From IMG/VR virus record IMGVR_UViG_3300026521_000001: a stretch of DNA of 64,000 nt; one strand, written 5' to 3'. Of this stretch, positions 1-64,000 are shown piece by piece (positions within the stretch are counted from its first letter, which is position 1; each line of letters begins with the position of its first letter). Both the position numbers and the translations under genes were made by a program. Under the pieces are notes generated by a model. The model made no database searches and was not told where the DNA came from. It saw only the letters and a program-made list of their open reading frames with translations. The DNA comes from an uncultured virus (IMG/VR IMGVR_UViG_3300026521_000001). Its lineage: Duplodnaviria > Heunggongvirae > Uroviricota > Caudoviricetes.

Positions 1-388
1 TATTATAATCAGTGTAATTACTATTTAATGAAGTACTACTTGGAGATTTAAAACTGTTATCAGTATTAAATACTACATCGTTAGATCCAGGTAATGTAGT
101 ACCTAAATAATTGGATGGGTTACTATTAAATTCATTAGTTAAATAAAAAGCACTTCCTCCTAATTGTAAATTGTCATTAGAATACATAGAATTAAAAGCA
201 TTATTACTTGGAGGAACCATAGAAGATGAAATACTACTATCATTATTACTATAATTACTATATGTAGGTTGTTCGAACGCAGTATTTAAATTTATTACTC
301 CAGATTGCCAATTAGAGTCTTCAGGGGCTAATCCTGTAAAGAAGTCATTTCCATTATTATCTAAATATACACTTGTTGTATCGGCCAT
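1..388 (-). CDS. Partial virion/structural protein (runs off window start)
   Basis: ATG at 388 with AAGGA RBS upstream; begins MADTTSVYLDNNGNDFFTGLAPEDS; lies in the late module downstream of the capsid genes. Confidence 0.6.
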   Translation of the reverse strand, partial: MADTTSVYLDNNGNDFFTGLAPEDSNWQSGVINLNTAFEQPTYSNYSNNDSSISSSMVPPSNNAFNSMYSNDNLQLGGSAFYLTNEFNSNPSNYLGTTLPGSNDVVFNTDNSFKSPSSTSLNSNYTDYN

Positions 389-418
389 TATTTTTCCTTT
401 AATATAAATTTTAATAAG

Positions 419-427
419 ATTATAACA
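419..427 (-). promoter_or_regulatory. Extended -10 promoter (TGTTATAAT)
   Basis: Minus strand reads TTTGTTATAAT about 30 nt upstream of ATG 388. Confidence 0.5.
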
Positions 428-467
428 AATAAATATGAAAAGAAAAGAGGGAGAGAAGAGAGAAGAT

Positions 468-965
468 TTATTTTTTATTCTGTTTTTTAAATTCAGTATA
501 AGTAATATCAGGACCTTTCGGATACGAAATATTATATTTGTTAACTAATTTAGCTTTTTTATTTCCTGTTGGTTTACCTAACCTATCTGTTTCTTGTACA
601 TGTTTAATAATTCTTGTATCTTTAAGAATATCAATTAAAGCTCTTTCTAACCAGATTTCTTGCCCTAACGGAACCAGTCTTGCTAATTCGAAGTATTTAT
701 TACCGAAACCTACAAATGCTGTTTCATCTTCATCATCTCTTGGATCATTACTTGTAATACTTACAAAGTATTTTTCTGTTGCTGCTTTTCTTTTAATTGC
801 CATTCTTTCTCTTTCTGTTAATGGCTTAATTTCTTCTGCCTTCTCTACTGTTAGTTCTTTTTTAGCTTCTTCGATTTTCTCTTCTAATTTAGCTACTGTG
901 ATATTTTTAGGATATTCAATTCCTAACTTATCTGCTTCTTCTTTTACATCTTTAATATCTCTCAT
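468..965 (-). CDS. N4 gp55-like protein
   Basis: N-terminal 'KEEADKLGIEYPKNITVAKLEEKI' small helical domain; directly downstream of the major capsid gene as in N4-like phages. Confidence 0.7.
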   Translation of the reverse strand: MRDIKDVKEEADKLGIEYPKNITVAKLEEKIEEAKKELTVEKAEEIKPLTERERMAIKRKAATEKYFVSITSNDPRDDEDETAFVGFGNKYFELARLVPLGQEIWLERALIDILKDTRIIKHVQETDRLGKPTGNKKAKLVNKYNISYPKGPDITYTEFKKQNKK

Positions 966-1025
966 GTTTTATCCTTTGGAATATTTTATATATTCTGGTT
1001 CAAAGAGAACCAGTAAAATTAGTTA

Positions 1026-2201
1026 TTAAACTAATTTACAAGTTACTTCTAATCTAAGTAATTTTTCTGCTTCAAGAATGATTCCTGCATACCAGAAGTT
1101 ATAACTAAATAGACCTTTAGTACCATATGGGTTATTAAGCTCTTTATTGCTTGGAGATATAACATTAAATTTAACTTTCCCATAACCTTTTAATCCTACT
1201 GTTGCAAATGCTCCTTCAGTTACGATAAGTGCTGGGAATACATCGTAGTAGTAGTTATCATCATCTCCTGGATTTTCACTCGAATAACAAATAACTGATG
1301 GTGCTGATCCATCTCCTACTTTATGACCTTGATGTCTATATACCATAGCACTTTCAGATTCAATAAATCTCATATCGTATAATAGACCAAATTCTCCATC
1401 TGCAATATTTGTAGCATTTGCATATCTATATACAGGAATAAATTTATCTAATCCTTCTAAATCATACTTAATCTCTGGACCTACGATTGCATAGTAAGCA
1501 CTATTTACAGTTTTAGTATCAATTTTAGTTGAACCAGTAACCATCTTAGTATGTTTTTTAGCTCTATATTTAACTAAATCTTTTACAGATTTTCTAATTA
1601 AAGTTTCATCAATAGTATATCTATCTGAAGTAGAATCATCATCTCCACCTAAATCACTTCTTTGTGTAGCATCCCCACCATATTTAACGAAGTTTCCACC
1701 TAACATATCTAATTGAACTAAATCTTCATATCTTCTTCTTGCTCTGTCTCCAAGTTCTTCTCTATATCTAATTTGTACAGAATCTTCTGAAAACATTTCT
1801 ACTTCATCAGTATATTCGATCATTTCACCATATCTTTCTAACTTAGTTGACATAGTTACTTTTTTAACACTAAAGCTATTTACTGCTCCAGACCCTTCTT
1901 CTAATCCTGGAAGTCCGTTAGTTACGTCAGCTACATCTCTACCACTATATAGACCGTTTGGATCCCCCACGAATTTACCTTCGTCATCAACTACTTGTCT
2001 ATCTAATCCCCATAACCATTTAGAGATTTTATAATTTTTACCATACTTAGTTGGCATAGATTTTTTATCTGCCAGCATTTGATATACATTTTTAGTAGTA
2101 GCTGCTCTAATACCAGCCCTGTCATAAAAATGTGTAATAGTGTTTGCTCCTTGAGAACTATTAGTTCCTTGATTATAAGCATTTACAATAATATCAGCCA
2201 T
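1026..2201 (-). CDS. Major capsid protein (N4 gp56 family)
   Basis: 391 aa; motifs KSMPTKYGK, YGEMIEYTDE, GEFG..YDMRFI, DVFPALIV..GAFATVGL, NPYGTKGLFSYNFWY. Confidence 0.93.
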   Translation of the reverse strand: MADIIVNAYNQGTNSSQGANTITHFYDRAGIRAATTKNVYQMLADKKSMPTKYGKNYKISKWLWGLDRQVVDDEGKFVGDPNGLYSGRDVADVTNGLPGLEEGSGAVNSFSVKKVTMSTKLERYGEMIEYTDEVEMFSEDSVQIRYREELGDRARRRYEDLVQLDMLGGNFVKYGGDATQRSDLGGDDDSTSDRYTIDETLIRKSVKDLVKYRAKKHTKMVTGSTKIDTKTVNSAYYAIVGPEIKYDLEGLDKFIPVYRYANATNIADGEFGLLYDMRFIESESAMVYRHQGHKVGDGSAPSVICYSSENPGDDDNYYYDVFPALIVTEGAFATVGLKGYGKVKFNVISPSNKELNNPYGTKGLFSYNFWYAGIILEAEKLLRLEVTCKLV

Positions 2202-2211
2202 TTTTTATCCT

Positions 2212-3303
2212 TTATCTATTCATAATTTCATTATAAAGTCTATCAAACTCTTCATCAGACATATCAGCATAATTTATATGATAATCTGCATAACTTCTTT
2301 GTGGTTTAACAGCTTTATTTATACTTGCTCTTTGTTTAGTCTCTTGCATTTGCATTTGCTGTACTTGTTTTTGTTGTTGATTATTTTGAGCCATATGCAT
2401 TGCTTCTTGTCTTTTTTGTTCAATTACCTTACCTGCTAATTGAGCATACGTTTCAATATATGAACCAGTAGTATTACCTAATAACATTTGTTTAGTAACT
2501 AATGGTTCAACTTCAAAGAAAATACCTGATTTAATATCTTGATGTAATCCTTCAATTAAATTAGGGTTTTTCATTAACATCTCTTTACTTTTTGGATCCA
2601 GTACAGATTCAATTACTTTAACTGTTGTAGGATACTCTGCATCTTGAGATATTCTATCTTCAACTTCTTTAAGCTGTACTTCAATTTCATTAGGTGCATA
2701 ATTTTTAGGAGTGTATTGAATCTCATCATCTGGATCAAACTCTTCATATACATCTAAATTTACATCTTTAATTAGTTTTTTAACAGCATCTTTATTTCCC
2801 TGTTTAATATCAACTAATAAATTTAAATCTTCTACACTTAAATTCTGTTGTTGCATCAATTCTACAGCACCTCTAAAAGGACTGATTTGTTGCATTTTTC
2901 TTGTATAATCTACACCTTTACTTGCTAATTGATAGAGTTCTTCGATGTCTTCGATTGGAATCTCTTTACCTGCAGCTTTCAAAGGTTTAAGTTCAAACTG
3001 AGTATTTTTATTTGTAGATTTATCTTCTTTAGGTTGCTCTTCTTTAGAGTCCTTAGTATTTTCATCTACATTTTCTTCATTCAGTTTAGTATTTGTTTCT
3101 GTATTAGAATCCTGTCCATCTTCAGGTTGTTCTAATTCATTTTTAATACTTTCTAATTCAGCTAAATCATCTGGATCTAAATCATCTTCTTTAGGTACAG
3201 ATTGCTTAGCTTCTCTTGCCATTGCTTCTAATTCTTCATCAGATTTTTCCCATAAAGAATCTTCATCTAAAGGTGTTACTTCTGGGTTTGTTTCTTTATT
3301 CAT
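2212..3303 (-). CDS. N4 gp57-like protein (acidic, scaffold-like)
   Basis: Acidic N-terminus, 'LASKGVDYTRKMQQI' motif, C-terminal 'DMSDEEFDRL'; immediately upstream of the capsid gene. Confidence 0.8.
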   Translation of the reverse strand: MNKETNPEVTPLDEDSLWEKSDEELEAMAREAKQSVPKEDDLDPDDLAELESIKNELEQPEDGQDSNTETNTKLNEENVDENTKDSKEEQPKEDKSTNKNTQFELKPLKAAGKEIPIEDIEELYQLASKGVDYTRKMQQISPFRGAVELMQQQNLSVEDLNLLVDIKQGNKDAVKKLIKDVNLDVYEEFDPDDEIQYTPKNYAPNEIEVQLKEVEDRISQDAEYPTTVKVIESVLDPKSKEMLMKNPNLIEGLHQDIKSGIFFEVEPLVTKQMLLGNTTGSYIETYAQLAGKVIEQKRQEAMHMAQNNQQQKQVQQMQMQETKQRASINKAVKPQRSYADYHINYADMSDEEFDRLYNEIMNR

Positions 3304-3317
3304 ATGTTATCCTTATA

Positions 3318-3626
3318 TTATACTTCTACTTCTTCTGCTTCTATTGGTTCGTCAGAATCATCAATACCTTCACTCATAAATTCATTACCTGTCATTTCAA
3401 TATTAAGTAAAAATAGATTTAAATTACTTTTAGCTACCATTTCTTCCATTACATCTGGTCTTTCCCCATTCTTTTTAATTGCTGGGTGTGCTAATAAACT
3501 GAAATTATCCATTACACTATCGTGTAAATACTTATCTCTAATAAGTAATTTAAAGTCAGGGTTCTTATCTAATCTCTTAAGTGCTTCATAAAGTACGATC
3601 GCTTCTTCTCTTGTTTCTTCATTCAT
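3318..3626 (-). CDS. N4 gp58-like protein
   Basis: 'EALKRLDKNPDFKLLIRDKYL' motif; lies between portal and the gp57-like gene. Confidence 0.7.
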   Translation of the reverse strand: MNEETREEAIVLYEALKRLDKNPDFKLLIRDKYLHDSVMDNFSLLAHPAIKKNGERPDVMEEMVAKSNLNLFLLNIEMTGNEFMSEGIDDSDEPIEAEEVEV

Positions 3627-3668
3627 GTTAATCCTTTGTTTAAGTTTGTTTGTTTGTTTGTTGTTATT

Positions 3669-3932
3669 TTATTGCATTGGTTGTTGTTGTTGTGGTTGCC
3701 CTCCACCTTGCTGTTGTTGTGCATGTTGTAAATATCTCATTACAACTTGTTTTACTACACTTGGTATATTAGGATCATTCATAATATCTTGTGGACTAAC
3801 TTGTCCTGCTTGGATAGCTTGAATAATCTTAATTGCCATAGCTTTTATCTGCTCTCCTTGTTGATCACCTCCTTGAGGTTGTTGAGCAGGTTGAGCCATA
3901 CCGCCTTGTTGCATTTGTGCTTGCTCATCCAT
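3669..3932 (-). CDS. Gln-rich small protein
   Basis: AAGGA RBS; Q/G/P-rich ends around a short helical core. Confidence 0.65.
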   Translation of the reverse strand: MDEQAQMQQGGMAQPAQQPQGGDQQGEQIKAMAIKIIQAIQAGQVSPQDIMNDPNIPSVVKQVVMRYLQHAQQQQGGGQPQQQQPMQ

Positions 3933-3986
3933 TTTGTATCCTTTATTACTTTGTAGGAGAATTATATACTAATTACTCCCTATTTG

Positions 3987-6026
3987 TCAATTCTTAGGCT
4001 TCTTAGCTTGTATATTAGCTAACTCTTTCTTAGTAAGTAAATCTAATAGAGTTTTATTTAACTCTAATTTATTTTTACTTGTAATCTCATTAGCTTTTAA
4101 TTCTAAGTTAGCTTGATGTTTCATAATATCTGTAACAGATTTTAATTTCTCTATTTGCATTTGATTTTTATGGTCTGTATCTTCTTGTTTTCTTGTAAAA
4201 TCTAAGTCTAATAAATCAGCTTTACTTTGAGCTTCTTGTGCTTTTGCATGTTTAAGAGCATAATCAGCTTCATTTTCTTTAGCACCTGCTTGTTTAAATG
4301 AGATTTCAGCTTTAGCTTTTTCTATCTCAAGTTTTTTCATCTCTTCTGCTAATGGGTCTGGTTTAGGTTGGAATTGTGCTAATTTAATTGCTAATTCAGG
4401 CATACCACTTAACTCAGCTATTTCTGCCATAGCTATTTTAGACATTTCCATAGGCATATTAGGACCCATAGTCTGTAATAAGAAAGATAACTTTTTAACT
4501 TTAGAATCATTAGCTTGATTTGTAGATATATTTATTTCAAAGTCAGAATATAAATCTTCTACATAATCATTACTTGGTTCAAATGGGATACCTGTAATAT
4601 CTTGTATTTCTTCTGGTTCCATGAAATAATACATATAACTAAGCCATTTAATTAATAATGGTTTAATAGCATTTTCAGCTATATTTCTAACTAAATCTAA
4701 TTCTCTCACTGCTGGAGCATTTAATTTATTACTCTCACTTGCTGCTGTAGCACCAAGAGCTTGCGAACCAGTTCCTGAACCAGGAAGAGTATTACTTAAA
4801 GTATTTATTTCATTATCTACTTCATGCATAATAGTAAATATCTGATTATTTATAGGAGTATAGTGTCCTTGATAAAATTCATTGGGAGAAATATTATATT
4901 CGAAAGGCTTACCTTCCATAAATCTCTTTTTATTTATAGCATCTAAATTACCTTTTCTAACTCCTCTTTGTTGAGAATTACTTTGTGCTAAGTCATCAAT
5001 AATACCTCTAATAATCCCTGTTTTAATTTTCTGTAAATCATCTAATATATCTGGCATAGATAACCCATAAATACTAAAAGGTTTCTTCGTAAATTGTAGT
5101 ACTATAAAAGGTATTTTTTCATCTGGATAAGGATTATTTTCAAGTCTAATAATAGTATCATTTATCCATGTACATACTATTGGTTCTGCTATACCATCTC
5201 CATTTAAATCATAATTACCCCAATATTCATACATAACTAATTTTCTTCTTGCTGAATCTTTAAAATTAAATAATTTTTTAGTTTCTTCATCATCTCTGAT
5301 CCAGTCAAATGTAGTGTCATGATCATCTTGATACTCTTGTAACATTTCAGAATTTACTTTAGTCTCTATTTGATCTAAATTTTTATATATACCTTGTTGT
5401 TTTAATCCACTTAAAGAAGTTTCTGTTCTATGAATTATAAATTGAATGTCTTCTTGTTTAGTTGCTCTTGGATCAATGTAAATATCTTCATTTCTACATA
5501 CTATAGCAGTAGGTTCATTTACAATATTAACTGTATCTTTTACTGTCATAGAACCAAAGTTTATTTGATGTCCTGTAGCTGTTGTATGTACTATAGGTAA
5601 TTCTTTACTAATATCTTTACTTTTATAGTCCCACCCTGTCCTAATTACAGCAGTACCTTCTATTTGTAATGTTTTAATTAAATCAGTCATAAAAGTATAT
5701 CTTGGGAATTTACGAGTAAATTTATAATTGGCTAATTTCATTGATTGTAATACAAAACCTTTTCTCTTAACATGTAAAGTAGATAATTTAACTATCTTCG
5801 TATTATTTACGAATGGTTCTTTAATTATAGAATGTTGTTGTTCTACTTGTCTAAATATATCTCTACTTACAAATTTAGATCTACCTTTCTTCTCATTTCC
5901 ATATAATTTACCTTCATATCTATCTATAGAGTTTTTTATATACGGATTTACTTCAGTATTTTTATACTCTTGTACATCTTTTAAATCTTGTTTAAATTTT
6001 TCTAAAATACTATTTAAATTTATCAT
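3987..6026 (-). CDS. Portal protein (N4 gp59 family)
   Basis: 679 aa; YGNEKKGRSKFVSRDI, YEYWGNYDLNGDGIAEPIV, IRLENNPYPDEKIPF, LSFLLQTMGPNM motifs. Confidence 0.93.
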   Translation of the reverse strand: MINLNSILEKFKQDLKDVQEYKNTEVNPYIKNSIDRYEGKLYGNEKKGRSKFVSRDIFRQVEQQHSIIKEPFVNNTKIVKLSTLHVKRKGFVLQSMKLANYKFTRKFPRYTFMTDLIKTLQIEGTAVIRTGWDYKSKDISKELPIVHTTATGHQINFGSMTVKDTVNIVNEPTAIVCRNEDIYIDPRATKQEDIQFIIHRTETSLSGLKQQGIYKNLDQIETKVNSEMLQEYQDDHDTTFDWIRDDEETKKLFNFKDSARRKLVMYEYWGNYDLNGDGIAEPIVCTWINDTIIRLENNPYPDEKIPFIVLQFTKKPFSIYGLSMPDILDDLQKIKTGIIRGIIDDLAQSNSQQRGVRKGNLDAINKKRFMEGKPFEYNISPNEFYQGHYTPINNQIFTIMHEVDNEINTLSNTLPGSGTGSQALGATAASESNKLNAPAVRELDLVRNIAENAIKPLLIKWLSYMYYFMEPEEIQDITGIPFEPSNDYVEDLYSDFEINISTNQANDSKVKKLSFLLQTMGPNMPMEMSKIAMAEIAELSGMPELAIKLAQFQPKPDPLAEEMKKLEIEKAKAEISFKQAGAKENEADYALKHAKAQEAQSKADLLDLDFTRKQEDTDHKNQMQIEKLKSVTDIMKHQANLELKANEITSKNKLELNKTLLDLLTKKELANIQAKKPKN

Positions 6027-7735
6027 TTTCCATTATCCTTTAAGAATTTATTTAATATATTGAACCAGATATAATTATTAAAATTATAACCTAATATAGT
6101 ATCTCTTTCTACTACAACTAAAAATTTTAATGAATAATATAATAATTCCACAAAATCAAGCAAGATAAAATCTTTAGATATATTATATATTAATGGAAAT
6201 AATATATTATTTCTACTATCTTTAGCTTTATAAGTATAATCTTTATTATCTAATCTATATGTTATTTGTATCTCTTTTATAGAATACTCTATATAATATT
6301 CTTCAAAGTATTTTCTAATAAATATATTATTATCTGGATCAACTACTTTTACAAATGTACCTATTTTACCAGGATAATGATGTGTAACAGTATCAGTATT
6401 TATATTGTAACTGAATGATATAAAATTATTATCATTTTTTCTTATTTTCATATTAGTAGTAGTATCATTATTAGCATAGTATTTATGCATTAAATTAAAG
6501 AGATATTCATTTATAATAGTTTTTTCTTTATATGGATCAATTAATTGTATTGCAAGTATTTCATCTATAATATCTTGTTTAAAAGTTACACTACTATAAG
6601 CATTCATAGTCATGAAATATTTATTAGTCATCAATCCCCATTTATCAGAAAGTAATTTTTGGTGTTTAATTTCAAGTATATTCTGTAATTGAATATCTTC
6701 TTCTATAAGAAATTTTTCTTTGGCATCTGTTAAATAGCATTTTTTGGTTCTATCATCTAATAAATACTCTACATATATCAATTCATCTGTATTAAAATTT
6801 CTTTTTATTGATATTTTATCTTTATCTATATCTATAGTCTCATCATCTTTATCATCTTGATTATCATCATCATTACTCGAACCAAGTGTACCAGAATCTA
6901 TATCATAATCTATATCTTCTTTAAATGATATTTGATTATTATCATTATCTGCGTCTTTTACTGTAAGACTATGAGTATTATCGTCAGTATCTTTTACATC
7001 AAATGATCTATCAATTAAATCAGACCAATCTAACTGAGGTGGATATATATCTTTTACATCTATAAAAGTACCAGCTTCTGTACCACTTGAAACATTCTGA
7101 TTAAACTTAAATTTTCTCTTTTTATTATAAGTATGTGTAGTTCTTATTTTATCATCTGAATAATTACAATCTGAACCAGAAAGAATATAAGTATCATTGT
7201 TTATAATATCTGTATTGGTATCTTCATCATAATTATTATTATCTTTAAGGTAATTTATTACATTCTCATCACAATCTTCTGTAGCATGTATAGTATATTT
7301 ATCATCATTTCTATCTACTGATTCTATAAAATAATGTTTACTATCATCTTTAAATTCATCTGTTTCAAATGAATATTCTTTGTTTCTTTGAAGATACCAT
7401 AATGCTTGATACAATTCATCTAAATTATCGTTATATTGAGAAAATACTATTTTTTCAGCATTATCATCTACATTGTCAATGATATACTGAAGAACTGCAT
7501 TTCTATCAACATATTTTATCTTTGAACCAGTAGAATAAGAAGATAAATTAAAAGCAGATGAGTTATGATTTTTAATAAGAACAAGTTGTTTATACATAGA
7601 TTTCATAGCTTCCATATTTGTATCTACTCTTGGTTTATTAAAAGCCATTAAGTCCTTTAAACTAAATTTATTATCATCTGGTTCATCTGGGATAGAAAGG
7701 ATATTAAATCCTTCCACTAAATTCTCTAACCTCAT
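6023..7735 (-). CDS. Putative virion structural protein (possibly N4 gp53-like)
   Basis: 570 aa acidic ORF overlapping the portal and gp54-like genes. Confidence 0.55.
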   Translation of the reverse strand: MRLENLVEGFNILSIPDEPDDNKFSLKDLMAFNKPRVDTNMEAMKSMYKQLVLIKNHNSSAFNLSSYSTGSKIKYVDRNAVLQYIIDNVDDNAEKIVFSQYNDNLDELYQALWYLQRNKEYSFETDEFKDDSKHYFIESVDRNDDKYTIHATEDCDENVINYLKDNNNYDEDTNTDIINNDTYILSGSDCNYSDDKIRTTHTYNKKRKFKFNQNVSSGTEAGTFIDVKDIYPPQLDWSDLIDRSFDVKDTDDNTHSLTVKDADNDNNQISFKEDIDYDIDSGTLGSSNDDDNQDDKDDETIDIDKDKISIKRNFNTDELIYVEYLLDDRTKKCYLTDAKEKFLIEEDIQLQNILEIKHQKLLSDKWGLMTNKYFMTMNAYSSVTFKQDIIDEILAIQLIDPYKEKTIINEYLFNLMHKYYANNDTTTNMKIRKNDNNFISFSYNINTDTVTHHYPGKIGTFVKVVDPDNNIFIRKYFEEYYIEYSIKEIQITYRLDNKDYTYKAKDSRNNILFPLIYNISKDFILLDFVELLYYSLKFLVVVERDTILGYNFNNYIWFNILNKFLKDNGK

Positions 7736-8469
7736 CTGTAATCTGCCAAATAGTTATATAATTCAGTTGCTCTATCATCAGAGATAATTGAAGGTTTACT
7801 TTCTAATTCTCCTGTAGTGAACATTAATGACCAAGCATCCATTTGAATTTTAAACATTTCAAGGAATTTCTTATCTACAATAGATTGTGCAGTTCTTTCT
7901 TCTACTTCTATTTTTTTATCCATTAGATCTAACTCTTTATCTTTTAAAGCTAATAGTTTAGGATCTAATAATTTTTTATATTCGAATTCTTGTTCTTGTA
8001 ATGCTAATTTAGATTCACCTAATCTTACTTCAATATCTACTTTTTTATTTTCTAAAATTAATCTATCTTTTTCAATATCTAATTTTTCTTTCATAACTAA
8101 TATTTCTGTATCAATTTTAGTTATATTATGTGATTGGACCTCTATGTCTTTTTCTGTTTTCATTAAAGCTAATTTTAATTGATTATCAATTTCATCAATT
8201 TTTTTAAGAGTGAGTTTAGTATTTGCATCAGTAAGTTCATTTTCTTTAACTAATTTAGCATAAGCTAATTGTACATCAGCTTCTAATTTCTCTTGTGCTT
8301 GTTCTGCATCACTCGCTTTAGTAAGTGCTTGCCCAAGTATTTGAATTAAAGCGTTAGCATAATCTGAGCCAGTGAGTCTGCCTGTATCATATTCTTCCTG
8401 AAGTACTTGAGTCACATTCTGCTTATATGCTTCGAATATTTTATTGAAATTTTCTGTATCAAATGCCAT
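7732..8469 (-). CDS. N4 gp54-like virion protein
   Basis: 'LQEEYDTGRLTGSDYANAL' motif followed by a coiled coil and C-terminal 'MDAWSLMF'. Confidence 0.6.
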   Translation of the reverse strand: MAFDTENFNKIFEAYKQNVTQVLQEEYDTGRLTGSDYANALIQILGQALTKASDAEQAQEKLEADVQLAYAKLVKENELTDANTKLTLKKIDEIDNQLKLALMKTEKDIEVQSHNITKIDTEILVMKEKLDIEKDRLILENKKVDIEVRLGESKLALQEQEFEYKKLLDPKLLALKDKELDLMDKKIEVEERTAQSIVDKKFLEMFKIQMDAWSLMFTTGELESKPSIISDDRATELYNYLADYR

Positions 8470-8472
8470 TTG

Positions 8473-9153
8473 TTATCCTTTTATATTAAATCTATGTTCT
8501 GTAATACTTGAAGCAGTAAATATAGTATCTTCTATACTATTAGCTGTAGTACTACTATCAGTGTCATTTATATCCCCATCAAATTTAACTCTTCTTTTAT
8601 CACTTCTGATCCAAGTTATTTTATGTTCTTCAGTATCTCCGTTACTATTTATCCATCTTACTGTTCTACCTACAATATTATGGTCATAAGGTCTTGCTGC
8701 ATCACTAAAATCTTTAATATTTACCGTATCTCCAGCTGCTTTATCTCCTGTATCTCCGTCGAATCGAAAATCAAATTTATCATTATATTCAATCACACAT
8801 TCAGTAATCATTTTAAATTTAGTACCTATAAATTTTTTATAGTTCAAGAAATTAAAATGTTCTCTTAATGTATTATGGTCATTATATTTACTATCTGAAT
8901 AAGGATAATATAATCTCTTATTATTGATTACTATAAATTTATTATCTTGATTATTTATATCGATAAGAGTACATTTCATATAGATATTCTGGATGTTATA
9001 GTATTCACTCCATATCTCACTATTATCTATCAATTTATGATATAAATCATATACTACTATATTGTATCTCAATGTTATTAAATCTTTTATATAAATATCT
9101 TGATACAATGAATCATATTCAGGTATTTCTTTTAAATCTATATATTTTTGCAT
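8473..9153 (-). CDS. Hypothetical protein (late module)
   Basis: 226-aa ORF with AAGGA RBS, tightly packed. Confidence 0.6.
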   Translation of the reverse strand: MQKYIDLKEIPEYDSLYQDIYIKDLITLRYNIVVYDLYHKLIDNSEIWSEYYNIQNIYMKCTLIDINNQDNKFIVINNKRLYYPYSDSKYNDHNTLREHFNFLNYKKFIGTKFKMITECVIEYNDKFDFRFDGDTGDKAAGDTVNIKDFSDAARPYDHNIVGRTVRWINSNGDTEEHKITWIRSDKRRVKFDGDINDTDSSTTANSIEDTIFTASSITEHRFNIKG

Positions 9154-9162
9154 ATTTTTTCC

Positions 9163-10836
9163 TTAGTGTACATCTTGCATTCTAATAATTAATTCAGAAT
9201 ATAATAATACCAAAGATATAGTAGTATTACCACATTTAAAATGTCTTATATTATCTAAATAATAATATTCAGATACATGGTACCTAATACCTGGTACATC
9301 ATAATCATACTCAGTATGTCCAGATACATGTGTATTTTCAGTAGTTGCTAATAAATTATCAGTAACTATTTGTTTTACTGTAGTTCTGTCATTATTTTCA
9401 TTATAAAATAATAATTTACTGTCAGCTATTGCTATATTATTTATTTTAACTGAAACGTCTCCATGTTCATATACCATATTAGTTACTTTAGTATCAGCAT
9501 CTTCTCCTGGTAATTTACCTGGTTTAACAATAGTAATAGTAGTATTTGTAGATTTACATACATTAAAATTACATAATAAAGTACCTTTATTACAATTAGT
9601 AATTTCTGAACCAGAATATATAATATCAAATGTACCTATAGTATCTGGTATCTGTATAGAGTTATCATTTATTAATGTGAAATTATCATCTAATGACAAT
9701 TGTACATTCGATACTTTAGTTAATCCTAATAAAGAATCAGATGGAGATCTTTTAATAGTTAAATATTTAGCTATTGGTTTATTAAATGTAATTATACTTT
9801 TAGGGGTATAAGTATTTTTTTGTAATGGGCAAGGTAGATTGTTATTGGTATCATCTGTCATACCTATCAATCTATACATCCACCCCCGACTATTACATAC
9901 TTTTTTTGGTATATCTACATAAGTAGATAATATATCATTTACACCCTCATCATATATATCTGATCTGCTACTATCATAATGTGTACATCCTTCAGAGTAT
10001 TTATTTGAAATAATTGAATTTCGTAATGTAAACGTACCAAAACTAAATGGTGCTATAGTATACTCTTTAGTTGATGTTATTTTATTAAAATTATTCATAG
10101 CAGATAATGTATCGCAAGCACCTGTATATTTTACATTTCTATATTCTCTAACAGATGCTGTCGTAGTTACAGAAGGTGTATATTTTTTTGCGTCTTCTAT
10201 AACATTACTATAAGTATGAGTACTGACAGCTGCTTTTCTAAATTTATATACTATAGATATTAATTGATATACTCTTGAATTACCATTACTGGCTCTAAGT
10301 GACAACCAATTATGAATAGCTGATTCTGAGCATATTGGTATTATATCTACATTAGTATATATTGGATGATCAATAAAATATCCATGAATATAATCATCAG
10401 TAGGATAAATGTAATCGACTCCTAATATAGCAGACGGATCATTTTTTATTTTATTAGACATATATATGATAGCTTCTTCTGATATTATTTCAGGTACTTC
10501 TTCTCCTATACTATCATAATATTCTTTTATATAAGCAGTTATTTTTGGGCAATCAAAGTCTGGAGGATTATATGTAGGAGAAATAAGTGAAGGTAATGTA
10601 GGATCAAAGATTTTATAATCATTACTATCTATTTCTTCTAATCCAAGAGATGGATTCCATATAGGTTCCCCATCTATATAATTAAAATCTTGATTAGCTA
10701 TCCAATCTGTGAAAGATATAGATGATCCATTATTCCAGTCATTTAACAATAAGGGGTATTCATTTATAGCATCTATTTTAAGACGTTTTATTTGTCCTGG
10801 TTCATTATAAGAATATTGTTGTAATAAATTATCCAT
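9163..10836 (-). CDS. Hypothetical tail-associated protein
   Basis: 557 aa, beta-rich composition, AAGGA RBS, in the tail cluster. Confidence 0.55.
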   Translation of the reverse strand: MDNLLQQYSYNEPGQIKRLKIDAINEYPLLLNDWNNGSSISFTDWIANQDFNYIDGEPIWNPSLGLEEIDSNDYKIFDPTLPSLISPTYNPPDFDCPKITAYIKEYYDSIGEEVPEIISEEAIIYMSNKIKNDPSAILGVDYIYPTDDYIHGYFIDHPIYTNVDIIPICSESAIHNWLSLRASNGNSRVYQLISIVYKFRKAAVSTHTYSNVIEDAKKYTPSVTTTASVREYRNVKYTGACDTLSAMNNFNKITSTKEYTIAPFSFGTFTLRNSIISNKYSEGCTHYDSSRSDIYDEGVNDILSTYVDIPKKVCNSRGWMYRLIGMTDDTNNNLPCPLQKNTYTPKSIITFNKPIAKYLTIKRSPSDSLLGLTKVSNVQLSLDDNFTLINDNSIQIPDTIGTFDIIYSGSEITNCNKGTLLCNFNVCKSTNTTITIVKPGKLPGEDADTKVTNMVYEHGDVSVKINNIAIADSKLLFYNENNDRTTVKQIVTDNLLATTENTHVSGHTEYDYDVPGIRYHVSEYYYLDNIRHFKCGNTTISLVLLYSELIIRMQDVH

Positions 10837-10845
10837 GTTTATCCT

Positions 10846-13209
10846 TTATACATAAAAAACTAATTTATAATTAATATCGTCGATTATATCACTTACTATT
10901 TCTACAGTAAATGATATTTTATCTTTTTCAGTTTTTATAAAATGAAGTTTTGTATTATTCATTATATCATTAAAATTAATATAAAATATATCATTTGTAG
11001 CATCATGTAAAAAATTATCTATTCTATTTACTTTAACTAAATTATTATTTATTAAAGTAGCAGAACCAAGATTAGTAATTTTTAATTTAAATATATTATC
11101 CATCTTTAACATAAACGAAGGTATATTTAATATATCATTAGAAATATCAATAATCTTATCAGTATATGTATATTCATCATTTATCATTTCTCTATAAAAT
11201 TTATATTCTACATCATTACCATTGTATTTTATAAAATCTTCATATTCTTCTACAGTAATAGTTGAACCAGTAGGTATAATATAATTGTTGGTATCTTTAG
11301 TTACTTGTAAAGATGTTTTTATATTTGTATATACATCTTCTATTACAACGTCTTGTAATGAATTTTGTGGTATAGAAGAAGTCAATGCTTTTATTTCTAT
11401 AACATTTGGCATATCCGTATTATTAACAGAAGTAGCTATAGGTATATCAATATATTTATTTGTAATATTAGATACACTTAATTGATTATTAGTTAAAGTA
11501 AATAGTCTTATTGTATTAGTTTCTTGAGGAATATCGCTTGATAAATTAACTATGCTGTTATCTAAACCAAAATTTTCATCAGTAGGAATATTATCTACAG
11601 GAGCAATTAAATTATTTATTTCATATTTACTTTCATTATATAATATATCTCTTTCTATATCAGAAGGTACTCTATTTAATAATCTAACTTGATCAATTAT
11701 ACCTATTAATTTTTCTTCTGATTTAGAGGTATATGCTAACCTTAAAGAGTATAAATCACCAAAACTATATGCAGAAAATGAGCCTTTTTTAACATTATCA
11801 ATATATAAAGTTAATACACCGTAATCGTTTGTGATATGTAAAAAATACATATTACCTGGTTCCAAATCTAAATCTTCTATATACTTCCCAACATAATTAC
11901 TTCTATCTGAATTAGGAGTTCTAATATATAATTTACTTCCTCCACCAGCAATTTGTATATAACATAACTCATCAGAAGTACTTATTAACACTTCATAATT
12001 ATTAGTGTATGTGAACCAGAATGATATAGATTTAATCTTGTTATTATTTATAAAATCTCCTAATATTATATAATTAGTACCATCAAATTTAGCAGCTTTA
12101 CCATATTTACCATCAACATACATAGGAGTACCATTCCACTCACTATTAAATATGTTATTTATATCATTGACTTTATCATCTAAAGTGTATAATGCTATAT
12201 CACTATTATCACGGAATATGTCTGATATATTAGTAGTATTAACTAATATATTATTAATGATATACTCTCTGTCTATATAAGCAATATATTTAAATAATCC
12301 TAAGGTATTTTCATTATATAATATATTAATTTCATCTTTATTAACGTATCTATTAAGTATTCTTACTTGATCTAAAGACGAAATATTCCATGACATATCT
12401 CCAGCATCATCATTTAATATATTTATATAAAAATCACTAAAATCAGTAGTGTTATTTACTACCCCTATTAATTCATTATTATAATAAAAATAATAATTAT
12501 CCATATAACGAGTAATAGCATAATGATTTATACCTTCTTTAGCATCATATTCTATAGTTTTTATAGTACTATTTAATTGTGTTCGTATTCCAAAAATATT
12601 TTTATCACCGTCTCTAAGATAAATATAACAACGTGGACTATCTGAACTAAAACATCTTACATACTGTTTATTTAATTCTATACCTGCCCAAAAAGATATA
12701 GTAAAATCACCAGTAAGTTTTATAGTAGGTACACTAATATAAGATTTATCATCAAATAAGGCACATTCATTAAATATTCCTACTCCATATAACTCATTAT
12801 TTACCCACGTACCATTATAGTTATTTGATATGTCATTACTATTATTATCTAAAAGATAAGTAGCTATTGCACTATTATCATTAAATAAATCTGATGTATT
12901 TATATTAATTTCTTTTTGTATATCTATTACTTCATAAGTACCAGTATCGTTGTTAATATCAGTAAAATATTTTATATTATTTATTCTATCATCAGTAAAT
13001 ACTAATTTAGTAGCAGTAGATTCATTTATATTAAATTCTAAAGGAGCATCAGTTGAAGGGATATAAATATCTATAGGCATAACTAAGTTATCTACATAAG
13101 TGTTATCTCTGTATTTAGAAGTACCATTAGATGTAATATCAAATATTTCATCTTTTGGGTTTTTATCAGTATTTAATTCTATTTGATTTATAATATCTGA
13201 CATAAACAT
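10846..13209 (-). CDS. Tail/receptor-binding protein with two LamG (ConA-like) domains
   Basis: Two internal repeats: 'SDLFNDNSAIATYLLD...FTISFW...LDQVRILNR' and 'SDIFRDNSDIALYTLD...SISFWF...IDQVRLLNR'. Confidence 0.75.
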   Translation of the reverse strand: MFMSDIINQIELNTDKNPKDEIFDITSNGTSKYRDNTYVDNLVMPIDIYIPSTDAPLEFNINESTATKLVFTDDRINNIKYFTDINNDTGTYEVIDIQKEININTSDLFNDNSAIATYLLDNNSNDISNNYNGTWVNNELYGVGIFNECALFDDKSYISVPTIKLTGDFTISFWAGIELNKQYVRCFSSDSPRCYIYLRDGDKNIFGIRTQLNSTIKTIEYDAKEGINHYAITRYMDNYYFYYNNELIGVVNNTTDFSDFYINILNDDAGDMSWNISSLDQVRILNRYVNKDEINILYNENTLGLFKYIAYIDREYIINNILVNTTNISDIFRDNSDIALYTLDDKVNDINNIFNSEWNGTPMYVDGKYGKAAKFDGTNYIILGDFINNNKIKSISFWFTYTNNYEVLISTSDELCYIQIAGGGSKLYIRTPNSDRSNYVGKYIEDLDLEPGNMYFLHITNDYGVLTLYIDNVKKGSFSAYSFGDLYSLRLAYTSKSEEKLIGIIDQVRLLNRVPSDIERDILYNESKYEINNLIAPVDNIPTDENFGLDNSIVNLSSDIPQETNTIRLFTLTNNQLSVSNITNKYIDIPIATSVNNTDMPNVIEIKALTSSIPQNSLQDVVIEDVYTNIKTSLQVTKDTNNYIIPTGSTITVEEYEDFIKYNGNDVEYKFYREMINDEYTYTDKIIDISNDILNIPSFMLKMDNIFKLKITNLGSATLINNNLVKVNRIDNFLHDATNDIFYINFNDIMNNTKLHFIKTEKDKISFTVEIVSDIIDDINYKLVFYV

Positions 13210-13210
13210 T

Positions 13211-13513
13211 TTAAATTCCTTCTCTTACATAAAAAACATCTTCCTCACATAAAAATTCTCCTGCATCATCTTTTAACACAATATACGGTTGAACCACATA
13301 AGTACCTTCTATATCGAAATCGTCCTCTGTAGAATAATGTATTATAGCTTCATTGTCTGAGTCTGTATCATCAATACTTAATTTTACTTTTCTACCATCA
13401 GATTTCTTCATCCACACATAACTATTATCAGTATCTACATTATCTGTATCTATTCCTACAATAAATACCATTTTAACTTTAGTGTTTTTTATATATGTTA
13501 CATTATTAGCCAT
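13211..13513 (-). CDS. Small Ig/BppU-N-like tail protein
   Basis: 'VWMKKSDG...HYSTEDDFDIEGTYVVQPYI' pattern. Confidence 0.55.
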   Translation of the reverse strand: MANNVTYIKNTKVKMVFIVGIDTDNVDTDNSYVWMKKSDGRKVKLSIDDTDSDNEAIIHYSTEDDFDIEGTYVVQPYIVLKDDAGEFLCEEDVFYVREGI

Positions 13514-13658
13514 TTATAATCCTTGTATTTAAAATAATATCTTTATGTAATTTATTAGTAAATGTCATACTTAATTTACATTTAGTTATTTTACTAATAA
13601 TAACATAACATTTATTATTTAAATTTATATTTTTTATACATTTATTTTTTAATTGCAT
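13506..13658 (-). CDS. Small basic hypothetical protein (50 aa, not in ORF track)
   Basis: MQLKNKCIKNINLNNKC...RIING; fills the gap and overlaps both neighbours. Confidence 0.4.
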   Translation of the reverse strand: MQLKNKCIKNINLNNKCYVIISKITKCKLSMTFTNKLHKDIILNTRIING

Positions 13659-13800
13659 TATTAAACCTTAAAATCTTTCTAAGAGTAACTTTTCTAAAAA
13701 TCATACCTTTTAGATTATTTAGTTTTTCTTCTTTAGTATATCTGTATTTAATAATTAAATTAAATTCATTACTTAAACCATGTGTAAGAGATCCTATCAT
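13642..13800 (-). CDS. Small basic hypothetical protein (52 aa, not in ORF track)
   Basis: MIGSLTHGLSNEFNLIIKYR...; ATGA overlap with the upstream gene's stop. Confidence 0.45.
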   Translation of the reverse strand: MIGSLTHGLSNEFNLIIKYRYTKEEKLNNLKGMIFRKVTLRKILRFNNAIKK

Positions 13801-14471
13801 TCAGGAACCCTTTTATATATATCTGTATCTGTTGGATCTCCGTCTTTATTATATAATTTAAATGAAGCTATTACATCGCCATCATTATTATAGTATTTAA
13901 GTTTATTATCTTTTATTTCCATTTTACCTGTTTCTATCTGGTTCATTAAATTTAAAATGTCTTCTGCTGATTTATCTACTACTTTTATTTTAGAAATATC
14001 AAAGTCTAAATCAATGTCTATTGCTTGAACCAGAATAGTTACAATACCTGTATCTGAAAATTTAGTTTGTATCTCATAAGTACCTGTATTACCTACTTGA
14101 TTTACTTCATTTCCATCTTTTACATCTGCTGATAATGGTTGTCTTAAATAAATATAAGTATCATCTACATCAACTACATACATCCAAATATCTTTATCTT
14201 TAATCTTGAATCTCATTCCTTTAGTTATATTAGAAGTGTCATCTAATGCTAATTTTTTAGAACCTTTATCAGTATCTTCACTGACAGTTGTAGTAATACC
14301 ATCCCCTATATCTTCTAATAATTCTTCAAAGGAATCATCACTTTTAGTTAATTTATCATCATCTAAATACTTATAGAATAAATCGAAGCTATCTTCTTTT
14401 CCATATATTCCATAAACACTTAAATCTATAGTGATATTATTTTTTTCATCTTTATTCCATATAGAAAACAT
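13797..14471 (-). CDS. Virion protein, paralog of 14508-15101
   Basis: Shares W.K...NN.T.DLS...YGK, KDKDI..YV and VGNTG.Y.....DTGIVT motifs with its neighbour. Confidence 0.65.
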   Translation of the reverse strand: MFSIWNKDEKNNITIDLSVYGIYGKEDSFDLFYKYLDDDKLTKSDDSFEELLEDIGDGITTTVSEDTDKGSKKLALDDTSNITKGMRFKIKDKDIWMYVVDVDDTYIYLRQPLSADVKDGNEVNQVGNTGTYEIQTKFSDTGIVTILVQAIDIDLDFDISKIKVVDKSAEDILNLMNQIETGKMEIKDNKLKYYNNDGDVIASFKLYNKDGDPTDTDIYKRVPE

Positions 14472-14507
14472 CTAATTTCCTTTAAAATAAGAACCAAAAG
14501 GATAAAA

Positions 14508-15101
14508 TTATCCTTGGATTCTTGCTCTTACTCTGTTTCCTGATTTAACAACATTTAAGATTTCATCTAATTTGTCATTATAATCAGATACTTCTACTAC
14601 TAATACTTCATTTTCTAATTCAATTTTAGGATTACTAACAATAAAAGTAACAATACCTGTATCGTCTAATTGAATTCCTACACTATAAACACCTGTATTT
14701 CCTACTCTATCTAATTCATCTCCGTCTGCAATATCTCCACTAATAGGATTTCTAGCAATAATGTATCCTTCATCAGCGTTTACTTCTTGTACATAAAAAT
14801 AAATGTCTTTATCTTTGACCTTAATAACATCCCCTTTATTAAAGTTAGATACTTTATTATTATCGTCAGTATCTTTAACTGTAATTTTAGTTGACCCAGA
14901 ATCTGTGTCTCCATTTGCTGTACAGTTGTTAGCATCTACATTTTTAATTGTTTCACTCCAATTAGCACTATCTACAGTATTTACTGTAGATTCTCCTGCA
15001 TAAGCATAAATACATTCAAATCCATCTTTACCATACAAATCGTCTGTTGATAAATCAAGAGTAACATTGTTCTGTACACCTTTTCTCCATAGTGTTGCCA
15101 T
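14508..15101 (-). CDS. Virion protein, paralog of 13797-14471
   Basis: Same shared motifs as its paralog; AAGGA RBS. Confidence 0.65.
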   Translation of the reverse strand: MATLWRKGVQNNVTLDLSTDDLYGKDGFECIYAYAGESTVNTVDSANWSETIKNVDANNCTANGDTDSGSTKITVKDTDDNNKVSNFNKGDVIKVKDKDIYFYVQEVNADEGYIIARNPISGDIADGDELDRVGNTGVYSVGIQLDDTGIVTFIVSNPKIELENEVLVVEVSDYNDKLDEILNVVKSGNRVRARIQG

Positions 15102-15149
15102 ATTAATTCCTTTGTAAAAAATAATCTCAATTATAAACTATAATTGGGA

Positions 15150-15479
15150 TTACCCTTTTAATCTACCTTTAGAATGATTAGTTTCAGAAACTCTGTCTGA
15201 TACTGTAAATGTTTGTTGTATATGTATATCACTATTATCATTATCCCAATGTAAAATATAATCATTAGTAAAGTATATTTTAAATGGTTTAGTATAGTAG
15301 TATTTATCTACTTTTACAACATCTACATCTAATGTTTTCTTATTTCCTGGATCTAACACTGTACTGATACTAAGTGTAAAATCTTCAGGATCTGGGTCTA
15401 ATCTACCATCTGAATCTATACGAATACCTTTTACAATATCTGATCCAGTAGGAAATGTATTATTTATTCGATAAAACAT
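15150..15479 (-). CDS. Small Ig-like protein, paralog of 15687-15983
   Basis: EDFTL......DP.N..TLD..VV and YI.HW.ND motifs shared with its paralog. Confidence 0.6.
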   Translation of the reverse strand: MFYRINNTFPTGSDIVKGIRIDSDGRLDPDPEDFTLSISTVLDPGNKKTLDVDVVKVDKYYYTKPFKIYFTNDYILHWDNDNSDIHIQQTFTVSDRVSETNHSKGRLKG

Positions 15480-15690
15480 CTTCTACAACTCTTAACTTTT
15501 TACCATGCAAACTATCAATAATATCATTAATAGTATCTGTACTAATATCATTAGTACTCATTGATTTTAATTTATTTAACCCTGTTATAATAAGTCGTGT
15601 ATAAAATCTCTCAAAAATAATTTTCCAAGCTATTTTACCAAACATACTTAAAGTAGTCTCTTTAAGTAATAATAATAATACTCCTGTCAT
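15460..15690 (-). CDS. Small protein, possible holin/lysis accessory
   Basis: Hydrophobic N-terminus; close to the endolysin. Confidence 0.4.
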   Translation of the reverse strand: MTGVLLLLLKETTLSMFGKIAWKIIFERFYTRLIITGLNKLKSMSTNDISTDTINDIIDSLHGKKLRVVEDVLSNK

Positions 15691-15983
15691 AATACTTCCT
15701 TTATTTTATAAGGGTTACTATTAATATAAATAGTTTCCTTTATATCTATATTTGCATTATCATTAATCCAGTGAAATATATATTCTCCTGGTTCATTTAT
15801 GTAAAATTCTTCTGTCCACCACCATGGATCATCATTTACTACTTTTGTATCTAATGTAGTTTCATTTGAAGGATCAGAAGAAAAAGCAAGCTTTAAAGTA
15901 AAGTCTTCAGCTTTTATCTTTACTAATCCACTTGCTTTTTCAATACCTAATACTATAGGTTTATATTGTTTAAAATATGTCAT
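15687..15983 (-). CDS. Small Ig-like protein, paralog of 15150-15479
   Basis: Same shared motifs as its paralog. Confidence 0.6.
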   Translation of the reverse strand: MTYFKQYKPIVLGIEKASGLVKIKAEDFTLKLAFSSDPSNETTLDTKVVNDDPWWWTEEFYINEPGEYIFHWINDNANIDIKETIYINSNPYKIKEVL

Positions 15984-16008
15984 TTGATACCTTTACATTA
16001 TAACTAAA

Positions 16009-16485
16009 TTATTTAAGATGTGAATGTAAGATAGAATATATTATAGTCATCATAACTCCACTTGTAACAGTCCAAAATATTTTAGCATGACTAGCCAATT
16101 GTTTTTTTATATATCCAAGTTCAGTTTCTATAACGTTATGGGAATTACATGTCTTCGGTTTACTTGCCATTTCTCTTATCTTGTCACATTCTCTTTCTAA
16201 TTTATCTAATTTAGCTACAATACCATCCTTTTCACTATCTATAGCTTCTTCTACATGATCAACTCTATCATGCAATCTTGATACACTTTCCCTGTGTATA
16301 GTTTCTATATTTGTAACTTTTTCTATAATTACTTCTTGTTTAGAAATAGCTTTACTTATCATTTGAAGTTGTTTAGCAGTCTCTTTACTATAATTAACTA
16401 AATCTTTTAAAGATTCTTTAATGTAAGTAATTTCTATATCATGTTTTTCTATTTTAGTTTCTACACTTTCCATACTATATACCAA
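16009..16485 (-). CDS. Coiled-coil protein with C-terminal TM helix (XhlA/holin-like)
   Basis: Long coiled coil, then IFWTVTSGVMMTIIYSIL; adjacent to the endolysin. Confidence 0.55.
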   Translation of the reverse strand: MVYSMESVETKIEKHDIEITYIKESLKDLVNYSKETAKQLQMISKAISKQEVIIEKVTNIETIHRESVSRLHDRVDHVEEAIDSEKDGIVAKLDKLERECDKIREMASKPKTCNSHNVIETELGYIKKQLASHAKIFWTVTSGVMMTIIYSILHSHLK

Positions 16486-16490
16486 CCCTT

Positions 16491-16865
16491 TTATTTATCG
16501 TATGTCCATAAAACATTTTGTATTTTACTAATATCATTATCTATATGTATAAATTTTTTAGCAGGACCAAATCTTGTAATGCCAAGTAATAATCCATTTG
16601 AGATTATATCAAATCTTTGTGAACCAGAAGATACTGCAATATCAACAGCTAACCCTTTTACATGTGCCGAGTCTTTAACTCCACCTATTTCAGCATTATG
16701 TTTCTCACATCTGTAACCACTTGTAATTACAAAAGGAAATCTACATCTATCTCTTAAATCATCTAATTTAAGTAAAAATTCCTCATTCATATGCACTTGC
16801 CCACAACAAGGGCAAGCAAATTCTTCTAATTTAAAATGTTTTAATTTCATATCAGAATCCTTCAT
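16491..16865 (-). CDS. Endolysin, peptidase M15A family
   Basis: HFKLEEFACPCCG, ITSGYRCEKHNAEIGG..DSAH..GLAVDI, FIHID. The true start may be the second Met at 16850. Confidence 0.9.
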   Translation of the reverse strand: MKDSDMKLKHFKLEEFACPCCGQVHMNEEFLLKLDDLRDRCRFPFVITSGYRCEKHNAEIGGVKDSAHVKGLAVDIAVSSGSQRFDIISNGLLLGITRFGPAKKFIHIDNDISKIQNVLWTYDK

Positions 16866-18954
16866 TTATAATAGTTTTAATTTCATTATCAATAATTGCT
16901 TTTCTAAAAAATCTCGGAATAGTGATACTACCTTTAAAAGATTTATCTCCATCATATCCTAACCAGATTTCGTCTAATAAACTATTGTCTGTAATATAAT
17001 ATCCAAAGCTTTGTTCATCTAAAATAATTCTATTATCTGAAGTAATAATTAAATTATGCATAGCTGAATCATTTATAACCTTATCTATTTCATTACCAAA
17101 TATAACTAATTTACCATTAATTATATCAGCAACTCTTTTACCTGATTTTTCATAAATCAAAGGCATGCTATCAGAACTATTTGTTTGGAACCAGATAGAT
17201 ATACTATATTCATCAGGAGTAGTTTCTAATACCTTACCTAATTTAATATAACTATCATCTTGTGCATACGTTGCTTTATTCATAACAATACTTGGTTCAT
17301 AATCAATTTTATTTGCTTCTCCATTATATCTGTTAAATTCGTCATTAGCATTATAGTTTAAAAAGTAAGCAGCTATCTCACTTAAATCTTTAAATACTTC
17401 TTTATAAGAATCAGTTAATTTATGATTGTGTAAATGATTCATTTCTAATAGAGATATAGAATCTTTAAATGAATTAAATAATGAAAATTCCATATTATTA
17501 TATTTTTCATTTTTAAGTATTCTACCTCCTAAAGTAGATAACACACTGTCTAAGTGAAATGTTTTAGCAGTACTTGCTATTTTTTCTTTTACAGGTAATT
17601 CATTATTATAGAAAGATATAGTTTTATCTTTATATATCATTGTAAGCCTATAATACTTATCTGGTTCTATATGACTTGCTGGATCATTTTCTTCTGAAAA
17701 GATTACTGAATTTCCATCACTATCTAATATTTCTCCATATAGATATAGTATATCATTATCAGAGTCATATTTCTGAGTAATTTCTAATTTATATTTAGTA
17801 TCTACATCTGGATGGTCATTTAAAGTGAATACTATTTTGTCATCATTTTTATCTATTACTTTTATTTCAAAGTCAATAGCCCAATTATCTTCATAGTAAT
17901 CTATCCCTATCATATGTGGAAATGTTAGAGCAGTAGCATGGTCAGAATAAGTAGCAGCACTAAATTTCATATTATTTAGATTTTTTCTATAGTCTGCAAA
18001 TTCTTTATTGAACCAGATAGCATCATATCCTGCTAAGTTTGCAGAAGTACTTCTATTAAATTCTAAACATACTCCATCAATATGTCTATTTAATTTATTT
18101 TTACTAAGACTAATAGGTCTATAAGTAAATAATTTGTTTCTATCAATAGTTCTTTTAAAAGTATTTCTGAATATTCTGAAATCATCTATTTGACCTATAA
18201 ACCCTACATCTTGTTCATTTGAACCAGTACCTGCAAGTAAAATATCTAAATAAGTATCTTCTCTATAATGTTCATAATATCCTGTAGATATAGAAATATC
18301 ATCTAAAGTAATTCTCCACGTACCTTTTTTAAATTCTACAATTAAGTGATGTCTAAAAGTATCATTTATATTTATGCCTGTATTTACTTCATAAACATTA
18401 TCTCCATCCCCAGTTTTAAAGATTAGATTGTGATTATCGTTATCATCTCCAATAATTAAACTGAATGTTTTACTATCTTTAGAATATTCTACAATTCTTC
18501 TTCTAACATCATCATTATTATCGGAACCAGAAATAATAAAGAATGCTATACTGAAATTATCTTGAAATACTTCTTTATATTCATCATAAGTAAATCTAAT
18601 TTTAGAATTAGTTTTACCATTAAATTTAATAGCACTTCCATTTATAATACCATCAGTAAATACTATATTTTCCCCACTTTCTACTGCTGGTTCTTTGTTT
18701 CCTGCAAAGTCTTTAAAATTTTCTTCAAATCCATACCAAGAAATTAATTCAGCATTGTCTGCATAATAATTTTCTTGCTTTATATTTGCAGGAATTTCTT
18801 GATTAAGTGTAAATGTATTAGTGAATACATCTTGTAAAGTTCTATCCCATAATTTAGTAGCACTAATTCCAGTATATTTATCTGAACCAGAAGCTACAAC
18901 TTCTATTATATTTTCATCTATAGCCATTGTTGATAAATTAAATGTATTATCCAT
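16852..18954 (-). CDS. Tail protein with multiple LamG (ConA-like) domains
   Basis: LISWYGFEE..KD, FSIAFF, FIGQIDDFRIF; further repeat YSISIWF...FKGSITIPRFF. Confidence 0.72.
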   Translation of the reverse strand: MDNTFNLSTMAIDENIIEVVASGSDKYTGISATKLWDRTLQDVFTNTFTLNQEIPANIKQENYYADNAELISWYGFEENFKDFAGNKEPAVESGENIVFTDGIINGSAIKFNGKTNSKIRFTYDEYKEVFQDNFSIAFFIISGSDNNDDVRRRIVEYSKDSKTFSLIIGDDNDNHNLIFKTGDGDNVYEVNTGININDTFRHHLIVEFKKGTWRITLDDISISTGYYEHYREDTYLDILLAGTGSNEQDVGFIGQIDDFRIFRNTFKRTIDRNKLFTYRPISLSKNKLNRHIDGVCLEFNRSTSANLAGYDAIWFNKEFADYRKNLNNMKFSAATYSDHATALTFPHMIGIDYYEDNWAIDFEIKVIDKNDDKIVFTLNDHPDVDTKYKLEITQKYDSDNDILYLYGEILDSDGNSVIFSEENDPASHIEPDKYYRLTMIYKDKTISFYNNELPVKEKIASTAKTFHLDSVLSTLGGRILKNEKYNNMEFSLFNSFKDSISLLEMNHLHNHKLTDSYKEVFKDLSEIAAYFLNYNANDEFNRYNGEANKIDYEPSIVMNKATYAQDDSYIKLGKVLETTPDEYSISIWFQTNSSDSMPLIYEKSGKRVADIINGKLVIFGNEIDKVINDSAMHNLIITSDNRIILDEQSFGYYITDNSLLDEIWLGYDGDKSFKGSITIPRFFRKAIIDNEIKTIINEGF

Positions 18955-18963
18955 TCATTCTCC

Positions 18964-19476
18964 TTATAATTCTTCTACTATAATAGTACTTGAACAGAAT
19001 CTATATTCTTCTGCATCACTATCAGAATATCCTCTATTTATATAAATATTGTCATTACATACGAGTCTAATATCATAAGTATGGTCTCCTTTAGTTATAT
19101 TCTTATCTATAAACTCGAAAGAAGCACTATTATCACTATAATCTCCGCCAGCAGTAGTTACACAAAAGGTAGCATTTCTATTAATAACACCATTATTACC
19201 TATTATGTCTGTAATTAAATTATCATCCCTATATATGTAAAAACAGGCTACCCTATTATCATCAGAATCTCCGTGACCTACCCTACCTATATTAACACTT
19301 ACTCTAAGGTCTGCAGTATCTTGTTTAACATTTATAGTAACATCAAATCCATCAATCTTAGTTACATTAGTAGAAGTATTATATTTAGGCGTATCTTTAA
19401 ATATAGTCTGTGCAATATTTTTACTTGGTTTATCTTTACATACATCATTTATATCTCTCATCTTACTATCCTCCAT
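18964..19476 (-). CDS. Tail fibre tip-like protein
   Basis: 'YINRG...SSTIIVEEL' C-terminal pattern typical of phage fibre beta-sandwich domains. Confidence 0.5.
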   Translation of the reverse strand: MEDSKMRDINDVCKDKPSKNIAQTIFKDTPKYNTSTNVTKIDGFDVTINVKQDTADLRVSVNIGRVGHGDSDDNRVACFYIYRDDNLITDIIGNNGVINRNATFCVTTAGGDYSDNSASFEFIDKNITKGDHTYDIRLVCNDNIYINRGYSDSDAEEYRFCSSTIIVEEL

Positions 19477-20414
19477 TCTCCTGCTTTAAATATAATCTCA
19501 TACCTACCTGAAGTATTAATTAATATTTCATCAATATCTCCATCTATTTTATATTTAGTACTAAATAATATAACAGGACTATTATTAAATACTTTATATA
19601 AGTCAATCAATGTAACTATAGTATCATCTATTGGATCTGTAGGTAATTCAATCCTGATATTTCTCTCTCTACTATCTACCCATATAGTTTCTCCATTATT
19701 AGCTTTGTAGTCATTATCAACTGTAATTGAATTATTACTATAAAGTTTATTCATAGCATTTATATCATTTTTAGTATAAGTGTTTGCTACTGAGAACGTA
19801 TTCCAAGTATTAACTTGAATCATTGAACCAGAAGGTAAAAACATATCAAATATAATTGATTCTCCATTAGACATATCACATACACCGTAAGGTTTAGGAA
19901 ATATAGTTGAACCATTCACTGATACTTGTATATTAGGGAAATCATACTTCTGTTTCAAAGTAAATTCTTTAGTCTTTCCATCAGCTATAAAGTAATCAGT
20001 ATTCATTACCATTTCAACTGTAGTAACTTCACTATTCCATTTTTCTCCATTCCATATTTTTAATTTATTTATTAATTTAGAAAAATAAATATCTCCTACT
20101 TCTAAATCACTACCATCATTTCTTATTTCTGGATCAGTGTAATGTGGCCCAAGATACACTTTACCTATAAAATCTATAGGTTCAGCTAACTCTACTGCTT
20201 TATCAATATTAAGTAAATCTTCTTTAACCTCATTGATATTTTCTAAGTCATCAACTACTGTTTTATAAGTTTCTAAATTATCAACAGCTTCAACAACTTT
20301 ATTTTCTTTTATCTGTAAAATCCTCTCATCTAATTCTTTCTTAAAATTCTGTAAATATATATTTAAGAAATCATCTATAAATTTCTGAGAATTATCACTT
20401 CCATACAATCCCAT
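19458..20414 (-). CDS. Tail fibre/appendage attachment protein
   Basis: 'YLGP....P..RNDGSDL.VGDIYF......KIWNG', 'ADGKTKEFTL...VSVNG' and C-terminal 'IWVDS....IELP..P' modules. Confidence 0.6.
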   Translation of the reverse strand: MGLYGSDNSQKFIDDFLNIYLQNFKKELDERILQIKENKVVEAVDNLETYKTVVDDLENINEVKEDLLNIDKAVELAEPIDFIGKVYLGPHYTDPEIRNDGSDLEVGDIYFSKLINKLKIWNGEKWNSEVTTVEMVMNTDYFIADGKTKEFTLKQKYDFPNIQVSVNGSTIFPKPYGVCDMSNGESIIFDMFLPSGSMIQVNTWNTFSVANTYTKNDINAMNKLYSNNSITVDNDYKANNGETIWVDSRERNIRIELPTDPIDDTIVTLIDLYKVFNNSPVILFSTKYKIDGDIDEILINTSGRYEIIFKAGEWRIVR

Positions 20415-20424
20415 TTTTCATCCT

Positions 20425-21153
20425 TTATACGAAATTAGCTATATTGTTATTATACTCTTCTACAGAATTTAATCCACCATTATTCTTAATTAATTCTTGT
20501 ATAGCAGAATAATATCTTTGGTAGTATAAATTTTCCATTTGAAAAGCATTAACATTACTCACAGAAGTATGCAGTCTATCTAATACTCCCCAATACAAAG
20601 CATTCTTTATTCTCATATAATTTAATTCAGATAATTCACTAATATCATAATAAATAACTGAACCATAAACTAATGCTTTAGTATAAGTTTTAAAGTCAAA
20701 TCCTTCATCAAGTTTTAACCAATCACCTTCTATAAATTTATTAGGTAATTCTCCATAATCAATATTAAGACATTCTAAAACATTTAATGCTTTTATCTTA
20801 GTATTTATAACTTGTTTTTCTTGTTCTGGTAAAATAAATTCTCCTGCTTCTACATCAGAATTAAATTGATTTGAACCAGAAAAAGAAATAGTGTTAGTAA
20901 TACCTGTAGATACACCTTGTTCTAAAATATTTTTTAGATTATAGTCATATTTCTTTTCTCTAATAATTTCATTAGTAATTGGATCTCTTTGTTCATCTAA
21001 CAAATCAAATGTAATAATTCTTTTAAAAGGATTTGCTTGTACTTGAATATCTATCAATATTTCATTAGATAATGTTATTAATTCATCATCGTCTTTTTTT
21101 ACATTATTGAATAGATTTCTTAACACTCTTATTACATCATTATTATCCAACAT
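20425..21153 (-). CDS. N4 gp67-like head-tail adaptor
   Basis: Directly downstream of the terminase; C-terminal 'NLYYQRYYSAIQEL'. Confidence 0.55.
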   Translation of the reverse strand: MLDNNDVIRVLRNLFNNVKKDDDELITLSNEILIDIQVQANPFKRIITFDLLDEQRDPITNEIIREKKYDYNLKNILEQGVSTGITNTISFSGSNQFNSDVEAGEFILPEQEKQVINTKIKALNVLECLNIDYGELPNKFIEGDWLKLDEGFDFKTYTKALVYGSVIYYDISELSELNYMRIKNALYWGVLDRLHTSVSNVNAFQMENLYYQRYYSAIQELIKNNGGLNSVEEYNNNIANFV

Positions 21154-21163
21154 TTATATATCC

Positions 21164-22744
21164 TTATACATCATATGGATTATATCCATCATCATCTTCT
21201 TCATAATGTGATACTTCTTCGAACTCATCAGTTTTCTCATTATATTTATACTCAACAGGTGCACTTGGCAATATAGGCTCAAAAGTAATCAACATAGAAA
21301 TTATATCTAAAAAGTCATCATGTTTAGATTTAAATCCATCAGCAGATACGTTAAATATTTCAGCTAACCCTTCACGCATAAAAGTACTGTCTTCTAATTC
21401 AGAAGCAAACCATATTCTTTTAGATTTAAATAAAGGTTCAACTAATTTAAATCTACTAAATTTATCAGTACTTGGTCTGATACCTGGTTTAGTAGCGCCT
21501 GGTTCAGATAATAAATTAAAGAATATATTTCTTTTAATCATTTCTTGTTGGATCCAAGAAATAAATCCTCCTTGTTGCCCTGTAACTTCTACACCTACCC
21601 CAAGAGGCTTATACATAGAAGCAAATCTAAATAAATCATTTATATTTTCATCCATTTGTTGTCTTGCTAATTTACCATCAACTAATAGAAACTGACCTTC
21701 AGTATTAACAGCCCATACAGCAATTACACTATAATCAGAACTTTTCTTTTCACTCGTAGCAAAGTCAGTAGTAATATAAAAATTATAGTTACTCTTATTC
21801 TTAAATACTTCTTTTCTACTGAACCATACAATATCATCTGGTTGAATTAACATGTCTTCTTTACTTAAAATTCTAAGCATTAACTCTTGGTTAAATGAAT
21901 GTATTCTACCTACTGCTTTAGCAGACTCATACTCATCTTTAACATACTCATAAGGGAATCTATCTTCCCAACTACCTTTAAATTTATCTGGTTCACATGG
22001 AAACTCAGTAGCAATAGGATAAACACTTACATCCCAAGTACCAGATTCAACTACCTCTACCAATGGATCATTTTTATTAAATGGGGTACCAATATAAATA
22101 GTTTTACTTCTTGTAGGATGCATAGCTTTACCAATAGCATTATGTACATTATTCTTTACATTCTCTAATTCAGTAGGAGACTTAGCATCTTGGTCTGAAA
22201 GTAAGTCATCCATTACTACTAATTGTGGTCTAATTCCCATCTCTTTAGTACCCCTTATATTAGTCTTAGCACCATACATCTTAACTACAAACTTCTTACC
22301 AGATTTATTAATAAACTCTAATCTATTATCTGTAAATCTGATTTTAGGTACCCATTCTTTCATAAAATCACTATTCTCATATCTTGATTCTATATTCTTT
22401 CTCAAGTTCTTAGCACCACCTTCAGCACTATCTGCAACATATAAAGCAAGATTTATTTCTCCGAAACCAGGCATTTCTCCAAATACAGCAATATACATAA
22501 ACATGTACTCAGCAATTAGAGTAGTTTTAGCGAAACCCCTATGACATACAATAGCATGCCTTTTCTTCTTACTAAATACATTATCTAACACTTTAAAATG
22601 TACAACAGGAGTTTTATTCTCTTCTGATCCACCATTTACCATCTTAATAAAATTTACAAATTCTATAGCCTCAGGAGATGGAGTATAAAAAGTAAAATTA
22701 TATTCTGCTTCATTTAAATAATCTTCTAAGGTCTTCTTCATCAT
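21164..22744 (-). CDS. Terminase large subunit (N4 gp68 family)
   Basis: CHRGFAKTT Walker A, RPQLVVMDD Walker B, IGTPF, YITTDFATSEK..SDYSV nuclease motif, KHDDFLD. Confidence 0.95.
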   Translation of the reverse strand: MMKKTLEDYLNEAEYNFTFYTPSPEAIEFVNFIKMVNGGSEENKTPVVHFKVLDNVFSKKKRHAIVCHRGFAKTTLIAEYMFMYIAVFGEMPGFGEINLALYVADSAEGGAKNLRKNIESRYENSDFMKEWVPKIRFTDNRLEFINKSGKKFVVKMYGAKTNIRGTKEMGIRPQLVVMDDLLSDQDAKSPTELENVKNNVHNAIGKAMHPTRSKTIYIGTPFNKNDPLVEVVESGTWDVSVYPIATEFPCEPDKFKGSWEDRFPYEYVKDEYESAKAVGRIHSFNQELMLRILSKEDMLIQPDDIVWFSRKEVFKNKSNYNFYITTDFATSEKKSSDYSVIAVWAVNTEGQFLLVDGKLARQQMDENINDLFRFASMYKPLGVGVEVTGQQGGFISWIQQEMIKRNIFFNLLSEPGATKPGIRPSTDKFSRFKLVEPLFKSKRIWFASELEDSTFMREGLAEIFNVSADGFKSKHDDFLDIISMLITFEPILPSAPVEYKYNEKTDEFEEVSHYEEDDDGYNPYDV

Positions 22745-23030
22745 AACATTTATCCTTTATAACTTGTTCTAAATCAAGTAAATAATTATTTACTTCTTCC
22801 TGATAACTTTCTTTAGGGTACATATTCATTATTATATCTTTTCTATAATTAAGTATATTATTAACAATAAGATCTTTATGTTCGCATATATTATCAACAA
22901 ATAATTTTAAACCTGTAGGACGTTGTCCTTTTTTATGTATATGTCTATGCCACTGAAACGTTGGTTCATGAAATAGTATTTTCCTAATACTACCATCACT
23001 ATAATATAATTCTAATCTAATATCTTTCAT
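22710..23030 (-). CDS. Hypothetical protein
   Basis: 106-aa ORF between the gp69-like gene and the terminase. Confidence 0.6.
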   Translation of the reverse strand: MKDIRLELYYSDGSIRKILFHEPTFQWHRHIHKKGQRPTGLKLFVDNICEHKDLIVNNILNYRKDIIMNMYPKESYQEEVNNYLLDLEQVIKDKCYDEEDLRRLFK

Positions 23031-23032
23031 AT

Positions 23033-23722
23033 TTACTCCTCTATTTTAGCTTCTATAATTTTCATTTCTGCTACATCTTTTGCATCTATATCTCCAGCAC
23101 TAATAGCTTCTAATTGTTTACTTGCAAATTGTCTCATAGTATTCTTTAAATCTTCCAACTCTTTGCTTGGTTTAACACTAACTTCTAATTCTACTTTGTT
23201 ATTCTCAGGTAATTTAAGCTCTCTGATTAAAGCTTCTGCTGCCTTCATTCTAACCATCTCACTCTTAGCCGTCATAACTAAATTACTCAATTCATTTACA
23301 GCCATCTGTACTTTATCTTGGTTCATTACATGTACAGGAATTAAAGTTCTTTCAGTAATAGCTACAATCAAATCTCCCTTATTATAAGCACTAATATACT
23401 TATGTTGATCAGCTATTGATACACCCTCTAATAACCATTGATTTACTTTGTCTTTAAATACTATACTATAAGCATCATGGTTAGTAAATCCCATATTCTT
23501 TAGAGACACATATTTAACAGCATTAACATACTTATCTAAAGACCATCTACCATTCTCTAATACATTAGCATAAGTAATCATTTGTTCTGTAAAATCAAAC
23601 TTATCATCTTTGACAGTAGCAATTAACTTTTCATACAATTCTTCAGTTAATTGTTTCTTTTTATTTGCAGGTAATTGTTTCTTGAATATTCTATATTCTC
23701 GTAGTTGTTCTTCACTTAACAT
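23033..23722 (-). CDS. N4 gp69-like protein (putative small terminase subunit)
   Basis: YVNAVKYVSLK.MG.TN.DAY, AYNKG.L...I, AKSEMVRMKAA..L...LK.PE motifs; first gene of the late block. Confidence 0.82.
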   Translation of the reverse strand: MLSEEQLREYRIFKKQLPANKKKQLTEELYEKLIATVKDDKFDFTEQMITYANVLENGRWSLDKYVNAVKYVSLKNMGFTNHDAYSIVFKDKVNQWLLEGVSIADQHKYISAYNKGDLIVAITERTLIPVHVMNQDKVQMAVNELSNLVMTAKSEMVRMKAAEALIRELKLPENNKVELEVSVKPSKELEDLKNTMRQFASKQLEAISAGDIDAKDVAEMKIIEAKIEE

Positions 23723-23755
23723 ATATTATCCTTTGGTTCAAGATTACATATGATA

Positions 23756-23764
23756 ATTATACCA
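23756..23764 (-). promoter_or_regulatory. Extended -10 late promoter (TGGTATAAT)
   Basis: Minus strand reads CATATGGTATAAT about 35 nt upstream of the gp69-like ATG. Confidence 0.55.
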
Positions 23765-23919
23765 TATGTAACCCATAAAAATAAAATCAACCAAAGAATA
23801 ACATACTTCAATGAATAATTTAGAAGCGTCGAAATTATACTTAAATCGAACCAGAAATGCAAACTAATTAATTAGCATTGTAACAGAATACCTTATTTAA
23901 GGGATTTATATAAAGAAAG

Positions 23920-23986
23920 TGATATAATTTCTGAGAAGATTTCTCTGAAAGAATTTCTTTCAAGGAAATTTCTTGAAATTATATCA
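23920..23986. repeat. 12-bp inverted repeat enclosing three short hairpins
   Basis: TGATATAATTTC (23920-31) and GAAATTATATCA (23975-86); internal arms GAGAA/TTCTC, GAAAGA/TCTTTC, AAGGAA/TTTCTT. Confidence 0.7.
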
Positions 23987-24005
23987 ATATTTTTAGATTT
24001 GTCAA
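23978..24005 (-). promoter_or_regulatory. Consensus sigma70 promoter pointing into the late module
   Basis: Minus strand TTGACA-N16-TATAAT with TG extension; N4 late genes are transcribed by host sigma70 RNAP. Confidence 0.7.
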
Positions 24006-24149
24006 GTGAAAGCTTTAAGGAAATTTTTTTAATTTAGTATGAGTTCAGTAAACTACTCTGGATCAACTTCTGACGAAGTATCCCCCCCGTAGGGAGGTTA
24101 AGGTACTGTTCTTTTATTATCTGTGCAAATAAATAAATAAGGAGACATT

Positions 24150-24293
24150 ATGGAGTACGGAACATTAGTAGGAGGGTTTTTAATAATATTCTTCGCATAT
24201 AAGATATTTGGAGCTAAGCAAGGATTCGGTCCTTGGCTGCAAGAGCAGTTCAAGGGAGAAGGCAACCACAATGCAGAGTTTAAACCATCATAA
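24150..24293 (+). CDS. Small early membrane protein (47 aa, not in ORF track)
   Basis: AAGGAG RBS; MEYGTLVGGFLIIFFAYKIFG...; followed by a terminator. Confidence 0.7.
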   Translation: MEYGTLVGGFLIIFFAYKIFGAKQGFGPWLQEQFKGEGNHNAEFKPS

Positions 24294-24315
24294 GATGGTT
24301 ATTCTCTTTCTTTTT
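24283..24315 (+). terminator. Intrinsic terminator
   Basis: AACCATC-ATAA-GATGGTT followed by a T/C-rich tract. Confidence 0.6.
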
Positions 24316-24326
24316 CGCTTCGCTCA
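24314..24326 (+). promoter_or_regulatory. Candidate vRNAP hairpin promoter 1
   Basis: Template strand T-GA-GC-GAA-GC-GA-A contains the GCGAAGC mini-hairpin seen in N4 early promoters. Confidence 0.55.
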
Positions 24327-24403
24327 CATCACATCACATCACAATAAGATAGGTTATATACTACTATTATCTATGCAAATAAATTAAATATAAAGGATCA
24401 GAC

Positions 24404-24664
24404 ATGACATACCAAGATTTAAGAAAACACGGAAGTTTCTTCATTATGGCAAACGGGGTATTATCAGGATATTATAATCCAGTGAAATCAGACTTAGAAA
24501 AATGCAAGAGTAAAGCTCACTTGATAGAGCTTGCAGCATTTTACAGCAATAGATTAAAGATAAACATTGAGTTTGTGGAAGCGAAAGCAAGTAATAGTAC
24601 AGGGTTTAACCCAACAGATACAAACAATTCAAATTCAAATCAAGAAGAAGAAATACCTTTCTAA
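24404..24664 (+). CDS. Early protein with SSB-like acidic tail (EEEIPF)
   Basis: AAGGA RBS; C-terminus QEEEIPF. Confidence 0.7.
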   Translation: MTYQDLRKHGSFFIMANGVLSGYYNPVKSDLEKCKSKAHLIELAAFYSNRLKINIEFVEAKASNSTGFNPTDTNNSNSNQEEEIPF

Positions 24665-24848
24665 GGTTCTTCTTTTTTTCTCATACATACAAGATAGGTA
24701 TAATAATTAATTAATTATATTAAATCAGAACATAACTAAGATAGGTAAATATTTACATAAAGCTATCATAACTGTTCATATTTAAACAATCTCAAACAAG
24801 ATAGGTAAATATACTATAATTAATTAATCACTCTCAAATCACATTTAT

Positions 24849-24878
24849 CAGCCTTCATCGCTCTCGCTCTTCAGGCTG
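24849..24878 (+). promoter_or_regulatory. Candidate vRNAP hairpin promoter 2
   Basis: Template strand CAGCCT-GA-A-GA-GC-GAGA-GC-GA-T-GA-AGGCTG. Confidence 0.55.
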
Positions 24879-24931
24879 GTTCTATACTTGTATTATCTGT
24901 GCAAAAATAAATTACAATTAAAGGATTAAAA

Positions 24932-25177
24932 ATGGCAGTAGAAGCAGTATTTGAATCAGTAAGTAATAACACAGTATTAAACAAGTTAATCGACAGATGT
25001 CATGAAACACCAAACATTATATTCAGTGTATACTTAACAAGCGAGAGTAGATCATTAATTAAATTACAAATGTACAAAGATAATACATATGACCTATATA
25101 TTCCAAGTAGTAATACATCAGTTAAATCTCCATTTATAACTGATATTATTGATATATGTGAAGAACAATTAATCTAA
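24932..25177 (+). CDS. Early hypothetical protein
   Basis: AAGGA RBS, 81 aa. Confidence 0.7.
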   Translation: MAVEAVFESVSNNTVLNKLIDRCHETPNIIFSVYLTSESRSLIKLQMYKDNTYDLYIPSSNTSVKSPFITDIIDICEEQLI

Positions 25178-25208
25178 TTGATCACAACAGGAAGAAGTTA
25201 AGTAATAC

Positions 25209-25238
25209 ATAGACCTGAGCAAGTCTTTAAAAGGTTCT
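25209..25238 (+). promoter_or_regulatory. N4 middle-promoter-like element / pseudoknot
   Basis: ATAGACCTGA...TTTAA resembles the N4 RNAP II elements; AGAC/GTCT stem with loop GAGC able to pair with GTTC. Confidence 0.5.
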
Positions 25239-25261
25239 AAATTTAAATTAAAGGAAAAGAT

Positions 25262-26182
25262 ATGTTAGAAATTAACACATACTTTGAACCAGATAATGTA
25301 GAAGAAGTAGAAACAGGGTTTAATCCTGTGGATACTGATGTTATAGTTGAAGATAGTAAAGTTGAAGAAAAAGTAGAAGTAGAAGCTGTATTTGAAGATA
25401 TTGAAGATACACCTGATACTGATTTACCATTAAATAATACAATTAAATTCATATCTTATAGATTATTAAAGAAATTTAATAAAAGATATGAATGGTATAA
25501 ATTAAATTGGCTATATGAAACAATTAAAAGTAAAGATAGTTGGGCTTTACAGTATTTAGCTAATATAGTTGGTAGAAAATTCTTCAAAGGTAGTCCGTTA
25601 GAGATTACACAAAAAGGTTTAGAAATAATAGAGTTATTGCCTAAAAGTGTAGGAGAAATTAGAATAGGTGATAGTCCATATAGTGATGTATATACAGGAG
25701 CTTTTATAGTTAAAGAACCAGAGTATAAAAAAGAAGAATGGACTACTATTGAACCAGTAGATGTTACTCAGAATATTATTGAGTATAAAGATAAAAGAGA
25801 CTGGTGTCATAAAGAGTTCTGGAGAGGTAATGAAGATGAATTACCTACAGATGCAGCTTGGATACTAAATGATGTGATATTTACACTTGATGAAAGAGTA
25901 AATAATGTAACTGATTTTAGTTATGATGATATAAAAGATAGTAGTAAAAAATTAGATTTTAATGCTATCAATAGAGAAAAAGCTGCAAGTAAAATATTAA
26001 GAGATAAATGGTTAGGTAGAAGTTTTAGTTTCAAACATTTCTTCGATACAAGAGGAAGAATATACAGTGAGGGTTATCATATAAACCCACAAGGAACTAA
26101 ATATAAAAAAGCAAATCTAACTATGATAAATAACGAGTTTGAATTAGACGGTTTAGAATTAATAAAAGATAAATTACAATAA
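25262..26182 (+). CDS. RNA polymerase II subunit 1 (N4 gp15-like; N-terminal half of a T7-type RNAP)
   Basis: 'FDTRGRIYSEGYHINPQG..YKKA' (DxRGRxY motif). Confidence 0.9.
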   Translation: MLEINTYFEPDNVEEVETGFNPVDTDVIVEDSKVEEKVEVEAVFEDIEDTPDTDLPLNNTIKFISYRLLKKFNKRYEWYKLNWLYETIKSKDSWALQYLANIVGRKFFKGSPLEITQKGLEIIELLPKSVGEIRIGDSPYSDVYTGAFIVKEPEYKKEEWTTIEPVDVTQNIIEYKDKRDWCHKEFWRGNEDELPTDAAWILNDVIFTLDERVNNVTDFSYDDIKDSSKKLDFNAINREKAASKILRDKWLGRSFSFKHFFDTRGRIYSEGYHINPQGTKYKKANLTMINNEFELDGLELIKDKLQ

Positions 26183-26191
26183 AAGGAGAAA

Positions 26192-27205
26192 ATGATGAGA
26201 AGTTATAAAGATATTACAGGTGCAGAATGGGCATTAATTAGTATAGCTAACGAGGCAGGTTTCGATAAACTGCCTTGGGAACAAAGAATTGAAGTAGGAG
26301 TTAAATTGTATAAAAGATACAAAAGAGAAGTAATAGATAAATCAGAAGAATATAAATTTAATACTAAAGAAGATTTATTATTACTTAAAAGATGTAATGA
26401 ATTATATGAGCATTTAGAATTAGGTAAACAAGTACCTAATATATATTTAGATGCAACAGCTTCAGGGTTACAAATTATGTCAGCAATTACACTTGACTTA
26501 GTAGCTGGAGAAAAAGTAAATTTAGGAACCAGTGAAAGAAAAGATGTATATGTAGATACAGCTAATGGTTTAGAAAAATCTTTCGGCATAGCATTAACAA
26601 GAGATGAAATTAAGAAACCATTAATGACATTCTTCTATAATTCTATTGCTAAAATAGAAGAATTATTAGGAGAAGAAAATGCAGAGATATTCATAACTTA
26701 TTTAAAAGAAGAAGGATTTACAGGACCAGTTAAGTTAATGGATTATGTAAATTCTAAATGGGAAGCTAAAAAAGAATATAAATATAGACTTCCTGATATG
26801 GTAGTAAGAGTACCTATTATAGGAACTAAAACAGAAGATATTAAATTATCTGATGGAACTCCATTACCATTTACATATAAAGTAAATGAACCAGATGAAG
26901 ATAAATGGAGAGGTATGGTTCCTAATATAGTTCATTCACTTGATGCTTGGATATTAAGAGAAGTAATAAGAGAATTAAATACTAAAAATATAATAGTACA
27001 TACTATTCATGATTCATTTCAAGTATCAGTTAATAATGCAGTAACATTGATAGATGCTTACAAGAATGCATTTGTTAAATTAGTTGAAGAAGAGCTTATA
27101 TATAAAATATTCAAAGATTTATATGGAGTTGAATTTGAATATGATAAAGAAGTTAAAACTAAAATGATTGAAGCTATAAAAAGAAGTGAATATATGCTGA
27201 GTTAA
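26192..27205 (+). CDS. RNA polymerase II subunit 2 (N4 gp16-like; C-terminal half)
   Basis: Motif A LDATASGLQIM, motif B R..IKKPLMT.FY, NIVHSLDA, motif C IHDSF. Confidence 0.93.
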   Translation: MMRSYKDITGAEWALISIANEAGFDKLPWEQRIEVGVKLYKRYKREVIDKSEEYKFNTKEDLLLLKRCNELYEHLELGKQVPNIYLDATASGLQIMSAITLDLVAGEKVNLGTSERKDVYVDTANGLEKSFGIALTRDEIKKPLMTFFYNSIAKIEELLGEENAEIFITYLKEEGFTGPVKLMDYVNSKWEAKKEYKYRLPDMVVRVPIIGTKTEDIKLSDGTPLPFTYKVNEPDEDKWRGMVPNIVHSLDAWILREVIRELNTKNIIVHTIHDSFQVSVNNAVTLIDAYKNAFVKLVEEELIYKIFKDLYGVEFEYDKEVKTKMIEAIKRSEYMLS

Positions 27206-27235
27206 TCTCAGTGTATATCTCTTTTCTTTTTTTCT
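27190..27235 (+). terminator. Intrinsic terminator after the RNAP II genes
   Basis: ATATATGCTGAG-TTAAT-CTCAGTGTATAT followed by a T-rich tract. Confidence 0.65.
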
Positions 27236-27278
27236 TATAAATATATTATAATTATATAAAATTTTTAAAGGAGGTAAC

Positions 27279-27416
27279 ATGGAAATAATTACTCATGGAT
27301 TACTTACTTTTAGTATGTTAATGCTATTAAGTAAAGATAGAAAACCAGAAGATAGTTTATTAAAAGATACTATTAAAACTATAAACTATTTATTTGGTTC
27401 TAAAATAAGAGTTTAA
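27279..27416 (+). CDS. Small hypothetical protein (45 aa, not in ORF track)
   Basis: AAGGAGG RBS; MEIITHGLLTFSMLMLLSK...; followed by the AATAAGAG/CTCTTATT terminator. Confidence 0.65.
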   Translation: MEIITHGLLTFSMLMLLSKDRKPEDSLLKDTIKTINYLFGSKIRV

Positions 27417-27435
27417 TCTCTTATTCTTCTTTTTT

Positions 27436-27457
27436 CTTCGGTCGCAAGCTCCCTCAG
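27436..27457 (+). promoter_or_regulatory. Candidate vRNAP hairpin promoter 3
   Basis: Template strand CT-GA-GG-GA-GC-TT-GC-GA-CC-GA-AG. Confidence 0.5.
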
Positions 27458-27534
27458 TTAATATAATGAGTTTTATAATATAGGTATATTTAATGTATTT
27501 ATATTATGAAAAATTTACATATAAAGGAAGCAGA

Positions 27535-27657
27535 ATGTTAATTACAGTAGGTATGATGGATAGTTTAGAATTAGATGTATTAAGTAATTATATTATTATG
27601 AAAGATAATACTATATGGGATTTAGACACTGATATGGTATGGGATTTTTATTTATGA
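27535..27657 (+). CDS. Small acidic hypothetical protein (40 aa, not in ORF track)
   Basis: AAGGAAG RBS; MLITVGMMDSLELD...WDFYL. Confidence 0.55.
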   Translation: MLITVGMMDSLELDVLSNYIIMKDNTIWDLDTDMVWDFYL

Positions 27658-27731
27658 TATTTTATCACTTGGTTCGTTTGAATCAAGGAATAAGGTATTA
27701 ACCTTAAATAAATTAACATAAAGGAAAAAAG

Positions 27732-27908
27732 ATGAAAACAGTAAAATTATATTATGTAGATCCAGTGAGAAAAGAAGCAGTTGTATGTTTTACCAAATGT
27801 GCAGATATAGTTAAGCAAGTAGCTAAAGAAGTAAAATTAATTAAAGTAGCTAAAAGTTTCTTTAATGAATATAGATTAAATCATAAAGAAAAGGTGTTAG
27901 TATTATGA
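27732..27908 (+). CDS. Small hypothetical protein (58 aa, not in ORF track)
   Basis: AAGGA RBS; ATGA overlap with the next gene. Confidence 0.6.
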   Translation: MKTVKLYYVDPVRKEAVVCFTKCADIVKQVAKEVKLIKVAKSFFNEYRLNHKEKVLVL

Positions 27909-28252
27909 ATTTAGTAAATGAAAAAGTTGATAAAATTATTTATCAATTTAGAGGAAAAATAGCTAAGTTTAGAAGTGTAGGATTAAAAGAATTAGTTCTT
28001 TTTACAGAGGTTAAAATATGGTCAGAAGAGAACCAGAAATGGGAAGATTTTAGAGATCATATGTGGTGTGATGATAGAGTGAGAGATAGAAGATGGCAAG
28101 GAAAAGAAATTACATTCAAAGGACAAAAATATACTTATGGCAATAGCATAGGTAAAACACAAGAAGCTGTCAGATTAAAATTTCCTCAGTTACAAGCAAT
28201 AATTAAAAAGGTAAAAAATGGAAACAGTAAAAGACTACAAAAAAATAGATAA
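27905..28252 (+). CDS. Hypothetical protein
   Basis: 115 aa; 'FRGKIAKF...LFTEVK...RDHMW' beta-rich pattern. Confidence 0.65.
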   Translation: MNLVNEKVDKIIYQFRGKIAKFRSVGLKELVLFTEVKIWSEENQKWEDFRDHMWCDDRVRDRRWQGKEITFKGQKYTYGNSIGKTQEAVRLKFPQLQAIIKKVKNGNSKRLQKNR

Positions 28253-30617
28253 TACTTTTTTAGTAATTACAGATGAAAGTCTTAATGGTTTAGATGAATT
28301 ATATCCTTATGATATGGTTCAAATTAAAAAAGCTAAAAAGAAATTATCTAAAAAAGAATTTAATGCTTTTATAGATGAAAACTGGAAGAATATTAAAGTA
28401 GTTTATAAAGCTATTATTGTTATTGGTTCAGAGTTATATAAATTCTTTACAAAAATAAAAAAAGCAGGTAATTATCACTCTGAAATATATAGCTATGATG
28501 GTGTAAAAGTATTACAAGGTATAAAATATCATAATTCTTGGTTAGAGAGAAATAAATATTTATATGAAGTATCACAAGAAACTATATATAGATATCTAAA
28601 TGAATTACCAGTAATTAGAATATGGGATTATGTAGATAAAGCAGAAGATATAACCACATTTGAACCAGGAGAAAAAGTAAACTTTAAAGAAGTAGAGTCT
28701 TCTGATTTATTAGTTATAGACTTTGAAACATTAGGTGTTAGAGCAGAAAATGCTGAAATATATAGTGTTGCTATAACTAATCCCTATAATTTAAAAACTA
28801 TAGTATTCAAATGGGAAAGAAGATTTACTTCTAAATTTAAAGAGCTAATTAAAGATAAAACTTTAATCTTTCATAATGCTTTATTCGATATGAAAATGAT
28901 TATTACTAATATGTTTATGAATAGTAATAGAGATTTATATGGAATGAGAAATGGTATTATGTGGCTCAAAGAAAATGTAAAAATAGATGATACTATGCTT
29001 ATGGTATATCATTGTAATAATAATACTCAAATGAATGAATTATCTTTAAAATTTAATGCTTTAAAATATACAGGAGTATATGCTATTGATGTGACAGATA
29101 TAGCTAAAGCTTTAGATAAAGGAATAATTACAGAAGAACAAGTATTAGAATACAATGCTACTGACACTATTGCTACAGCTCTATTATATAAAGAGTATTT
29201 AGGTAAATTAGTTAGAGAAGATGTAACAGATATATACGAAAAGAGTATTGAATCTATTTATTATCTAATAGAAACTATGATTGTAGGTTTACCTTTAAAT
29301 AAAGATAGACTTATAGAAGTAGAGAAAAAACTATTAGAAGAATTATCTTTTATAGAAGAGATTTTATATTTTTATATAGATGATTCTTTTAATCCTGGTT
29401 CAAGTAAGCAATTAAGTAAATTACTTTATGAAGTATTTGAATTTCCTGTATTAGAGAAAACTGACTCTGGACAACCAGCAACTGGTGGAGAGATTTTAAA
29501 GACTCTTTTAAATTATACAGAAAATAAAGATATTAAAAAAGTATTAATTGCTTTAAAAGACTGGAAAGATATTGAGAAAATACTTACTGGTTTTATTGAA
29601 CCATTTAAAAGGTATTATTTTAGTAGAAATAATACTCATTGGCTTACAGGCAATCAGAAGCTCGGAGGAACTAAATCAGGAAGACTGAGTAGTAATGAAC
29701 CTAATTTAGCTAATTTGCCTTCAAACAGCAAGTATGGTAAGTTAATAAAGAGTATTTTTCAAGCACCAGAAGATTGGTTATTCTGTGGTTCAGATTTTGC
29801 AGCTTTAGAAGACCGTATAGTTGCTAATTTAAGTGAAGATCCAATGAAAATTGGTGTATTTACTAAGGGAATAGATGGACATAGTCTGAATGCAGCGGGT
29901 TACTTTAGAGAAGAATTAGAATCTCGTGGAATATTTATAGATATGAATGATCCAGAGAGTATAAATTCTGTAAAAAAATTAGCTAAAGATTTAAGGCAAG
30001 AAAGTAAAACATATACCTTTGGTATGAATTATGGACAACTGGCTCCTGGAATGGCTAAGAAACAAGGTATTCCATTAGAGAAAGCAGAGAAAATAGTTCA
30101 AGGGTATCAAGATACTTATAAAGTAATGATTGCTTGGAATGAGAGTAATAAAGAGTTTATGAATAAAAATGGATATGTTAGAGGTTGTTGGGGTCATAAG
30201 ATTAAAACACCTTTAATAGCAATGTCTGTTATTAATTCAAGAATTACTCCATCTCAAGTAAAAGCTGAATTTAGAACAGCTAATAATGCTATTACTCAAA
30301 GCTACGGTATATTAACTACTGTTGCTGGTTCAAGATTTCAAGATTTATTAGAAAAATCAGAATTTAAGTATGATATATTTTTAATAAATCAAATTCATGA
30401 TGCTATCTATATGATAGCTAAAAATGAACCAGAAGTAATAAAATGGTTGAATGATAATTTAATATCAACTATGTGTATTATGGATGAACCAAAATTAATT
30501 GATGCTCCTGTTAAATTAGAAGCTGAATTAGACATTGGTAAGTCTTGGGATAAACAAGAAACACTTAAAAATAATATATCACTTAGTGATGTAAAAGAAA
30601 AGATAGGCACTCTTTGA
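28218..30617 (+). CDS. DNA polymerase family A with 3'-5' exonuclease
   Basis: ExoI IDFETLG, ExoII FHNALFD, ExoIII YNATD; TKSGRLSS..PN; motif A SDFAALE; motif B RQESKTYTFGMNYG; motif C QIHDA. Confidence 0.96.
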   Translation: METVKDYKKIDNTFLVITDESLNGLDELYPYDMVQIKKAKKKLSKKEFNAFIDENWKNIKVVYKAIIVIGSELYKFFTKIKKAGNYHSEIYSYDGVKVLQGIKYHNSWLERNKYLYEVSQETIYRYLNELPVIRIWDYVDKAEDITTFEPGEKVNFKEVESSDLLVIDFETLGVRAENAEIYSVAITNPYNLKTIVFKWERRFTSKFKELIKDKTLIFHNALFDMKMIITNMFMNSNRDLYGMRNGIMWLKENVKIDDTMLMVYHCNNNTQMNELSLKFNALKYTGVYAIDVTDIAKALDKGIITEEQVLEYNATDTIATALLYKEYLGKLVREDVTDIYEKSIESIYYLIETMIVGLPLNKDRLIEVEKKLLEELSFIEEILYFYIDDSFNPGSSKQLSKLLYEVFEFPVLEKTDSGQPATGGEILKTLLNYTENKDIKKVLIALKDWKDIEKILTGFIEPFKRYYFSRNNTHWLTGNQKLGGTKSGRLSSNEPNLANLPSNSKYGKLIKSIFQAPEDWLFCGSDFAALEDRIVANLSEDPMKIGVFTKGIDGHSLNAAGYFREELESRGIFIDMNDPESINSVKKLAKDLRQESKTYTFGMNYGQLAPGMAKKQGIPLEKAEKIVQGYQDTYKVMIAWNESNKEFMNKNGYVRGCWGHKIKTPLIAMSVINSRITPSQVKAEFRTANNAITQSYGILTTVAGSRFQDLLEKSEFKYDIFLINQIHDAIYMIAKNEPEVIKWLNDNLISTMCIMDEPKLIDAPVKLEAELDIGKSWDKQETLKNNISLSDVKEKIGTL

Positions 30618-30624
30618 GTGTTTA
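30607..30624 (+). terminator. Short hairpin after the DNA polymerase gene
   Basis: GCACTC-TTT-GAGTGT followed by TTATT. Confidence 0.45.
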
Positions 30625-30654
30625 TTAGAGTTATATTATGATATAATTTTAATA

Positions 30655-30856
30655 AGCATTCGCTTGAATGTTTAATTCTCCCTCGTGAAATTTTTTATTT
30701 TAGATATATTTTATGATAGTTGTGAATAACTCCTTTTGAATTTAAATTTTTTAACTTTACAAATATCGCAAATACTTTACTGAGAAAATGTCTTTAATTA
30801 ATTTCATACAACACTCCTTAATTTTAATTTTATAAATACGAGGGAGAACTCTTTTC
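30655..30856 (+). ncRNA. Candidate structured sRNA/leader
   Basis: TGATATAAT at 30639-47; 5' hairpin AGCATTC/GAATGTT; 11-bp perfect long-range stem 30676-86/30838-48 enclosing two ACTCCTT motifs. Confidence 0.4.
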
Positions 30857-30888
30857 CGTATAAACAAATCAAACACAAAGGATAAAAA

Positions 30889-31116
30889 ATGAATGACAAA
30901 GTATATATATTAAGTCTATATGATCAATGGTTTAACAAATCAAGTAGAATAGTTTTAGGTATTTATACAGAACCAGAAAAAGCAATGGCTTGTTACAAAG
31001 GCAATTATAGATATGATTTAGTAGAGAATGGTACTAATCAATGGTTTGTAGAGAAAAATGGTACTACTGTACATGGGTTAGAGATTGAAGAAGTCACATT
31101 AAATATAGGCTGTTAA
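30889..31116 (+). CDS. Hypothetical protein
   Basis: AAGGA RBS; 'VLGIYTEPEKA...IEEVTLN' small phage domain. Confidence 0.65.
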   Translation: MNDKVYILSLYDQWFNKSSRIVLGIYTEPEKAMACYKGNYRYDLVENGTNQWFVEKNGTTVHGLEIEEVTLNIGC

Positions 31117-31317
31117 ATGAGTTATATATCAATTAAATTTTTAATATATTTATTAAGGTGGATATTTTCAGGAGTTATTATGTTAATGCCTTTATATTTA
31201 TTATTAAAAATAAAGTGTTGTGAAGGAAAATACCAAGAATATATACATATATTATTATTACAAATAGTAGGTGCATTTATTTTTTGGTATATTGATAATT
31301 GGATATTTAAAGGATAA
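31117..31317 (+). CDS. Small two-TM membrane protein
   Basis: Two hydrophobic segments; C-terminal 'GAFIFWYIDNWIF'. Confidence 0.65.
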   Translation: MSYISIKFLIYLLRWIFSGVIMLMPLYLLLKIKCCEGKYQEYIHILLLQIVGAFIFWYIDNWIFKG

Positions 31318-31319
31318 CA

Positions 31320-31715
31320 ATGAAAATTTCTATATGTAAAAAAACATGTAATAAATGTGGTTTTAGTAGGAAAGGTACTAAAAATACTTTATACAAAGAG
31401 ATATTACATTATATAAGTCAAGGAAAAGTATTTCCTTGTCATTTAGAGCTTAAAAAAGTTACTGGCTCAGAGAATAGTGGTGTAAGTAAACTAAAAGAAG
31501 TAAAAATATGTAGAGGATATGTAGGGTTTATTAAAAAAAATTTAGATAATACTACTTTTAATCCTATTTTAGTGGAATATTTATCTGATTTTATGGATCA
31601 GATTAATGATGAAGAGTTGGAAGATATATACTCTAAAGAAGAGTTATATGAAGCACACCAAGATACTATACATGTATCGTTAAGAGAAACAACAAATTGG
31701 AAGGAGAGAGACTAA
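31320..31715 (+). CDS. Cys/His metal-binding phage protein
   Basis: CKKTCNKCGF...FPCH...CRGY. Confidence 0.6.
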   Translation: MKISICKKTCNKCGFSRKGTKNTLYKEILHYISQGKVFPCHLELKKVTGSENSGVSKLKEVKICRGYVGFIKKNLDNTTFNPILVEYLSDFMDQINDEELEDIYSKEELYEAHQDTIHVSLRETTNWKERD

Positions 31716-32239
31716 TGAATAAACAAGAAATAATAAATTACTTAAGAGATTTAGCAGATTGGATTGAGGAAAGAGGTTTTGGCAATAATGATGTAGATTA
31801 TTTAAGAGAAATAGCAGATAGTTTACAAATAGAGTCAAATATTATTTCAGATATTGTTAAATGGAATAAAAATAGATTACTTGATAAACAAGATTTTAAA
31901 CCAGAAGTTGAAATAATAAATATACTTGAAGAACTTATTGAAATGACAGGATACAAATCTGATTCAGCAAGAAGAATGTCAATAGTTATGTATGATTTAT
32001 ATTTTAAAAATGCTACATATATGGGAACAGAGTTAGTAGATGCATTTGCAGATATTATTGTTTTTTCCACAGGAGCATTACTTAAATTAGGGTATGATCC
32101 AGAAAAAGTAATGAATGAAGTTATTAAAGAAATTAACAGCAGAACAGGAGAAATTATCAACGGTAAATTTGTAAAATGTAAAACTCCTGAATGTCAAGCT
32201 AAATGGTATAAAGCTGATTTCGAAAAGGCTAAATTATGA
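31715..32239 (+). CDS. MazG-like NTP pyrophosphohydrolase
   Basis: 'ILEELIE...ELVDAFADIIVF...G...GYDPEKVM.EV..EINSR.G.IING.FVK'; start chosen at MNKQ (ORF track starts at 31697). Confidence 0.8.
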   Translation: MNKQEIINYLRDLADWIEERGFGNNDVDYLREIADSLQIESNIISDIVKWNKNRLLDKQDFKPEVEIINILEELIEMTGYKSDSARRMSIVMYDLYFKNATYMGTELVDAFADIIVFSTGALLKLGYDPEKVMNEVIKEINSRTGEIINGKFVKCKTPECQAKWYKADFEKAKL

Positions 32240-32481
32240 GTGATATATTTTGGTTCAAAGTAGTTGATATTTTGTGGGTAGTATCAACTACAATATCAAT
32301 AATATATTTTGTGTCAATACATATATTTAGAACACTTGATAATAAATATAATCATCATATGATATTGTGGCTTTTTGTAGCAATGATAGCTACTACATTA
32401 TCAAATGGATGTTATGAAACAGACCCTAAATTAGCAATGCAGGCATTTAATGAAGTAATGGTTTTAAATTTTAGTTTTTAG
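32236..32481 (+). CDS. Small membrane protein
   Basis: Two hydrophobic segments. Confidence 0.6.
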   Translation: MSDIFWFKVVDILWVVSTTISIIYFVSIHIFRTLDNKYNHHMILWLFVAMIATTLSNGCYETDPKLAMQAFNEVMVLNFSF

Positions 32482-32508
32482 TATAAGAGATTTTTCTCTT
32501 ATATATTT
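32482..32508 (+). terminator. Hairpin terminator
   Basis: TATAAGAGA-TTTT-TCTCTTATA followed by TTTT. Confidence 0.55.
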
Positions 32509-32622
32509 TAACTCACTGACAGGGGTAGTTACCTGAAAGTGAGACCAAGTATCGCTCTGTTTTTATTATTCCAAAGAGATATTTCTCTTTGGATATAAAT
32601 TTACAATAAATAAGGAGAAAGA

Positions 32623-32892
32623 ATGAGAAGAATTAAATGTGCTAAAAAACCTATAGAGATAGAAGTGTTGGAAATTACAAAAGCAGAATTAAAAGAATTG
32701 TTAAATGATAACCCAATTTCAATATCTAAAATAGATAATGAATGGTTAGCAGTTGAATGTGGAAACGATGAGATGGTAGGTTATATAGCAGGAGAAATTA
32801 ATGAAATGAATTCAAAAGATAAAATTCCAGATTTATGGTTCATAAATAAATATTATTTTAAAGAAAATTATAAAATAAAGGAGAAAAAATGA
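32623..32892 (+). CDS. Hypothetical phage protein
   Basis: AAGGAG RBS; 'KKPIEIEV...GYI...WFINKYYFKENY' pattern. Confidence 0.65.
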   Translation: MRRIKCAKKPIEIEVLEITKAELKELLNDNPISISKIDNEWLAVECGNDEMVGYIAGEINEMNSKDKIPDLWFINKYYFKENYKIKEKK

Positions 32893-33191
32893 GAAAAAGA
32901 AAATATGTAGAAAAGATTGATTTACCGTTAAATAAAGAGAATCATACATTGAGTTTTCTATTTGAAAAAGTTACTGGCGGTTATAGAGTATTAGTGATTG
33001 AAACATACTATTATCCAGAAAAAGAAAAATTTAGTTATAGAGGACCAAAAGCTATTTATGGTTTAGAATTTATGACTATGATTGAACCAGGAGATTTCGA
33101 AGAAAGTTTAAGAGGAGTACCTATTACAGGTATATATGAAAGATATATTGACAAAGATTATGATTATTTCAGTGATTTATTTAAGGTGTAA
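32889..33191 (+). CDS. Hypothetical protein
   Basis: AAGGAG RBS; overlaps its neighbour. Confidence 0.6.
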   Translation: MRKRKYVEKIDLPLNKENHTLSFLFEKVTGGYRVLVIETYYYPEKEKFSYRGPKAIYGLEFMTMIEPGDFEESLRGVPITGIYERYIDKDYDYFSDLFKV

Positions 33192-33194
33192 AAA

Positions 33195-33470
33195 ATGAGT
33201 TATACAAAAATTGAACCAGAAAGTAATGAATATAAAGATAGATTAGTTAGTGTATTTAAAGCAGTAAAAACTCTGAAAGAAGATTTATTTCTTCTGGATC
33301 CGAGTGAAAGAGCAGTACTAATAAAAGATTTTATGGAAGAAGTATCTCCAAGAGAAATAGCAATGACTATGTATTATGGAAATACTACAAGAGCTACTTT
33401 AATTGCTAATTTAATTAGACAAGAAGAAGCTTTAAATATAGAACATAGAATTGAAGGCGTAATACAATGA
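33195..33470 (+). CDS. Hypothetical protein
   Basis: Tightly packed ORF. Confidence 0.6.
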   Translation: MSYTKIEPESNEYKDRLVSVFKAVKTLKEDLFLLDPSERAVLIKDFMEEVSPREIAMTMYYGNTTRATLIANLIRQEEALNIEHRIEGVIQ

Positions 33471-33688
33471 GGATAGAAAATCTATTACAAAAGATAAATC
33501 AAGCTGATTATGAAAATTTAGAAAAAGTAGTAATTAGTGTAAAAGATTTATTATTACTGAGAAGTGCTATAAAAGACAGAGATGAAAGAATACTTGGTTT
33601 AGAAACTAAATTATCTTTAACAGAAACTAAATTATATAGTTTAGTAGGACAAAGATTGAAAACTTATAAAGAACTATCTGAATTATAA
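33467..33688 (+). CDS. Hypothetical coiled-coil protein
   Basis: ATGA overlap. Confidence 0.6.
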   Translation: MRIENLLQKINQADYENLEKVVISVKDLLLLRSAIKDRDERILGLETKLSLTETKLYSLVGQRLKTYKELSEL

Positions 33689-33697
33689 GGAGGTATT

Positions 33698-34243
33698 ATG
33701 CATAATTGGTGTGGTAATACAATGACAGTTACAGGTGAACCAGATAAAGTAAGTAAGTTTGCTAAAGACTTTACAGAAAAAGGATTTGCTTGTATAGGCG
33801 ATGTTTATATTTTAAGTAGTGGGAGTGAAAATACAGACGAAACTTGGTATAAATGGAGAATGGAATTTTGGGGAGTTAAATGGAATATAGATGATAGTTT
33901 AGAGATATTAGAAGAAGATACTAATAGATTCGTCGTATGGTTCCAAACAGCTGGAAGAGATCCAGAAGAATTTATTAAAAGAGCAAGTTTCAAATATAAA
34001 GTAACTATAGAAAATCAATATGATGAACCAGGAATGGGATTTTATGGTTATTACAAAGTGATTAAAGGTGTAATTGATGAAGACTATTGTATAAATGATA
34101 ATGATTTTAATCAAGAACCAGAAATGTTAGAAAAGATATTTGGTAGTGTGGAACAAGCATATGATTATTTTAATGATATGTTTGAAGAAGATATGACAGA
34201 AGAAATTATAAAAACAAAAAAATATTTAAAAGGATTACTATGA
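33698..34243 (+). CDS. YubB/DUF1281 ferredoxin-like protein
   Basis: M.NWC.N.M.V.G, WY.WR...WG.KW, F.TA...P, YDEPGMGFYG. Confidence 0.75.
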   Translation: MHNWCGNTMTVTGEPDKVSKFAKDFTEKGFACIGDVYILSSGSENTDETWYKWRMEFWGVKWNIDDSLEILEEDTNRFVVWFQTAGRDPEEFIKRASFKYKVTIENQYDEPGMGFYGYYKVIKGVIDEDYCINDNDFNQEPEMLEKIFGSVEQAYDYFNDMFEEDMTEEIIKTKKYLKGLL

Positions 34244-34833
34244 TTTTATTTAGAAAAGAAGCAGAAAAGATTTTAAAAGACCATGGGTTTAGTGAAGATT
34301 TTACAGTTAGTAGAGTAGGTAAATATATTTGGTTAGTTGGTAAATGTGGAAAAACTATTTTACAAGTAAGTGATTTAGAAGTAGGAAGTAAATTATCTAA
34401 AACTGAAAGAGAATTACTTATAGAAGACTATTTATATCCAAATGTAATTATGAAAAAAGCTAAATTAGATAAATTATTAGATTTACAAAGAAAAATTGTA
34501 TTTACTGAAGATCAGTTACTTATTTTTAAAAAAGAAGAAAATATATATATTGATACTACTGGTAACTATAATTATGCTGATAACAAGTATGATAATGTGT
34601 TAAATATACAATTAAATAACAGTAAATATACTGCTAAAATGGTAGAAAATTTAGAAACACATAAACAAACAATTTATATGTCAAATGTAGAAATAGATGA
34701 AGTACATAATGTATATAATAAATTATTGTCTTTAATGCCTATTAGAGATAAAGTATTTAAATTATATACTGACTTAAAACTTTTAGAAAAAGATATTTTT
34801 AAAATACAAAGAGAGTTAAAAATAGTATGTTAA
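34240..34833 (+). CDS. Hypothetical protein
   Basis: 197-aa tightly packed ORF. Confidence 0.6.
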   Translation: MILFRKEAEKILKDHGFSEDFTVSRVGKYIWLVGKCGKTILQVSDLEVGSKLSKTERELLIEDYLYPNVIMKKAKLDKLLDLQRKIVFTEDQLLIFKKEENIYIDTTGNYNYADNKYDNVLNIQLNNSKYTAKMVENLETHKQTIYMSNVEIDEVHNVYNKLLSLMPIRDKVFKLYTDLKLLEKDIFKIQRELKIVC

Positions 34834-35351
34834 AAGTATTATTACTTTTATTTGCTATTTCTCTTTATGGTTCTCCGTTTAAAAAGATAGATTCTTTATC
34901 TAAAGAACAATATGCTAATTTAATATGGATATATACCAAAGGTAAAAAATATGACTTAGGATTAACTTTAAGTGCTATTGCATGGCAAGAAAGTCAATTC
35001 GGTAAATATCCTATAAATTTAGCTGATCCATCAGGTGGGTTATTTCATAATTTACTTGGTTCTGTATGTTGTAGATTACATTTAAAGCCTAATCAATGGA
35101 ACCAGAGTAGAGTACTTGAAAGATTAGTAAGAGATAAAGAATTTGCTTTTGAGCAAGCTGTATTAGAATTAGCTTATTGGAAAGATTATTGGAAAATAAG
35201 AGATTCTCCCAAAGTATGGACCCATATGGTAATGTCTTATAATGGTGGGCATAAAGGAAATAAAAAGTATTACCATAATATATTGAAAAAAGTTAGATAT
35301 TTAAAAAACTATTTTAAATGGTTAAAAAAGTATAACCCTACTTTTAAGTAG
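34827..35351 (+). CDS. SLT/lysozyme-fold lytic transglycosylase-like protein with signal peptide
   Basis: N-terminal hydrophobic signal; AIAWQESQFG (catalytic Glu), GLFH, SYNGG. Confidence 0.7.
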   Translation: MLKVLLLLFAISLYGSPFKKIDSLSKEQYANLIWIYTKGKKYDLGLTLSAIAWQESQFGKYPINLADPSGGLFHNLLGSVCCRLHLKPNQWNQSRVLERLVRDKEFAFEQAVLELAYWKDYWKIRDSPKVWTHMVMSYNGGHKGNKKYYHNILKKVRYLKNYFKWLKKYNPTFK

Positions 35352-35377
35352 GGAAATTTACAAACAAAGGATAAGAA

Positions 35378-35635
35378 ATGACAAGAGAAGAAATTAAAGA
35401 TAAATTTATGAAAAATAGACATATAAATACACAATCAAGTTTATATAGTTGTGAATTAGTTGATGAAATATTTGATGACTTTGAAAAACGAACTTGTAAA
35501 AATTGTAAGTATTTAAAAATTTTTACTGGTGGATGTGCTGAAGATAAAGCATATTATTGTGATAATTGTGAAGGGTTTATTCCTTGTATAGATAAATTAA
35601 GTTGTAATGATTTTAAATTAAAGGAAGTGAGTTAA
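35378..35635 (+). CDS. Cys-rich (zinc-binding) protein
   Basis: CKNCKY...C...C..C...C. Confidence 0.6.
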   Translation: MTREEIKDKFMKNRHINTQSSLYSCELVDEIFDDFEKRTCKNCKYLKIFTGGCAEDKAYYCDNCEGFIPCIDKLSCNDFKLKEVS

Positions 35636-35642
35636 TTAAATA

Positions 35643-35909
35643 ATGGACAATAAAAAAATGACAAATTATGACTATAATCAAATAGCAAAAATATATCTTA
35701 AAGTTATGTTATCTTTACAAGAGGGTGTTTTTACTGATAGATATTTTAATACTGAAATAGAAAGAAAAGTAAATAAAGCAATTTTGAATGAATCAAATCG
35801 TTTAATTAAATTTTTAAATAAATCTATAAAATATAATTCTAATGGTATGACACTTGATGATATTATAGATAATTATTTAAATATGAAAGAAAGGAAAAAC
35901 AATGAGTGA
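35643..35909 (+). CDS. Hypothetical protein
   Basis: Tightly packed ORF. Confidence 0.55.
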   Translation: MDNKKMTNYDYNQIAKIYLKVMLSLQEGVFTDRYFNTEIERKVNKAILNESNRLIKFLNKSIKYNSNGMTLDDIIDNYLNMKERKNNE

Positions 35910-36183
35910 TAGATTAGATAGATTAATTGAACCAGTTAAGAATATGAAATCAAGTAAGTATTTATATAATATAAGTCCTTGTCATTTTAGTAATTTAAGT
36001 TATAAAGGAGCTTTAAAAGAAAAAATTAAATTAGGTAAATTATTACTTAAAGAACTGAATGAAGAATGTTTTGAGTTATCTGGGTCAAAGTATATACAGT
36101 GTGAAATAAGATTGACTAAAGTATTAGATGCTATTGAATTTAATAAGGCTTTATTAGCTGAATTAGATATTTGTGAAGGATAA
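35902..36183 (+). CDS. Hypothetical protein
   Basis: AAGGA RBS. Confidence 0.6.
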   Translation: MSDRLDRLIEPVKNMKSSKYLYNISPCHFSNLSYKGALKEKIKLGKLLLKELNEECFELSGSKYIQCEIRLTKVLDAIEFNKALLAELDICEG

Positions 36184-36186
36184 ATA

Positions 36187-36798
36187 ATGGCAAGAAAAAA
36201 AACTAAACAAGAAAAATTATTTAAAAATGAAAAATATAAAAAAGATTTAATTTATTTATATTTGATTTATGCTTATTTAGATATAGGTTTAAGAGAAGAA
36301 GAATGGGTGATATCTAATAAATTTGGAATTAATGTCATTAATGATTTAAAATTAAAAAATCATTCAGAAAAGACTCAATTAGATATTAAAAAACTTTATG
36401 CTACTACTAAAAGAGTTTTTAAACATTTAATGCAAGAAGGTGTATTTAATAATAAAAAAATAAAAGGAGATCTTATTATTAAACTTACAGAAATTGAAAT
36501 TAAAAAAGCTTTTAGTGGATATAAAAATCATTCTATAGTACCTATATATTTAGGCATTTTATTATTAATTTCATGGCAAGAAGATGTTAAATATAAATCA
36601 TTTAATATGTCATTAGATTATAAATATTTAGCTGATATAACTCTTAATATAGAAATAGAGCATCAAGATTTAAAAGATGAATTAAGTAGAAGTGAAGATG
36701 TAATATCTCATTTTTATAAAAACATTTATGGGGAATATCCTTGGTTCAAAGAAACAGGTAAAGTAGACTTAAAAGCTCTATTTAGTAAAAAGGAATAA
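36187..36798 (+). CDS. Hypothetical protein
   Basis: AAGGA RBS, 203 aa. Confidence 0.65.
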   Translation: MARKKTKQEKLFKNEKYKKDLIYLYLIYAYLDIGLREEEWVISNKFGINVINDLKLKNHSEKTQLDIKKLYATTKRVFKHLMQEGVFNNKKIKGDLIIKLTEIEIKKAFSGYKNHSIVPIYLGILLLISWQEDVKYKSFNMSLDYKYLADITLNIEIEHQDLKDELSRSEDVISHFYKNIYGEYPWFKETGKVDLKALFSKKE

Positions 36799-36800
36799 AG

Positions 36801-37064
36801 ATGTTAGAAGTAGAAGCAAGAGATCCAGAAGAAGCATTCAATAATATAGATTTAGAAGAAGCTATTGAAGAAATGTTAAGTACTGGCTCAACTACTATAA
36901 GTGTAGAATTTGGAGAATGTGTGCCTTATATATACAAAGGTGTAGAAGATTGTGAATGGTTTGATTTAGGAGAAATAGAAGTTACTGATAAAGATTTAGG
37001 TATTGATTGGTTTGAAGTAACTTGTATGTTAAGAGAAGAAATGATCAATAATAAAAGGAAATAA
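36801..37064 (+). CDS. Acidic hypothetical protein
   Basis: AAGGA RBS; very Glu/Asp-rich. Confidence 0.6.
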   Translation: MLEVEARDPEEAFNNIDLEEAIEEMLSTGSTTISVEFGECVPYIYKGVEDCEWFDLGEIEVTDKDLGIDWFEVTCMLREEMINNKRK

Positions 37065-37065
37065 A

Positions 37066-37326
37066 ATGAGAAAATTTATATTAAAATTATTAAATGCTGT
37101 AGATATAGATAAATATGTATCTAATAAATTACAATATGAAAATGCTATTAATAATTTAAATAAAAAAATAAATGAATTAGAAGATAACTTAAAAAGGCAA
37201 AGAAGAAAAATAAGTTCTTTAGAGAATGAATTATTAATGTATAAAGACCCAGATAATTGGTATGAAAAACATAAAGAAAAGATGTCTATTATAACAAGTG
37301 CTATGTTAAATAAAAAGGATAAGTAA
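37066..37326 (+). CDS. Coiled-coil hypothetical protein
   Basis: AAGGA RBS. Confidence 0.6.
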   Translation: MRKFILKLLNAVDIDKYVSNKLQYENAINNLNKKINELEDNLKRQRRKISSLENELLMYKDPDNWYEKHKEKMSIITSAMLNKKDK

Positions 37327-38291
37327 TGAAATATATTACAAATGAAACTCAAATAGCTATGCCTATTGCTTTATGGGCAGCCTACGATGACTATGATTAT
37401 GATAGTAGAAAAAATCTAATATCAACTACAAGTCTTTTAAATCCTACAAGAATGGTAGCTTTACAAAGATTAAATAAAGATGCTGATAAAGTAGTAGATA
37501 TTGCTGATTTAATTGGTTCAAGATTAGGTAGTGCTATTCATGATTCATTTGAAAAAGTACTTTTAAATGAGAGATATGTAAAGAATACTTTAAAAGCAAT
37601 GAATTATGATGATTCTATTATAGATAGAGTGGTTATAAACAAAGATAATCCAGAAATAGAAGAAATACCTATGTGGATTGAGCAAAGAGCAGAAAGAGCA
37701 GTAGGAGATTGGATTGTATCTGGTAAATTTGATATGGTATTAAATTATCAAGTACAAGATATTAAATCTACAAGTGTATGGACACATATGTTTGGTTCAA
37801 ATGAAGATAAATATATTCAACAGATGAGTATTTATAAATGGTTGAACCAGGATAGAATAAAAAAAGATACAGGAGTAATTCATTATATCTTTACAGACTG
37901 GTCTAAGCAGAAAGCTATGCAAGATAAAAATTATCCTCAACAAAGGGTACTAAGTAAAGAGTTTAGATTAATGTCTTTGGCTCAAACAGAAAAATTTATT
38001 CAAGATAAATTAGCTAAATTAGATGAAGTACTTAAAACAGGAAATTTACCATTATGTAGTTCAGAAGATTTATGGCAGGAACCAGATAAATGGAAATATT
38101 ATAAAAAGAAAAATGCTAACAGAGCAACTAAAGTATACGCTACTGAAGAAGAAGCTTATGATAGATTAGCTTTAGAAGGTTGTGGAGAAGTAAGACATTT
38201 TAAAGGTGGTGTAAAAAGATGTAATTATTGTTCTGTTAGAGAGTTTTGTGAACAATACACTGAGTTACAAGCAAATGGACTTATTATTTGA
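37326..38291 (+). CDS. PD-(D/E)XK (Cas4/RecB-like) exonuclease, N4 gp42-like
   Basis: ISTTSLL.P, GSAIHDSFE, SGKFD......QDIKSTS, Q.SIY.WL, C-terminal RCNYC....FC. Confidence 0.88.
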   Translation: MKYITNETQIAMPIALWAAYDDYDYDSRKNLISTTSLLNPTRMVALQRLNKDADKVVDIADLIGSRLGSAIHDSFEKVLLNERYVKNTLKAMNYDDSIIDRVVINKDNPEIEEIPMWIEQRAERAVGDWIVSGKFDMVLNYQVQDIKSTSVWTHMFGSNEDKYIQQMSIYKWLNQDRIKKDTGVIHYIFTDWSKQKAMQDKNYPQQRVLSKEFRLMSLAQTEKFIQDKLAKLDEVLKTGNLPLCSSEDLWQEPDKWKYYKKKNANRATKVYATEEEAYDRLALEGCGEVRHFKGGVKRCNYCSVREFCEQYTELQANGLII

Positions 38292-38382
38292 TGTTAAGCA
38301 GGAAGATTATCAATATTTAGATAATAACGAAATATTAAAATATATAAATAACTTATTATTTAAAAATGAAAAGGAAGAGAAA

Positions 38383-39657
38383 ATGGCTGAATATAAAATG
38401 ACAAAAGAAGACACGAAAGTAGGAGTTACTTTATATAACAATAAATTAACAGTTTATGGTTATTTACAATCACAATTAATAGATAAAGGAGGAAATCCTT
38501 TTAGTACTGATTTATTAGATTCGTCTATAACAGCAAGTGAAATATTTGTTGTAGATAATAAAAATACTATTAGAGCGTTATCTGCTGAAGAAGTTTCTAA
38601 ATTAAATGAAGATTTAAAAAAAATAAATACTTCAACTTATACAGATAATATAGCAGCACAAATAAATGGGAGTAAAAGTATATTTACTACAGCAATGAAA
38701 GAGCATTCTATAATTGATTATATAGATAAAGAAACAATGAGTACAACAAGTGTAAAAATACAACCTTTATTCTCTGAAATGAAAGAATACAATAAAATGT
38801 TAGCTGATTATTTAACTGAATTAAAAAAAGGTATTAGTGGAAATATCGAAGAGTATTTAGATACTTATTTCTTCAAAGAACATTTAATGTTACTTGGAGA
38901 AAGAGGAGCCAGTAAAACTTATACAGTAACTAAATACTTAGCAGATAAAGGTATTGAAACTGAGTTTATGGGATGTCATAATGCAGTAGAAGCTATTGAT
39001 TTACTTGGTTATTATATCAAAGCTCATGATGGTTCATTTGTTTGGTTAGACGGTGCATTATCAGGTGCATTTAGAAAAGCTCAAGCAGGGACAAAAGTAG
39101 TGCTATTTATGGATGAGATTTTAAGAATGCCTGCTAAAGAATTAAATATCTTAGTTGCAGCATTAACTCCAGATGCAGAAGGTTACTTTAATTTAAGAAC
39201 CAACAGAATTACAGATATTAAAGATGGTATTGGAGAAGTAGAATTACTTAGAGTACCAAAAGATATGTTATGGGTAATTGCAACTACTAATATCGGTGCA
39301 GATTATGATGTAGAAGAAATTGATGTAGCATTTCAAGATAGATTTATGTCAGTAGAAGTAGAACTAAATGAAGATGTTATTAGAAATATCTTATACAAAT
39401 ATACTGAAGATGATATTATAGTTGATAAATTAATCAATGCTTATAACAAAGTAAATATGGCAGTAGAAGCTCAAGAATTAGCTAATAAACTAAATGTTAG
39501 ACACTTAGTTAAAGTTATTACTTATGCTGGTTCAGATATTAAAAAGATAAAAGATTTATTATTACATTTCGCTCCAAATATTTGTAGTAGAAATATTGAT
39601 GGTAAATTAAATAAAATGGATATAGAAGTATATAAAGAGATAATTAAATCTCTTTAA
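38383..39657 (+). CDS. MoxR/CbbQ-like AAA+ ATPase
   Basis: Variant Walker A GERGASKT, DLLG, W.DG.L..AF, Walker B LFMDEI, IATTN, AFQDRF; start chosen at the ATG after AAGGAAG. Confidence 0.85.
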   Translation: MAEYKMTKEDTKVGVTLYNNKLTVYGYLQSQLIDKGGNPFSTDLLDSSITASEIFVVDNKNTIRALSAEEVSKLNEDLKKINTSTYTDNIAAQINGSKSIFTTAMKEHSIIDYIDKETMSTTSVKIQPLFSEMKEYNKMLADYLTELKKGISGNIEEYLDTYFFKEHLMLLGERGASKTYTVTKYLADKGIETEFMGCHNAVEAIDLLGYYIKAHDGSFVWLDGALSGAFRKAQAGTKVVLFMDEILRMPAKELNILVAALTPDAEGYFNLRTNRITDIKDGIGEVELLRVPKDMLWVIATTNIGADYDVEEIDVAFQDRFMSVEVELNEDVIRNILYKYTEDDIIVDKLINAYNKVNMAVEAQELANKLNVRHLVKVITYAGSDIKKIKDLLLHFAPNICSRNIDGKLNKMDIEVYKEIIKSL

Positions 39658-39686
39658 TACTTTAAATTTACAAGTAAAGGAAGGTT

Positions 39687-39878
39687 ATGCAAATAGGTGA
39701 AAAGTATATGCATTATAAAAACAATAAAATATATGAGATTGTAGGGTTTCCTGCATTCCAAGAAGAATTTACAGGAAAATGGATATATAACGAAATTATT
39801 CTATATAAAGACATATACGGAATGTTATATATTAGATCAAATACAGACTTTGATAAAAAATTTATAAAGGTAAAATGA
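39687..39878 (+). CDS. DUF1653-like small protein
   Basis: GEKYMHYKNNKIYEIV...ILYKD...YIRS..DF..KF. Confidence 0.7.
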   Translation: MQIGEKYMHYKNNKIYEIVGFPAFQEEFTGKWIYNEIILYKDIYGMLYIRSNTDFDKKFIKVK

Positions 39879-41224
39879 TGGAATATACAGAAGAAGAAAT
39901 TAATCAATTAGCTGGTAAAAAATTTAGATCAGAGATATTTAAAAAGATTATTGCTAGTTCAAAGCTTTTAAGAGAGAGTCTTAATTCAGCAAGTGATATT
40001 TTTATATCAGATAAAAACACTACAGTAATAAAACCTTCAGAAGATGAAAAATATATAAGAATAAATAAAAAAGATTTATTTAAACCGAATTTTTCAGAGT
40101 ATTTCGAGTGGTTATTAGCTATGGATCCAGAAAAGAATATAAATCAAATACAACAAGATATTTTATTAAAAGATGGATTTAATTTAGACATTACAGATGA
40201 AATAGCAGAATTTTACAAAGATATGAAAGAGAAACATGAAGAGCTGTCTTCTAAAGAATTAGAAGAAGAAACAGAAGAAATGAAGGAAGAAGCTTCTGAA
40301 AGTTCTTGTGAAATGTCTGGAGGGCATGGTTTTAGTAAAGGCGGTAGTGTATCTGCTAAAGAAATATCAAGAGAATTATCTGAAACTACGGGTATAGCTA
40401 AAGAAGTTAAACATGGAGAAGCTGTAGAAAAAGAAGTGAAATCAGATGAAATGATTGAACCAGATATAGAAGCGGCTATGAAACATGCTAAAGAATTTGA
40501 TCCTTATGAAGATAGAGATGATTTATCTGCTCCTTATTTAGATAAACCTGTATTATCTTTAAATGATATTAAATATCTAAATAAATTAAAGAATAAAATG
40601 TTAAAAGCATTTAAGGGAAGTAAAGGTAAATCTCCTTCTTATTCTCCAAGTAAGAGAATAAATATAAGAAAAGACATTATTGATAAAGATAATATCTATA
40701 TAAAAACTACTATGTCAGAAGGTAAACATGTAGATATGAATATTATTATTGATATGTCTGGTTCTATGGGGGGTAAACCAGTTAAATATGCAAATAGTAT
40801 ATTGTATTTATTTAATGAGTTATCAAGAGAAGGGCATTTTAACGGAGATGTTATATTTACTTCAGATAAAAAACCATATAAAGTTACTCTACCTATTAGT
40901 AGAGAAGAAGTATTTAACTTATGTGGTGCACATGGCGGTTCAGAAGGTTTTAAAGATACTGTACTTCAATATAAGAATGAATTGAAAAATTCAAATGTTG
41001 TTGCTATTACAGATGGACATATTACAGATAAACCTATTTCTCATAATTTATGGGATAAGATAAGAGTAAAATCTTTAGGCATATATGTAAATCCAAAAAA
41101 GAAAGAATTAGCAAGAAGTAAAAAACATTTGATGAAGTATTTTCATCATGGAGTAGCAGTACCTAATTTAGATGAGTTAATTAACTACTTAGTTAAAGTA
41201 GGTTTAAAAGGAAAAAAAGGATAA
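39875..41224 (+). CDS. vWA-domain protein (MoxR partner)
   Basis: MIDAS IIIDMSGSM and VAITDG; acidic linker upstream. Confidence 0.85.
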   Translation: MMEYTEEEINQLAGKKFRSEIFKKIIASSKLLRESLNSASDIFISDKNTTVIKPSEDEKYIRINKKDLFKPNFSEYFEWLLAMDPEKNINQIQQDILLKDGFNLDITDEIAEFYKDMKEKHEELSSKELEEETEEMKEEASESSCEMSGGHGFSKGGSVSAKEISRELSETTGIAKEVKHGEAVEKEVKSDEMIEPDIEAAMKHAKEFDPYEDRDDLSAPYLDKPVLSLNDIKYLNKLKNKMLKAFKGSKGKSPSYSPSKRINIRKDIIDKDNIYIKTTMSEGKHVDMNIIIDMSGSMGGKPVKYANSILYLFNELSREGHFNGDVIFTSDKKPYKVTLPISREEVFNLCGAHGGSEGFKDTVLQYKNELKNSNVVAITDGHITDKPISHNLWDKIRVKSLGIYVNPKKKELARSKKHLMKYFHHGVAVPNLDELINYLVKVGLKGKKG

Positions 41225-41227
41225 TCT

Positions 41228-41620
41228 ATGAAAATTAAATATAGAGGGTTTATAAAAACTACAAATCACTGGATCTATGGAAGTAGTGATTTTATAGAAA
41301 GAAATTATAATGAAAACATATATACATTAGAACGATTTTTTCGTTTTAATTTTGGAAATTATTTGATAGAAGGATCATTAGGACAATTTATCGGTATTAA
41401 AGACAAAAATGATGTAGAGATATACACAGGAGATATTATAAAAATAAAATCTAAGGCATTAGGTTTAGAAGCAACAGGCTTAGTATATTTTTGTGACAAA
41501 GTATGTGCTTTTTTAATTGATGATCCAGTTAGTAAACAATATATTCCCTTAAATGTATTAGACGAGATAGTAGTATTAGGAAATATTATTGATAATCCAG
41601 AATTATATAAAGGAGATTAA
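41228..41620 (+). CDS. YopX family protein
   Basis: IKYRG, GQFIGIKDKNDVEIYTGDII, VLGNIIDNPEL. Confidence 0.9.
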   Translation: MKIKYRGFIKTTNHWIYGSSDFIERNYNENIYTLERFFRFNFGNYLIEGSLGQFIGIKDKNDVEIYTGDIIKIKSKALGLEATGLVYFCDKVCAFLIDDPVSKQYIPLNVLDEIVVLGNIIDNPELYKGD

Positions 41621-41622
41621 AA

Positions 41623-43782
41623 ATGCAAGAAGAGATAAAAGAGTATGAATATAATCCTACTCAAGAGAAAATGGTTAAGATTTTACAGAATAAGAACCAA
41701 ACTAAAGAAGCTTTATTCTTTAGAGTTTTAAGTGCTTACTACTTTAGTAAAATAGCAGCAAATATGAGAACTTTTATTGATATAAAAGATGTATTTGGAC
41801 TTATTCCTGTAAATACTTATGCAGTTATACTAGCAACTTCAGGTGCAGGTAAAGGTAAATCTATAAATATTATTGAAAATGATATTTTAAAAGGTTTTAA
41901 AGATAAATTTATCAAAGAGGTACTACCAACACAAGTAGAAAAAAGTTTGGCTAAAATAGCTTCAGAGAGAGCGAGTATTGCTGGTTTGGATCCAGACGAA
42001 GTATATCAGAATTTAATTAGAGAGTACAAAGGTACGGGTCCTTTTTTATTCAACTTTGATGGAGGTACAGCAGCAGCAATTAAACAATTAAGACATAAAT
42101 TATTATTAGCTGGTTTAGGAGCTATGAATCTAGAAATGGATGAAGTAGGTGCTAATCTATCAGCTAATATAGATATGCTTAATGTATTTATTGAGTTATA
42201 TGATGTAGGTAGAGTAAAACCTAAGATTACTAAAAATACTCAAGAAAATAAAAGAAATGAAAGTATAGACGGTGTAACTCCTGCTAATGTACTATTATTT
42301 GGTACTCCAAGTAAATTATTAGATGGTGGTAAAACAGAACAAGAGTTCTATAGTCTTTTAGATATGGGATATGCAAGAAGAATGCTATTTGCTTATATGC
42401 CTAAAATATCTAAAGAGAAACTATCAGCTAAAGAAAAATTAGATATGCTCAGAGATAAATCTTCTGGTTTATTTATAGATGCTTTATATAAACACTTTGA
42501 GAAATTAGCAGCTGATGCTAATATAAATAGAAAATTGTTTGTTAGAGATGATTATTTAATTAAACTATTAGAGTATCAAGCATATTGTGAAGAAAGAGCA
42601 GAAGCTTTAAAAGAACATCAAGAGATGGAAAAAGCTGAAATCATGCATAGATATTTTAGAGCATTGAAACTATCAGGTGCATATGCTTTTGTAGAAGAAT
42701 CTGAAGAAGTTAAATTAGAGCATTTACAACAAGCTATTAAATTAGTAGAAGATAGTGGAGTAGCTTTTAGAAATATCCTTAAGAGAGAGAAAACTTATGT
42801 TAAATTAGCTAAATATGTAGCAGAGTTAGATGAAGATGTAACTCATGCTGATTTACATGAAGATTTACCTTTCTATAAAGGAAGTACTACTGCTAAGAAA
42901 GAAATGCTTGATTTAGCTATTGCTTGGGGATATAAACATTCAATTATTATTAAAAAGAAAATAGTTGATGGTATAGAATTTCTAAGCGGAGAAGCTTTAA
43001 AAGAATTTGATCCAGAAAATGTAATATTAAGTTATTCAACGGATATGACTTATGGTTATAAAAATGTAAATGTAAATTGGGCAGATTTACCTAAATTATT
43101 TACAAGTGATAATTTACACTGGATTAATCATCATTTAAAAGATGGAGATAAAAGTGAAGGGCATAGAGCAACAAGCAATGCTTTACCTGGTTCAAATTTA
43201 GTAGTATTAGATGTAGATGGTGGAACTAAATTAGAAATGGCCAAAGAACTACTAAAAGATTACACTTATTATGTTTATACAACTAAAAGACATGATCCTA
43301 AAGGAGAACATAGATTTAGAGTAGTATTACCATTGACCCATGAAGTAAAATTAGGTGCTGAAGAGTATAAAGATTTTATAAATAGAATCCTTGATTGGTT
43401 ACCATTTGAAGTAGATTCTGCAAGTAATCAAATAGTTAAAAAATGGTTAACTAATAAAGATGCTATATTATATTCAAATGAAGGTGATTTATTAAATGCT
43501 ATGTTATTTATTCCTCATACTAAAAAAGCAGATGAGTTATCACATGATAGAGCATTAATAAGTTCTATGAGTAATTTAGAAGCATGGTTCTATAAAGAAT
43601 GGAAAGACGGTAATAGAAATAAAGCCTTATTTAGATATGCTATGGTTCTTAAAGATAACGGATATGATTTAGTATCTATTAAAAATGCTATTTTTGAGTT
43701 TAACAGAAAAACACCAGACCCATTAGAAGAGACAGAAATTTACGATTCGGTAATGGTAACACTTGCAAAGGAGTTTAAATGA
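41623..43782 (+). CDS. DNA primase (N4 gp43/Dns-like; N-terminal P-loop, C-terminal prim-pol/PriCT)
   Basis: ATSGAGKGKS, NLEMDEVG, VVLDVDGG, YTTKRH...HRFRVVLP, GNRNKALFRYA. Confidence 0.9.
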   Translation: MQEEIKEYEYNPTQEKMVKILQNKNQTKEALFFRVLSAYYFSKIAANMRTFIDIKDVFGLIPVNTYAVILATSGAGKGKSINIIENDILKGFKDKFIKEVLPTQVEKSLAKIASERASIAGLDPDEVYQNLIREYKGTGPFLFNFDGGTAAAIKQLRHKLLLAGLGAMNLEMDEVGANLSANIDMLNVFIELYDVGRVKPKITKNTQENKRNESIDGVTPANVLLFGTPSKLLDGGKTEQEFYSLLDMGYARRMLFAYMPKISKEKLSAKEKLDMLRDKSSGLFIDALYKHFEKLAADANINRKLFVRDDYLIKLLEYQAYCEERAEALKEHQEMEKAEIMHRYFRALKLSGAYAFVEESEEVKLEHLQQAIKLVEDSGVAFRNILKREKTYVKLAKYVAELDEDVTHADLHEDLPFYKGSTTAKKEMLDLAIAWGYKHSIIIKKKIVDGIEFLSGEALKEFDPENVILSYSTDMTYGYKNVNVNWADLPKLFTSDNLHWINHHLKDGDKSEGHRATSNALPGSNLVVLDVDGGTKLEMAKELLKDYTYYVYTTKRHDPKGEHRFRVVLPLTHEVKLGAEEYKDFINRILDWLPFEVDSASNQIVKKWLTNKDAILYSNEGDLLNAMLFIPHTKKADELSHDRALISSMSNLEAWFYKEWKDGNRNKALFRYAMVLKDNGYDLVSIKNAIFEFNRKTPDPLEETEIYDSVMVTLAKEFK

Positions 43783-43961
43783 TACCAGAGTTATTTGAAG
43801 AGCTTATTAAAAAGCCATTAAAATATCACAGAAAAGATTATACAACAGACCAGTTAATTGAATTAAGTACTATTATTTTTACAGAAATGAATAGTAGAGT
43901 AAAACAAAATAGAAAAAATAAAAAAGGAGATATACAGGATGAGACAAGAGCTGGAGAATGA
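43779..43961 (+). CDS. Small hypothetical protein
   Basis: AAGGAG RBS; ATGA overlap. Confidence 0.5.
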   Translation: MIPELFEELIKKPLKYHRKDYTTDQLIELSTIIFTEMNSRVKQNRKNKKGDIQDETRAGE

Positions 43962-44187
43962 GTATGCAAATGAATTAGAGGATAACTTTAGAGGTTATTC
44001 TCCTAAAAGAATGATTATTGAAATCTTAGGGCAAAAAACTTGGGATACTTTAGTAGATAAGTATATAGATAAAATACTTACTCCTGAAGATATTGAAAAA
44101 GTACCAGAAGTACATTATGACCCAGAAACAGAAGACCAAGAGTGCTATTTGGCTTTTATGCAAGAAAGATTTATGAAAATAATGTAA
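43939..44187 (+). CDS. Hypothetical protein
   Basis: AAGGAG RBS. Confidence 0.6.
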   Translation: MRQELENEYANELEDNFRGYSPKRMIIEILGQKTWDTLVDKYIDKILTPEDIEKVPEVHYDPETEDQECYLAFMQERFMKIM

Positions 44188-44197
44188 AGGAAATTAA

Positions 44198-44923
44198 ATG
44201 GATAATAGAGTAGTTTTAGTGATGGGAGTACCTTCAAGTGGTAAAACAACAAGTTTGAGAAATATAAAAGATCCAGAAGGTGTATTATATTTAAACTTTG
44301 ATGGTAAAGGATTACCCTTTAAAAGTAAATTTAAAGAGGTAAAAGTAGAAGATGTAGCTGAGACTTTAAACTATCTTGATGCAGTTAGTGAAAGAGAAGA
44401 TATACATACTGTTATTATTGATACTCTTACTTATATGATGGATCAATATGAAACTCAGTATGTAGTATATAGTTCAAATACACAAAAAGCTTGGGGAGAT
44501 TATGGACAATTCTTTAAACAAGTATTACATAAATGTAAGACAAGTGGTAAGAATGTTATAGTATTAGCTCATAGCGATAATGTAATGAATGAGACTGAAA
44601 TGGTATTAGAGACAAAAGTACCTATTAAAGGTGCAGTTGGAAGAAGAGGTGCAGAAGCAGAATTTGAATTAATTTTATCAACTAAAAAAATTTCTATAAA
44701 GAAATTAGAATATTTAGGTAAAACTGAATTGTTACAATCTGAACCTACAGATGAACAATTTGGATTTAAGTATGTATTTCAAACAATGATTGATAAAGAT
44801 ACTATGAATGAAAAAATGAGAGCGCCTTTAGGTTTTTGGAAGTATCCAGAAGAGAAATATATTAATAATGATTTACAATTAGTTATTGATAAATTAAATG
44901 ATTATTTCGGGAAACCAGAATGA
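44198..44923 (+). CDS. AAA_24/Sak4-like ATPase (N4 gp44-like)
   Basis: GVPSSGKTTSLRN, IIDTLT, IVLAH. Confidence 0.88.
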   Translation: MDNRVVLVMGVPSSGKTTSLRNIKDPEGVLYLNFDGKGLPFKSKFKEVKVEDVAETLNYLDAVSEREDIHTVIIDTLTYMMDQYETQYVVYSSNTQKAWGDYGQFFKQVLHKCKTSGKNVIVLAHSDNVMNETEMVLETKVPIKGAVGRRGAEAEFELILSTKKISIKKLEYLGKTELLQSEPTDEQFGFKYVFQTMIDKDTMNEKMRAPLGFWKYPEEKYINNDLQLVIDKLNDYFGKPE

Positions 44924-45144
44924 AACCTGTAATATTCGTATTAGCCTATTTAGAAGATGGGTTAATAAATAAAATTATAAGTTGGGCTAGAGAAGAAGAT
45001 GTTGGATATTTACAAAGAAAATATAAAAATTTAGAGATAGAAATTGCAGAGAATGAACCAGAAGCTATAATAGATGATGATTCTATTACCTGGTTCAATA
45101 AATATGGACAAAAATGTGCATATCAATTAATTAAAGCTGACTAA
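44920..45144 (+). CDS. Hypothetical protein
   Basis: ATGA overlap. Confidence 0.55.
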   Translation: MKPVIFVLAYLEDGLINKIISWAREEDVGYLQRKYKNLEIEIAENEPEAIIDDDSITWFNKYGQKCAYQLIKAD

Positions 45145-45218
45145 TATATAGGTTCGCTAGCACATAGAACCTTTAAAAGCTATCACATTTAAAAATAAAA
45201 ATAAATAAGGAGAATTTA

Positions 45219-45893
45219 ATGGGTATTTTTAGTATTCCAAAAGATGTAGAAAAAGAAGAAGTAAAAGACACTTTAGGTGGTGGAAGTTTTGTATGGGACA
45301 CAGGTGTATATGATGTAAAAATTACAAGAGCATTTATCGATAAATCTAAAAATGGTGCTTTAAGTGTTAATTTAACATTAGAAACAACTGAAGGTAAAAA
45401 GTTAGATATTACTGAGTATGTTACTAACAGAGAAGGTGTAAACTTCTATGTAGATAAAAAATCAGGTAAAAAAAAGCTATTACCAGGATTAGCTAAAATG
45501 AATGGTTTAGCAGAACTATTAGTTGGTAAAGAATTAGAAAATTGTGAACTTGAAGAGAAAATGGTAGAAGTATATGACTTTGATGTGAAAAAAAGGGTAG
45601 CAAGACCAAAACAAGTAATTATGGATTTACTAAATGTGCAAGCTAAAGTAGGTATTGTAAAAGTTATTGATTGGAAAAATAATGACCATACTGAAACTAA
45701 AGAGAAAAATGAATTAGATAAAGTATTTACTGAAGATGGTTACTCACTTGCAGAGAAAATTGCTGGAACAGAAAAACCAGAATTTATTGAAAAATATGCT
45801 GAAACTAAAAAAGCAGATTATGTAAAAGATAAAACAGGTGGAAAAGCTAAAGCGCCAGCAGGTACAGCAAAAAAGAAAGATATGCCATTTTAA
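45219..45893 (+). CDS. Single-stranded DNA-binding protein (N4 gp45-like)
   Basis: DTLGGG...TGVY, SKNGALSV, G.NFY..K.GKK..LPG, EVYDFD.K, NELDKVF; follows the gp44-like gene. Confidence 0.85.
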   Translation: MGIFSIPKDVEKEEVKDTLGGGSFVWDTGVYDVKITRAFIDKSKNGALSVNLTLETTEGKKLDITEYVTNREGVNFYVDKKSGKKKLLPGLAKMNGLAELLVGKELENCELEEKMVEVYDFDVKKRVARPKQVIMDLLNVQAKVGIVKVIDWKNNDHTETKEKNELDKVFTEDGYSLAEKIAGTEKPEFIEKYAETKKADYVKDKTGGKAKAPAGTAKKKDMPF

Positions 45894-45904
45894 AGACGGA
45901 TAAA

Positions 45905-46186
45905 ATGTATGAATTAAAACATTATATTACTGTTTTTAGTAATAAAGAAAATAAAGTTGTAGAAAGAGTAAGATTCAAACAATTAGATAAGCATGCTACA
46001 GATGATGTATATGATTTTGTTTTTAATATTTTAAAAAGATATATTAAAAATGATTCAGAGAATAGTAAAGCAATAAAAGTATTGATAAATATAGGGTACA
46101 TTAATGTAAATGAGTTTACAATAGAATATTCATATTTTCGTAAACTTAAATCAATGAAAAGGTTCATTTTTAAAGGAAATAATTAA
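45905..46186 (+). CDS. Hypothetical protein
   Basis: Tightly packed ORF. Confidence 0.55.
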   Translation: MYELKHYITVFSNKENKVVERVRFKQLDKHATDDVYDFVFNILKRYIKNDSENSKAIKVLINIGYINVNEFTIEYSYFRKLKSMKRFIFKGNN

Positions 46187-46653
46187 TGAAAAGTTATATA
46201 TGTAAGAAGGTGGTAAGTGCTGAAAAAATGTCTTACAAAGAAGCAGGAAAAAAAGAGCTAATTAGAAAGTTTGATCCAAATGGAAAAGATATACCAGGGT
46301 TTCATATAGTATATAAAGATGGTTATGAGAGTTGGAGTCCAGCAGACACATTCATTGAAGGGTATGATGAAATCAAGACAGAAAATTTAACATTTGGACA
46401 AGCAATAGAAGCTTTAAAAGCAGGTAAGAAAGTTGCAAGAGAAGGTTGGAATGGTAAAGGTATGTTTCTATTCCTGGTTCCAGGAAGTAAGTTTAAAGTA
46501 AACAGACCTCCACTATTAGGAATTTATCCAGAAGGGACTGAAATAGAATATAGACCACATATTGATTTAAAAACTGCTGATGGGTCTATAGCTACTTGGT
46601 CACCGAGTGGTAGTGATGCATTAGCTGAAGACTGGATTATTATTGATGATTAA
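46186..46653 (+). CDS. DUF2829/Tad2-like anti-defence sponge fused to an N-terminal domain
   Basis: C-terminal half TFGQAIEALKAGKKVAREGWNGKGMFLFL...KTADG...WSPSGSDALAEDW; N-terminal half 'GFHIVYKDGYESWSP..TF..GY'. Confidence 0.85.
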   Translation: MKSYICKKVVSAEKMSYKEAGKKELIRKFDPNGKDIPGFHIVYKDGYESWSPADTFIEGYDEIKTENLTFGQAIEALKAGKKVAREGWNGKGMFLFLVPGSKFKVNRPPLLGIYPEGTEIEYRPHIDLKTADGSIATWSPSGSDALAEDWIIIDD

Positions 46654-47074
46654 AGGCGTATATTCTTGTATAAAGGATGATGAGTGTATAGGCTCTTTTT
46701 ATCTACCATTACACTTTGAGTTAGGTAAAAGTAAAAAGAAAAAATATGCTCTTAACTTAAATACTTATAGAAATTTACATCATCATGTAAATAATGATTT
46801 AAAGATTAAGGTCTCAGAATATATAAAAAACTTTGTATTAATTTTACCTATAAAAGAACCAGTAAAGATAGATTATATTATTTATCCTGGTTCAAAGAGA
46901 AGAATGGATTTAGATAATATGGTAGTTATTGCAAAATATGTACAAGATGGTTTAGTTAGTGCAGGTATTTTGGAAGATGATGACTATACTCATATAGTTA
47001 ATATATCTTTTCAAGTTGGTGGATTAGATCCAGATAAAAAAGGTTATTGTAAAGTGATTATAAGGAGAATGTAA
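46646..47074 (+). CDS. RusA-like Holliday junction resolvase (N4 gp46-like)
   Basis: LNLNTYRN, RRMDLDN....KY.QDGLV.AGI.EDDDY. Confidence 0.85.
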   Translation: MIKGVYSCIKDDECIGSFYLPLHFELGKSKKKKYALNLNTYRNLHHHVNNDLKIKVSEYIKNFVLILPIKEPVKIDYIIYPGSKRRMDLDNMVVIAKYVQDGLVSAGILEDDDYTHIVNISFQVGGLDPDKKGYCKVIIRRM

Positions 47075-47407
47075 ATGCATATTACAATGAATAATGTAGA
47101 GCTTAAAGAAGCTGTTGAATTATGGTTAGAAAACGAAGGTTTAACACCAGATAGATATAATATTGATGTTAAATTTGTTGCAGGTAGAAACGGTAATGAG
47201 GGTAGAATTGAAATCAATGCTCAGAAAAAAGTTAGTGCAATTTTAGAAGATGAACCAGAAGTAGAAAATGTAGATAGTGGACCAGAAGAGACAGAGACTG
47301 TAGAAGAGACTGAATCAGAAAATGTAGGACCAACTAAAGAAGACCCATTTGGTGGTGCAGAACCTCAACCTGAAAAGAAAACTGTAGGCGATTTATTTAA
47401 TTCATAA
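47075..47407 (+). CDS. N4 gp47-like acidic protein
   Basis: M.I......L.EA, V.F.AGR...G; acidic tail ending LFNS. Confidence 0.6.
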   Translation: MHITMNNVELKEAVELWLENEGLTPDRYNIDVKFVAGRNGNEGRIEINAQKKVSAILEDEPEVENVDSGPEETETVEETESENVGPTKEDPFGGAEPQPEKKTVGDLFNS

Positions 47408-47417
47408 GGAGTAAAAT

Positions 47418-47624
47418 ATGAGAACAGAAGTTGAAGTTAGAAAAGCATTACAAGAAGCTGCTGTAAGACTTATAGGAGCTATTGCTATTAAAGATGATAG
47501 AGACACAAATATTGCTACAAAAAGTATTAGAAAACTTACTCTTGAGATTGCAGAAATTGGTAAAGAGTATAGACAAGTTACATCACCAAAAGCAATAAAA
47601 GAAGCTAAATCAAATGAAAGCTGA
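47418..47624 (+). CDS. Small helical protein
   Basis: AAGGAG RBS; 'ATKSIRKLTLEIAEIGKEYRQVT'. Confidence 0.6.
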   Translation: MRTEVEVRKALQEAAVRLIGAIAIKDDRDTNIATKSIRKLTLEIAEIGKEYRQVTSPKAIKEAKSNES

Positions 47625-48441
47625 TTTAATTTATTGCACTCCTTTGTGGGTAATTGCAAATGGTATAAGACAAAGTCATGATACAACTAATAAAGCAGAT
47701 AGTTGGATGATTGATCAATCAGAACAGAATATGCTTAAATGCCCTTTTTGTGGATGTCAAGAATTAACAGAAGTATTTACACAAAATAACTGTGTATATA
47801 ATACAATTTGTAATGATTGTAGAGCTAATTTAGATTATCATATAGGAACTAAAGACTATGATTTAATTAAACGAGTAGGTTTTAAATTTAAACATGAAAG
47901 TGTACTTGAACATTCAATGTTATCATTTGAATTTGAAGCAAGTAGAGCTTTACTGCAAGAATTATCAAGACATAGAATTGGTGTAAGCCCTACAATCAAA
48001 TCTACGAGATATACTCTTAAAGAACTAAGAAAAGAACCTATGTTTACTTGGTTAGATGGTAGAGAAAAACTATATCAAAGAGCAAGTAAATATTTATATC
48101 TGGTTCCAGATGAGGACGGTAATATCTATAATGCTGTAAATCATGCAAGTATTAAAGCTCTTGAAAATTTAAGACAATTAGTAGCAAGTAGAAAATTCAG
48201 TAATGATAGATTAAAGTATGCTTTACCAGAAGCATATAAATTTAAAGGTCAAGTGACTTTTAATTTGAGAAGTTTAATACACTTACTTGAATTAAGAATT
48301 GATAAATCAGCTTTACATGAGTTTAGAGAGTTAAGTGTAGCAATAATAGATGAATTAACTGAAGATTATAAAGAGTTAGTTTTATCTAATGACAAGATAA
48401 AAAAGAATTATTTCGCATTAAAAGGAAATGACAATGGATAA
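47614..48441 (+). CDS. thyX: FAD-dependent thymidylate synthase with an inserted zinc ribbon
   Basis: HESVLEH, SRALLQELSRHR......KSTRY (ThyX motif), YALP, NLRSL.H.LELR. Confidence 0.93.
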   Translation: MKADLIYCTPLWVIANGIRQSHDTTNKADSWMIDQSEQNMLKCPFCGCQELTEVFTQNNCVYNTICNDCRANLDYHIGTKDYDLIKRVGFKFKHESVLEHSMLSFEFEASRALLQELSRHRIGVSPTIKSTRYTLKELRKEPMFTWLDGREKLYQRASKYLYLVPDEDGNIYNAVNHASIKALENLRQLVASRKFSNDRLKYALPEAYKFKGQVTFNLRSLIHLLELRIDKSALHEFRELSVAIIDELTEDYKELVLSNDKIKKNYFALKGNDNG

Positions 48442-48820
48442 ACAATTAGTATTTAGAAGCATTAAAGCTGATAGTAAAGGGCACCATAAAACAGTTAAAT
48501 TAATAGATAAAGATTCTATGTATGTATTACAAGAAGGTATTTTAGATGCTGTAGTATTATTTGATTTAGATGATGATAGATATTTATCTATAAGTCCTAA
48601 AGTATTTATGGAATCTTTTGAACCAATAGAAGAAAAAGTAGAAAAGAAAAAGGATACATTAAGTGATCTTTCAGAAGAATTAAAAATTAAATTAGATCTT
48701 ATTACTAAAATATCTAAAAATATTTTAGGAGATGAAGCTGATGTTCGTGTAGTATCTTCTGAAGAAATAAAAAATATGAATAAAGATATTGATAACTTAA
48801 TTAATAAAACTGAAAAGTAG
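48428..48820 (+). CDS. Hypothetical protein
   Basis: AAGGA RBS. Confidence 0.6.
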   Translation: MTMDKQLVFRSIKADSKGHHKTVKLIDKDSMYVLQEGILDAVVLFDLDDDRYLSISPKVFMESFEPIEEKVEKKKDTLSDLSEELKIKLDLITKISKNILGDEADVRVVSSEEIKNMNKDIDNLINKTEK

Positions 48821-48840
48821 ATTTATTTCTACTTTTTTTA
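48813..48840 (+). terminator. Intrinsic terminator
   Basis: AAAAGTAGA-TTTATT-TCTACTTTT followed by a T run. Confidence 0.6.
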
Positions 48841-48880
48841 AGTTTAGTAAGATATAATTCTTAATAAAAAAGGATTAACA

Positions 48881-49063
48881 ATGAATTATAATGTACAAGG
48901 ACATATTACTGATAAAACGTTTAGAGTAATATTAGTTGATAATGGTAAAATAAAAGAAAGTGTAACAGATTTTATATTTAGTAATAAACAAGAAGCTTTC
49001 GAATATATAGAAAGAATAATAGGAGAAAATAATGACGACACAGGAGCTACAAAAAAAGATTGA
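48881..49063 (+). CDS. Small hypothetical protein
   Basis: AAGGA RBS; TATAAT upstream. Confidence 0.55.
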   Translation: MNYNVQGHITDKTFRVILVDNGKIKESVTDFIFSNKQEAFEYIERIIGENNDDTGATKKD

Positions 49064-49913
49064 AGCACTGTATAAAGAAGATAATTATTTTCTTCTTTCT
49101 AACACAGCTGCTTCTTTATTAGATAAATTTAAAGTTAGTCAATATAAACTATATAAAGTACTTAAAAATCTTAATTTAAGTAGGGAACAAACTTATATAA
49201 ATTTAGTAACTAAACACCCACCGTATAATATATCTGCATTTGAATTAATAAAAAAATATAAGTTAAAGTCAGTTAAAATAGTTACTTTAAAAAAGTACGC
49301 TATAAAAATATATGGAGAAGCTTATATGGATTTTTATGATAAGCAATCAATGGAATTAGAAGAAGAAATAAAAGAAATGTTAAATACTTATGAATTTCCT
49401 TTATTACAATTAGGTAGACAAGGTATAATAGATTATTTAGGTATTGGTGTAAATAAATATAATAAAATACGTAAACAAAGAAAATGGACAAAAAGAAAAG
49501 AATATAAAAAATTATTTAATAGATATCCATTAAATGAATATTCTATGAAAGAACTTTCAAATATAGTAAATAAGAGTAAAGATATGATTATAGAATGGGC
49601 AGAGAGATTAAATGTAAAAAGAATAAATAAAAAAGCAATATCTATAAGTGTAATTAAAGCACGTAGAAAAAGGTACGGTTTAATGCCTGTAAAAGAGCAA
49701 GTAAAAAAATTATCTTATAAAGATATAAAGATATGGTTTGAAGATAAATTATTGAACCAGAGAGAATTATCAGTGAAAGAAATAAAAGAATATTTGGGTA
49801 GAAAAGATATGAATAAAGTACTTTACTGGATCAAGAAGAATTATGGTTTAATAGATTATGTATTTGACTATAAAGAATTAAAATACAAATTAAAGGAAAG
49901 TGATGACATATAA
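49032..49913 (+). CDS. Basic multi-HTH-like putative DNA-binding protein
   Basis: Very Lys-rich; several HTH-like segments (IIDYLGIG, MKELSNIVNKS, LSVKEIKEYLG). Confidence 0.55.
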   Translation: MTTQELQKKIEALYKEDNYFLLSNTAASLLDKFKVSQYKLYKVLKNLNLSREQTYINLVTKHPPYNISAFELIKKYKLKSVKIVTLKKYAIKIYGEAYMDFYDKQSMELEEEIKEMLNTYEFPLLQLGRQGIIDYLGIGVNKYNKIRKQRKWTKRKEYKKLFNRYPLNEYSMKELSNIVNKSKDMIIEWAERLNVKRINKKAISISVIKARRKRYGLMPVKEQVKKLSYKDIKIWFEDKLLNQRELSVKEIKEYLGRKDMNKVLYWIKKNYGLIDYVFDYKELKYKLKESDDI

Positions 49914-50172
49914 AGATTTTATAGAAGAAGAAATTATAAAAGAGTTAAAAGTAGGAGAATATACTGCAAAAGTAGTTAATTGGAATAGTGCTAAATGGAC
50001 TAATACAGAAGTTATAATTAATACATTTAAAGGACATAAAGCTTATTATTCTGGAGGTAGTAGTATCTTATTAGTAAGTAAAAATGATTTTAAAGTAAAA
50101 ACTAAAAGAGGAATTACCAAAGATATTAAAAAAATGTATGAAGAACATAACAAAGATAAAGGAGCAGCATAA
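49903..50172 (+). CDS. Hypothetical protein
   Basis: AAGGA RBS. Confidence 0.6.
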   Translation: MTYKDFIEEEIIKELKVGEYTAKVVNWNSAKWTNTEVIINTFKGHKAYYSGGSSILLVSKNDFKVKTKRGITKDIKKMYEEHNKDKGAA

Positions 50173-50435
50173 TGCAAACTGAAGAAATTTTAAAACAAAG
50201 AGGAAATAGGTATGGAGAATTTGAAGATTTAGCTGTAATTAGCCAAAAATTAAAAGACATTGTGTATGAAGTAGAAGGTGTAGGTCAGGACAAAGCATTA
50301 ATGGAAGCTATTGAAATGATAATGCATAAAATAGCAAGAATTCTTAATGGGGACGAAACTTACATTGATAACTGGGTAGATATTGCTGGTTATGCAACTT
50401 TAGCAGTACATTACTTAGAAAAAAATAAAGTATAG
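50172..50435 (+). CDS. DUF6378-like protein
   Basis: ILKQRGNRYGEF...KIARILNGD...DNWVDIAGYATL. Confidence 0.8.
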   Translation: MQTEEILKQRGNRYGEFEDLAVISQKLKDIVYEVEGVGQDKALMEAIEMIMHKIARILNGDETYIDNWVDIAGYATLAVHYLEKNKV

Positions 50436-50446
50436 GAGAAATATAA

Positions 50447-50644
50447 ATGAATATAGGAGAAAAGTTCAAACATGTAAGTAGGCTATCTATTTATAAGATA
50501 ATTGATTTAGTTTTATTGGAAGTAAAAGGTAGAGTTGAACCAGGAGTAGTATATGTAAAAGAAGAGGAACCAGAAACTAAATACTGTAGAAGTATTAGAA
50601 GCTTTAAATCTAATTTTAATAAGGTTCGATATGGCTGCAATTAA
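50447..50644 (+). CDS. DUF1653-like small protein (second copy)
   Basis: GEKFKH....YKII...VVY......YCRS..SF...F. Confidence 0.6.
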   Translation: MNIGEKFKHVSRLSIYKIIDLVLLEVKGRVEPGVVYVKEEEPETKYCRSIRSFKSNFNKVRYGCN

Positions 50645-50792
50645 AAATTTTTTTATAGCTATTATATTAACAGTATTAGCTATAGTAGTATGGTTTAGTA
50701 GTATTATAATAGGTTATTTTTTAGCTATAGTAGGAGGGATAGCATTAGCTATCTTCTCTTTATTTAGTTTATTATCTCTTTTGAGAAAATAG
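50631..50792 (+). CDS. Small two-TM membrane protein (53 aa, not in ORF track)
   Basis: MAAIKNFFIAIILTVLAIVVWFSSIIIGYFLAIVGGIALAIFSLFSLLSLLRK; last gene before the convergent vRNAP locus. Confidence 0.65.
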   Translation: MAAIKNFFIAIILTVLAIVVWFSSIIIGYFLAIVGGIALAIFSLFSLLSLLRK

Positions 50793-50814
50793 ATTAATAA
50801 CTAAATAATCTATT
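50788..50814. terminator. Inverted repeat at the convergence point
   Basis: AATAGATTA...TAATCTATT between the convergent blocks. Confidence 0.4.
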
Positions 50815-53800
50815 TATCCTACTAAATGGATCCATTAGATTTTCTGCTTCGTCAAAGAAATGAATTTGTCTAGCTGCTATTAAATCAGTAGGAGTGTGAG
50901 TATATGTTTCATATATTTCAGGAACATCTATTAATAATTCATTTATACTACCAAGTTTAGCTACACCTAAAGGTTTCATTTTTATAGTATTTTTTATTAC
51001 TTTTACTGTTCCAAGTAAAAATTTACTAAACATAAACATACCAGTATCATTAGCATATTTTAAATATTCATTCTGGTTCAAGTTGTAATTAATAAAGTAT
51101 TGATCGGCTAATAATAAAGCCTCTTTTTCAGATTTATGTTCTTTTAGAATATAATAATCCATCAATGTTTTCTTAGCTACAACATCTCCATATTGCATTA
51201 TTTTTAATGCTTTTTTAAATAAAGCTGTATCTTCTGTAATAAATAAGGTTTTTACTATACTTTGTGCTTCTGGTTTTAATTTAGATATGTATTTTTTTTC
51301 TATAAAATTAGATATTAAATTAGTATCATTTATATTAGATATAGTAGCATCTTCAATAATTGAACCAACAATACCGCTTTCTACTAATGAATTTAATTTA
51401 TTTTTACTAATAGAGTTTCTTAAATGTTTTAATTTAATTCTTTCTTTAGTAGTAATAATCTTTGCTTTTTCTTTAGATTCTAACTTTCTCATTTCATTAT
51501 ATTCTTTATTTAATTTATCGTACTCAATCCAGTTCTTCTTCATTTCTCTAAACACTTTTTCTATAGGCATATATTGAGATAATACCCAAAAGTTAGACAT
51601 CAAGTTTCCTAATAATACTGCACCATTAGCAATTACCATAAGTGGTTTAACTAATTTAATAAAATCTTTCCATAATTTTTCAAATAATTGAATTTTTCTT
51701 CTTATTTTATTTATATTTTTATTTGTAACATTTTTTAATAACCAGTGATTATATAAAGTTGGATCTTTATACCCCATAGTATTTTTTATTAAATGTGTTG
51801 GTATAGGTAATAATTTATTTCCTAAATATTCTTTAGTAGCTTTAGGTAATATAGCATATAAATCTGGATTAAGTATTTCTCCTGATACTGGATCAACTCC
51901 TATATATGTATATAAATGAGGTTTACTTCTATCCCATGAACCAAGAAAATAATCTATTAATTGTTTATTAATTTCAGTACCATTTATTTTTAAAAACATA
52001 TGTGATTGAGTATTAGATATTACACTTCTTATATCTAAATCATGATTATTTAATTCTGCTTCATGGTCTTTTCTTAAAACATATCTATAATCAACTACTT
52101 CTCCATCTTCATTATACAAAGGAACTACTTTAGTTTCTTTTCTCTCTTTCAATTCTTCAGCTACTTCTTTAGGATTAAAATTTTCATTAGTGTTAATTAC
52201 TGATAATTTATTCTTTATATTTTTAAGTATTTCTTCTCTATATTTTTCTGGATTATCAATATATTCATCACTTAATTTTAATCCCATAGTTGATTGATTA
52301 GTAATTTCAAATGCTCCCTTAGTATAAGCTGGTTCTGTATTTAATCTTTTCATTACATAACTTGTACCAATAGTATTTTTTAATAATCCATTTTCTCCAT
52401 TTATAGTATAATCTACTTCCCACCCATGTGATTTATATAGTTCTAATTTAGAAGCATCTATAACTGCAGACTCATATAAAGATTTACTTTTAGGTTTTAT
52501 ATAACCTTTTATTACATGGACTGGATTAGGGAATAAAGTAAGAGTATCTTTTTTTATAGTATTTCTTATATATTTAATCATCTTAGAGAAGTTTTCTTCA
52601 TCTTCTTCAACATAAGTAATTAATACTTCTAAAGATTTTCCATCTAAATAGTTTATTGAATATAGAGTAGCTAATTCATCTATCTCTTTACTTAAATCTT
52701 CTGTTATATGTCTATCTGATTCTTCTAAAATAAATAACTGTTTAGCTATACCATTAGCATTTAGTTGTAAATGTTCTACTGTAACTTCTCCTGTAAGCAT
52801 ATAATAAGCTAATGCTTTAGTCTGATTTATCATTGCTCTACCATAAGGATGCTCCATTATTCTTTTTTCTAATATTGCTATTCTATTGTCTCTTGCAGGT
52901 TTAACTAATATATATCTTTTTAGTCTATTAATAGGAATAATTGCCAAATCTGTCATTAATATAGCTTTAGTTAATCTTTTTAGTTTATTAGGTGTCTTTA
53001 AACTATCAGGAAGTAAACTGTCTAATAATTCTATATTAGCTGATTCTTGTTGCATTCTTACAGTTTCTTGCATATGTTTTATTTTATTATATAATTCATA
53101 GAATTTAGAATCTAATATATTATCTCTAAACATTTCATTATAAACATCTCTTATTAAACCAGCAATATCTAAATTGAATCTCGCTATAGCTTTAGCATTT
53201 TCTTTAGCTATTCTTGCTAACATTTCTGGATCTTTAACTTTATCTTCTATATGTTTTAAAGTATTATCTACTCCTTGCATAACTAATTTTACAGAACTTT
53301 TAACTCCATTTAATATTTCTTTTACACCTTTTAATTTATTTAGTTCTCTAAATAATTGAGCTATTTTTAATTTTTCTAATAAAGGCGTCTCAGAATAAGT
53401 ATTATTAGCCATTTTTTCAGTTAATAATATAGCAGTAGCAAATATATCATTTAGTTCTTTAGAAGCAGGTTTTTTAGTCATATTCATTATAATTTGATTA
53501 AAAGCTTTAATCACTAAATCTAATAATCTTTCAATACCATTTTTAGGTATTATACCTTCTATTTCAAGATTAGACACTTTAATGTCATTATTTTTTATAT
53601 AATTATTTAAAATATTATTTGTAGTAGCAATAGTAAAAAACTCTTCTGGATCTCCTTTTATATATCTATACATTTCCTTAGATTGTCTTTTAGCTTCGTC
53701 GGTATGTTCTACACCTATAGGAATAAAAAATGTCTCAGGATCGATTTCTGGATTATTATCAAGGTGTTTTATCACAGCTTGTTGTAATTGTAATAATCTG

Positions 53801-55176
53801 GTTCTTAATTTAGCATCTACAGATAAGGCTGTGTGTGTCATTAAGTGAGTCATTTCATGTAGAAATATTTCTTTTTCTGTTTGAAGAGATAATTTAGAAC
53901 CAGAAGATAATCTAATTAATGTTTTTTCTAATACAGCTGAACCACGATTAAAAGTTTTATTTATATAAGTTATTACTTTTAGTTTTTCTCCTACTTTAAA
54001 TATAGTCTTAATTCCTTTAGATACTTTTTCTAATATAGATTTTTCAGTAGGGGTCATAGTTTCATCTAAAGTAGCTAAGAAATCTTTAACATCTTCTTCT
54101 GTTTCAAGTAATATTTCTTCTTGTTTAGTTCCCATTGATTTAACCCAAGAAGATCCCATTTCTTTATTATTATATTTTACATGTGATACACCTTTGATAC
54201 TATATGTCCTTGTTTGTTCTTTACCTTTTATAGTATATGTATTTATTCCTCTTTCTATTTTTGGAGCTACTTTTTTAATAATTTTAAAAGGTAATTTAAT
54301 TAATTCAGAATGATTTACTTCACTTAATTTATTAGTTTTTAAATTAATAATTTTATATATATTTTTACTATAATCTACTATTATTCCTATTACTGATTTA
54401 TTATTTTTAGTATTTATTTTAATTACTGAACCAGGAGATATAGTATTAATATCTTCTTTTATTTTTTTCTTTTTAAATCTTTCTAATCTTTTTAATAATT
54501 TTATTTTATCTGATTTATCTATGTTTTGGGCAAAGTCTATTTTAGCTGGATCATCTATATCAGGATTATCTTCTATAGGAATTATTCTTAAATATTTCAT
54601 TACATTGTCGTCTGTAAGGCTTAAATCATAAGGAGCCCTTTTTAAAAATGCTTCTTTAAATGACATACCTTCTTCTTCCATAAAATACTCTACCATAGGT
54701 TCATGTAACCAATAATAATATTCATCAGTACCTTTTTCAGGTACTTTAGGTTTACTATTTATCATATAATCTACTTGTTTAAAATCAATAGTATAAGGTT
54801 TATTATTTATAAATACTAATAATGCTTTATGCGATACTTTTCTAATTTCATAACTATCTGTTTTTACAGCTGTAGATATACTTAATCTATAATGCTCATA
54901 TTTAGTATTTTTAAAAATATGAGATAATATATCAGTAACTGATATACATGAACTTCCATCACATAGTTTAGCAGCATCAATTAAATCATCTATATATTTA
55001 TATGATAAAATTCTATCTTTTAAAATTTGTACATTATTATCTTGTATATTAGTGGTAGGATTCGTTACATCTGTAATAAAACTATCTGTATTATAGTCTA
55101 TAAGTTCTTTTTTAGCTTTATTGAAAGCAGTTTTTACTATTTTTAATTGATTATTACTTATACTACATTTACTCAT
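50794..55176 (-). CDS. Virion RNAP C-terminal-domain equivalent as a stand-alone gene (zincin-like HExxH; N-terminal papain-like domain)
   Basis: EIFLHEMTH...EEFFTIATTN; C-terminal QYGDVVAK...FINY.......ANDTGMFMFSKF resembles the N4 gp50 C-terminus; own AAGGA RBS. Confidence 0.78.
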   Translation of the reverse strand: MSKCSISNNQLKIVKTAFNKAKKELIDYNTDSFITDVTNPTTNIQDNNVQILKDRILSYKYIDDLIDAAKLCDGSSCISVTDILSHIFKNTKYEHYRLSISTAVKTDSYEIRKVSHKALLVFINNKPYTIDFKQVDYMINSKPKVPEKGTDEYYYWLHEPMVEYFMEEEGMSFKEAFLKRAPYDLSLTDDNVMKYLRIIPIEDNPDIDDPAKIDFAQNIDKSDKIKLLKRLERFKKKKIKEDINTISPGSVIKINTKNNKSVIGIIVDYSKNIYKIINLKTNKLSEVNHSELIKLPFKIIKKVAPKIERGINTYTIKGKEQTRTYSIKGVSHVKYNNKEMGSSWVKSMGTKQEEILLETEEDVKDFLATLDETMTPTEKSILEKVSKGIKTIFKVGEKLKVITYINKTFNRGSAVLEKTLIRLSSGSKLSLQTEKEIFLHEMTHLMTHTALSVDAKLRTRLLQLQQAVIKHLDNNPEIDPETFFIPIGVEHTDEAKRQSKEMYRYIKGDPEEFFTIATTNNILNNYIKNNDIKVSNLEIEGIIPKNGIERLLDLVIKAFNQIIMNMTKKPASKELNDIFATAILLTEKMANNTYSETPLLEKLKIAQLFRELNKLKGVKEILNGVKSSVKLVMQGVDNTLKHIEDKVKDPEMLARIAKENAKAIARFNLDIAGLIRDVYNEMFRDNILDSKFYELYNKIKHMQETVRMQQESANIELLDSLLPDSLKTPNKLKRLTKAILMTDLAIIPINRLKRYILVKPARDNRIAILEKRIMEHPYGRAMINQTKALAYYMLTGEVTVEHLQLNANGIAKQLFILEESDRHITEDLSKEIDELATLYSINYLDGKSLEVLITYVEEDEENFSKMIKYIRNTIKKDTLTLFPNPVHVIKGYIKPKSKSLYESAVIDASKLELYKSHGWEVDYTINGENGLLKNTIGTSYVMKRLNTEPAYTKGAFEITNQSTMGLKLSDEYIDNPEKYREEILKNIKNKLSVINTNENFNPKEVAEELKERKETKVVPLYNEDGEVVDYRYVLRKDHEAELNNHDLDIRSVISNTQSHMFLKINGTEINKQLIDYFLGSWDRSKPHLYTYIGVDPVSGEILNPDLYAILPKATKEYLGNKLLPIPTHLIKNTMGYKDPTLYNHWLLKNVTNKNINKIRRKIQLFEKLWKDFIKLVKPLMVIANGAVLLGNLMSNFWVLSQYMPIEKVFREMKKNWIEYDKLNKEYNEMRKLESKEKAKIITTKERIKLKHLRNSISKNKLNSLVESGIVGSIIEDATISNINDTNLISNFIEKKYISKLKPEAQSIVKTLFITEDTALFKKALKIMQYGDVVAKKTLMDYYILKEHKSEKEALLLADQYFINYNLNQNEYLKYANDTGMFMFSKFLLGTVKVIKNTIKMKPLGVAKLGSINELLIDVPEIYETYTHTPTDLIAARQIHFFDEAENLMDPFSRINRLFSY

Positions 55177-55200
55177 TTGTATCCTTTGTTTTTTAACATT

Positions 55201-58200
55201 TTAACATAAATTATTATATTCTATAGATTCTATTTCATCTAAAGGTATATTATGCATCATACTAAAATAATGTAATTTTTCACTTAATTTATGTATATAT
55301 TCTTTAGATAATTTTTTTTCATCCTGTTCAAACATTGACTCTGTAACTGCAAACATTCTATCTTGGTCATATTGAGAAAATTCTACAATAGATACTTTTT
55401 CCTTTTTTAATGCTTCATTAGTAATTAACATAAATCCTTTCTTATTTTCTTGTAATTTCTTGTATATATTACTTTTTACTACATTTGGTGTTGGAGTACT
55501 ATCAAAGTTTTTTCCTGTTAAATCTAAAAGGTCTTCTATACTCATTGCTTCAAGTTTTGTAACTAATTCAGGGGAAAATATTTTATCATGATATATCCAT
55601 TGTCTGAGTATATTAGGATCTAAATTTATTAATAAATCAGCTAAATCTTCTGTTAGTTCAGTGTATTTATACTGTTTATTTTTATTACTCAGTTTTTTGT
55701 AGATTACTTCTTTTAAGGGTTGCCAGGTATCACTTCTAATATCATCTCCTGTTTCATCAATATAATAAGAACCCCCTTCTAATAAATCACTTGTAGAAGG
55801 GATATCATCCATATTTTTAGTAGCTGTTACATAAACAAATTTATTTGCATTTTTATTTGTCTCTTTTGGTTCAATTCCAAATACTACCATATCATTTCTG
55901 TTATCTACATCCATAACATATAACTCTGTATCTTTTTGTTTAACAGCATTTATTATATTAGTAAAGAATAATATACCTTCTTCTGTTAAATTATCTTTAT
56001 TTCTCTCTACAAAGTCAGGGTCATAAGTTTTTTTTGTTGTACGTGTTAAACCTGTTACAGTTATAAAACTTCCATCCTTTAATTCTAAAGCACTTAAAGA
56101 ACCTGCTTCTTTCATTACAGTTTCTGTATCCATTACAAAGAAATGTGGATTAGTACCATCATATATAGTAGTAGTTGATACTTGCTGTTGCTCTTCTTGT
56201 TGTGTTTGTTGATTGTTGTTGAATGTTTCTGCTATATATAATGCACCTATTGATGCTTTAATATCACTCATTTTTTTCATAAATTCAGAAGAATAATCTT
56301 TCCCATTTTTTAATGTATCAAATCTTGCTCCTTGTGATGGGACATAAGTAACTTCAATATTTTTATCTGTTATAATTTTTATATAATCTGATTTATATTT
56401 ATCACTTATAACATTAAAATTAACATCCATATATTCAATATTTTGTATATTTCCAAAATTTTTTATAAATTCATTTGCAAATTCTTGTCTTTTTTGTAAT
56501 AGAACATTTGTAACATTAAATATATTATTTTGTTCTTGTGGTTCTTCTTTTTTATTAAATCTATCTTCAAATGCTTGTTTATGGAAAATATCATAGTTAT
56601 TATGTACTTTTTTATATTCATTTGGTTGTAAATTATATTTTTCTTTTAATTTATTAAATTCTTCTTCTGTAACTCTGAAAGCATAATTATTAGTTCCTAA
56701 TACTTTAGCTGGTATATTATTATTTATAGCAGCTATAATACCAGCCTCATCAATACCTGTTTGACCCCCACTTCTAATTAAATGAATTTTTATACCATTA
56801 TTTAATAGTTCTTCTATAAGTTTAGTTAAATATTTATTTAATGTATCTTGATTTGTTTGATTAAAACTATATATACCATTACCTGCTATATTTAATTCAA
56901 TGCTATCTTTACCTAATGCTTTTATTTTTTCTACTAAGTTGTTAATAACTGACTTTGTTAATTTAATATTACCGTCTTGAATATTAATAGGTAAATATAA
57001 TTTACCATTCTGATTAACAGCTTTCTTTGTTAATTTTTCTCCAGGAGTATTAAAATCAGTAGCTATTGCAATAGTTACATCAGCATTAGCATTTGTTCTT
57101 GTTCTATCAGCATAATTATTGTTATTGATTGTTTCAATACTAACATTTTCCGATAAAGTATTATTATTATTATTATTATTTAAAGATTTATTATTTCTAT
57201 TATTATAATACCAGTGTCTAAAGTCTTTAAATCCTTGATTATCTCCTGCTTTATTAGCTGTTTTTTTATAAAAATTACTCTTCTCCTTATGTTCTTTATC
57301 AAATAGATTATATTTCAAGAAATCATATAAAGCATTTTTAAAATGTTCATCTTCAGACATTCCATACTTATCAGTAATTTCAATTACTAAATCTTTTAAA
57401 TTATCTATTTCAGTATCTTGTAATATTTTATGTAAAATTTTACTTATTTTAGGTAAATTAGCTAATACATTAAGTAATCCGTCTCCAGCATTTTTACTAT
57501 CTATATATGGAGTTAAATTTAAATAATTATCCATTATAGTATTTGCTTCTTCTTCACTTATATTTAATTTATCTGGATCCAGAGTATTAAATAAATTATC
57601 TAATATAACTTTTATATCTTTTAATTTAAATTGAGAATCAACACTATCAGTAATATAGTTATGTAATACTGTTATATCATAGTTTTCTAATATGTCTCTT
57701 ACTTTATCTTTGGCTGTATTTAAAGCTTCTCCATCTGTTAAATCTTTGATACTTTTTTCAATAGTAAATAATATATCTCCTAAAGAAGAAAATACATTAC
57801 TAATAGTCTTTTCATCTATTTTAGATATTTTATTAAAGTCTAAACTACCATCTTTATTTAAAGCACTATATATTTTAGATTTTAATTCTAATAAAGGTCT
57901 TAAATTGCCTACATTATTTATATGTTTAGCTGTTTCTTCATTTTTTAGTAAAGCACCTATTTTAGATAACATTGCTAAGTAAGTATTATAGTTAAAATGA
58001 TTATTTAATAAAGCTTCATTATAATCTTTAATAATAGAATTATTAGAATTATCTACTCCAAATAATAAGGCATCAAATATATGCATTGCTTTATATAAAT
58101 TATCATTTACTAAGAGTGAATCTACTATAGTTTTACTGTCTATCTGATGTGCTAATATAGGACCAATAGCAGGTAAATTTTCAATAAAGAAATCTACTTT

Positions 58201-61200
58201 CTCATCTATAGTATCTTTACCTTTATTATTTCCCGTAGTGATTCCTATTTTATTTCCTGTAGCATCTTTTTCTGTTTTTTCAGAAGTCATATTACCACCA
58301 TCAAATACAGATGGAATATCATACCAAATACCATCATCAATCATTGACTTAATTACTTCTTTTATCTGGTTTCTTGTATATTTCCCCATAGATGAAAATC
58401 TGTATTCAGCTAATGCTACTTGATCCAGAGAAGATAATTTAGTTTGTTCTTCTTTAGATAAGAATTTACTTTCTAATCTCTCAAAGAATACTGGTATAGT
58501 AATATTAAAAGCTAATTTGCTTAAATCTTGATTTAATGCAGTAAATTCATCTAAAAATCTAAAATTAGTTTTAAATGCCATTTGTAATAATTTACCTACT
58601 GCATTTTTAAATACTTTCGTAAAATAATCTTCTGTATGTCCTTTCCTTATCTCTACCATATCTAAAGGTAAATCAATAAAATCATCTACTGTAGTATCTA
58701 TTTCTCCATCTTTAACAGGTTTATTTAATTCTTTATCTAATTCTGCTTTACCTGTAATTTCGTTTAATTTATAGGCAGCAAATGCTTTTTTAACTCTTTC
58801 TTTAAGTATATAAGCATTATCTTTATTAGCACTTATATCTATATGTTCTACATCTTTTCTATATTTATACCCTCTTGGATCTGCGTCATAACCAGATAAT
58901 AATTCATTTTCTTTTACATTCAATATATCTCTTACTGTGTTTACTATTTTTTTAAATATTTCTATATATTCTTTTTTATCTTCTTCACTTAAATCTTTTA
59001 ATTTATCAGATATTTTACTAATATCATTATCAAACATATAACGAAGTAAATTTCTTAATGTTATATCTTTTTTACCTAACTTATTCATATCTTTATAGAA
59101 TTTATCTATAAACATGGTGTTATATAATTTTTTAATAATTGCTGCAACAGAAGCACCATAAGTTTTTACCATCATTGCTGGTTTAACTTCTTTTCTTTTA
59201 AAAGCAAAGTTACCATTATCATCTTTAAAATTATTTAGTAAATTATTTATAGCATTAAGAATAACATTATTATCAGTAGGTTTTACTTTATCTTGCCAGT
59301 ATAAAGAATCAGAATCAGCAGTTAATTGCCATCTATTATTGATATTATTATTTGCCATGTAATCACTTATACTTTCTTTGTCTTTTTTATTTAATTCTTC
59401 ATCTTTTTTTAATTTACCATTTTTATTGAACCAGTCAGGTTTAACATCTCCTAACCTCCTTTTGGTACCACTTACCGATTCAGTAAATTCAGGAGTCTTT
59501 GCTTGATCATTAATATATGTTGCTAACGAATTATAGAAATCTTTAAATAATTCATTTTTTTGTAACTCTCCATGAGTTAATTTTCCTTCTTCTTGTAGTT
59601 TTTTATATTCTTTTATCATATCCATTATTTTATCTGGAGGTGTATGTTCTAAACCAAACATATCAATATCTGTAAATATATTATCTTCACTTGGGTTTTT
59701 AGGAGTTATATACACTCCTCCTTTAGCTAATTTATTAAGAATCTTTTGTTTCACAGCCTCAAATGATGCTGCAAAGCCATATCTATCCATTTCATCATAA
59801 GTAGGATTATATTTACCAGAGAATAAAATATTCATAATAGTAATAATCATACCAGAAGTAATAGCATCAGACTCTATAGATAACTCTGTTTCAAACTCTG
59901 TTAATTTAGGATTATTATCTATAGCTTTGACTAAATAATATATTTCATTTAGTGCTTGTAATGCATGTAAATTTTCACCTTTATTCACAAAGTCAGAAAT
60001 AATATCAGTATCTTTTTTAGTGTAATTATCTTCTATTATATTAGATATTGCTTCAAATACAGGTCTAAATTCGTCTGTTATTGAATAAGTCCAACGATCT
60101 AATATTTTTGTAAAATTTATATATTTTTCATTTAATTCACTTATCATATCATTATCTGTTTTCTTATCTGGATCCATATCAAATGCTTGTGCTATTGCTA
60201 AATGAAATAAATCTAAAGCATTATTATTTGTCATATCTAATATAATAGAACCAGTATTCTTTATTTTAACTAAAAATCTATGTACTTTATTATCTTGTGG
60301 ATTGATAGAACTATCCATCATTGTTCTCATATTTTTAGCCATGAACCAGGCAGTTTTAAATCCTTGTTTAATTAAATCAGAAAACATTCTGGTGTATTTA
60401 AGTCTTCTTTTTAAATCTTCATTATTAGAAATTACAGAATTTCTTTGTGTTATATGTACTTCGTTTTCATTTTCTACACCTACCATTGCTTCTTGAGTTT
60501 CTTCATCTAATTTCATGAATAAGTCAAATGTTCTATTTGCTGTGTATATTACTTCATTTGATTCTTTAGTTACAAAACCCATACCTTCATCAGGTAGTTC
60601 AGTAGCTTCAGTACCCTTAATAGTTTCATTTGGAATATATTCATCTTTAGCTTTTATAGGAACAGTCTGTTCATGGTCAAATTTAAGTATTTGAGACATC
60701 ATACTATTCATCATAGAAAAAGTAGTATTTACTCTATCTTTAATATCTTCTATTTTACCTTCTGGTTCAATATTTTTATTAATTTCTAATTTATATAGAT
60801 TATATTGTTTTCTGGTACCATCTCCTGTAAAATCTTCATTTACAGTAGTTTTTACTACTTTAAAATAACCATCTTTATTATTACTTTTAGTACTTTCTAT
60901 AGATACTTTTTCTACTAAATTTAACACAAACATACCTAAAGCTAATTGTGTATCTTCTTTAAAACTTATAGGAACATCATCTGTCCATTTGTATCCTAAC
61001 TCATTATAAACTAATTGTCCTATATCTTTAGCTAATTCATATTTAGGTAACCCATTTTCTTTAATTATATTAAGCATTTTAGTTATTTGACTTTCATCTG
61101 AATTACTATTAAGGAAATCTCTTTCATCTTTATACCCCATCATTTTAATTACTTTAAGTCTATCAACAAATTCATATCCATTTAAAATACTTAATACATT

Positions 61201-62022
61201 AGGCATTAAAGCCTCTATAGTAGAAGCTACTAAAGGATGTAATATATTTTTATCATTTACTTTTTTAGTAAAAGGTAAAAGAAAAGCATCTAAAATATCT
61301 CCTGTTATATATTTATCTTTTCCCTTTATTTTCGCTTTTAAAGTACCATCTTTTATTTCTACTGGTTCAATGTTAGAATTTATAGTTTTATATAAAATAG
61401 TGTACCATAGACTCTTATTATTAGTTAAACCATAACCATATTGAAAATCTTTTATTTTTTCTTTTAAAAAATCTAAATTATCAATAAATTTTTTAAATTC
61501 TTGAGTTTCTGTTATATTAAATTCTTTCCAAGAATCTATAATATGTGGAACCAGATAATTAGATAAATAACTTACATAGCCTTGTTGTTTAATATGAGAT
61601 ATTGAACCAGCTAAAAAAGAAGTATTTAATAGTTTAACTGTTAACTTATCATGTGTATCTTCATTGATAGAAGCAGTATTTTCTCTATGTATATTTGCTC
61701 CTATAGGGTTTATTTTAACAAGAGTTTTATATGCTTTATTTAATTTATTTAGTTTAGTCTTTGCTTTTTTTAAATGTTCTCTTTTTAAAGTTTTTATCTC
61801 ATTTCCTAATTTGATAGAATCTGTAATATAAAGATTTTTTTCTTTATTTATTTTTACTAATTCTTCTCCTAAAAGATTTCTTTTAGTATCTATTTTACTT
61901 TTAATTTTATCTGCTTTAGCTACTTGTTTTTTAATAGTTTGTATATCTTTTTCTATATACTTAATGTTATTATCAAGTCTATATTTTAGTTTTTTTACTT
62001 TAGCATTACATGATTTTCCCAT
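55201..62022 (-). CDS. Virion-encapsidated RNA polymerase, catalytic part (N4 gp50-like), with SLOG-like insertion
   Basis: N.R..M...INPQDNKVHR, motif A ESDAITSG, motif B RKEVKPAMMVKTYG, HQIDS, motif C HIFDAL. Confidence 0.9.
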   Translation of the reverse strand: MGKSCNAKVKKLKYRLDNNIKYIEKDIQTIKKQVAKADKIKSKIDTKRNLLGEELVKINKEKNLYITDSIKLGNEIKTLKREHLKKAKTKLNKLNKAYKTLVKINPIGANIHRENTASINEDTHDKLTVKLLNTSFLAGSISHIKQQGYVSYLSNYLVPHIIDSWKEFNITETQEFKKFIDNLDFLKEKIKDFQYGYGLTNNKSLWYTILYKTINSNIEPVEIKDGTLKAKIKGKDKYITGDILDAFLLPFTKKVNDKNILHPLVASTIEALMPNVLSILNGYEFVDRLKVIKMMGYKDERDFLNSNSDESQITKMLNIIKENGLPKYELAKDIGQLVYNELGYKWTDDVPISFKEDTQLALGMFVLNLVEKVSIESTKSNNKDGYFKVVKTTVNEDFTGDGTRKQYNLYKLEINKNIEPEGKIEDIKDRVNTTFSMMNSMMSQILKFDHEQTVPIKAKDEYIPNETIKGTEATELPDEGMGFVTKESNEVIYTANRTFDLFMKLDEETQEAMVGVENENEVHITQRNSVISNNEDLKRRLKYTRMFSDLIKQGFKTAWFMAKNMRTMMDSSINPQDNKVHRFLVKIKNTGSIILDMTNNNALDLFHLAIAQAFDMDPDKKTDNDMISELNEKYINFTKILDRWTYSITDEFRPVFEAISNIIEDNYTKKDTDIISDFVNKGENLHALQALNEIYYLVKAIDNNPKLTEFETELSIESDAITSGMIITIMNILFSGKYNPTYDEMDRYGFAASFEAVKQKILNKLAKGGVYITPKNPSEDNIFTDIDMFGLEHTPPDKIMDMIKEYKKLQEEGKLTHGELQKNELFKDFYNSLATYINDQAKTPEFTESVSGTKRRLGDVKPDWFNKNGKLKKDEELNKKDKESISDYMANNNINNRWQLTADSDSLYWQDKVKPTDNNVILNAINNLLNNFKDDNGNFAFKRKEVKPAMMVKTYGASVAAIIKKLYNTMFIDKFYKDMNKLGKKDITLRNLLRYMFDNDISKISDKLKDLSEEDKKEYIEIFKKIVNTVRDILNVKENELLSGYDADPRGYKYRKDVEHIDISANKDNAYILKERVKKAFAAYKLNEITGKAELDKELNKPVKDGEIDTTVDDFIDLPLDMVEIRKGHTEDYFTKVFKNAVGKLLQMAFKTNFRFLDEFTALNQDLSKLAFNITIPVFFERLESKFLSKEEQTKLSSLDQVALAEYRFSSMGKYTRNQIKEVIKSMIDDGIWYDIPSVFDGGNMTSEKTEKDATGNKIGITTGNNKGKDTIDEKVDFFIENLPAIGPILAHQIDSKTIVDSLLVNDNLYKAMHIFDALLFGVDNSNNSIIKDYNEALLNNHFNYNTYLAMLSKIGALLKNEETAKHINNVGNLRPLLELKSKIYSALNKDGSLDFNKISKIDEKTISNVFSSLGDILFTIEKSIKDLTDGEALNTAKDKVRDILENYDITVLHNYITDSVDSQFKLKDIKVILDNLFNTLDPDKLNISEEEANTIMDNYLNLTPYIDSKNAGDGLLNVLANLPKISKILHKILQDTEIDNLKDLVIEITDKYGMSEDEHFKNALYDFLKYNLFDKEHKEKSNFYKKTANKAGDNQGFKDFRHWYYNNRNNKSLNNNNNNNTLSENVSIETINNNNYADRTRTNANADVTIAIATDFNTPGEKLTKKAVNQNGKLYLPINIQDGNIKLTKSVINNLVEKIKALGKDSIELNIAGNGIYSFNQTNQDTLNKYLTKLIEELLNNGIKIHLIRSGGQTGIDEAGIIAAINNNIPAKVLGTNNYAFRVTEEEFNKLKEKYNLQPNEYKKVHNNYDIFHKQAFEDRFNKKEEPQEQNNIFNVTNVLLQKRQEFANEFIKNFGNIQNIEYMDVNFNVISDKYKSDYIKIITDKNIEVTYVPSQGARFDTLKNGKDYSSEFMKKMSDIKASIGALYIAETFNNNQQTQQEEQQQVSTTTIYDGTNPHFFVMDTETVMKEAGSLSALELKDGSFITVTGLTRTTKKTYDPDFVERNKDNLTEEGILFFTNIINAVKQKDTELYVMDVDNRNDMVVFGIEPKETNKNANKFVYVTATKNMDDIPSTSDLLEGGSYYIDETGDDIRSDTWQPLKEVIYKKLSNKNKQYKYTELTEDLADLLINLDPNILRQWIYHDKIFSPELVTKLEAMSIEDLLDLTGKNFDSTPTPNVVKSNIYKKLQENKKGFMLITNEALKKEKVSIVEFSQYDQDRMFAVTESMFEQDEKKLSKEYIHKLSEKLHYFSMMHNIPLDEIESIEYNNLC

Positions 62023-62035
62023 AGTATATTATCCT

Positions 62036-64000
62036 TTATTTACATATATTTTCAATTTCTTTTCTTATTATATCAAAGTATTTTTCTGTCTCTTCTAAAT
62101 TTTTAATTATAGTATTTGGATTACTTTTACCAATTATACTTTTTTTAGTCTTATCAATTTGTTTAACTAAGGTCGCTAATGTTTTATCTGGTATCCCAGC
62201 ATCCAGTAATTCTCTACCATTATTTAATATATTCTCTTTTAAATTATTTAAACCGTGTGTATCTCTTTCATAATTATTAGATATATTAGTAATTATTTTA
62301 TCTATAGAGTTTTGTACTTTTTTATAACTATTAGATAATTTATCTATAGTACTTTTTATTTTTATAGATTCTTTATTTTTATTTTTTCTATATCCTCTGT
62401 TCATTTCTAATTGTTGTTCTTTCAATTTAATCTTATTACTTATAATATTTACATCTTTTAATACTTTTTCTACATTAGATACAAACTTTTTAATAGAAGT
62501 ATTTCTAATAACTATATCTTCAGATTCTGTGATTTCAGCTAAGTTATTTATATCATTTATAATATCTGTATCTGCTAATTTAACAGATTTATCTAAATCA
62601 GATATATAATCTCCCTCTATATCAGTTATATCTACTTCATCTAATACAGAGTCTTTGAAATCAGACATATTTTCAGATTGCACAGTACTTTCTGGAGATT
62701 CTGGTTTAACATAAATATCTTTATATGCCCTATTAAATCTGGCTCTTAAAGTTTGAAAGAATCTAAGTTGCTCATTTTTATCTTTAGAAGCTAGATATTT
62801 TAATATATCTTCATTATTTACTGAATCTGTAACCCATAATATTTTACTGTCTACTATTTGTTTTTCTGTTAAAGGTCCTTCACTTTTATTTAACATATGC
62901 TCTATTTTATCAAACATCATATCTACAGCATCATAGTCATAAATAAAATTACCTAATTGCTCATGTATAAATTCTCTCTTATCTTCAATAGCACTTAATA
63001 AATCTGCAATTAACTGTCCTATACTATTATCTATGTCACCACCACTATTAACTTTTTCTTTTAACCATTCAGGAGTTTTAGATTTCTTAGGTTTTTTAGG
63101 AGGGGTACCTGTATTATCTTTAGGTGTAAATGTAGAACTAGAAGAATTATTACTATTATTACTATTATTATTACTATTATTTGAAGTATTAGTATTTGTA
63201 GATATTCTTTTTAATAACTCTTGTAAATTACTAATATCTTCATCTGATAAATTACCATACATATCATCGGTAGGACTCGATATAATAGTTTTATCATTAA
63301 ATTCATACATATTAGTTAAAACATTATTATAGAAATCTTGGAATAATTTAGATACTTCTTCTCTTTCAGTTTCATCTAAATCCTCAGCATTTATAAAGTT
63401 TAAACTAAATTGATCACTTACCCCTTTACTTCCATCTGGTTCAAAGTTAGAAGGCATTACATTCTTTATAGTAACTTCCTTAGTATCTGGATTATATTCC
63501 ACATTTACTTGTATTAAATTACTTTTACCTACTTTCATTATAATAGAATCAGTACGAGTACCAGTAGTCTGTCCTTCTTGTTGTGATACATCTTCAGAAT
63601 TAACTAAAATACTAAATAACTTACTTTTATTATCAATTAATCTTTTTATAGTTGATAAAATATCTTCTTTATTCTGTGTAAGTTTAAAAGAACCAGTAAG
63701 ATACATATTAGTTATAAATTCTACTATATCAGGATTATTTTTTATATTAACATCAGTATCTGTAGAATCATCTCCCCTATTTTCTATCTGTTTATCACTT
63801 TGTAATTTATCTAAATTATCTTTGTTAGTAATTATACTTCTACCGTTAGAAATATCTTTTATAGAAGTAATAGTAATATTATTATATTTGTCATTTATAG
63901 TACCTTTAATTTCGTATAATTTACCGTTTTGGTTTTTAGTTATAGTAAAAAAGTAATCGCCATTATCAGCTTTAGCAAAGTTTTTAACATTATATGATTG
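62036..64000 (-). CDS. Partial large virion/ejection protein (probable vRNAP N-terminal-domain equivalent)
   Basis: Reading frame stays open from the stop at 62036 to the window end, beyond the ORF-track Met at 63706; low-complexity N/S linker; ends ENICK. Confidence 0.7.
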   Translation of the reverse strand, partial: QSYNVKNFAKADNGDYFFTITKNQNGKLYEIKGTINDKYNNITITSIKDISNGRSIITNKDNLDKLQSDKQIENRGDDSTDTDVNIKNNPDIVEFITNMYLTGSFKLTQNKEDILSTIKRLIDNKSKLFSILVNSEDVSQQEGQTTGTRTDSIIMKVGKSNLIQVNVEYNPDTKEVTIKNVMPSNFEPDGSKGVSDQFSLNFINAEDLDETEREEVSKLFQDFYNNVLTNMYEFNDKTIISSPTDDMYGNLSDEDISNLQELLKRISTNTNTSNNSNNNSNNSNNSSSSTFTPKDNTGTPPKKPKKSKTPEWLKEKVNSGGDIDNSIGQLIADLLSAIEDKREFIHEQLGNFIYDYDAVDMMFDKIEHMLNKSEGPLTEKQIVDSKILWVTDSVNNEDILKYLASKDKNEQLRFFQTLRARFNRAYKDIYVKPESPESTVQSENMSDFKDSVLDEVDITDIEGDYISDLDKSVKLADTDIINDINNLAEITESEDIVIRNTSIKKFVSNVEKVLKDVNIISNKIKLKEQQLEMNRGYRKNKNKESIKIKSTIDKLSNSYKKVQNSIDKIITNISNNYERDTHGLNNLKENILNNGRELLDAGIPDKTLATLVKQIDKTKKSIIGKSNPNTIIKNLEETEKYFDIIRKEIENICK

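Follow-up and report, generated by a model that had tools for sequence, protein, structure and literature searches.

The window analysed here, a stretch of 64,000 nucleotides from an uncultured virus, belongs to an N4-like phage of 26% GC with a split virion RNA polymerase and a two-subunit RNAPII. Both vRNAP ORFs match PHROG 2206 (E 2.6e-48 and 2.5e-93), and BLASTP against N4 gp50 gives E 6e-08 over the motif A region; no alignment to the hairpin-reading residues of the N4 enzyme was obtained. The early ORFs (ORF1, 24150-24293; ORF2, 24404-24664; and ORF3, starting at 24932) and the RNAPII genes are all on the plus strand, directly downstream of small hairpins. No sigma-70 consensus promoter was found facing these genes, and a perfect one (12/12) at 24005..23978 faces the opposite way. 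The features of the region are as follows.

50794..62022, minus strand: virion RNA polymerase (vRNAP) in two ORFs, 55201-62022 (2273 aa, polymerase core) and 50794-55176 (1460 aa, C-terminal part)
25262..27205, plus strand: RNAPII genes, subunit A 25262-26182 and subunit B 26192-27205 (PF00940 and PHROGs 2166/2051)
24066..24079, minus strand: hairpin H0, template ACTTC-GTCA-GAAGT, a 5 bp stem with a GNNA loop closed by C-G
24082..24088, plus strand: C7 run (TAT-CCCCCCC), directly following H0
24283..24300, plus strand: T1, intrinsic-terminator-like hairpin and T-run after ORF1 (RNA fold -8.4 kcal/mol, z -4.4)
24314..24326, minus strand: hairpin H1, T-GA-GC-GAA-GC-GA-A, core GCGAAGC (plus strand TTCGCTTCGCTCA)
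24642..24677, plus strand: T2, terminator-like hairpin and T-run after ORF2 (RNA fold -12.1 kcal/mol, z -3.2)
24849..24878, minus strand: hairpin H2, CAGCCT-GA-A-GA-GC-GAGA-GC-GA-T-GA-AGGCTG, core GCGAGAGC (plus strand CAGCCTTCATCGCTCTCGCTCTTCAGGCTG)
27404..27425, plus strand: T4, terminator-like hairpin and T-run after a 45-aa ORF (27279-27416), directly 5' of H3 (RNA fold -7.2 kcal/mol, z -3.4)
27436..27457, minus strand: hairpin H3, CT-GA-GG-GA-GC-TT-GC-GA-CC-GA-AG, at the early/middle boundary (plus strand CTTCGGTCGCAAGCTCCCTCAG)
4757..4766, minus strand: a further match to the core motif of H1-H3, inside the portal ORF, with no complementary flanks or outer pairing

The sequences of H1, H2 and H3 are exactly as the sequence-only reading gave them, and its description of GC-rich islands preceding early genes is accurate: the hairpins have 54-64% G+C in a window of 23-31% G+C, and 36-78 nt downstream of them plus-strand ORFs begin, at 24404, 24932 and 27493. 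H0, a third hairpin of the H1/H2 class that was overlooked at the time, is found 71 nt upstream of the first early ORF; the distances to the ORFs that follow are 54-78 nt for H0, H1 and H2 (ORF1-3) and 36 nt for H3. The GNA and GA features are without exception on the minus strand, which is the template strand of the downstream genes. In H1, H2 and H3 this strand has 5'-GA-3' in both arms, and the mismatches are therefore in the 5'-GA/3'-AG arrangement, the orientation in which tandem G.A pairs are known to stack stably and the one seen in all GA steps here.

H1 and H3 each follow an RNA hairpin with a U-run (24283-24300 and 27404-27425), as had been claimed for two of the hairpins; the T-run of T1 extends into H1, and T2 is followed by no GA hairpin. 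H1-H3 themselves were considered as intrinsic RNA terminators and rejected, given that their T-runs are upstream and not downstream and that the sense RNA of H3 does not form the hairpin (MFE -1.6 kcal/mol for a different structure, z +0.97); the real terminators are the separate hairpins T1, T2, T3 and T4. A C6-C9 run like that following H0 occurs once upstream of the early genes, on the same strand, in the window and in the related sequences L001, L002, L003, L009, L012 and L004, and has a counterpart in N4 at 32-40.

The core motif GAGC-N2-4-GCGA (equivalently TCGC-N2-4-GCTC) is not scattered at random, in agreement with what the sequence-only reading would predict: four matches occur on the two strands of the 64 kb against 0.09 expected (100 shuffles; mean 0.09, maximum 2, none reaching 4). 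Three of the four are H1, H2 and H3, on the same strand within 3.1 kb, and the one in the portal ORF is probably due to chance. A looser GA-NN-loop-NN'-GA pattern shows no enrichment in the window (162 against 132 expected; 10 against 5.9 in another scan). Template-strand GNA/GNNA hairpins are concentrated in 23723-25261 (3 against 0.24 expected; 1 of 200 shuffles reaches 3), and across the whole window GNA hairpins show no excess (6 against 5.6). Similar elements are present in related phages: the early noncoding DNA of L003 contains four template-strand C-GGA-G hairpins whose stems differ yet are complementary (0 of 200 shuffles), and in L009 there are hairpins that read GC/CC/GCC-TAC-GC/GG/GGC, giving GTA on the template strand.

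H3 is a conserved structured DNA element, the pairs of which are kept by compensatory changes. Orthologues are present once each in all seven clade sequences compared, which represent about four lineages, and the core occurs once per contig in all three relatives searched whole. Pairing is kept in 94.3% of cells and four of the five Watson-Crick pairs change on both sides, giving a covariation score of 0.876 against 0.252 in shuffles (0/500 reach it) and at most 0.114 in slid controls. Only Watson-Crick pair types are found, with no G-U intermediates among 35 cells. Between these changing pairs, the inner TC/TC step (GA/GA on the template) is invariant in 7/7 and the outer step is kept in 5/7. 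The loop-closing pair has changed from C-G to T-A in L001 and again in L002, the sister of which (L012) retains C-G. The loop has 2 nt (template TT); it is not a purine loop and is without the purine that N4's polymerase reads. H3 is followed by a conserved TRTGA box, the same box as after promoter-like repeats described below, and constitutes an element class distinct from H1/H2. The earlier proposal of three promoters of one kind is an oversimplification, as H3 is separate and clade-conserved, and it missed H0.

In their GA-flanked form H1 and H2 are specific to this phage, and none of the six related clade sequences examined has them. At the exact position of H1, L001 has a 6-bp hairpin, CTTTAC-TTT-GTAAAG (6014-6028), whose loop is AAA on the template; the CAYTCAC...AAGATAGG tract that comes after H1 comes after this hairpin too, and a hairpin identical to H0 is found in L001 at 5743-5758. 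The 13-mer of H1 recurs identically in the distant relative L004, but there its plus-strand position puts it on the non-template side of the rightward early genes. More broadly, of 99 distinct viral contexts of the 13-mer TGAGCGAAGCGAA, 10 have it as the tip of a longer Watson-Crick hairpin with at least 4 further pairs, where about 0.4 would be expected.

In N4, initiation at vRNAP promoters goes with gyrase- and SSB-dependent extrusion of a hairpin. Like N4 P1-P3, the hairpins described here are on the template strand upstream of early genes, at the genome end that holds these genes, and combine a GC-rich core with a GNA loop closed by C-G (GCGAAGC in H1; GCGAAGC and GCGGAGC in N4); vRNAP and RNAPII are likewise both encoded, and the layout is again terminator, then promoter. 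The template heptamer GCGRAGC is exact in H1; H2 has the 8-mer variant GCGAGAGC and H0 has C-GTCA-G, and H3 (GCTTGC) lacks the heptamer. As a control, a loop-type scan with a 4-pair threshold was applied to the left 9 kb of N4 and returned exactly three sites and nothing else, taken to be P1-P3, each with a T-rich spacer and GG at 11-12 nt from the loop centre. H1 also reproduces the template positions -8G, -9C, -10G, -11A, -12A and -13G described for N4 in a published review.

However, N4 stems consist of 5-7 Watson-Crick pairs without mismatches, whereas 2 bp plus GA/GA steps are seen here, and the loops have 2, 3 or 4 nt. None of H0, H1, H2 and H3 has a 5-7 bp Watson-Crick stem with a 3-nt loop: H1 has the 3-nt loop, but if the G.A pairs are left out of the count its stem is reduced to GC/GC and a T-A pair; H2 has a 4-nt loop and 9 Watson-Crick pairs interrupted twice, by 2 tandem GA steps; H3 has a 2-nt loop; and H0 has a 5 bp stem with a 4-nt loop. 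Nor does any of the four show, at 11 nt from its loop centre and behind a T-rich spacer, the template +1C that makes RNA start with G, and no hairpin-to-G distance is common to them. Downstream of H1 there is no G between 24323 and 24347, with A/C only for 27 nt. The G's of H2 at 10.5-15.5 nt from the loop are inside or abut its own stem, and GG at an N4- or LUZ7-like distance is found only for H2, within that stem. For H3 the nearest G, at 10.5 nt, is the final base of its own stem and the next one comes at 21.5 nt, with TTAAT downstream, and H0 is followed by the C7 run instead of a T-rich spacer and GG.

In the N4-like Pseudomonas phage LUZ7, ONT-cappable-seq identified hairpins at both early and middle promoters; there are more than three of them, with stems down to 4 bp and starts 13-15 nt from the hairpin centre (PMC9163698). 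The middle (RNAPII) promoters of LUZ7 are GC-rich hairpins and provide a precedent for H3, located after the RNAPII genes, although LUZ7 hairpins have ordinary stems and 3-4 nt loops, with no non-Watson-Crick steps mentioned in the available text of that report (PMC9163698). Another N4-like contig, L013, carries a hairpin with template GTCGC-GGA-GCGAC a short way behind its RNAPII-B gene.

The cores of H1 and H2 are listed variants of the d(GCGAAGC) / d(GCGNNAGC) mini-hairpins, motifs known at promoters and origins, and N4 mini-vRNAP binds a GCGGAGC mini-hairpin (PMC13037366). The stability asserted for GCGAAGC hairpins is well founded, since the two cores correspond to the published GCGNAGC / GCGNNAGC forms, for which Table 1 of the same review gives Tm values of 76.5 C (GCGAAGC) and 71.5 C (GCGAGAGC), against 33 C for GCTTTTGC (PMC13037366). 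The published motif is a bare 7-8-mer, whereas in this phage GA/GA steps and additional pairs surround it, and the H3 core GCTTGC is not among the mini-hairpins listed in that review (PMC13037366). Tandem sheared G.A pairs are known from oligonucleotide studies, and our literature search found no report of tandem G.A as a conserved part of a phage promoter hairpin. The further claim that the hairpins fold on one strand only finds no support in standard DNA parameters (ViennaRNA), which give no strand asymmetry: MFE is 0 for either strand of H1 and H3, and nearly the same for the two strands of H2 (template -5.7, other strand -4.7 kcal/mol) and of H0 (template -2.9, other strand -2.8 kcal/mol). 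Any strand asymmetry would rest on the published data for special motifs and on what is generally known of tandem G.A pairs. The stability of mini-hairpins is described as beyond the reach of conventional models (PMC13037366).

Taken as a variant of the N4-type promoters, which they probably are, the hairpins would act as follows. The minus strand, as template, would extrude a small hairpin that a GNA/GNNA mini-loop with a C-G closing pair holds in place, and the injected virion RNAP would recognise it. Tandem sheared 5'-GA/3'-AG pairs may lengthen the Watson-Crick stem beside the loop, which by itself has 2 bp; such pairs are not open to the complementary TC/TC strand, and therefore only the template strand would be expected to fold stably. 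In H3 the template hairpin would combine a loop of 2 nt with GA/GA steps, one or two of them fixed, that alternate with covarying Watson-Crick dinucleotides. H1, H2 and H0 are probably N4-type early promoters, and H3 most likely serves one of the two phage polymerases, vRNAP or RNAPII, as a hairpin promoter where the middle region begins. The proposal that vRNAP reads these sites is favoured by the N4-like phage with its vRNAP, the template-strand hairpins of the early region and the mini-hairpin cores, but the N4 start-G geometry is not reproduced, and we regard the combined account, with N4-type H0, H1 and H2 and a clade-conserved H3, as evenly balanced between right and wrong. A more specific idea, which we put forward tentatively, is that tandem sheared G.A pairs are the fixed letters between covarying steps in the promoter hairpins of this clade, producing a one-strand fold read by a single-subunit RNAP, with H3 as the conserved archetype and H1/H2 as lineage-specific derivatives on GCGNAGC.

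The standard example of DNA shape being read by an RNA polymerase is the hairpin promoter of N4, where loop chemistry alone was used to explain both the extrusion of short hairpins and template-only folding. If most of the stem is replaced by conserved G.A-G.A steps throughout a clade, this would represent a second route to promoter strand asymmetry and a strand-selective, non-Watson-Crick DNA structural code for transcription initiation. The seven versions of H3 would then offer a natural variant set for studies of cruciform extrusion and polymerase recognition, and early promoters could be annotated more readily in the many N4-like genomes from uncultured phages, in which such sites escape simple searches for inverted repeats.

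Two non-hairpin repeat motifs are also present in the early region.

24347..24354, 24692-99, 24739-46 and 24799-806, plus strand: four exact copies of AGATAGGT, a rival or second promoter-like family
24101..24137, 24351-24387 and 24877-24913, plus strand: 37-nt repeat (A/T)GGT-N13-TATTATCTRTGCAAA, with three exact copies of the 15-mer, all here

These repeats (AAGATA/GGT and the 37-nt unit) might be the true phage-RNAP promoters, with the hairpins as accessory structures such as cruciforms absorbing supercoiling, insulators or reinforcements of the terminators, which we consider unlikely. The 37-nt unit has exactly three copies, one per early ATG, that end 35-41 nt before the ATG of ORF1, ORF2 and ORF3 and are nearer to these than the hairpins are; four of the five exact AGATAGGT copies in 64 kb are in the early region; both motifs recur in relatives (AGATAGGT in L001, L003 and L009); and GG after an A/T-rich tract resembles T7-like RNAP starts, N4 also starting at GG. 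An accessory role would moreover suit H1 and H3, which adjoin terminators. However, it is just as conceivable that the repeats serve RNAPII as promoters or are conserved 5' leaders. Copies 1 and 3 have GGT directly after a hairpin, the 3' end of H2 adjoining the TGGTTCT start of copy 3, and in L003 and L009 the GGTT/TGTTT tract begins where template-strand hairpins have their base, so that the two kinds of element seem linked to each other and not alternatives. Reinforcement of terminators fails for H2 and H0, which follow none, and leaves the N4-type loop chemistry unexplained.

Mini-hairpins also serve as initiation or priming signals at the phage G4 origin and ssiA. A role of the hairpins as single-strand initiation or priming signals, or as origin elements for DNA replication, is accordingly conceivable but seems clearly less probable than the repeat-based explanation. 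GCGAAGC-type mini-hairpins are found at replication origins and primase sites (PMC13037366), the phage encodes a primase-like protein (41623-43782, PriCT_1), H3 is unique in each genome, and the oppositely oriented copy in L004 would be better tolerated by a strand-neutral role. On the other hand, three or four sites that are all on the template strand of rightward genes, each just 5' of an ORF, fit transcription better, as does the TRTGA box shared by H3 and the promoter-like repeats, and no AT-rich iteron-type origin architecture is seen beside H1-H3.

That the elements act as RNA, as terminator parts, processing sites or protein-binding leaders, is improbable. They do sit between transcription units, and RNA parameters predict the H3 shape for the antisense (GA) strand (-3.7 kcal/mol), but the sense RNA of H3 lacks the hairpin, G-U intermediates are missing from its 35 cells, and the covarying closing pair leaves a 2-nt loop, which is implausible for RNA. 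Little sense RNA is expected at H1 and H3 because both lie after terminators, no Rfam family matches in the window, and the Tm of r(GCGAAAGC) is 39 C, whereas the DNA has 76.5 C (PMC13037366). Chance GC-rich inverted repeats without function are the least credible explanation of all: the loose pattern and the whole-window count of GNA hairpins would allow for it, but the core motif far exceeds expectation, its matches cluster on one strand in the early region, and a chance origin is very unlikely for H3, which covaries in 7 genomes, and for H0, identical in L001.

The window (26% G+C, with genes in two divergent blocks) is from an uncultured N4-like phage, because it carries the profile matches listed here, its closest cultured phages at the protein level are Alteromonas and other schitoviruses (~29-42% identity), and megablast against deposited cultured phages returned no DNA-level relative:

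Window, profile match, SU10/N4-type portal
Window, profile match, family A DNA polymerase
25262-26182 and 26192-27205, profile match, two-subunit T7-like RNA polymerase (RNAPII)
55201-62022 and 50794-55176, minus strand, PHROG 2206 profile match, virion RNA polymerase (vRNAP) in two ORFs

Segment 24150-27416 corresponds to the N4 early region; besides the RNAPII genes it contains four small ORFs, three before these genes and one after them. The vRNAP ORFs encode 2273 aa and 1460 aa with 24 nt between them (50794-62022, minus strand); the N4 vRNAP is one protein of ~3500 aa. The 556-aa ORF at 62036-63706, upstream of the split vRNAP, gave no PHROG match. The hairpin-reading residues of N4 could not be placed on the vRNAP of the window, which is too divergent (no PDB match; BLASTP aligns the motif A region only).

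The sequence-only reading had described three hairpins of one kind, H1 to H3, with facing GA dinucleotides (G.A steps) on the template strand; a fourth, H0, is added here:

24066-79, template (minus) strand, H0, ACTTC-GTCA-GAAGT
24314-26, template (minus) strand, H1
24849-78, template (minus) strand, H2
27436-57, template (minus) strand, H3

Re-reading the window gave the three sequences exactly as written, with 5'-GA-3' on both arms at every mismatch step of the minus strand, the template for rightward genes. Their common core (TCGC-N2-4-GCTC on the plus strand) occurs four times in the 64 kb, both strands included, against a mean of 0.09 in 100 shuffles, none of which reached four. The proposed genome scan for this core thus recovered the three reported sites, together with one stray match at 4757-66 in the portal gene, where complementary flanks are absent. 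H1 and H3 do follow, as had been claimed, RNA hairpins that resemble terminators and carry U-runs, at 24283-24300 and 27404-27425, and similar terminators also end ORF2 (24642-24677) and the RNAPII-B gene (27190-27218). The signal is a specific GC-cored motif in intergenic DNA and not general GA-rich inverted repeats, because looser hairpin patterns showed no enrichment over expectation in the window and were dropped as evidence. The three hairpins share a core, but H3 is a different and better supported element, and H0 had been overlooked.

Relatives were obtained with a profile of RNAPII-B homologues, which was required since a single-protein locus search gave nothing new. Six sequences with 51-56% protein identity were found (L001, L002, L003, L008, L009 and L012), while L007, L010 and L011 are duplicates of L001, L002 and L003. 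A hairpin of the H3 design occurs once per sequence in 7/7, always after the RNAPII operon and a T-rich tract, with an intervening ORF between operon and hairpin in some sequences and none in others:

H3, window, plus-strand alignment, CT-TC-GG-TC-GC-AA-GC-TC-CC-TC-AG
H3, L003, plus-strand alignment, CT-TC-AC-TC-GC-AA-GC-TC-GT-TC-AG
H3, L001, plus-strand alignment, TC-TC-GG-TC-GT-AA-AC-TC-CC-TC-GA
H3, L009 and L008, plus-strand alignment, TC-TC-GC-TC-GC-AA-G(t/a)C-TC-GC-TC-GA
H3, L002 and L012, plus-strand alignment, GCT-TC-G(T/C)-AA-(A/G)C-TC-AGC

Covariation was counted over the five alignable Watson-Crick pairs in the seq­uences (5 x 7 = 35 cells). Pairing is present in 94.3% of the cells, the pair types are Watson-Crick only, and four of the five pairs change on both sides (covariation score 0.876 vs 0.252 in shuffles, with 0/500 reaching 0.876; slid-partner controls of 1-3 columns, score at most 0.114). 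All seven sequences keep the inner TC/TC step unchanged, and 5/7 keep the outer one, with ordinary pairs instead in L002 and L012. The pair closing the 2-nt loop is real, because a change from C-G to T-A is seen in L001 and a second time in L002, while L012, the sister of L002, retains C-G. A 2-nt loop speaks for DNA over RNA. RNA folding did not form H3 from the sense RNA; for the GA strand, RNA parameters do give the H3 shape. The core TCGYAARCTC is found once in each of the three relatives searched whole (a set without L009). With its fixed mismatch dinucleotides and covarying pairs around them, H3 is a selected hairpin, and no other evidence speaks as strongly for the importance of the G.A steps.

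The template-strand cores of H1 (GCGAAGC) and H2 (GCGAGAGC) are both among the listed mini-hairpin DNAs, with Tm values of 76.5 C and 71.5 C, respectively (PMC13037366, Table 1). According to the same review, Tm falls to 33 C in GCTTTTGC, an analogue with a pyrimidine loop, and to 39 C in RNA, mini-hairpin stability lies beyond conventional thermodynamic models, and a GCGGAGC mini-hairpin is bound by the N4 mini-vRNAP (PMC13037366). The N4 promoters are described, in PMC4496689, as a GC-rich heptamer centred at -11 with inverted repeats on either side; the polymerase reads -11A/G, -10G, -8G and +1C, and the loop is closed by a sheared G:A pair. H1 has the same -8G, -9C, -10G, -11A, -12A and -13G as the N4 promoter.

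We scanned for hairpins in which a C-G pair closes a GNA or GNNA loop. The first 9 kb of N4 yielded three sites only (90-102, 557-573 and 4546-4562), which we take to be promoters P1-P3; in all of them GG begins 11 nt from the loop centre. The whole window gave six matches of at least four pair-equivalents vs 5.6 expected from shuffles. Three of these six are H0, H1 and H2, which precede ORF1 (24150-24293), ORF2 (24404-24664) and ORF3 (from 24932) and all lie on the template strand; before the three first ORFs they are placed as P1-P3 are in N4. Within 23723-25261, at a three-pair threshold, three template-strand matches stand against 0.24 expected (1/200 shuffles reached three). L001 carries an identical H0. 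The neighbouring H0' (24083-97, CCCCCC-GTA-GGGAGG) was rejected as a promoter hairpin, its GNA loop lying on the non-template strand and the element being absent from L001.

In the relatives, too, small hairpins that present a GNA loop on the template strand occur in the early region, in families particular to each. In L003 there are four C-GGA-G hairpins with differing yet complementary stems, a count reached by 0/200 shuffles, and L009 has GC-, CC- and GCC-TAC-GC/GG/GGC hairpins that read GTA on the template strand. Scan counts alone were not significant in L001, L009 and L002 (reached by 37, 29 and 47 of 200 shuffles). Exactly at the position of H1, L001 has a perfect 6-bp hairpin (CTTTAC-TTT-GTAAAG, 6014-6028), preceded by the ORF1 terminator and followed by the same CAYTCAC...AAGATAGG tract. 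The mismatch-bearing H1 and H2 are specific to this phage, because GA/GA steps are absent from the early hairpins of the relatives examined. A family-specific hairpin repeated a few times in the early region would be expected of promoters co-evolving with the phage polymerase.

The GA-flanked tip is also found elsewhere. An exact 14-mer scan of viral contigs for TGAGCGAAGCGAAA returned at least 114 stretches, with 99 distinct contexts among the matches listed, mostly unrelated single ones. Such a GA/GA-flanked mini-hairpin recurs in unrelated viral DNA, where it caps longer hairpins, because 10 of the 99 listed contexts (two of the ten share a context) vs ~0.4 expected carry at least four further Watson-Crick pairs directly outside T...A; at least three further pairs are present in 14 of the 99. 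This recurrence supports a probable structural role for the G.A steps, whatever the molecule or purpose. TAGGT lies within 46 nt downstream in 2/35 contexts (GC <0.38 or TAGGT-containing) among the 114 matches listed. Rfam gave no family match in the window, L001 or L009, and tRNAs only in L003.

Our leading reading, to which we give about an even chance, is that the hairpins would be promoter hairpins for a phage RNA polymerase. No good sigma-70 promoter facing the early genes was found; a perfect consensus (TTGACA-16-TGnTATAAT, 12/12; 24005..23978, minus strand), conserved in L001, L003 and L009, faces left to the late genes. Inverted repeats TGAAAGAATTTCTTTCA and TTCAAGGAAATTTCTTGAA lie just downstream of it (23946-23998), and this block is near-identical in the same three relatives despite ~50% protein identity. 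The early hairpins of L003 and L009 are followed immediately, from the 3' base of the stem, by a GGTT or TGTTT tract, and the same is seen at the 3' stem base of H2 (AGGCTG followed by GTTC). The H3 stem is followed by TTTG or TCTG in L003, L009 and L008, much like the T-rich spacer plus G of N4. In phage LUZ7, nine early starts were mapped (PMC9163698), most behind hairpins whose stems have at least 4 bp and whose loops have 3 nt, and these begin at a G 13-14 nt from the hairpin centre; the LUZ7 middle promoters are also GC-rich hairpins (PMC9163698), so that a role of H3 as the first middle promoter would have a precedent. L013, an N4-like contig, has a template-strand GTCGC-GGA-GCGAC hairpin directly after its RNAPII-B gene.

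N4-like phages are already known to have hairpin promoters, and the GCGNAGC mini-hairpin is known as well. The elements here differ in three ways: stems are down to two G-C pairs, which tandem G.A steps apparently extend; loops have 2 or 4 nt besides 3 nt; and one hairpin conserved across the clade (H3) has invariant mismatch steps. Our literature search for tandem GA DNA hairpins in phage promoters found no such report, and titles and abstract openings on N4-like early promoter hairpins held nothing similar, although figures or supplements on LUZ7 may hold relevant stems.

Several observations weigh against the promoter reading. The distance to a candidate G start is inconsistent across H0-H3: H1 is followed by 27 nt without G, H2 has G's at 10.5-15.5 nt, inside or abutting its own stem, for H3 the first two G's are at 10.5 and 21.5 nt, and H0 is followed by a C7 run. 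The distant N4-like contig L004 carries the identical 13-mer TGAGCGAAGCGAA in left-end noncoding DNA (~0.002 matches expected in ~58 kb of distant loci, an arithmetic estimate), and its place on the non-template strand for rightward genes counts against a promoter. The RNA evidence speaks neither for nor against promoters: pieces from one metatranscriptome run are 100% identical to the window, with a depth of ~22-23 over ORF1 and RNAPII vs ~3-6 over late and DNA-polymerase parts, and one such piece ends at 27221 within the T-run after RNAPII-B, but they are assembled contigs, in which starts are not locatable and gaps in coverage carry no weight.

The hairpins had also been proposed to fold on one strand only. 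With DNA parameters, ViennaRNA folded neither strand of H1 or H3 (MFE 0), and it gave template vs other-strand values of -5.7 vs -4.7 kcal/mol for H2 and -2.9 vs -2.8 kcal/mol for H0. The null for H1 and H3 is uninformative, because the parameters have no terms for these motifs. Tandem 5'-GA/3'-AG mismatches stack stably, whereas T.C mismatches do not. Given the flat folding result, the claimed strand asymmetry therefore rests on the published mini-hairpin data and on this general knowledge of G.A stacking.

The early promoters proper may instead be a second, non-hairpin repeat family (AAGATA-GGT and 37-nt (A/T)GGT-N13 units), which could also represent RNAPII promoters or 5' leaders: it has four exact AGATAGGT copies and three (A/T)GGT-N13-TATTATCTRTGCAAA copies, and from the end of each of the latter to an early ATG there are 35-41 nt. 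Between H1 and the first AGATAGGT, 25 nt (24323-24347) contain no G and include a CATCA repeat, and the L001 tract CACTCACTTCACATCAC resembles this stretch.

Other elements were noticed around these regions. A single C6-C9 run lies upstream of the early genes, on the same strand, in every N4-like sequence examined, N4 included; it has the form (g)TAT-CCCCCC(C) in the 26% GC clade and could have to do with the genome end or with injection:

C-run, window 24082-24088; L001 5761-67; L002 5810-16; L003 4483-89
C-run, L009 1616-21; L012 975-81; L004 2235-42; N4 32-40, near the left end

Shortly before RNAPII-A or neighbouring ORFs there is a conserved hairpin, TAGAC-C(T/C)(G/A)A..-GTCT(A/T), followed by TAAAAC/TTAAAAGG. 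The palindrome ACCTTATTTAAGG(G) is shared across the clade at varying positions: in the window and L001 it precedes the early region, and in L003, L009 and L008 it follows RNAPII-B:

TAGAC hairpin, window 25221-25238; L001 6603-6620 and 6810-6826; L009 ~3178-3195; L002 ~9365-9382
Palindrome ACCTTATTTAAGG(G), window 23889-23902; L003 ~8998-9013; L009 ~5026-5040; L008 2185-2200

After the DNA polymerase gene of the window, a 271-nt intergenic region (30618-30888) is bracketed by the 10-nt inverted repeat TTCTCCCTCG ... CGAGGGAGAA, ~170 nt apart. In L003 an early ORF is separated from the RNAPII operon by an insert of ~700 nt and higher G+C (6040-6745, plus strand), with many GAAA-capped stems, an internal repeat GCCUAAGUCC-NAAA-GGAUAUGG, and a fold of -215.7 vs -164.2 kcal/mol in shuffles (z -10). 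The insert matched no Rfam family at gathering score and may be a large structured RNA or an intron. L003 also has four tRNA genes beside its early region (3684-4021, minus strand), and the window has none.

Follow-up and report, generated by a model that had tools for sequence, protein, structure and literature searches.

The virion RNA polymerases (vRNAPs) of phage N4 (gp50) and other Schitoviridae, such as gp71 of Pseudomonas phage DEV, are single polypeptides of about 3400-3500 aa without cysteine, and avoidance of this residue is a published hallmark of such one-piece enzymes (PMC11445570, PMC3715699). N4 vRNAP has been described as three globular units on flexible linkers that must unfold for a tail channel of about 35 Å (PMC13434306). 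Its C-terminal domain (CTD) is required for encapsidation and its N-terminal domain for injection, as summarised in a study of the cultured Alteromonas phages vB_AmaP_AD45-P1 to P4, in which the vRNAP is encoded in two ORFs (Garcia-Heredia et al. 2013, PMC3821669). Its authors read the presence of cysteines as evidence against injection of the protein. Outside the N4-like phages, cryo-EM of cyanophage A4 (Anabaena phage A-4L) identified a disulfide between gp27 Cys1715 and gp26 Cys5 in the virion pre-ejectosome (PNAS 2025, PMC12002296). In the A4 paper the bond is said to stabilise a docked helix, with no general rule given in the accessible part. No paper in the literature searched states a rule of facing terminal cysteines for split virion polymerases.

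We analysed a 64,000-nt stretch of DNA from the uncultured virus IMGVR_UViG_3300026521_000001 (the window), in which an original prediction had described a split vRNAP with cysteines at the adjoining ends of its pieces.

The split polymerase genes

Where N4-type phages have a single polypeptide of about 3500 aa, the window has three ORFs, all on the minus strand. The upstream ORF (62036..64000; 654 aa visible, cut by the window end) is followed by the RNAP piece (55201..62022; 2273 aa) and the CTD piece (50794..55176; 1460 aa). Junction 1 is a 13-nt spacer (62023..62035) with an AGGAT ribosome-binding site, and its flanking ORFs are in different frames. At junction 2 (55177..55200) the TAA stop and the CTD gene are separated by 24 nt that keep the frame and carry an AAGGA ribosome-binding site. 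For both the RNAP and CTD genes the start codon is the first possible one after the preceding in-frame stop, and each start is preceded by an AAGGA(T) ribosome-binding site.

The RNAP piece matched PHROG 2206, 'virion RNA polymerase' (E 2.6e-48; residues 301-776 against profile positions 1060-1496), and the best-matching stretch of its catalytic domain lies at 59695..61122. In tblastn this domain matched virion RNAPs annotated in cultured N4-like phages, and it is, by homology to N4 mini-vRNAP, an N4-type catalytic single-subunit RNAP module; residues 200-1516 could be aligned with a fused relative, P0005. The CTD piece matched the same PHROG (E 2.5e-93; residues 352-1420 against positions 2259-3368), its residues 763-1403 aligned with N4 gp50 residues 2790-3443 (phmmer), and a profile of CTD pieces matched the solved N4 vRNAP chains in the PDB (E 6e-120). 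It corresponds to the C-terminal domain of gp50 (residues about 2124-3500) and carries the HExxH motif (HEMTH, residues 440-444; 53845..53859), which is invariant in alignments A1, A2, A5 and A6 and has been described in the C1 subdomain of gp50 (PMC13434306). The RNAP and CTD modules are homologous to those of the one-piece enzymes, and HExxH is common to both.

Unlike N4-type enzymes, the RNAP piece has an extra cpYpsA/SLOG domain (residues 1623-1784; 56671..57156; Pfam PF12694, E 5e-8; PHROG 10774, E 1.2e-22), and the upstream module is without detectable similarity to anything. The SLOG segment shares about 43% identity with parts of genes annotated 'putative RNA polymerase' in crAss-like phages, and SLOG-bearing proteins of crAss-like phages were the only matches when the whole RNAP piece was searched. 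Neither Pfam nor PHROG matched the upstream piece, which also shows no similarity to its counterpart in relative L001, yet both end in Cys-Lys; the window piece is assigned as the N-terminal-module piece by position only. The genome organisation and gene content of the window are N4-like and include RNAPII subunits, DNA polymerase, primase, a Sak4-like protein, SSB, portal, major head protein and terminase. Judged by these alignments, the pieces are successive parts of an N4-type vRNAP, and the source phage is a distant N4-like podophage whose vRNAP is made as three proteins, translated separately and divided at the two flexible linkers between domains. Homology and gene content together suggest that the split enzyme is packaged in the virion and injected.

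The window pieces share the strong cysteine avoidance of the one-piece enzymes, but they are not cysteine-free, and the residues that are present lie mainly at the cut ends. The upstream ORF, whose N-terminus lies beyond the window, has a sole cysteine in its 654 visible aa, at residue 653 (ENICK at the end; codon 62042-62044). The RNAP piece has two, at residue 5 (MGKSC; 62008-62010) and at its last residue, 2273 (YNNLC; 55204-55206), and the CTD piece has three, at residues 4 (MSKC; 55165-55167), 72 and 77, of which Cys4 faces junction 2. Together this makes 6 cysteines in 4387 visible residues, four at facing termini and two in an internal CX4C. At the cysteine frequency of the window (101 of 18196 residues, 0.555%, in 52 ORFs of at least 100 aa), the chance of a cysteine this close to the end at all four facing termini is about 4e-8, or about 1.6e-6 with generous end windows. 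All ORFs and cysteine positions given in the original prediction were found exactly as described, and its premise of a cysteine-free N4 vRNAP of about 3500 aa agrees with gp50 (3500 aa, 0 cysteines).

Protein trans-splicing by a split intein was also considered for these ends. Such a system would have an N-intein following the upstream extein and, ahead of the +1 cysteine, a C-intein at least about 35 aa long. It was rejected, as the pieces have no Pfam intein domain and the window has only 2-4 residues before each N-terminal cysteine and 0-1 after each C-terminal one.

Junction cysteines in split and fused relatives

The decisive check named by the original prediction was conservation of the terminal cysteines in relatives with the same split, and the outcome was strongly favourable. 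A cysteine pair was found at 23 of the 23 adjacent, cleanly started junctions examined, which came from the window, the cultured phage AD45-P1 and 14 metagenomic loci. Junction gaps were -4 to +24 nt; the C-terminal cysteine had 0-5 residues after it, and the N-terminal one was residue 3-5. AD45-P1, with a single junction (RNAP|CTD) compared with two in the window, encodes pieces of 2481 and 1409 aa with one cysteine each, which the first bears 2 residues from its C-terminus (SKHCKQ) and the second at residue 4 (MTIC). Both junctions of a three-piece chain bear the pair in L015, L021, L022, L023 and L026, and the junction-1 pair is kept in all of L001, L061, L062 and L064, though their upstream pieces are unalignable. 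The splits fall at domain boundaries, and split pieces usually have no cysteine besides the junction ones. The outer ends of chains never bear a cysteine, and breaks that resemble frameshifts are without junction cysteines.

A similar pattern was seen for CTD-size proteins, whose first residue maps near the N4 RNAP-CTD linker (residues 2102-2123; PMC13434306). A cysteine at residue 3-5 begins 32 of these 37 proteins, 3 further proteins that start slightly further in also bear an N-terminal cysteine, and it is the sole cysteine in 33 of the 35. Possible exceptions that begin near a linker without cysteine are the other five CTD-size proteins (P0011, P0070, P0074, P0098, P0112) and one RNAP+CTD-size protein, P0034. 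These are isolated tips among fused relatives in the CTD tree, and for P0074 and P0112 the nearest relatives that could be retrieved are fused forms without cysteine.

Three loci (L017, L018, L049) encode a protein that begins with a cysteine and has no adjacent partner ending in one, as would be expected if terminal cysteines acted singly, unbonded to each other and, for example, attached to another virion component or modified. We regard this as very unlikely, because cysteines occur on both sides at every adjacent junction and never at outer chain ends, and because fused relatives lose both together. L069 also argues against it, since the pair is kept there although an ORF of about 88 aa sits between the pieces; given that these pieces are separated and still paired, the partners in L017, L018 and L049 are likely encoded elsewhere.

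We then compared split and fused forms. Among 81 long relatives, 71 have no cysteine at all, 5 have internal cysteines only, and the 5 that begin with a cysteine are RNAP+CTD pieces. Fused relatives, including the fused sister of the window phage, have no cysteine at the junction position. Within the window's own clade, which also includes the fused L060 and the split loci L001, L061, L062 and L064, that sister is P0005 (support 100 with the window CTD piece); its fusion spans junction 2, and its sole cysteine is residue 5. In a tree of 133 CTDs, cysteine-bearing pieces require at least 10 changes on well-supported branches. Among 13 independent pairs differing in split state, the junction cysteine changed in the same direction in about 9 and in the opposite direction in 0 (sign test, median p 0.004). 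Split state and junction cysteines change together on the tree.

The codons themselves invite another explanation, in which they are footprints without protein function, either the scar of a splitting element such as a decayed intein or a DNA/RNA signal for coupled translation. The first residue of an intein and the +1 extein residue are often cysteine. Junction cysteine codons are nearly all TGT (37 TGT vs 1 TGC) and lie within a few codons of a stop or start, and many junctions overlap as TAATG; all the genomes are low in GC, so that codon usage does not separate selection on protein from selection on DNA. Several observations nevertheless make a footprint extremely improbable. The distance from cysteine to stop or start (0-5 and 2-4 codons, respectively) and the flanking bases vary, and the pair has been retained among CTD lineages less than 38% identical to one another, in otherwise cysteine-purged proteins (14 cysteines in 237,121 aa), where neutral scars would not last. 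The pieces have no Pfam intein domain, 2-4 residues are too short for a split-intein half, and the pair is kept in L069 despite the intervening ORF.

The proposed bond between facing cysteines

The closest structural precedent is phage A4. Its gp27 (1717 aa) and gp26 (1114 aa, MSKHC) each have a single cysteine in the sequences we checked, 2 residues from the end and at residue 5, respectively, which is the geometry of the window junctions: a C-terminal cysteine facing one at residue 3-5, with few or no others. The genes for these large internal ejection proteins are adjacent, and the N-terminal M-S/G-K-x-C pattern is similar to that of the window pieces. In other respects the systems differ, as A4 is not N4-like, its proteins are not a polymerase, and it has one clasp compared with two in the window. 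The A4 proteins have no detectable sequence relationship to vRNAP pieces, with no phmmer match at E up to 10 against the 158 proteins collected here and an hhalign probability of 0.3%.

The original prediction had also allowed that the facing cysteines bridge a metal ion through two thiolates, as a 'zinc clasp', with no disulfide. Window junction 2 could offer four cysteines for this purpose: Cys2273 from the RNAP piece and, from the CTD piece, Cys4, Cys72 and Cys77, the last two forming the CX4C in the N-terminal domain of the CTD piece (54946..54963, minus strand), outside the junction. The fused relative L060 shares this N-terminal domain (residues 35-204; 32% identity, E 1.4e-14) together with its CX4C, present there as Cys984/Cys989, and has no cysteine at the junction-2 equivalent, so the CX4C is an independent feature. 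Nearly all other junctions have two cysteines only and no conserved histidine, a two-ligand metal bridge would be weak and would not survive unfolding, and the A4 density was built as a disulfide (PMC12002296). Metal bridging is therefore quite unlikely.

We propose instead that the pieces are rejoined head to tail by disulfides, as the original prediction had suggested. This reading is well supported by comparison and by analogy with A4, given the pair at all 23 junctions, its absence from fused relatives, the cysteine-free outer ends, the co-variation on the tree and the A4 structure. The conservation part of that suggestion held, and direct evidence for such a bond comes from phage A4 only. 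For the window phage we infer the disulfide itself by analogy with A4, and also when it would form.

In the scheme we favor, the pieces would first associate non-covalently within the infected cell, a step proposed because virions are assembled in the cytoplasm, whose reducing conditions make disulfides hard to form. A scan of 21 window ORFs revealed neither a thiol oxidase nor a thioredoxin-like gene. The facing pairs would then oxidise to intermolecular disulfides in the virion and restore a continuous head-to-tail chain, with stubs of just 0-5 residues. Covalent continuity would hold the modules together, so that all three could be co-packaged with the CTD and remain linked while partly unfolded in the tail channel, where non-covalent docking would fail. 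Finally, the reducing cytoplasm may open the bonds. We consider it likely that disulfide clasps rejoin the pieces into a single chain that is packaged and ejected; this chain may be threaded out as a unit and may be released by reduction in the cytoplasm.

The bond might also form outside the capsid. The pieces would then be ejected separately and become linked in the periplasm, either through its oxidising conditions alone or with the help of host DsbA, which would build or lock a trans-envelope ejectosome rather than an in-virion chain. Such a route would remove the difficulty of forming disulfides in the cytoplasm, and catalysis of disulfides in the periplasm is the published reason why ejected proteins lack cysteine (PMC3715699, PMC11445570). 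It seems unlikely, however, since mature A4 virions already contain the equivalent bond (PMC12002296), the RNAP and CTD modules presumably reach the cytoplasm and would leave junction 2 little time in the periplasm, and the co-packaging of CTD-less pieces would be left unexplained.

Consequences for ejection and annotation

Under the in-virion disulfide reading, a known oddity, that injected virion polymerases are cysteine-free, becomes a precise rule with a functional exception. The published AD45 inference that cysteines mean a protein is not injected would be reversed. For annotation, a cysteine pair at a domain boundary would indicate a genuine vRNAP split, while a break inside a domain without cysteines would indicate a frameshift artefact.

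The finding also bears on the exit of a protein of about 3500-5000 residues from the capsid, given a channel about 35 Å wide. Should covalent chaining of the pieces be a requirement, ejection would be a threading process in which chain continuity matters. Cys-to-Ser changes or reductant would break the clasp on demand, so that packaging could be separated from ejection. A broader version, which we find possible but on balance doubtful, is a redox-cleavable polyprotein: in the oxidised virion the modules would be one thread, pulled unfolded through the tail in fixed order, reduction in the cytoplasm would free the polymerase from a membrane-bound N-terminal module, and injected phage proteins in general would follow a design in which cysteines occur only at facing ends. 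If true, such release would be a step impossible for the one-piece N4 enzyme, and the design rule would span N4-like phages to unrelated podophages such as A4.

Three pieces of a split virion RNA polymerase

We re-read the ORFs and their cysteines from the sequence, and the positions claimed in the original prediction were all exactly borne out. The upstream ORF (62036-64000, minus strand) is truncated at the edge of the window, and its 654 visible residues contain a sole cysteine at the penultimate position (ending ENICK); its remainder would lie in the ~5 kb of the 69,114-base contig beyond the window. The RNAP piece (55201-62022, minus strand; 2273 aa) has just two cysteines, residue 5 (MGKSC) and the final residue (ending YNNLC), and the C-terminal-domain (CTD) piece (50794-55176, minus strand; 1460 aa) has Cys4 (MSKC), Cys72 and Cys77. 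Both downstream genes use the earliest start codon available and are preceded by an AAGGA(T) ribosome-binding site. Junction 1, between the upstream ORF and the RNAP piece, has a 13-nt spacer with a frame change; junction 2, between the RNAP and CTD pieces, has a 24-nt spacer that follows a TAA and stays in frame. At the cysteine share of the window ORFs overall (101/18196, or 0.555%), the chance of finding cysteines so near all four facing ends is about 4 × 10−8.

Junction 2 consists of one TAA and eight sense codons (55177-55203, minus strand) and is in frame; therefore, read-through would fuse the two pieces, as they are in the sister phage. Cys72 and Cys77 of the CTD piece form a CX4C motif (54946-54963, minus strand), the only internal cysteine feature of the chain, within a small domain near the N-terminus (residues 35-204). 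The motif is shared with the fused protein of the related locus L060 (residues 984/989) and is absent from the related proteins P0005-P0009.

The 3406-position profile PHROG 2206 ("virion RNA polymerase") matches the RNAP piece at profile positions 1060-1496 (E 2.6 × 10−48) and the CTD piece at positions 2259-3368 (E 2.5 × 10−93), and annotated virion RNA polymerases (vRNAPs) of cultured N4-like phages were matched at 20-25% identity by tblastn. N4-like content elsewhere in the window includes two RNAPII subunits, a DNA polymerase, an exonuclease, a primase, a Sak4-like protein, an SSB, a terminase, a portal and a major head protein. The window also encodes a ThyX (Thy1) thymidylate synthase (47614-48441, plus strand) whose Cys-rich N-terminal extension shows a weak match to the Lar restriction-alleviation family (E 9.8 × 10−5, below the Pfam cut-off). 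The upstream ORF had no match in Pfam, in PHROG or by phmmer against the vRNAPs compared here, and it was assigned as the N-terminal module by position only. Likewise, the upstream pieces of six related loci (L018, L049, L017, L062, L064 and L069) had no phmmer match to any vRNAP compared and were assigned by position.

Within the RNAP piece lies a cpYpsA/SLOG domain (residues 1623-1784; 56671-57156, minus strand), about 43% identical to segments of "putative RNA polymerase" genes of crAss-like phages and also akin to genes that stand alone in ICP1-like Vibrio phages. It may serve as an accessory or anti-defence module that is injected with the polymerase. A word-based search with the RNAP piece returned SLOG-domain proteins only, and the same search with the CTD piece returned one relative. 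A related-locus search with the CTD piece alone gave no locus, and protein-atlas matches to its N-terminal 340 aa all scored <0.8. Profile searches were run with the alignment subsets A3 and A4 rather than with the 36-sequence alignment A2, which was too diverse. Vibrio phage 1.169.O, matched through a "coil containing protein", was considered as a further case and rejected when its gene proved to be one-piece.

The one-piece vRNAP of coliphage N4, gp50, has 0 Cys in 3500 residues, in agreement with the earlier statement that it is cysteine-free. A 2026 structure paper (PMC13434306) describes it as three globular units, NTD, RNAP and CTD, connected by flexible linkers (residues 2102-2123 for one of them), and reports that it must unfold to pass the ~35 Å tail channel. 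The two cuts in the window coincide with the two inter-domain linkers of gp50. Across relatives, Cys-tipped CTD pieces begin at positions equivalent to about N4 residues 1940-2290, and Cys-tipped RNAP+CTD pieces at positions equivalent to about residues 800-1270. The same paper places an HExxH motif in the gp50 CTD; the corresponding HEMTH of the window (53845-53859, minus strand), equivalent to the zincin-like motif of the C1 subdomain described there, is invariant across all CTD alignments made (A1, A2, A5 and A6).

Facing cysteines at the junctions of related loci

Locus searches were seeded on conserved CTD peptides, with no selection for split state or for a cysteine at the upstream end, and gave 52 IMG/VR loci and 12 metagenome loci in which genes were walked upstream from the CTD and tabulated. 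Conservation of the terminal cysteines in relatives with the same split, on which the original prediction depended, was found throughout: a C-terminal cysteine faces an N-terminal one at 23/23 adjacent, cleanly started junctions. These include the two of the window and one of the cultured Alteromonas phage AD45-P1, with one protein ending SKHCKQ and the next beginning MTIC. The C-terminal cysteine lies 0-5 residues from the end (last residue in 8 junctions, penultimate in 8), and the N-terminal cysteine is residue 3 in 14, residue 4 in 4 and residue 5 in 5. In five three-piece loci (L015, L021, L022, L023 and L026), each of the two junctions carries the pair. The pieces at these junctions are nearly always without other cysteines, and the outer chain ends in the junction loci examined are never Cys. 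Roughly 30 fused genes from these loci lack cysteine, with the exceptions of L016 and L052, which have one internal Cys each.

Breaks without a Cys pair occur twice in L031 (6070-6327 and 10007-10067) and once more in L029 (802 and 1290 aa; 5500-5900). Because the reading frames at these breaks overlap or are unstarted, or the break falls inside the CTD, they resemble frameshifts or assembly errors more than evolved splits, as does the region of L019 (5400-7300) that is full of frame changes and was left out of the junction count. Three RNAP+CTD proteins start with a cysteine, in L017 (518-8161, residue 10), L018 (5699-13348, residue 5) and L049 (5072-12388, residue 6), and have no adjacent upstream gene ending in Cys. 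Their partner may be encoded elsewhere; a rival reading is that each terminal cysteine has an independent role. In L069 (1-1960) the pair is present (IIRCLKT at one end and MGTIRSC at the other) although an ORF of ~88 aa separates the pieces; the pair thus persists where the genes are not adjacent. In L018, an ORF of 923 aa three genes upstream has its sole Cys 10 residues from the end.

With CTD residues 340-1460 as query, a full HMMER search gave 1990 proteins at E ≤1e-3, and the counts that follow are for the best 150 of these 1990 plus the related protein P0004, classified by where they start. Cysteine is present at residue 3-5 in 32/37 CTD-size proteins, and three more Cys-tipped CTD proteins begin 269-294 residues further in; the N-terminal cysteine is the sole Cys in 33/35 of the Cys-tipped CTD proteins. 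Among proteins extending >1000 residues upstream, 71/81 have no Cys, five have internal Cys only, and the other five are RNAP+CTD pieces beginning M-x(1-3)-C. The 71 proteins of this set with 1000-2400 residues upstream contain 14 Cys in 237,121 residues. Short Cys-less proteins that begin well inside the CTD (18) or inside the RNAP domain (5) are read as truncated predictions. Six proteins in the set start near a linker without a Cys (P0011, P0070, P0074, P0098, P0112 and P0034). For P0074 and P0112, the closest relatives that could be retrieved are fused proteins lacking Cys, and locus searches with P0034 and P0011 returned nothing.

Recurrent splitting and a recent cut in the window's lineage

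A FastTree of 133 CTDs was built, leaving out rows truncated by >300 residues. On well-supported branches, it requires a minimum of 10 changes to account for the Cys-tipped CTD pieces (n=35), and it places the Cys-less CTD-size proteins (n=5) as five isolated tips among fused relatives. Across 13 independent pairs differing in split state, the junction Cys changed with the split state in ~9, against it in 0 and showed no difference in ~4 (sign test, median p 0.004). A rival explanation treats the Cys codons as non-functional footprints; the choice of TGT or TGC at these codons carries no signal in these low-GC genomes. The cuts lie at domain boundaries with cysteines at the facing ends, and this arrangement is conserved and changes together with splitting in many lineages.

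In the same tree the CTD piece is sister (support 100) to P0005 of locus L001, which joins RNAP and CTD in one 3032-aa protein whose sole Cys is residue 5; the L001 upstream protein (1684 aa) has its sole Cys at the penultimate position. The same arrangement is found in L061 (ending INKC, then MSKTC), L062 (KEKGC, then MGLSC) and L064 (LRCE, then MNC). The upstream piece of the window cannot be aligned with that of L001, yet both end in Cys-Lys. L060 is also fused across junction 2, and it carries the N-terminal domain of the CTD piece with its CX4C. Because P0005 and L060 are fused there, and L060 lacks a Cys at the position corresponding to the junction, the RNAP/CTD cut is recent in the window's lineage and arrived with a new cysteine on each new end.

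A candidate disulfide clasp

The split and the cysteines were noted for AD45, in a paper that judged the protein probably not injected (PMC3821669), and a full-text literature search of main texts found no paper stating a terminal-Cys rule for split vRNAPs. Suppression of cysteine across the Schitoviridae ejection operon has been published, with passage through the periplasm given as the rationale (PMC11445570; PMC3715699). Small proteins directly upstream of vRNAP genes, in the place of the N4 ejection proteins gp51 and gp52, are without any Cys (468-965, minus strand, in the window; ORFs of 165, 240 and 503 aa in G001), which fits the suppression described in PMC11445570.

A precedent for facing terminal cysteines comes from cyanophage A4, in which cryo-EM of the pre-ejectosome reports a disulfide between Cys1715 of the ejection protein gp27 and Cys5 of gp26 that locks a docked C-terminal helix (PMC12002296). 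By our sequence check, gp27 and gp26 have one Cys each, the bonded one. Homology of these proteins to the vRNAP pieces was rejected, as none was detected by phmmer or hhalign; the two systems are alike in their facing terminal cysteines. By analogy, the facing pair in N4-like phages probably forms a disulfide and so makes the chain continuous again, as the original prediction proposed in having the pieces re-joined head-to-tail, threaded as one chain and released by reduction. A metal bridge between the facing cysteines is a rival to this disulfide.

N4 depends on the CTD for encapsidation and on the NTD for injection (summarised in PMC3821669); therefore, split pieces must stay together. Unfolding of proteins during ejection, which the crassvirus atlas supports in partial form (PMC10172136), would undo non-covalent docking, and a covalent bond at the extreme termini would survive unfolding with hardly any added bulk. 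Disulfides between tail proteins are mentioned in that atlas. The disulfide would most likely form in the virion, after non-covalent assembly, as in A4; the rival is formation in the periplasm instead. Complex prediction of CTD piece residues 1-700 (alignment A6) with RNAP piece residues 2074-2273 scored 0.00 against a mark of 0.32; in a run without controls and with an uncertain partner fold, this score carries no weight either way. Reduction of the bond in the cytoplasm is a plausible proposal. Among the 21 window ORFs scanned, no phage thiol oxidase or thioredoxin was detected. We suggest a putative disulfide chemistry for these N4-like phages. The underlying feature is real, non-random and conserved, and the window is a three-piece, two-clasp example of it whose second cut is lineage-specific.
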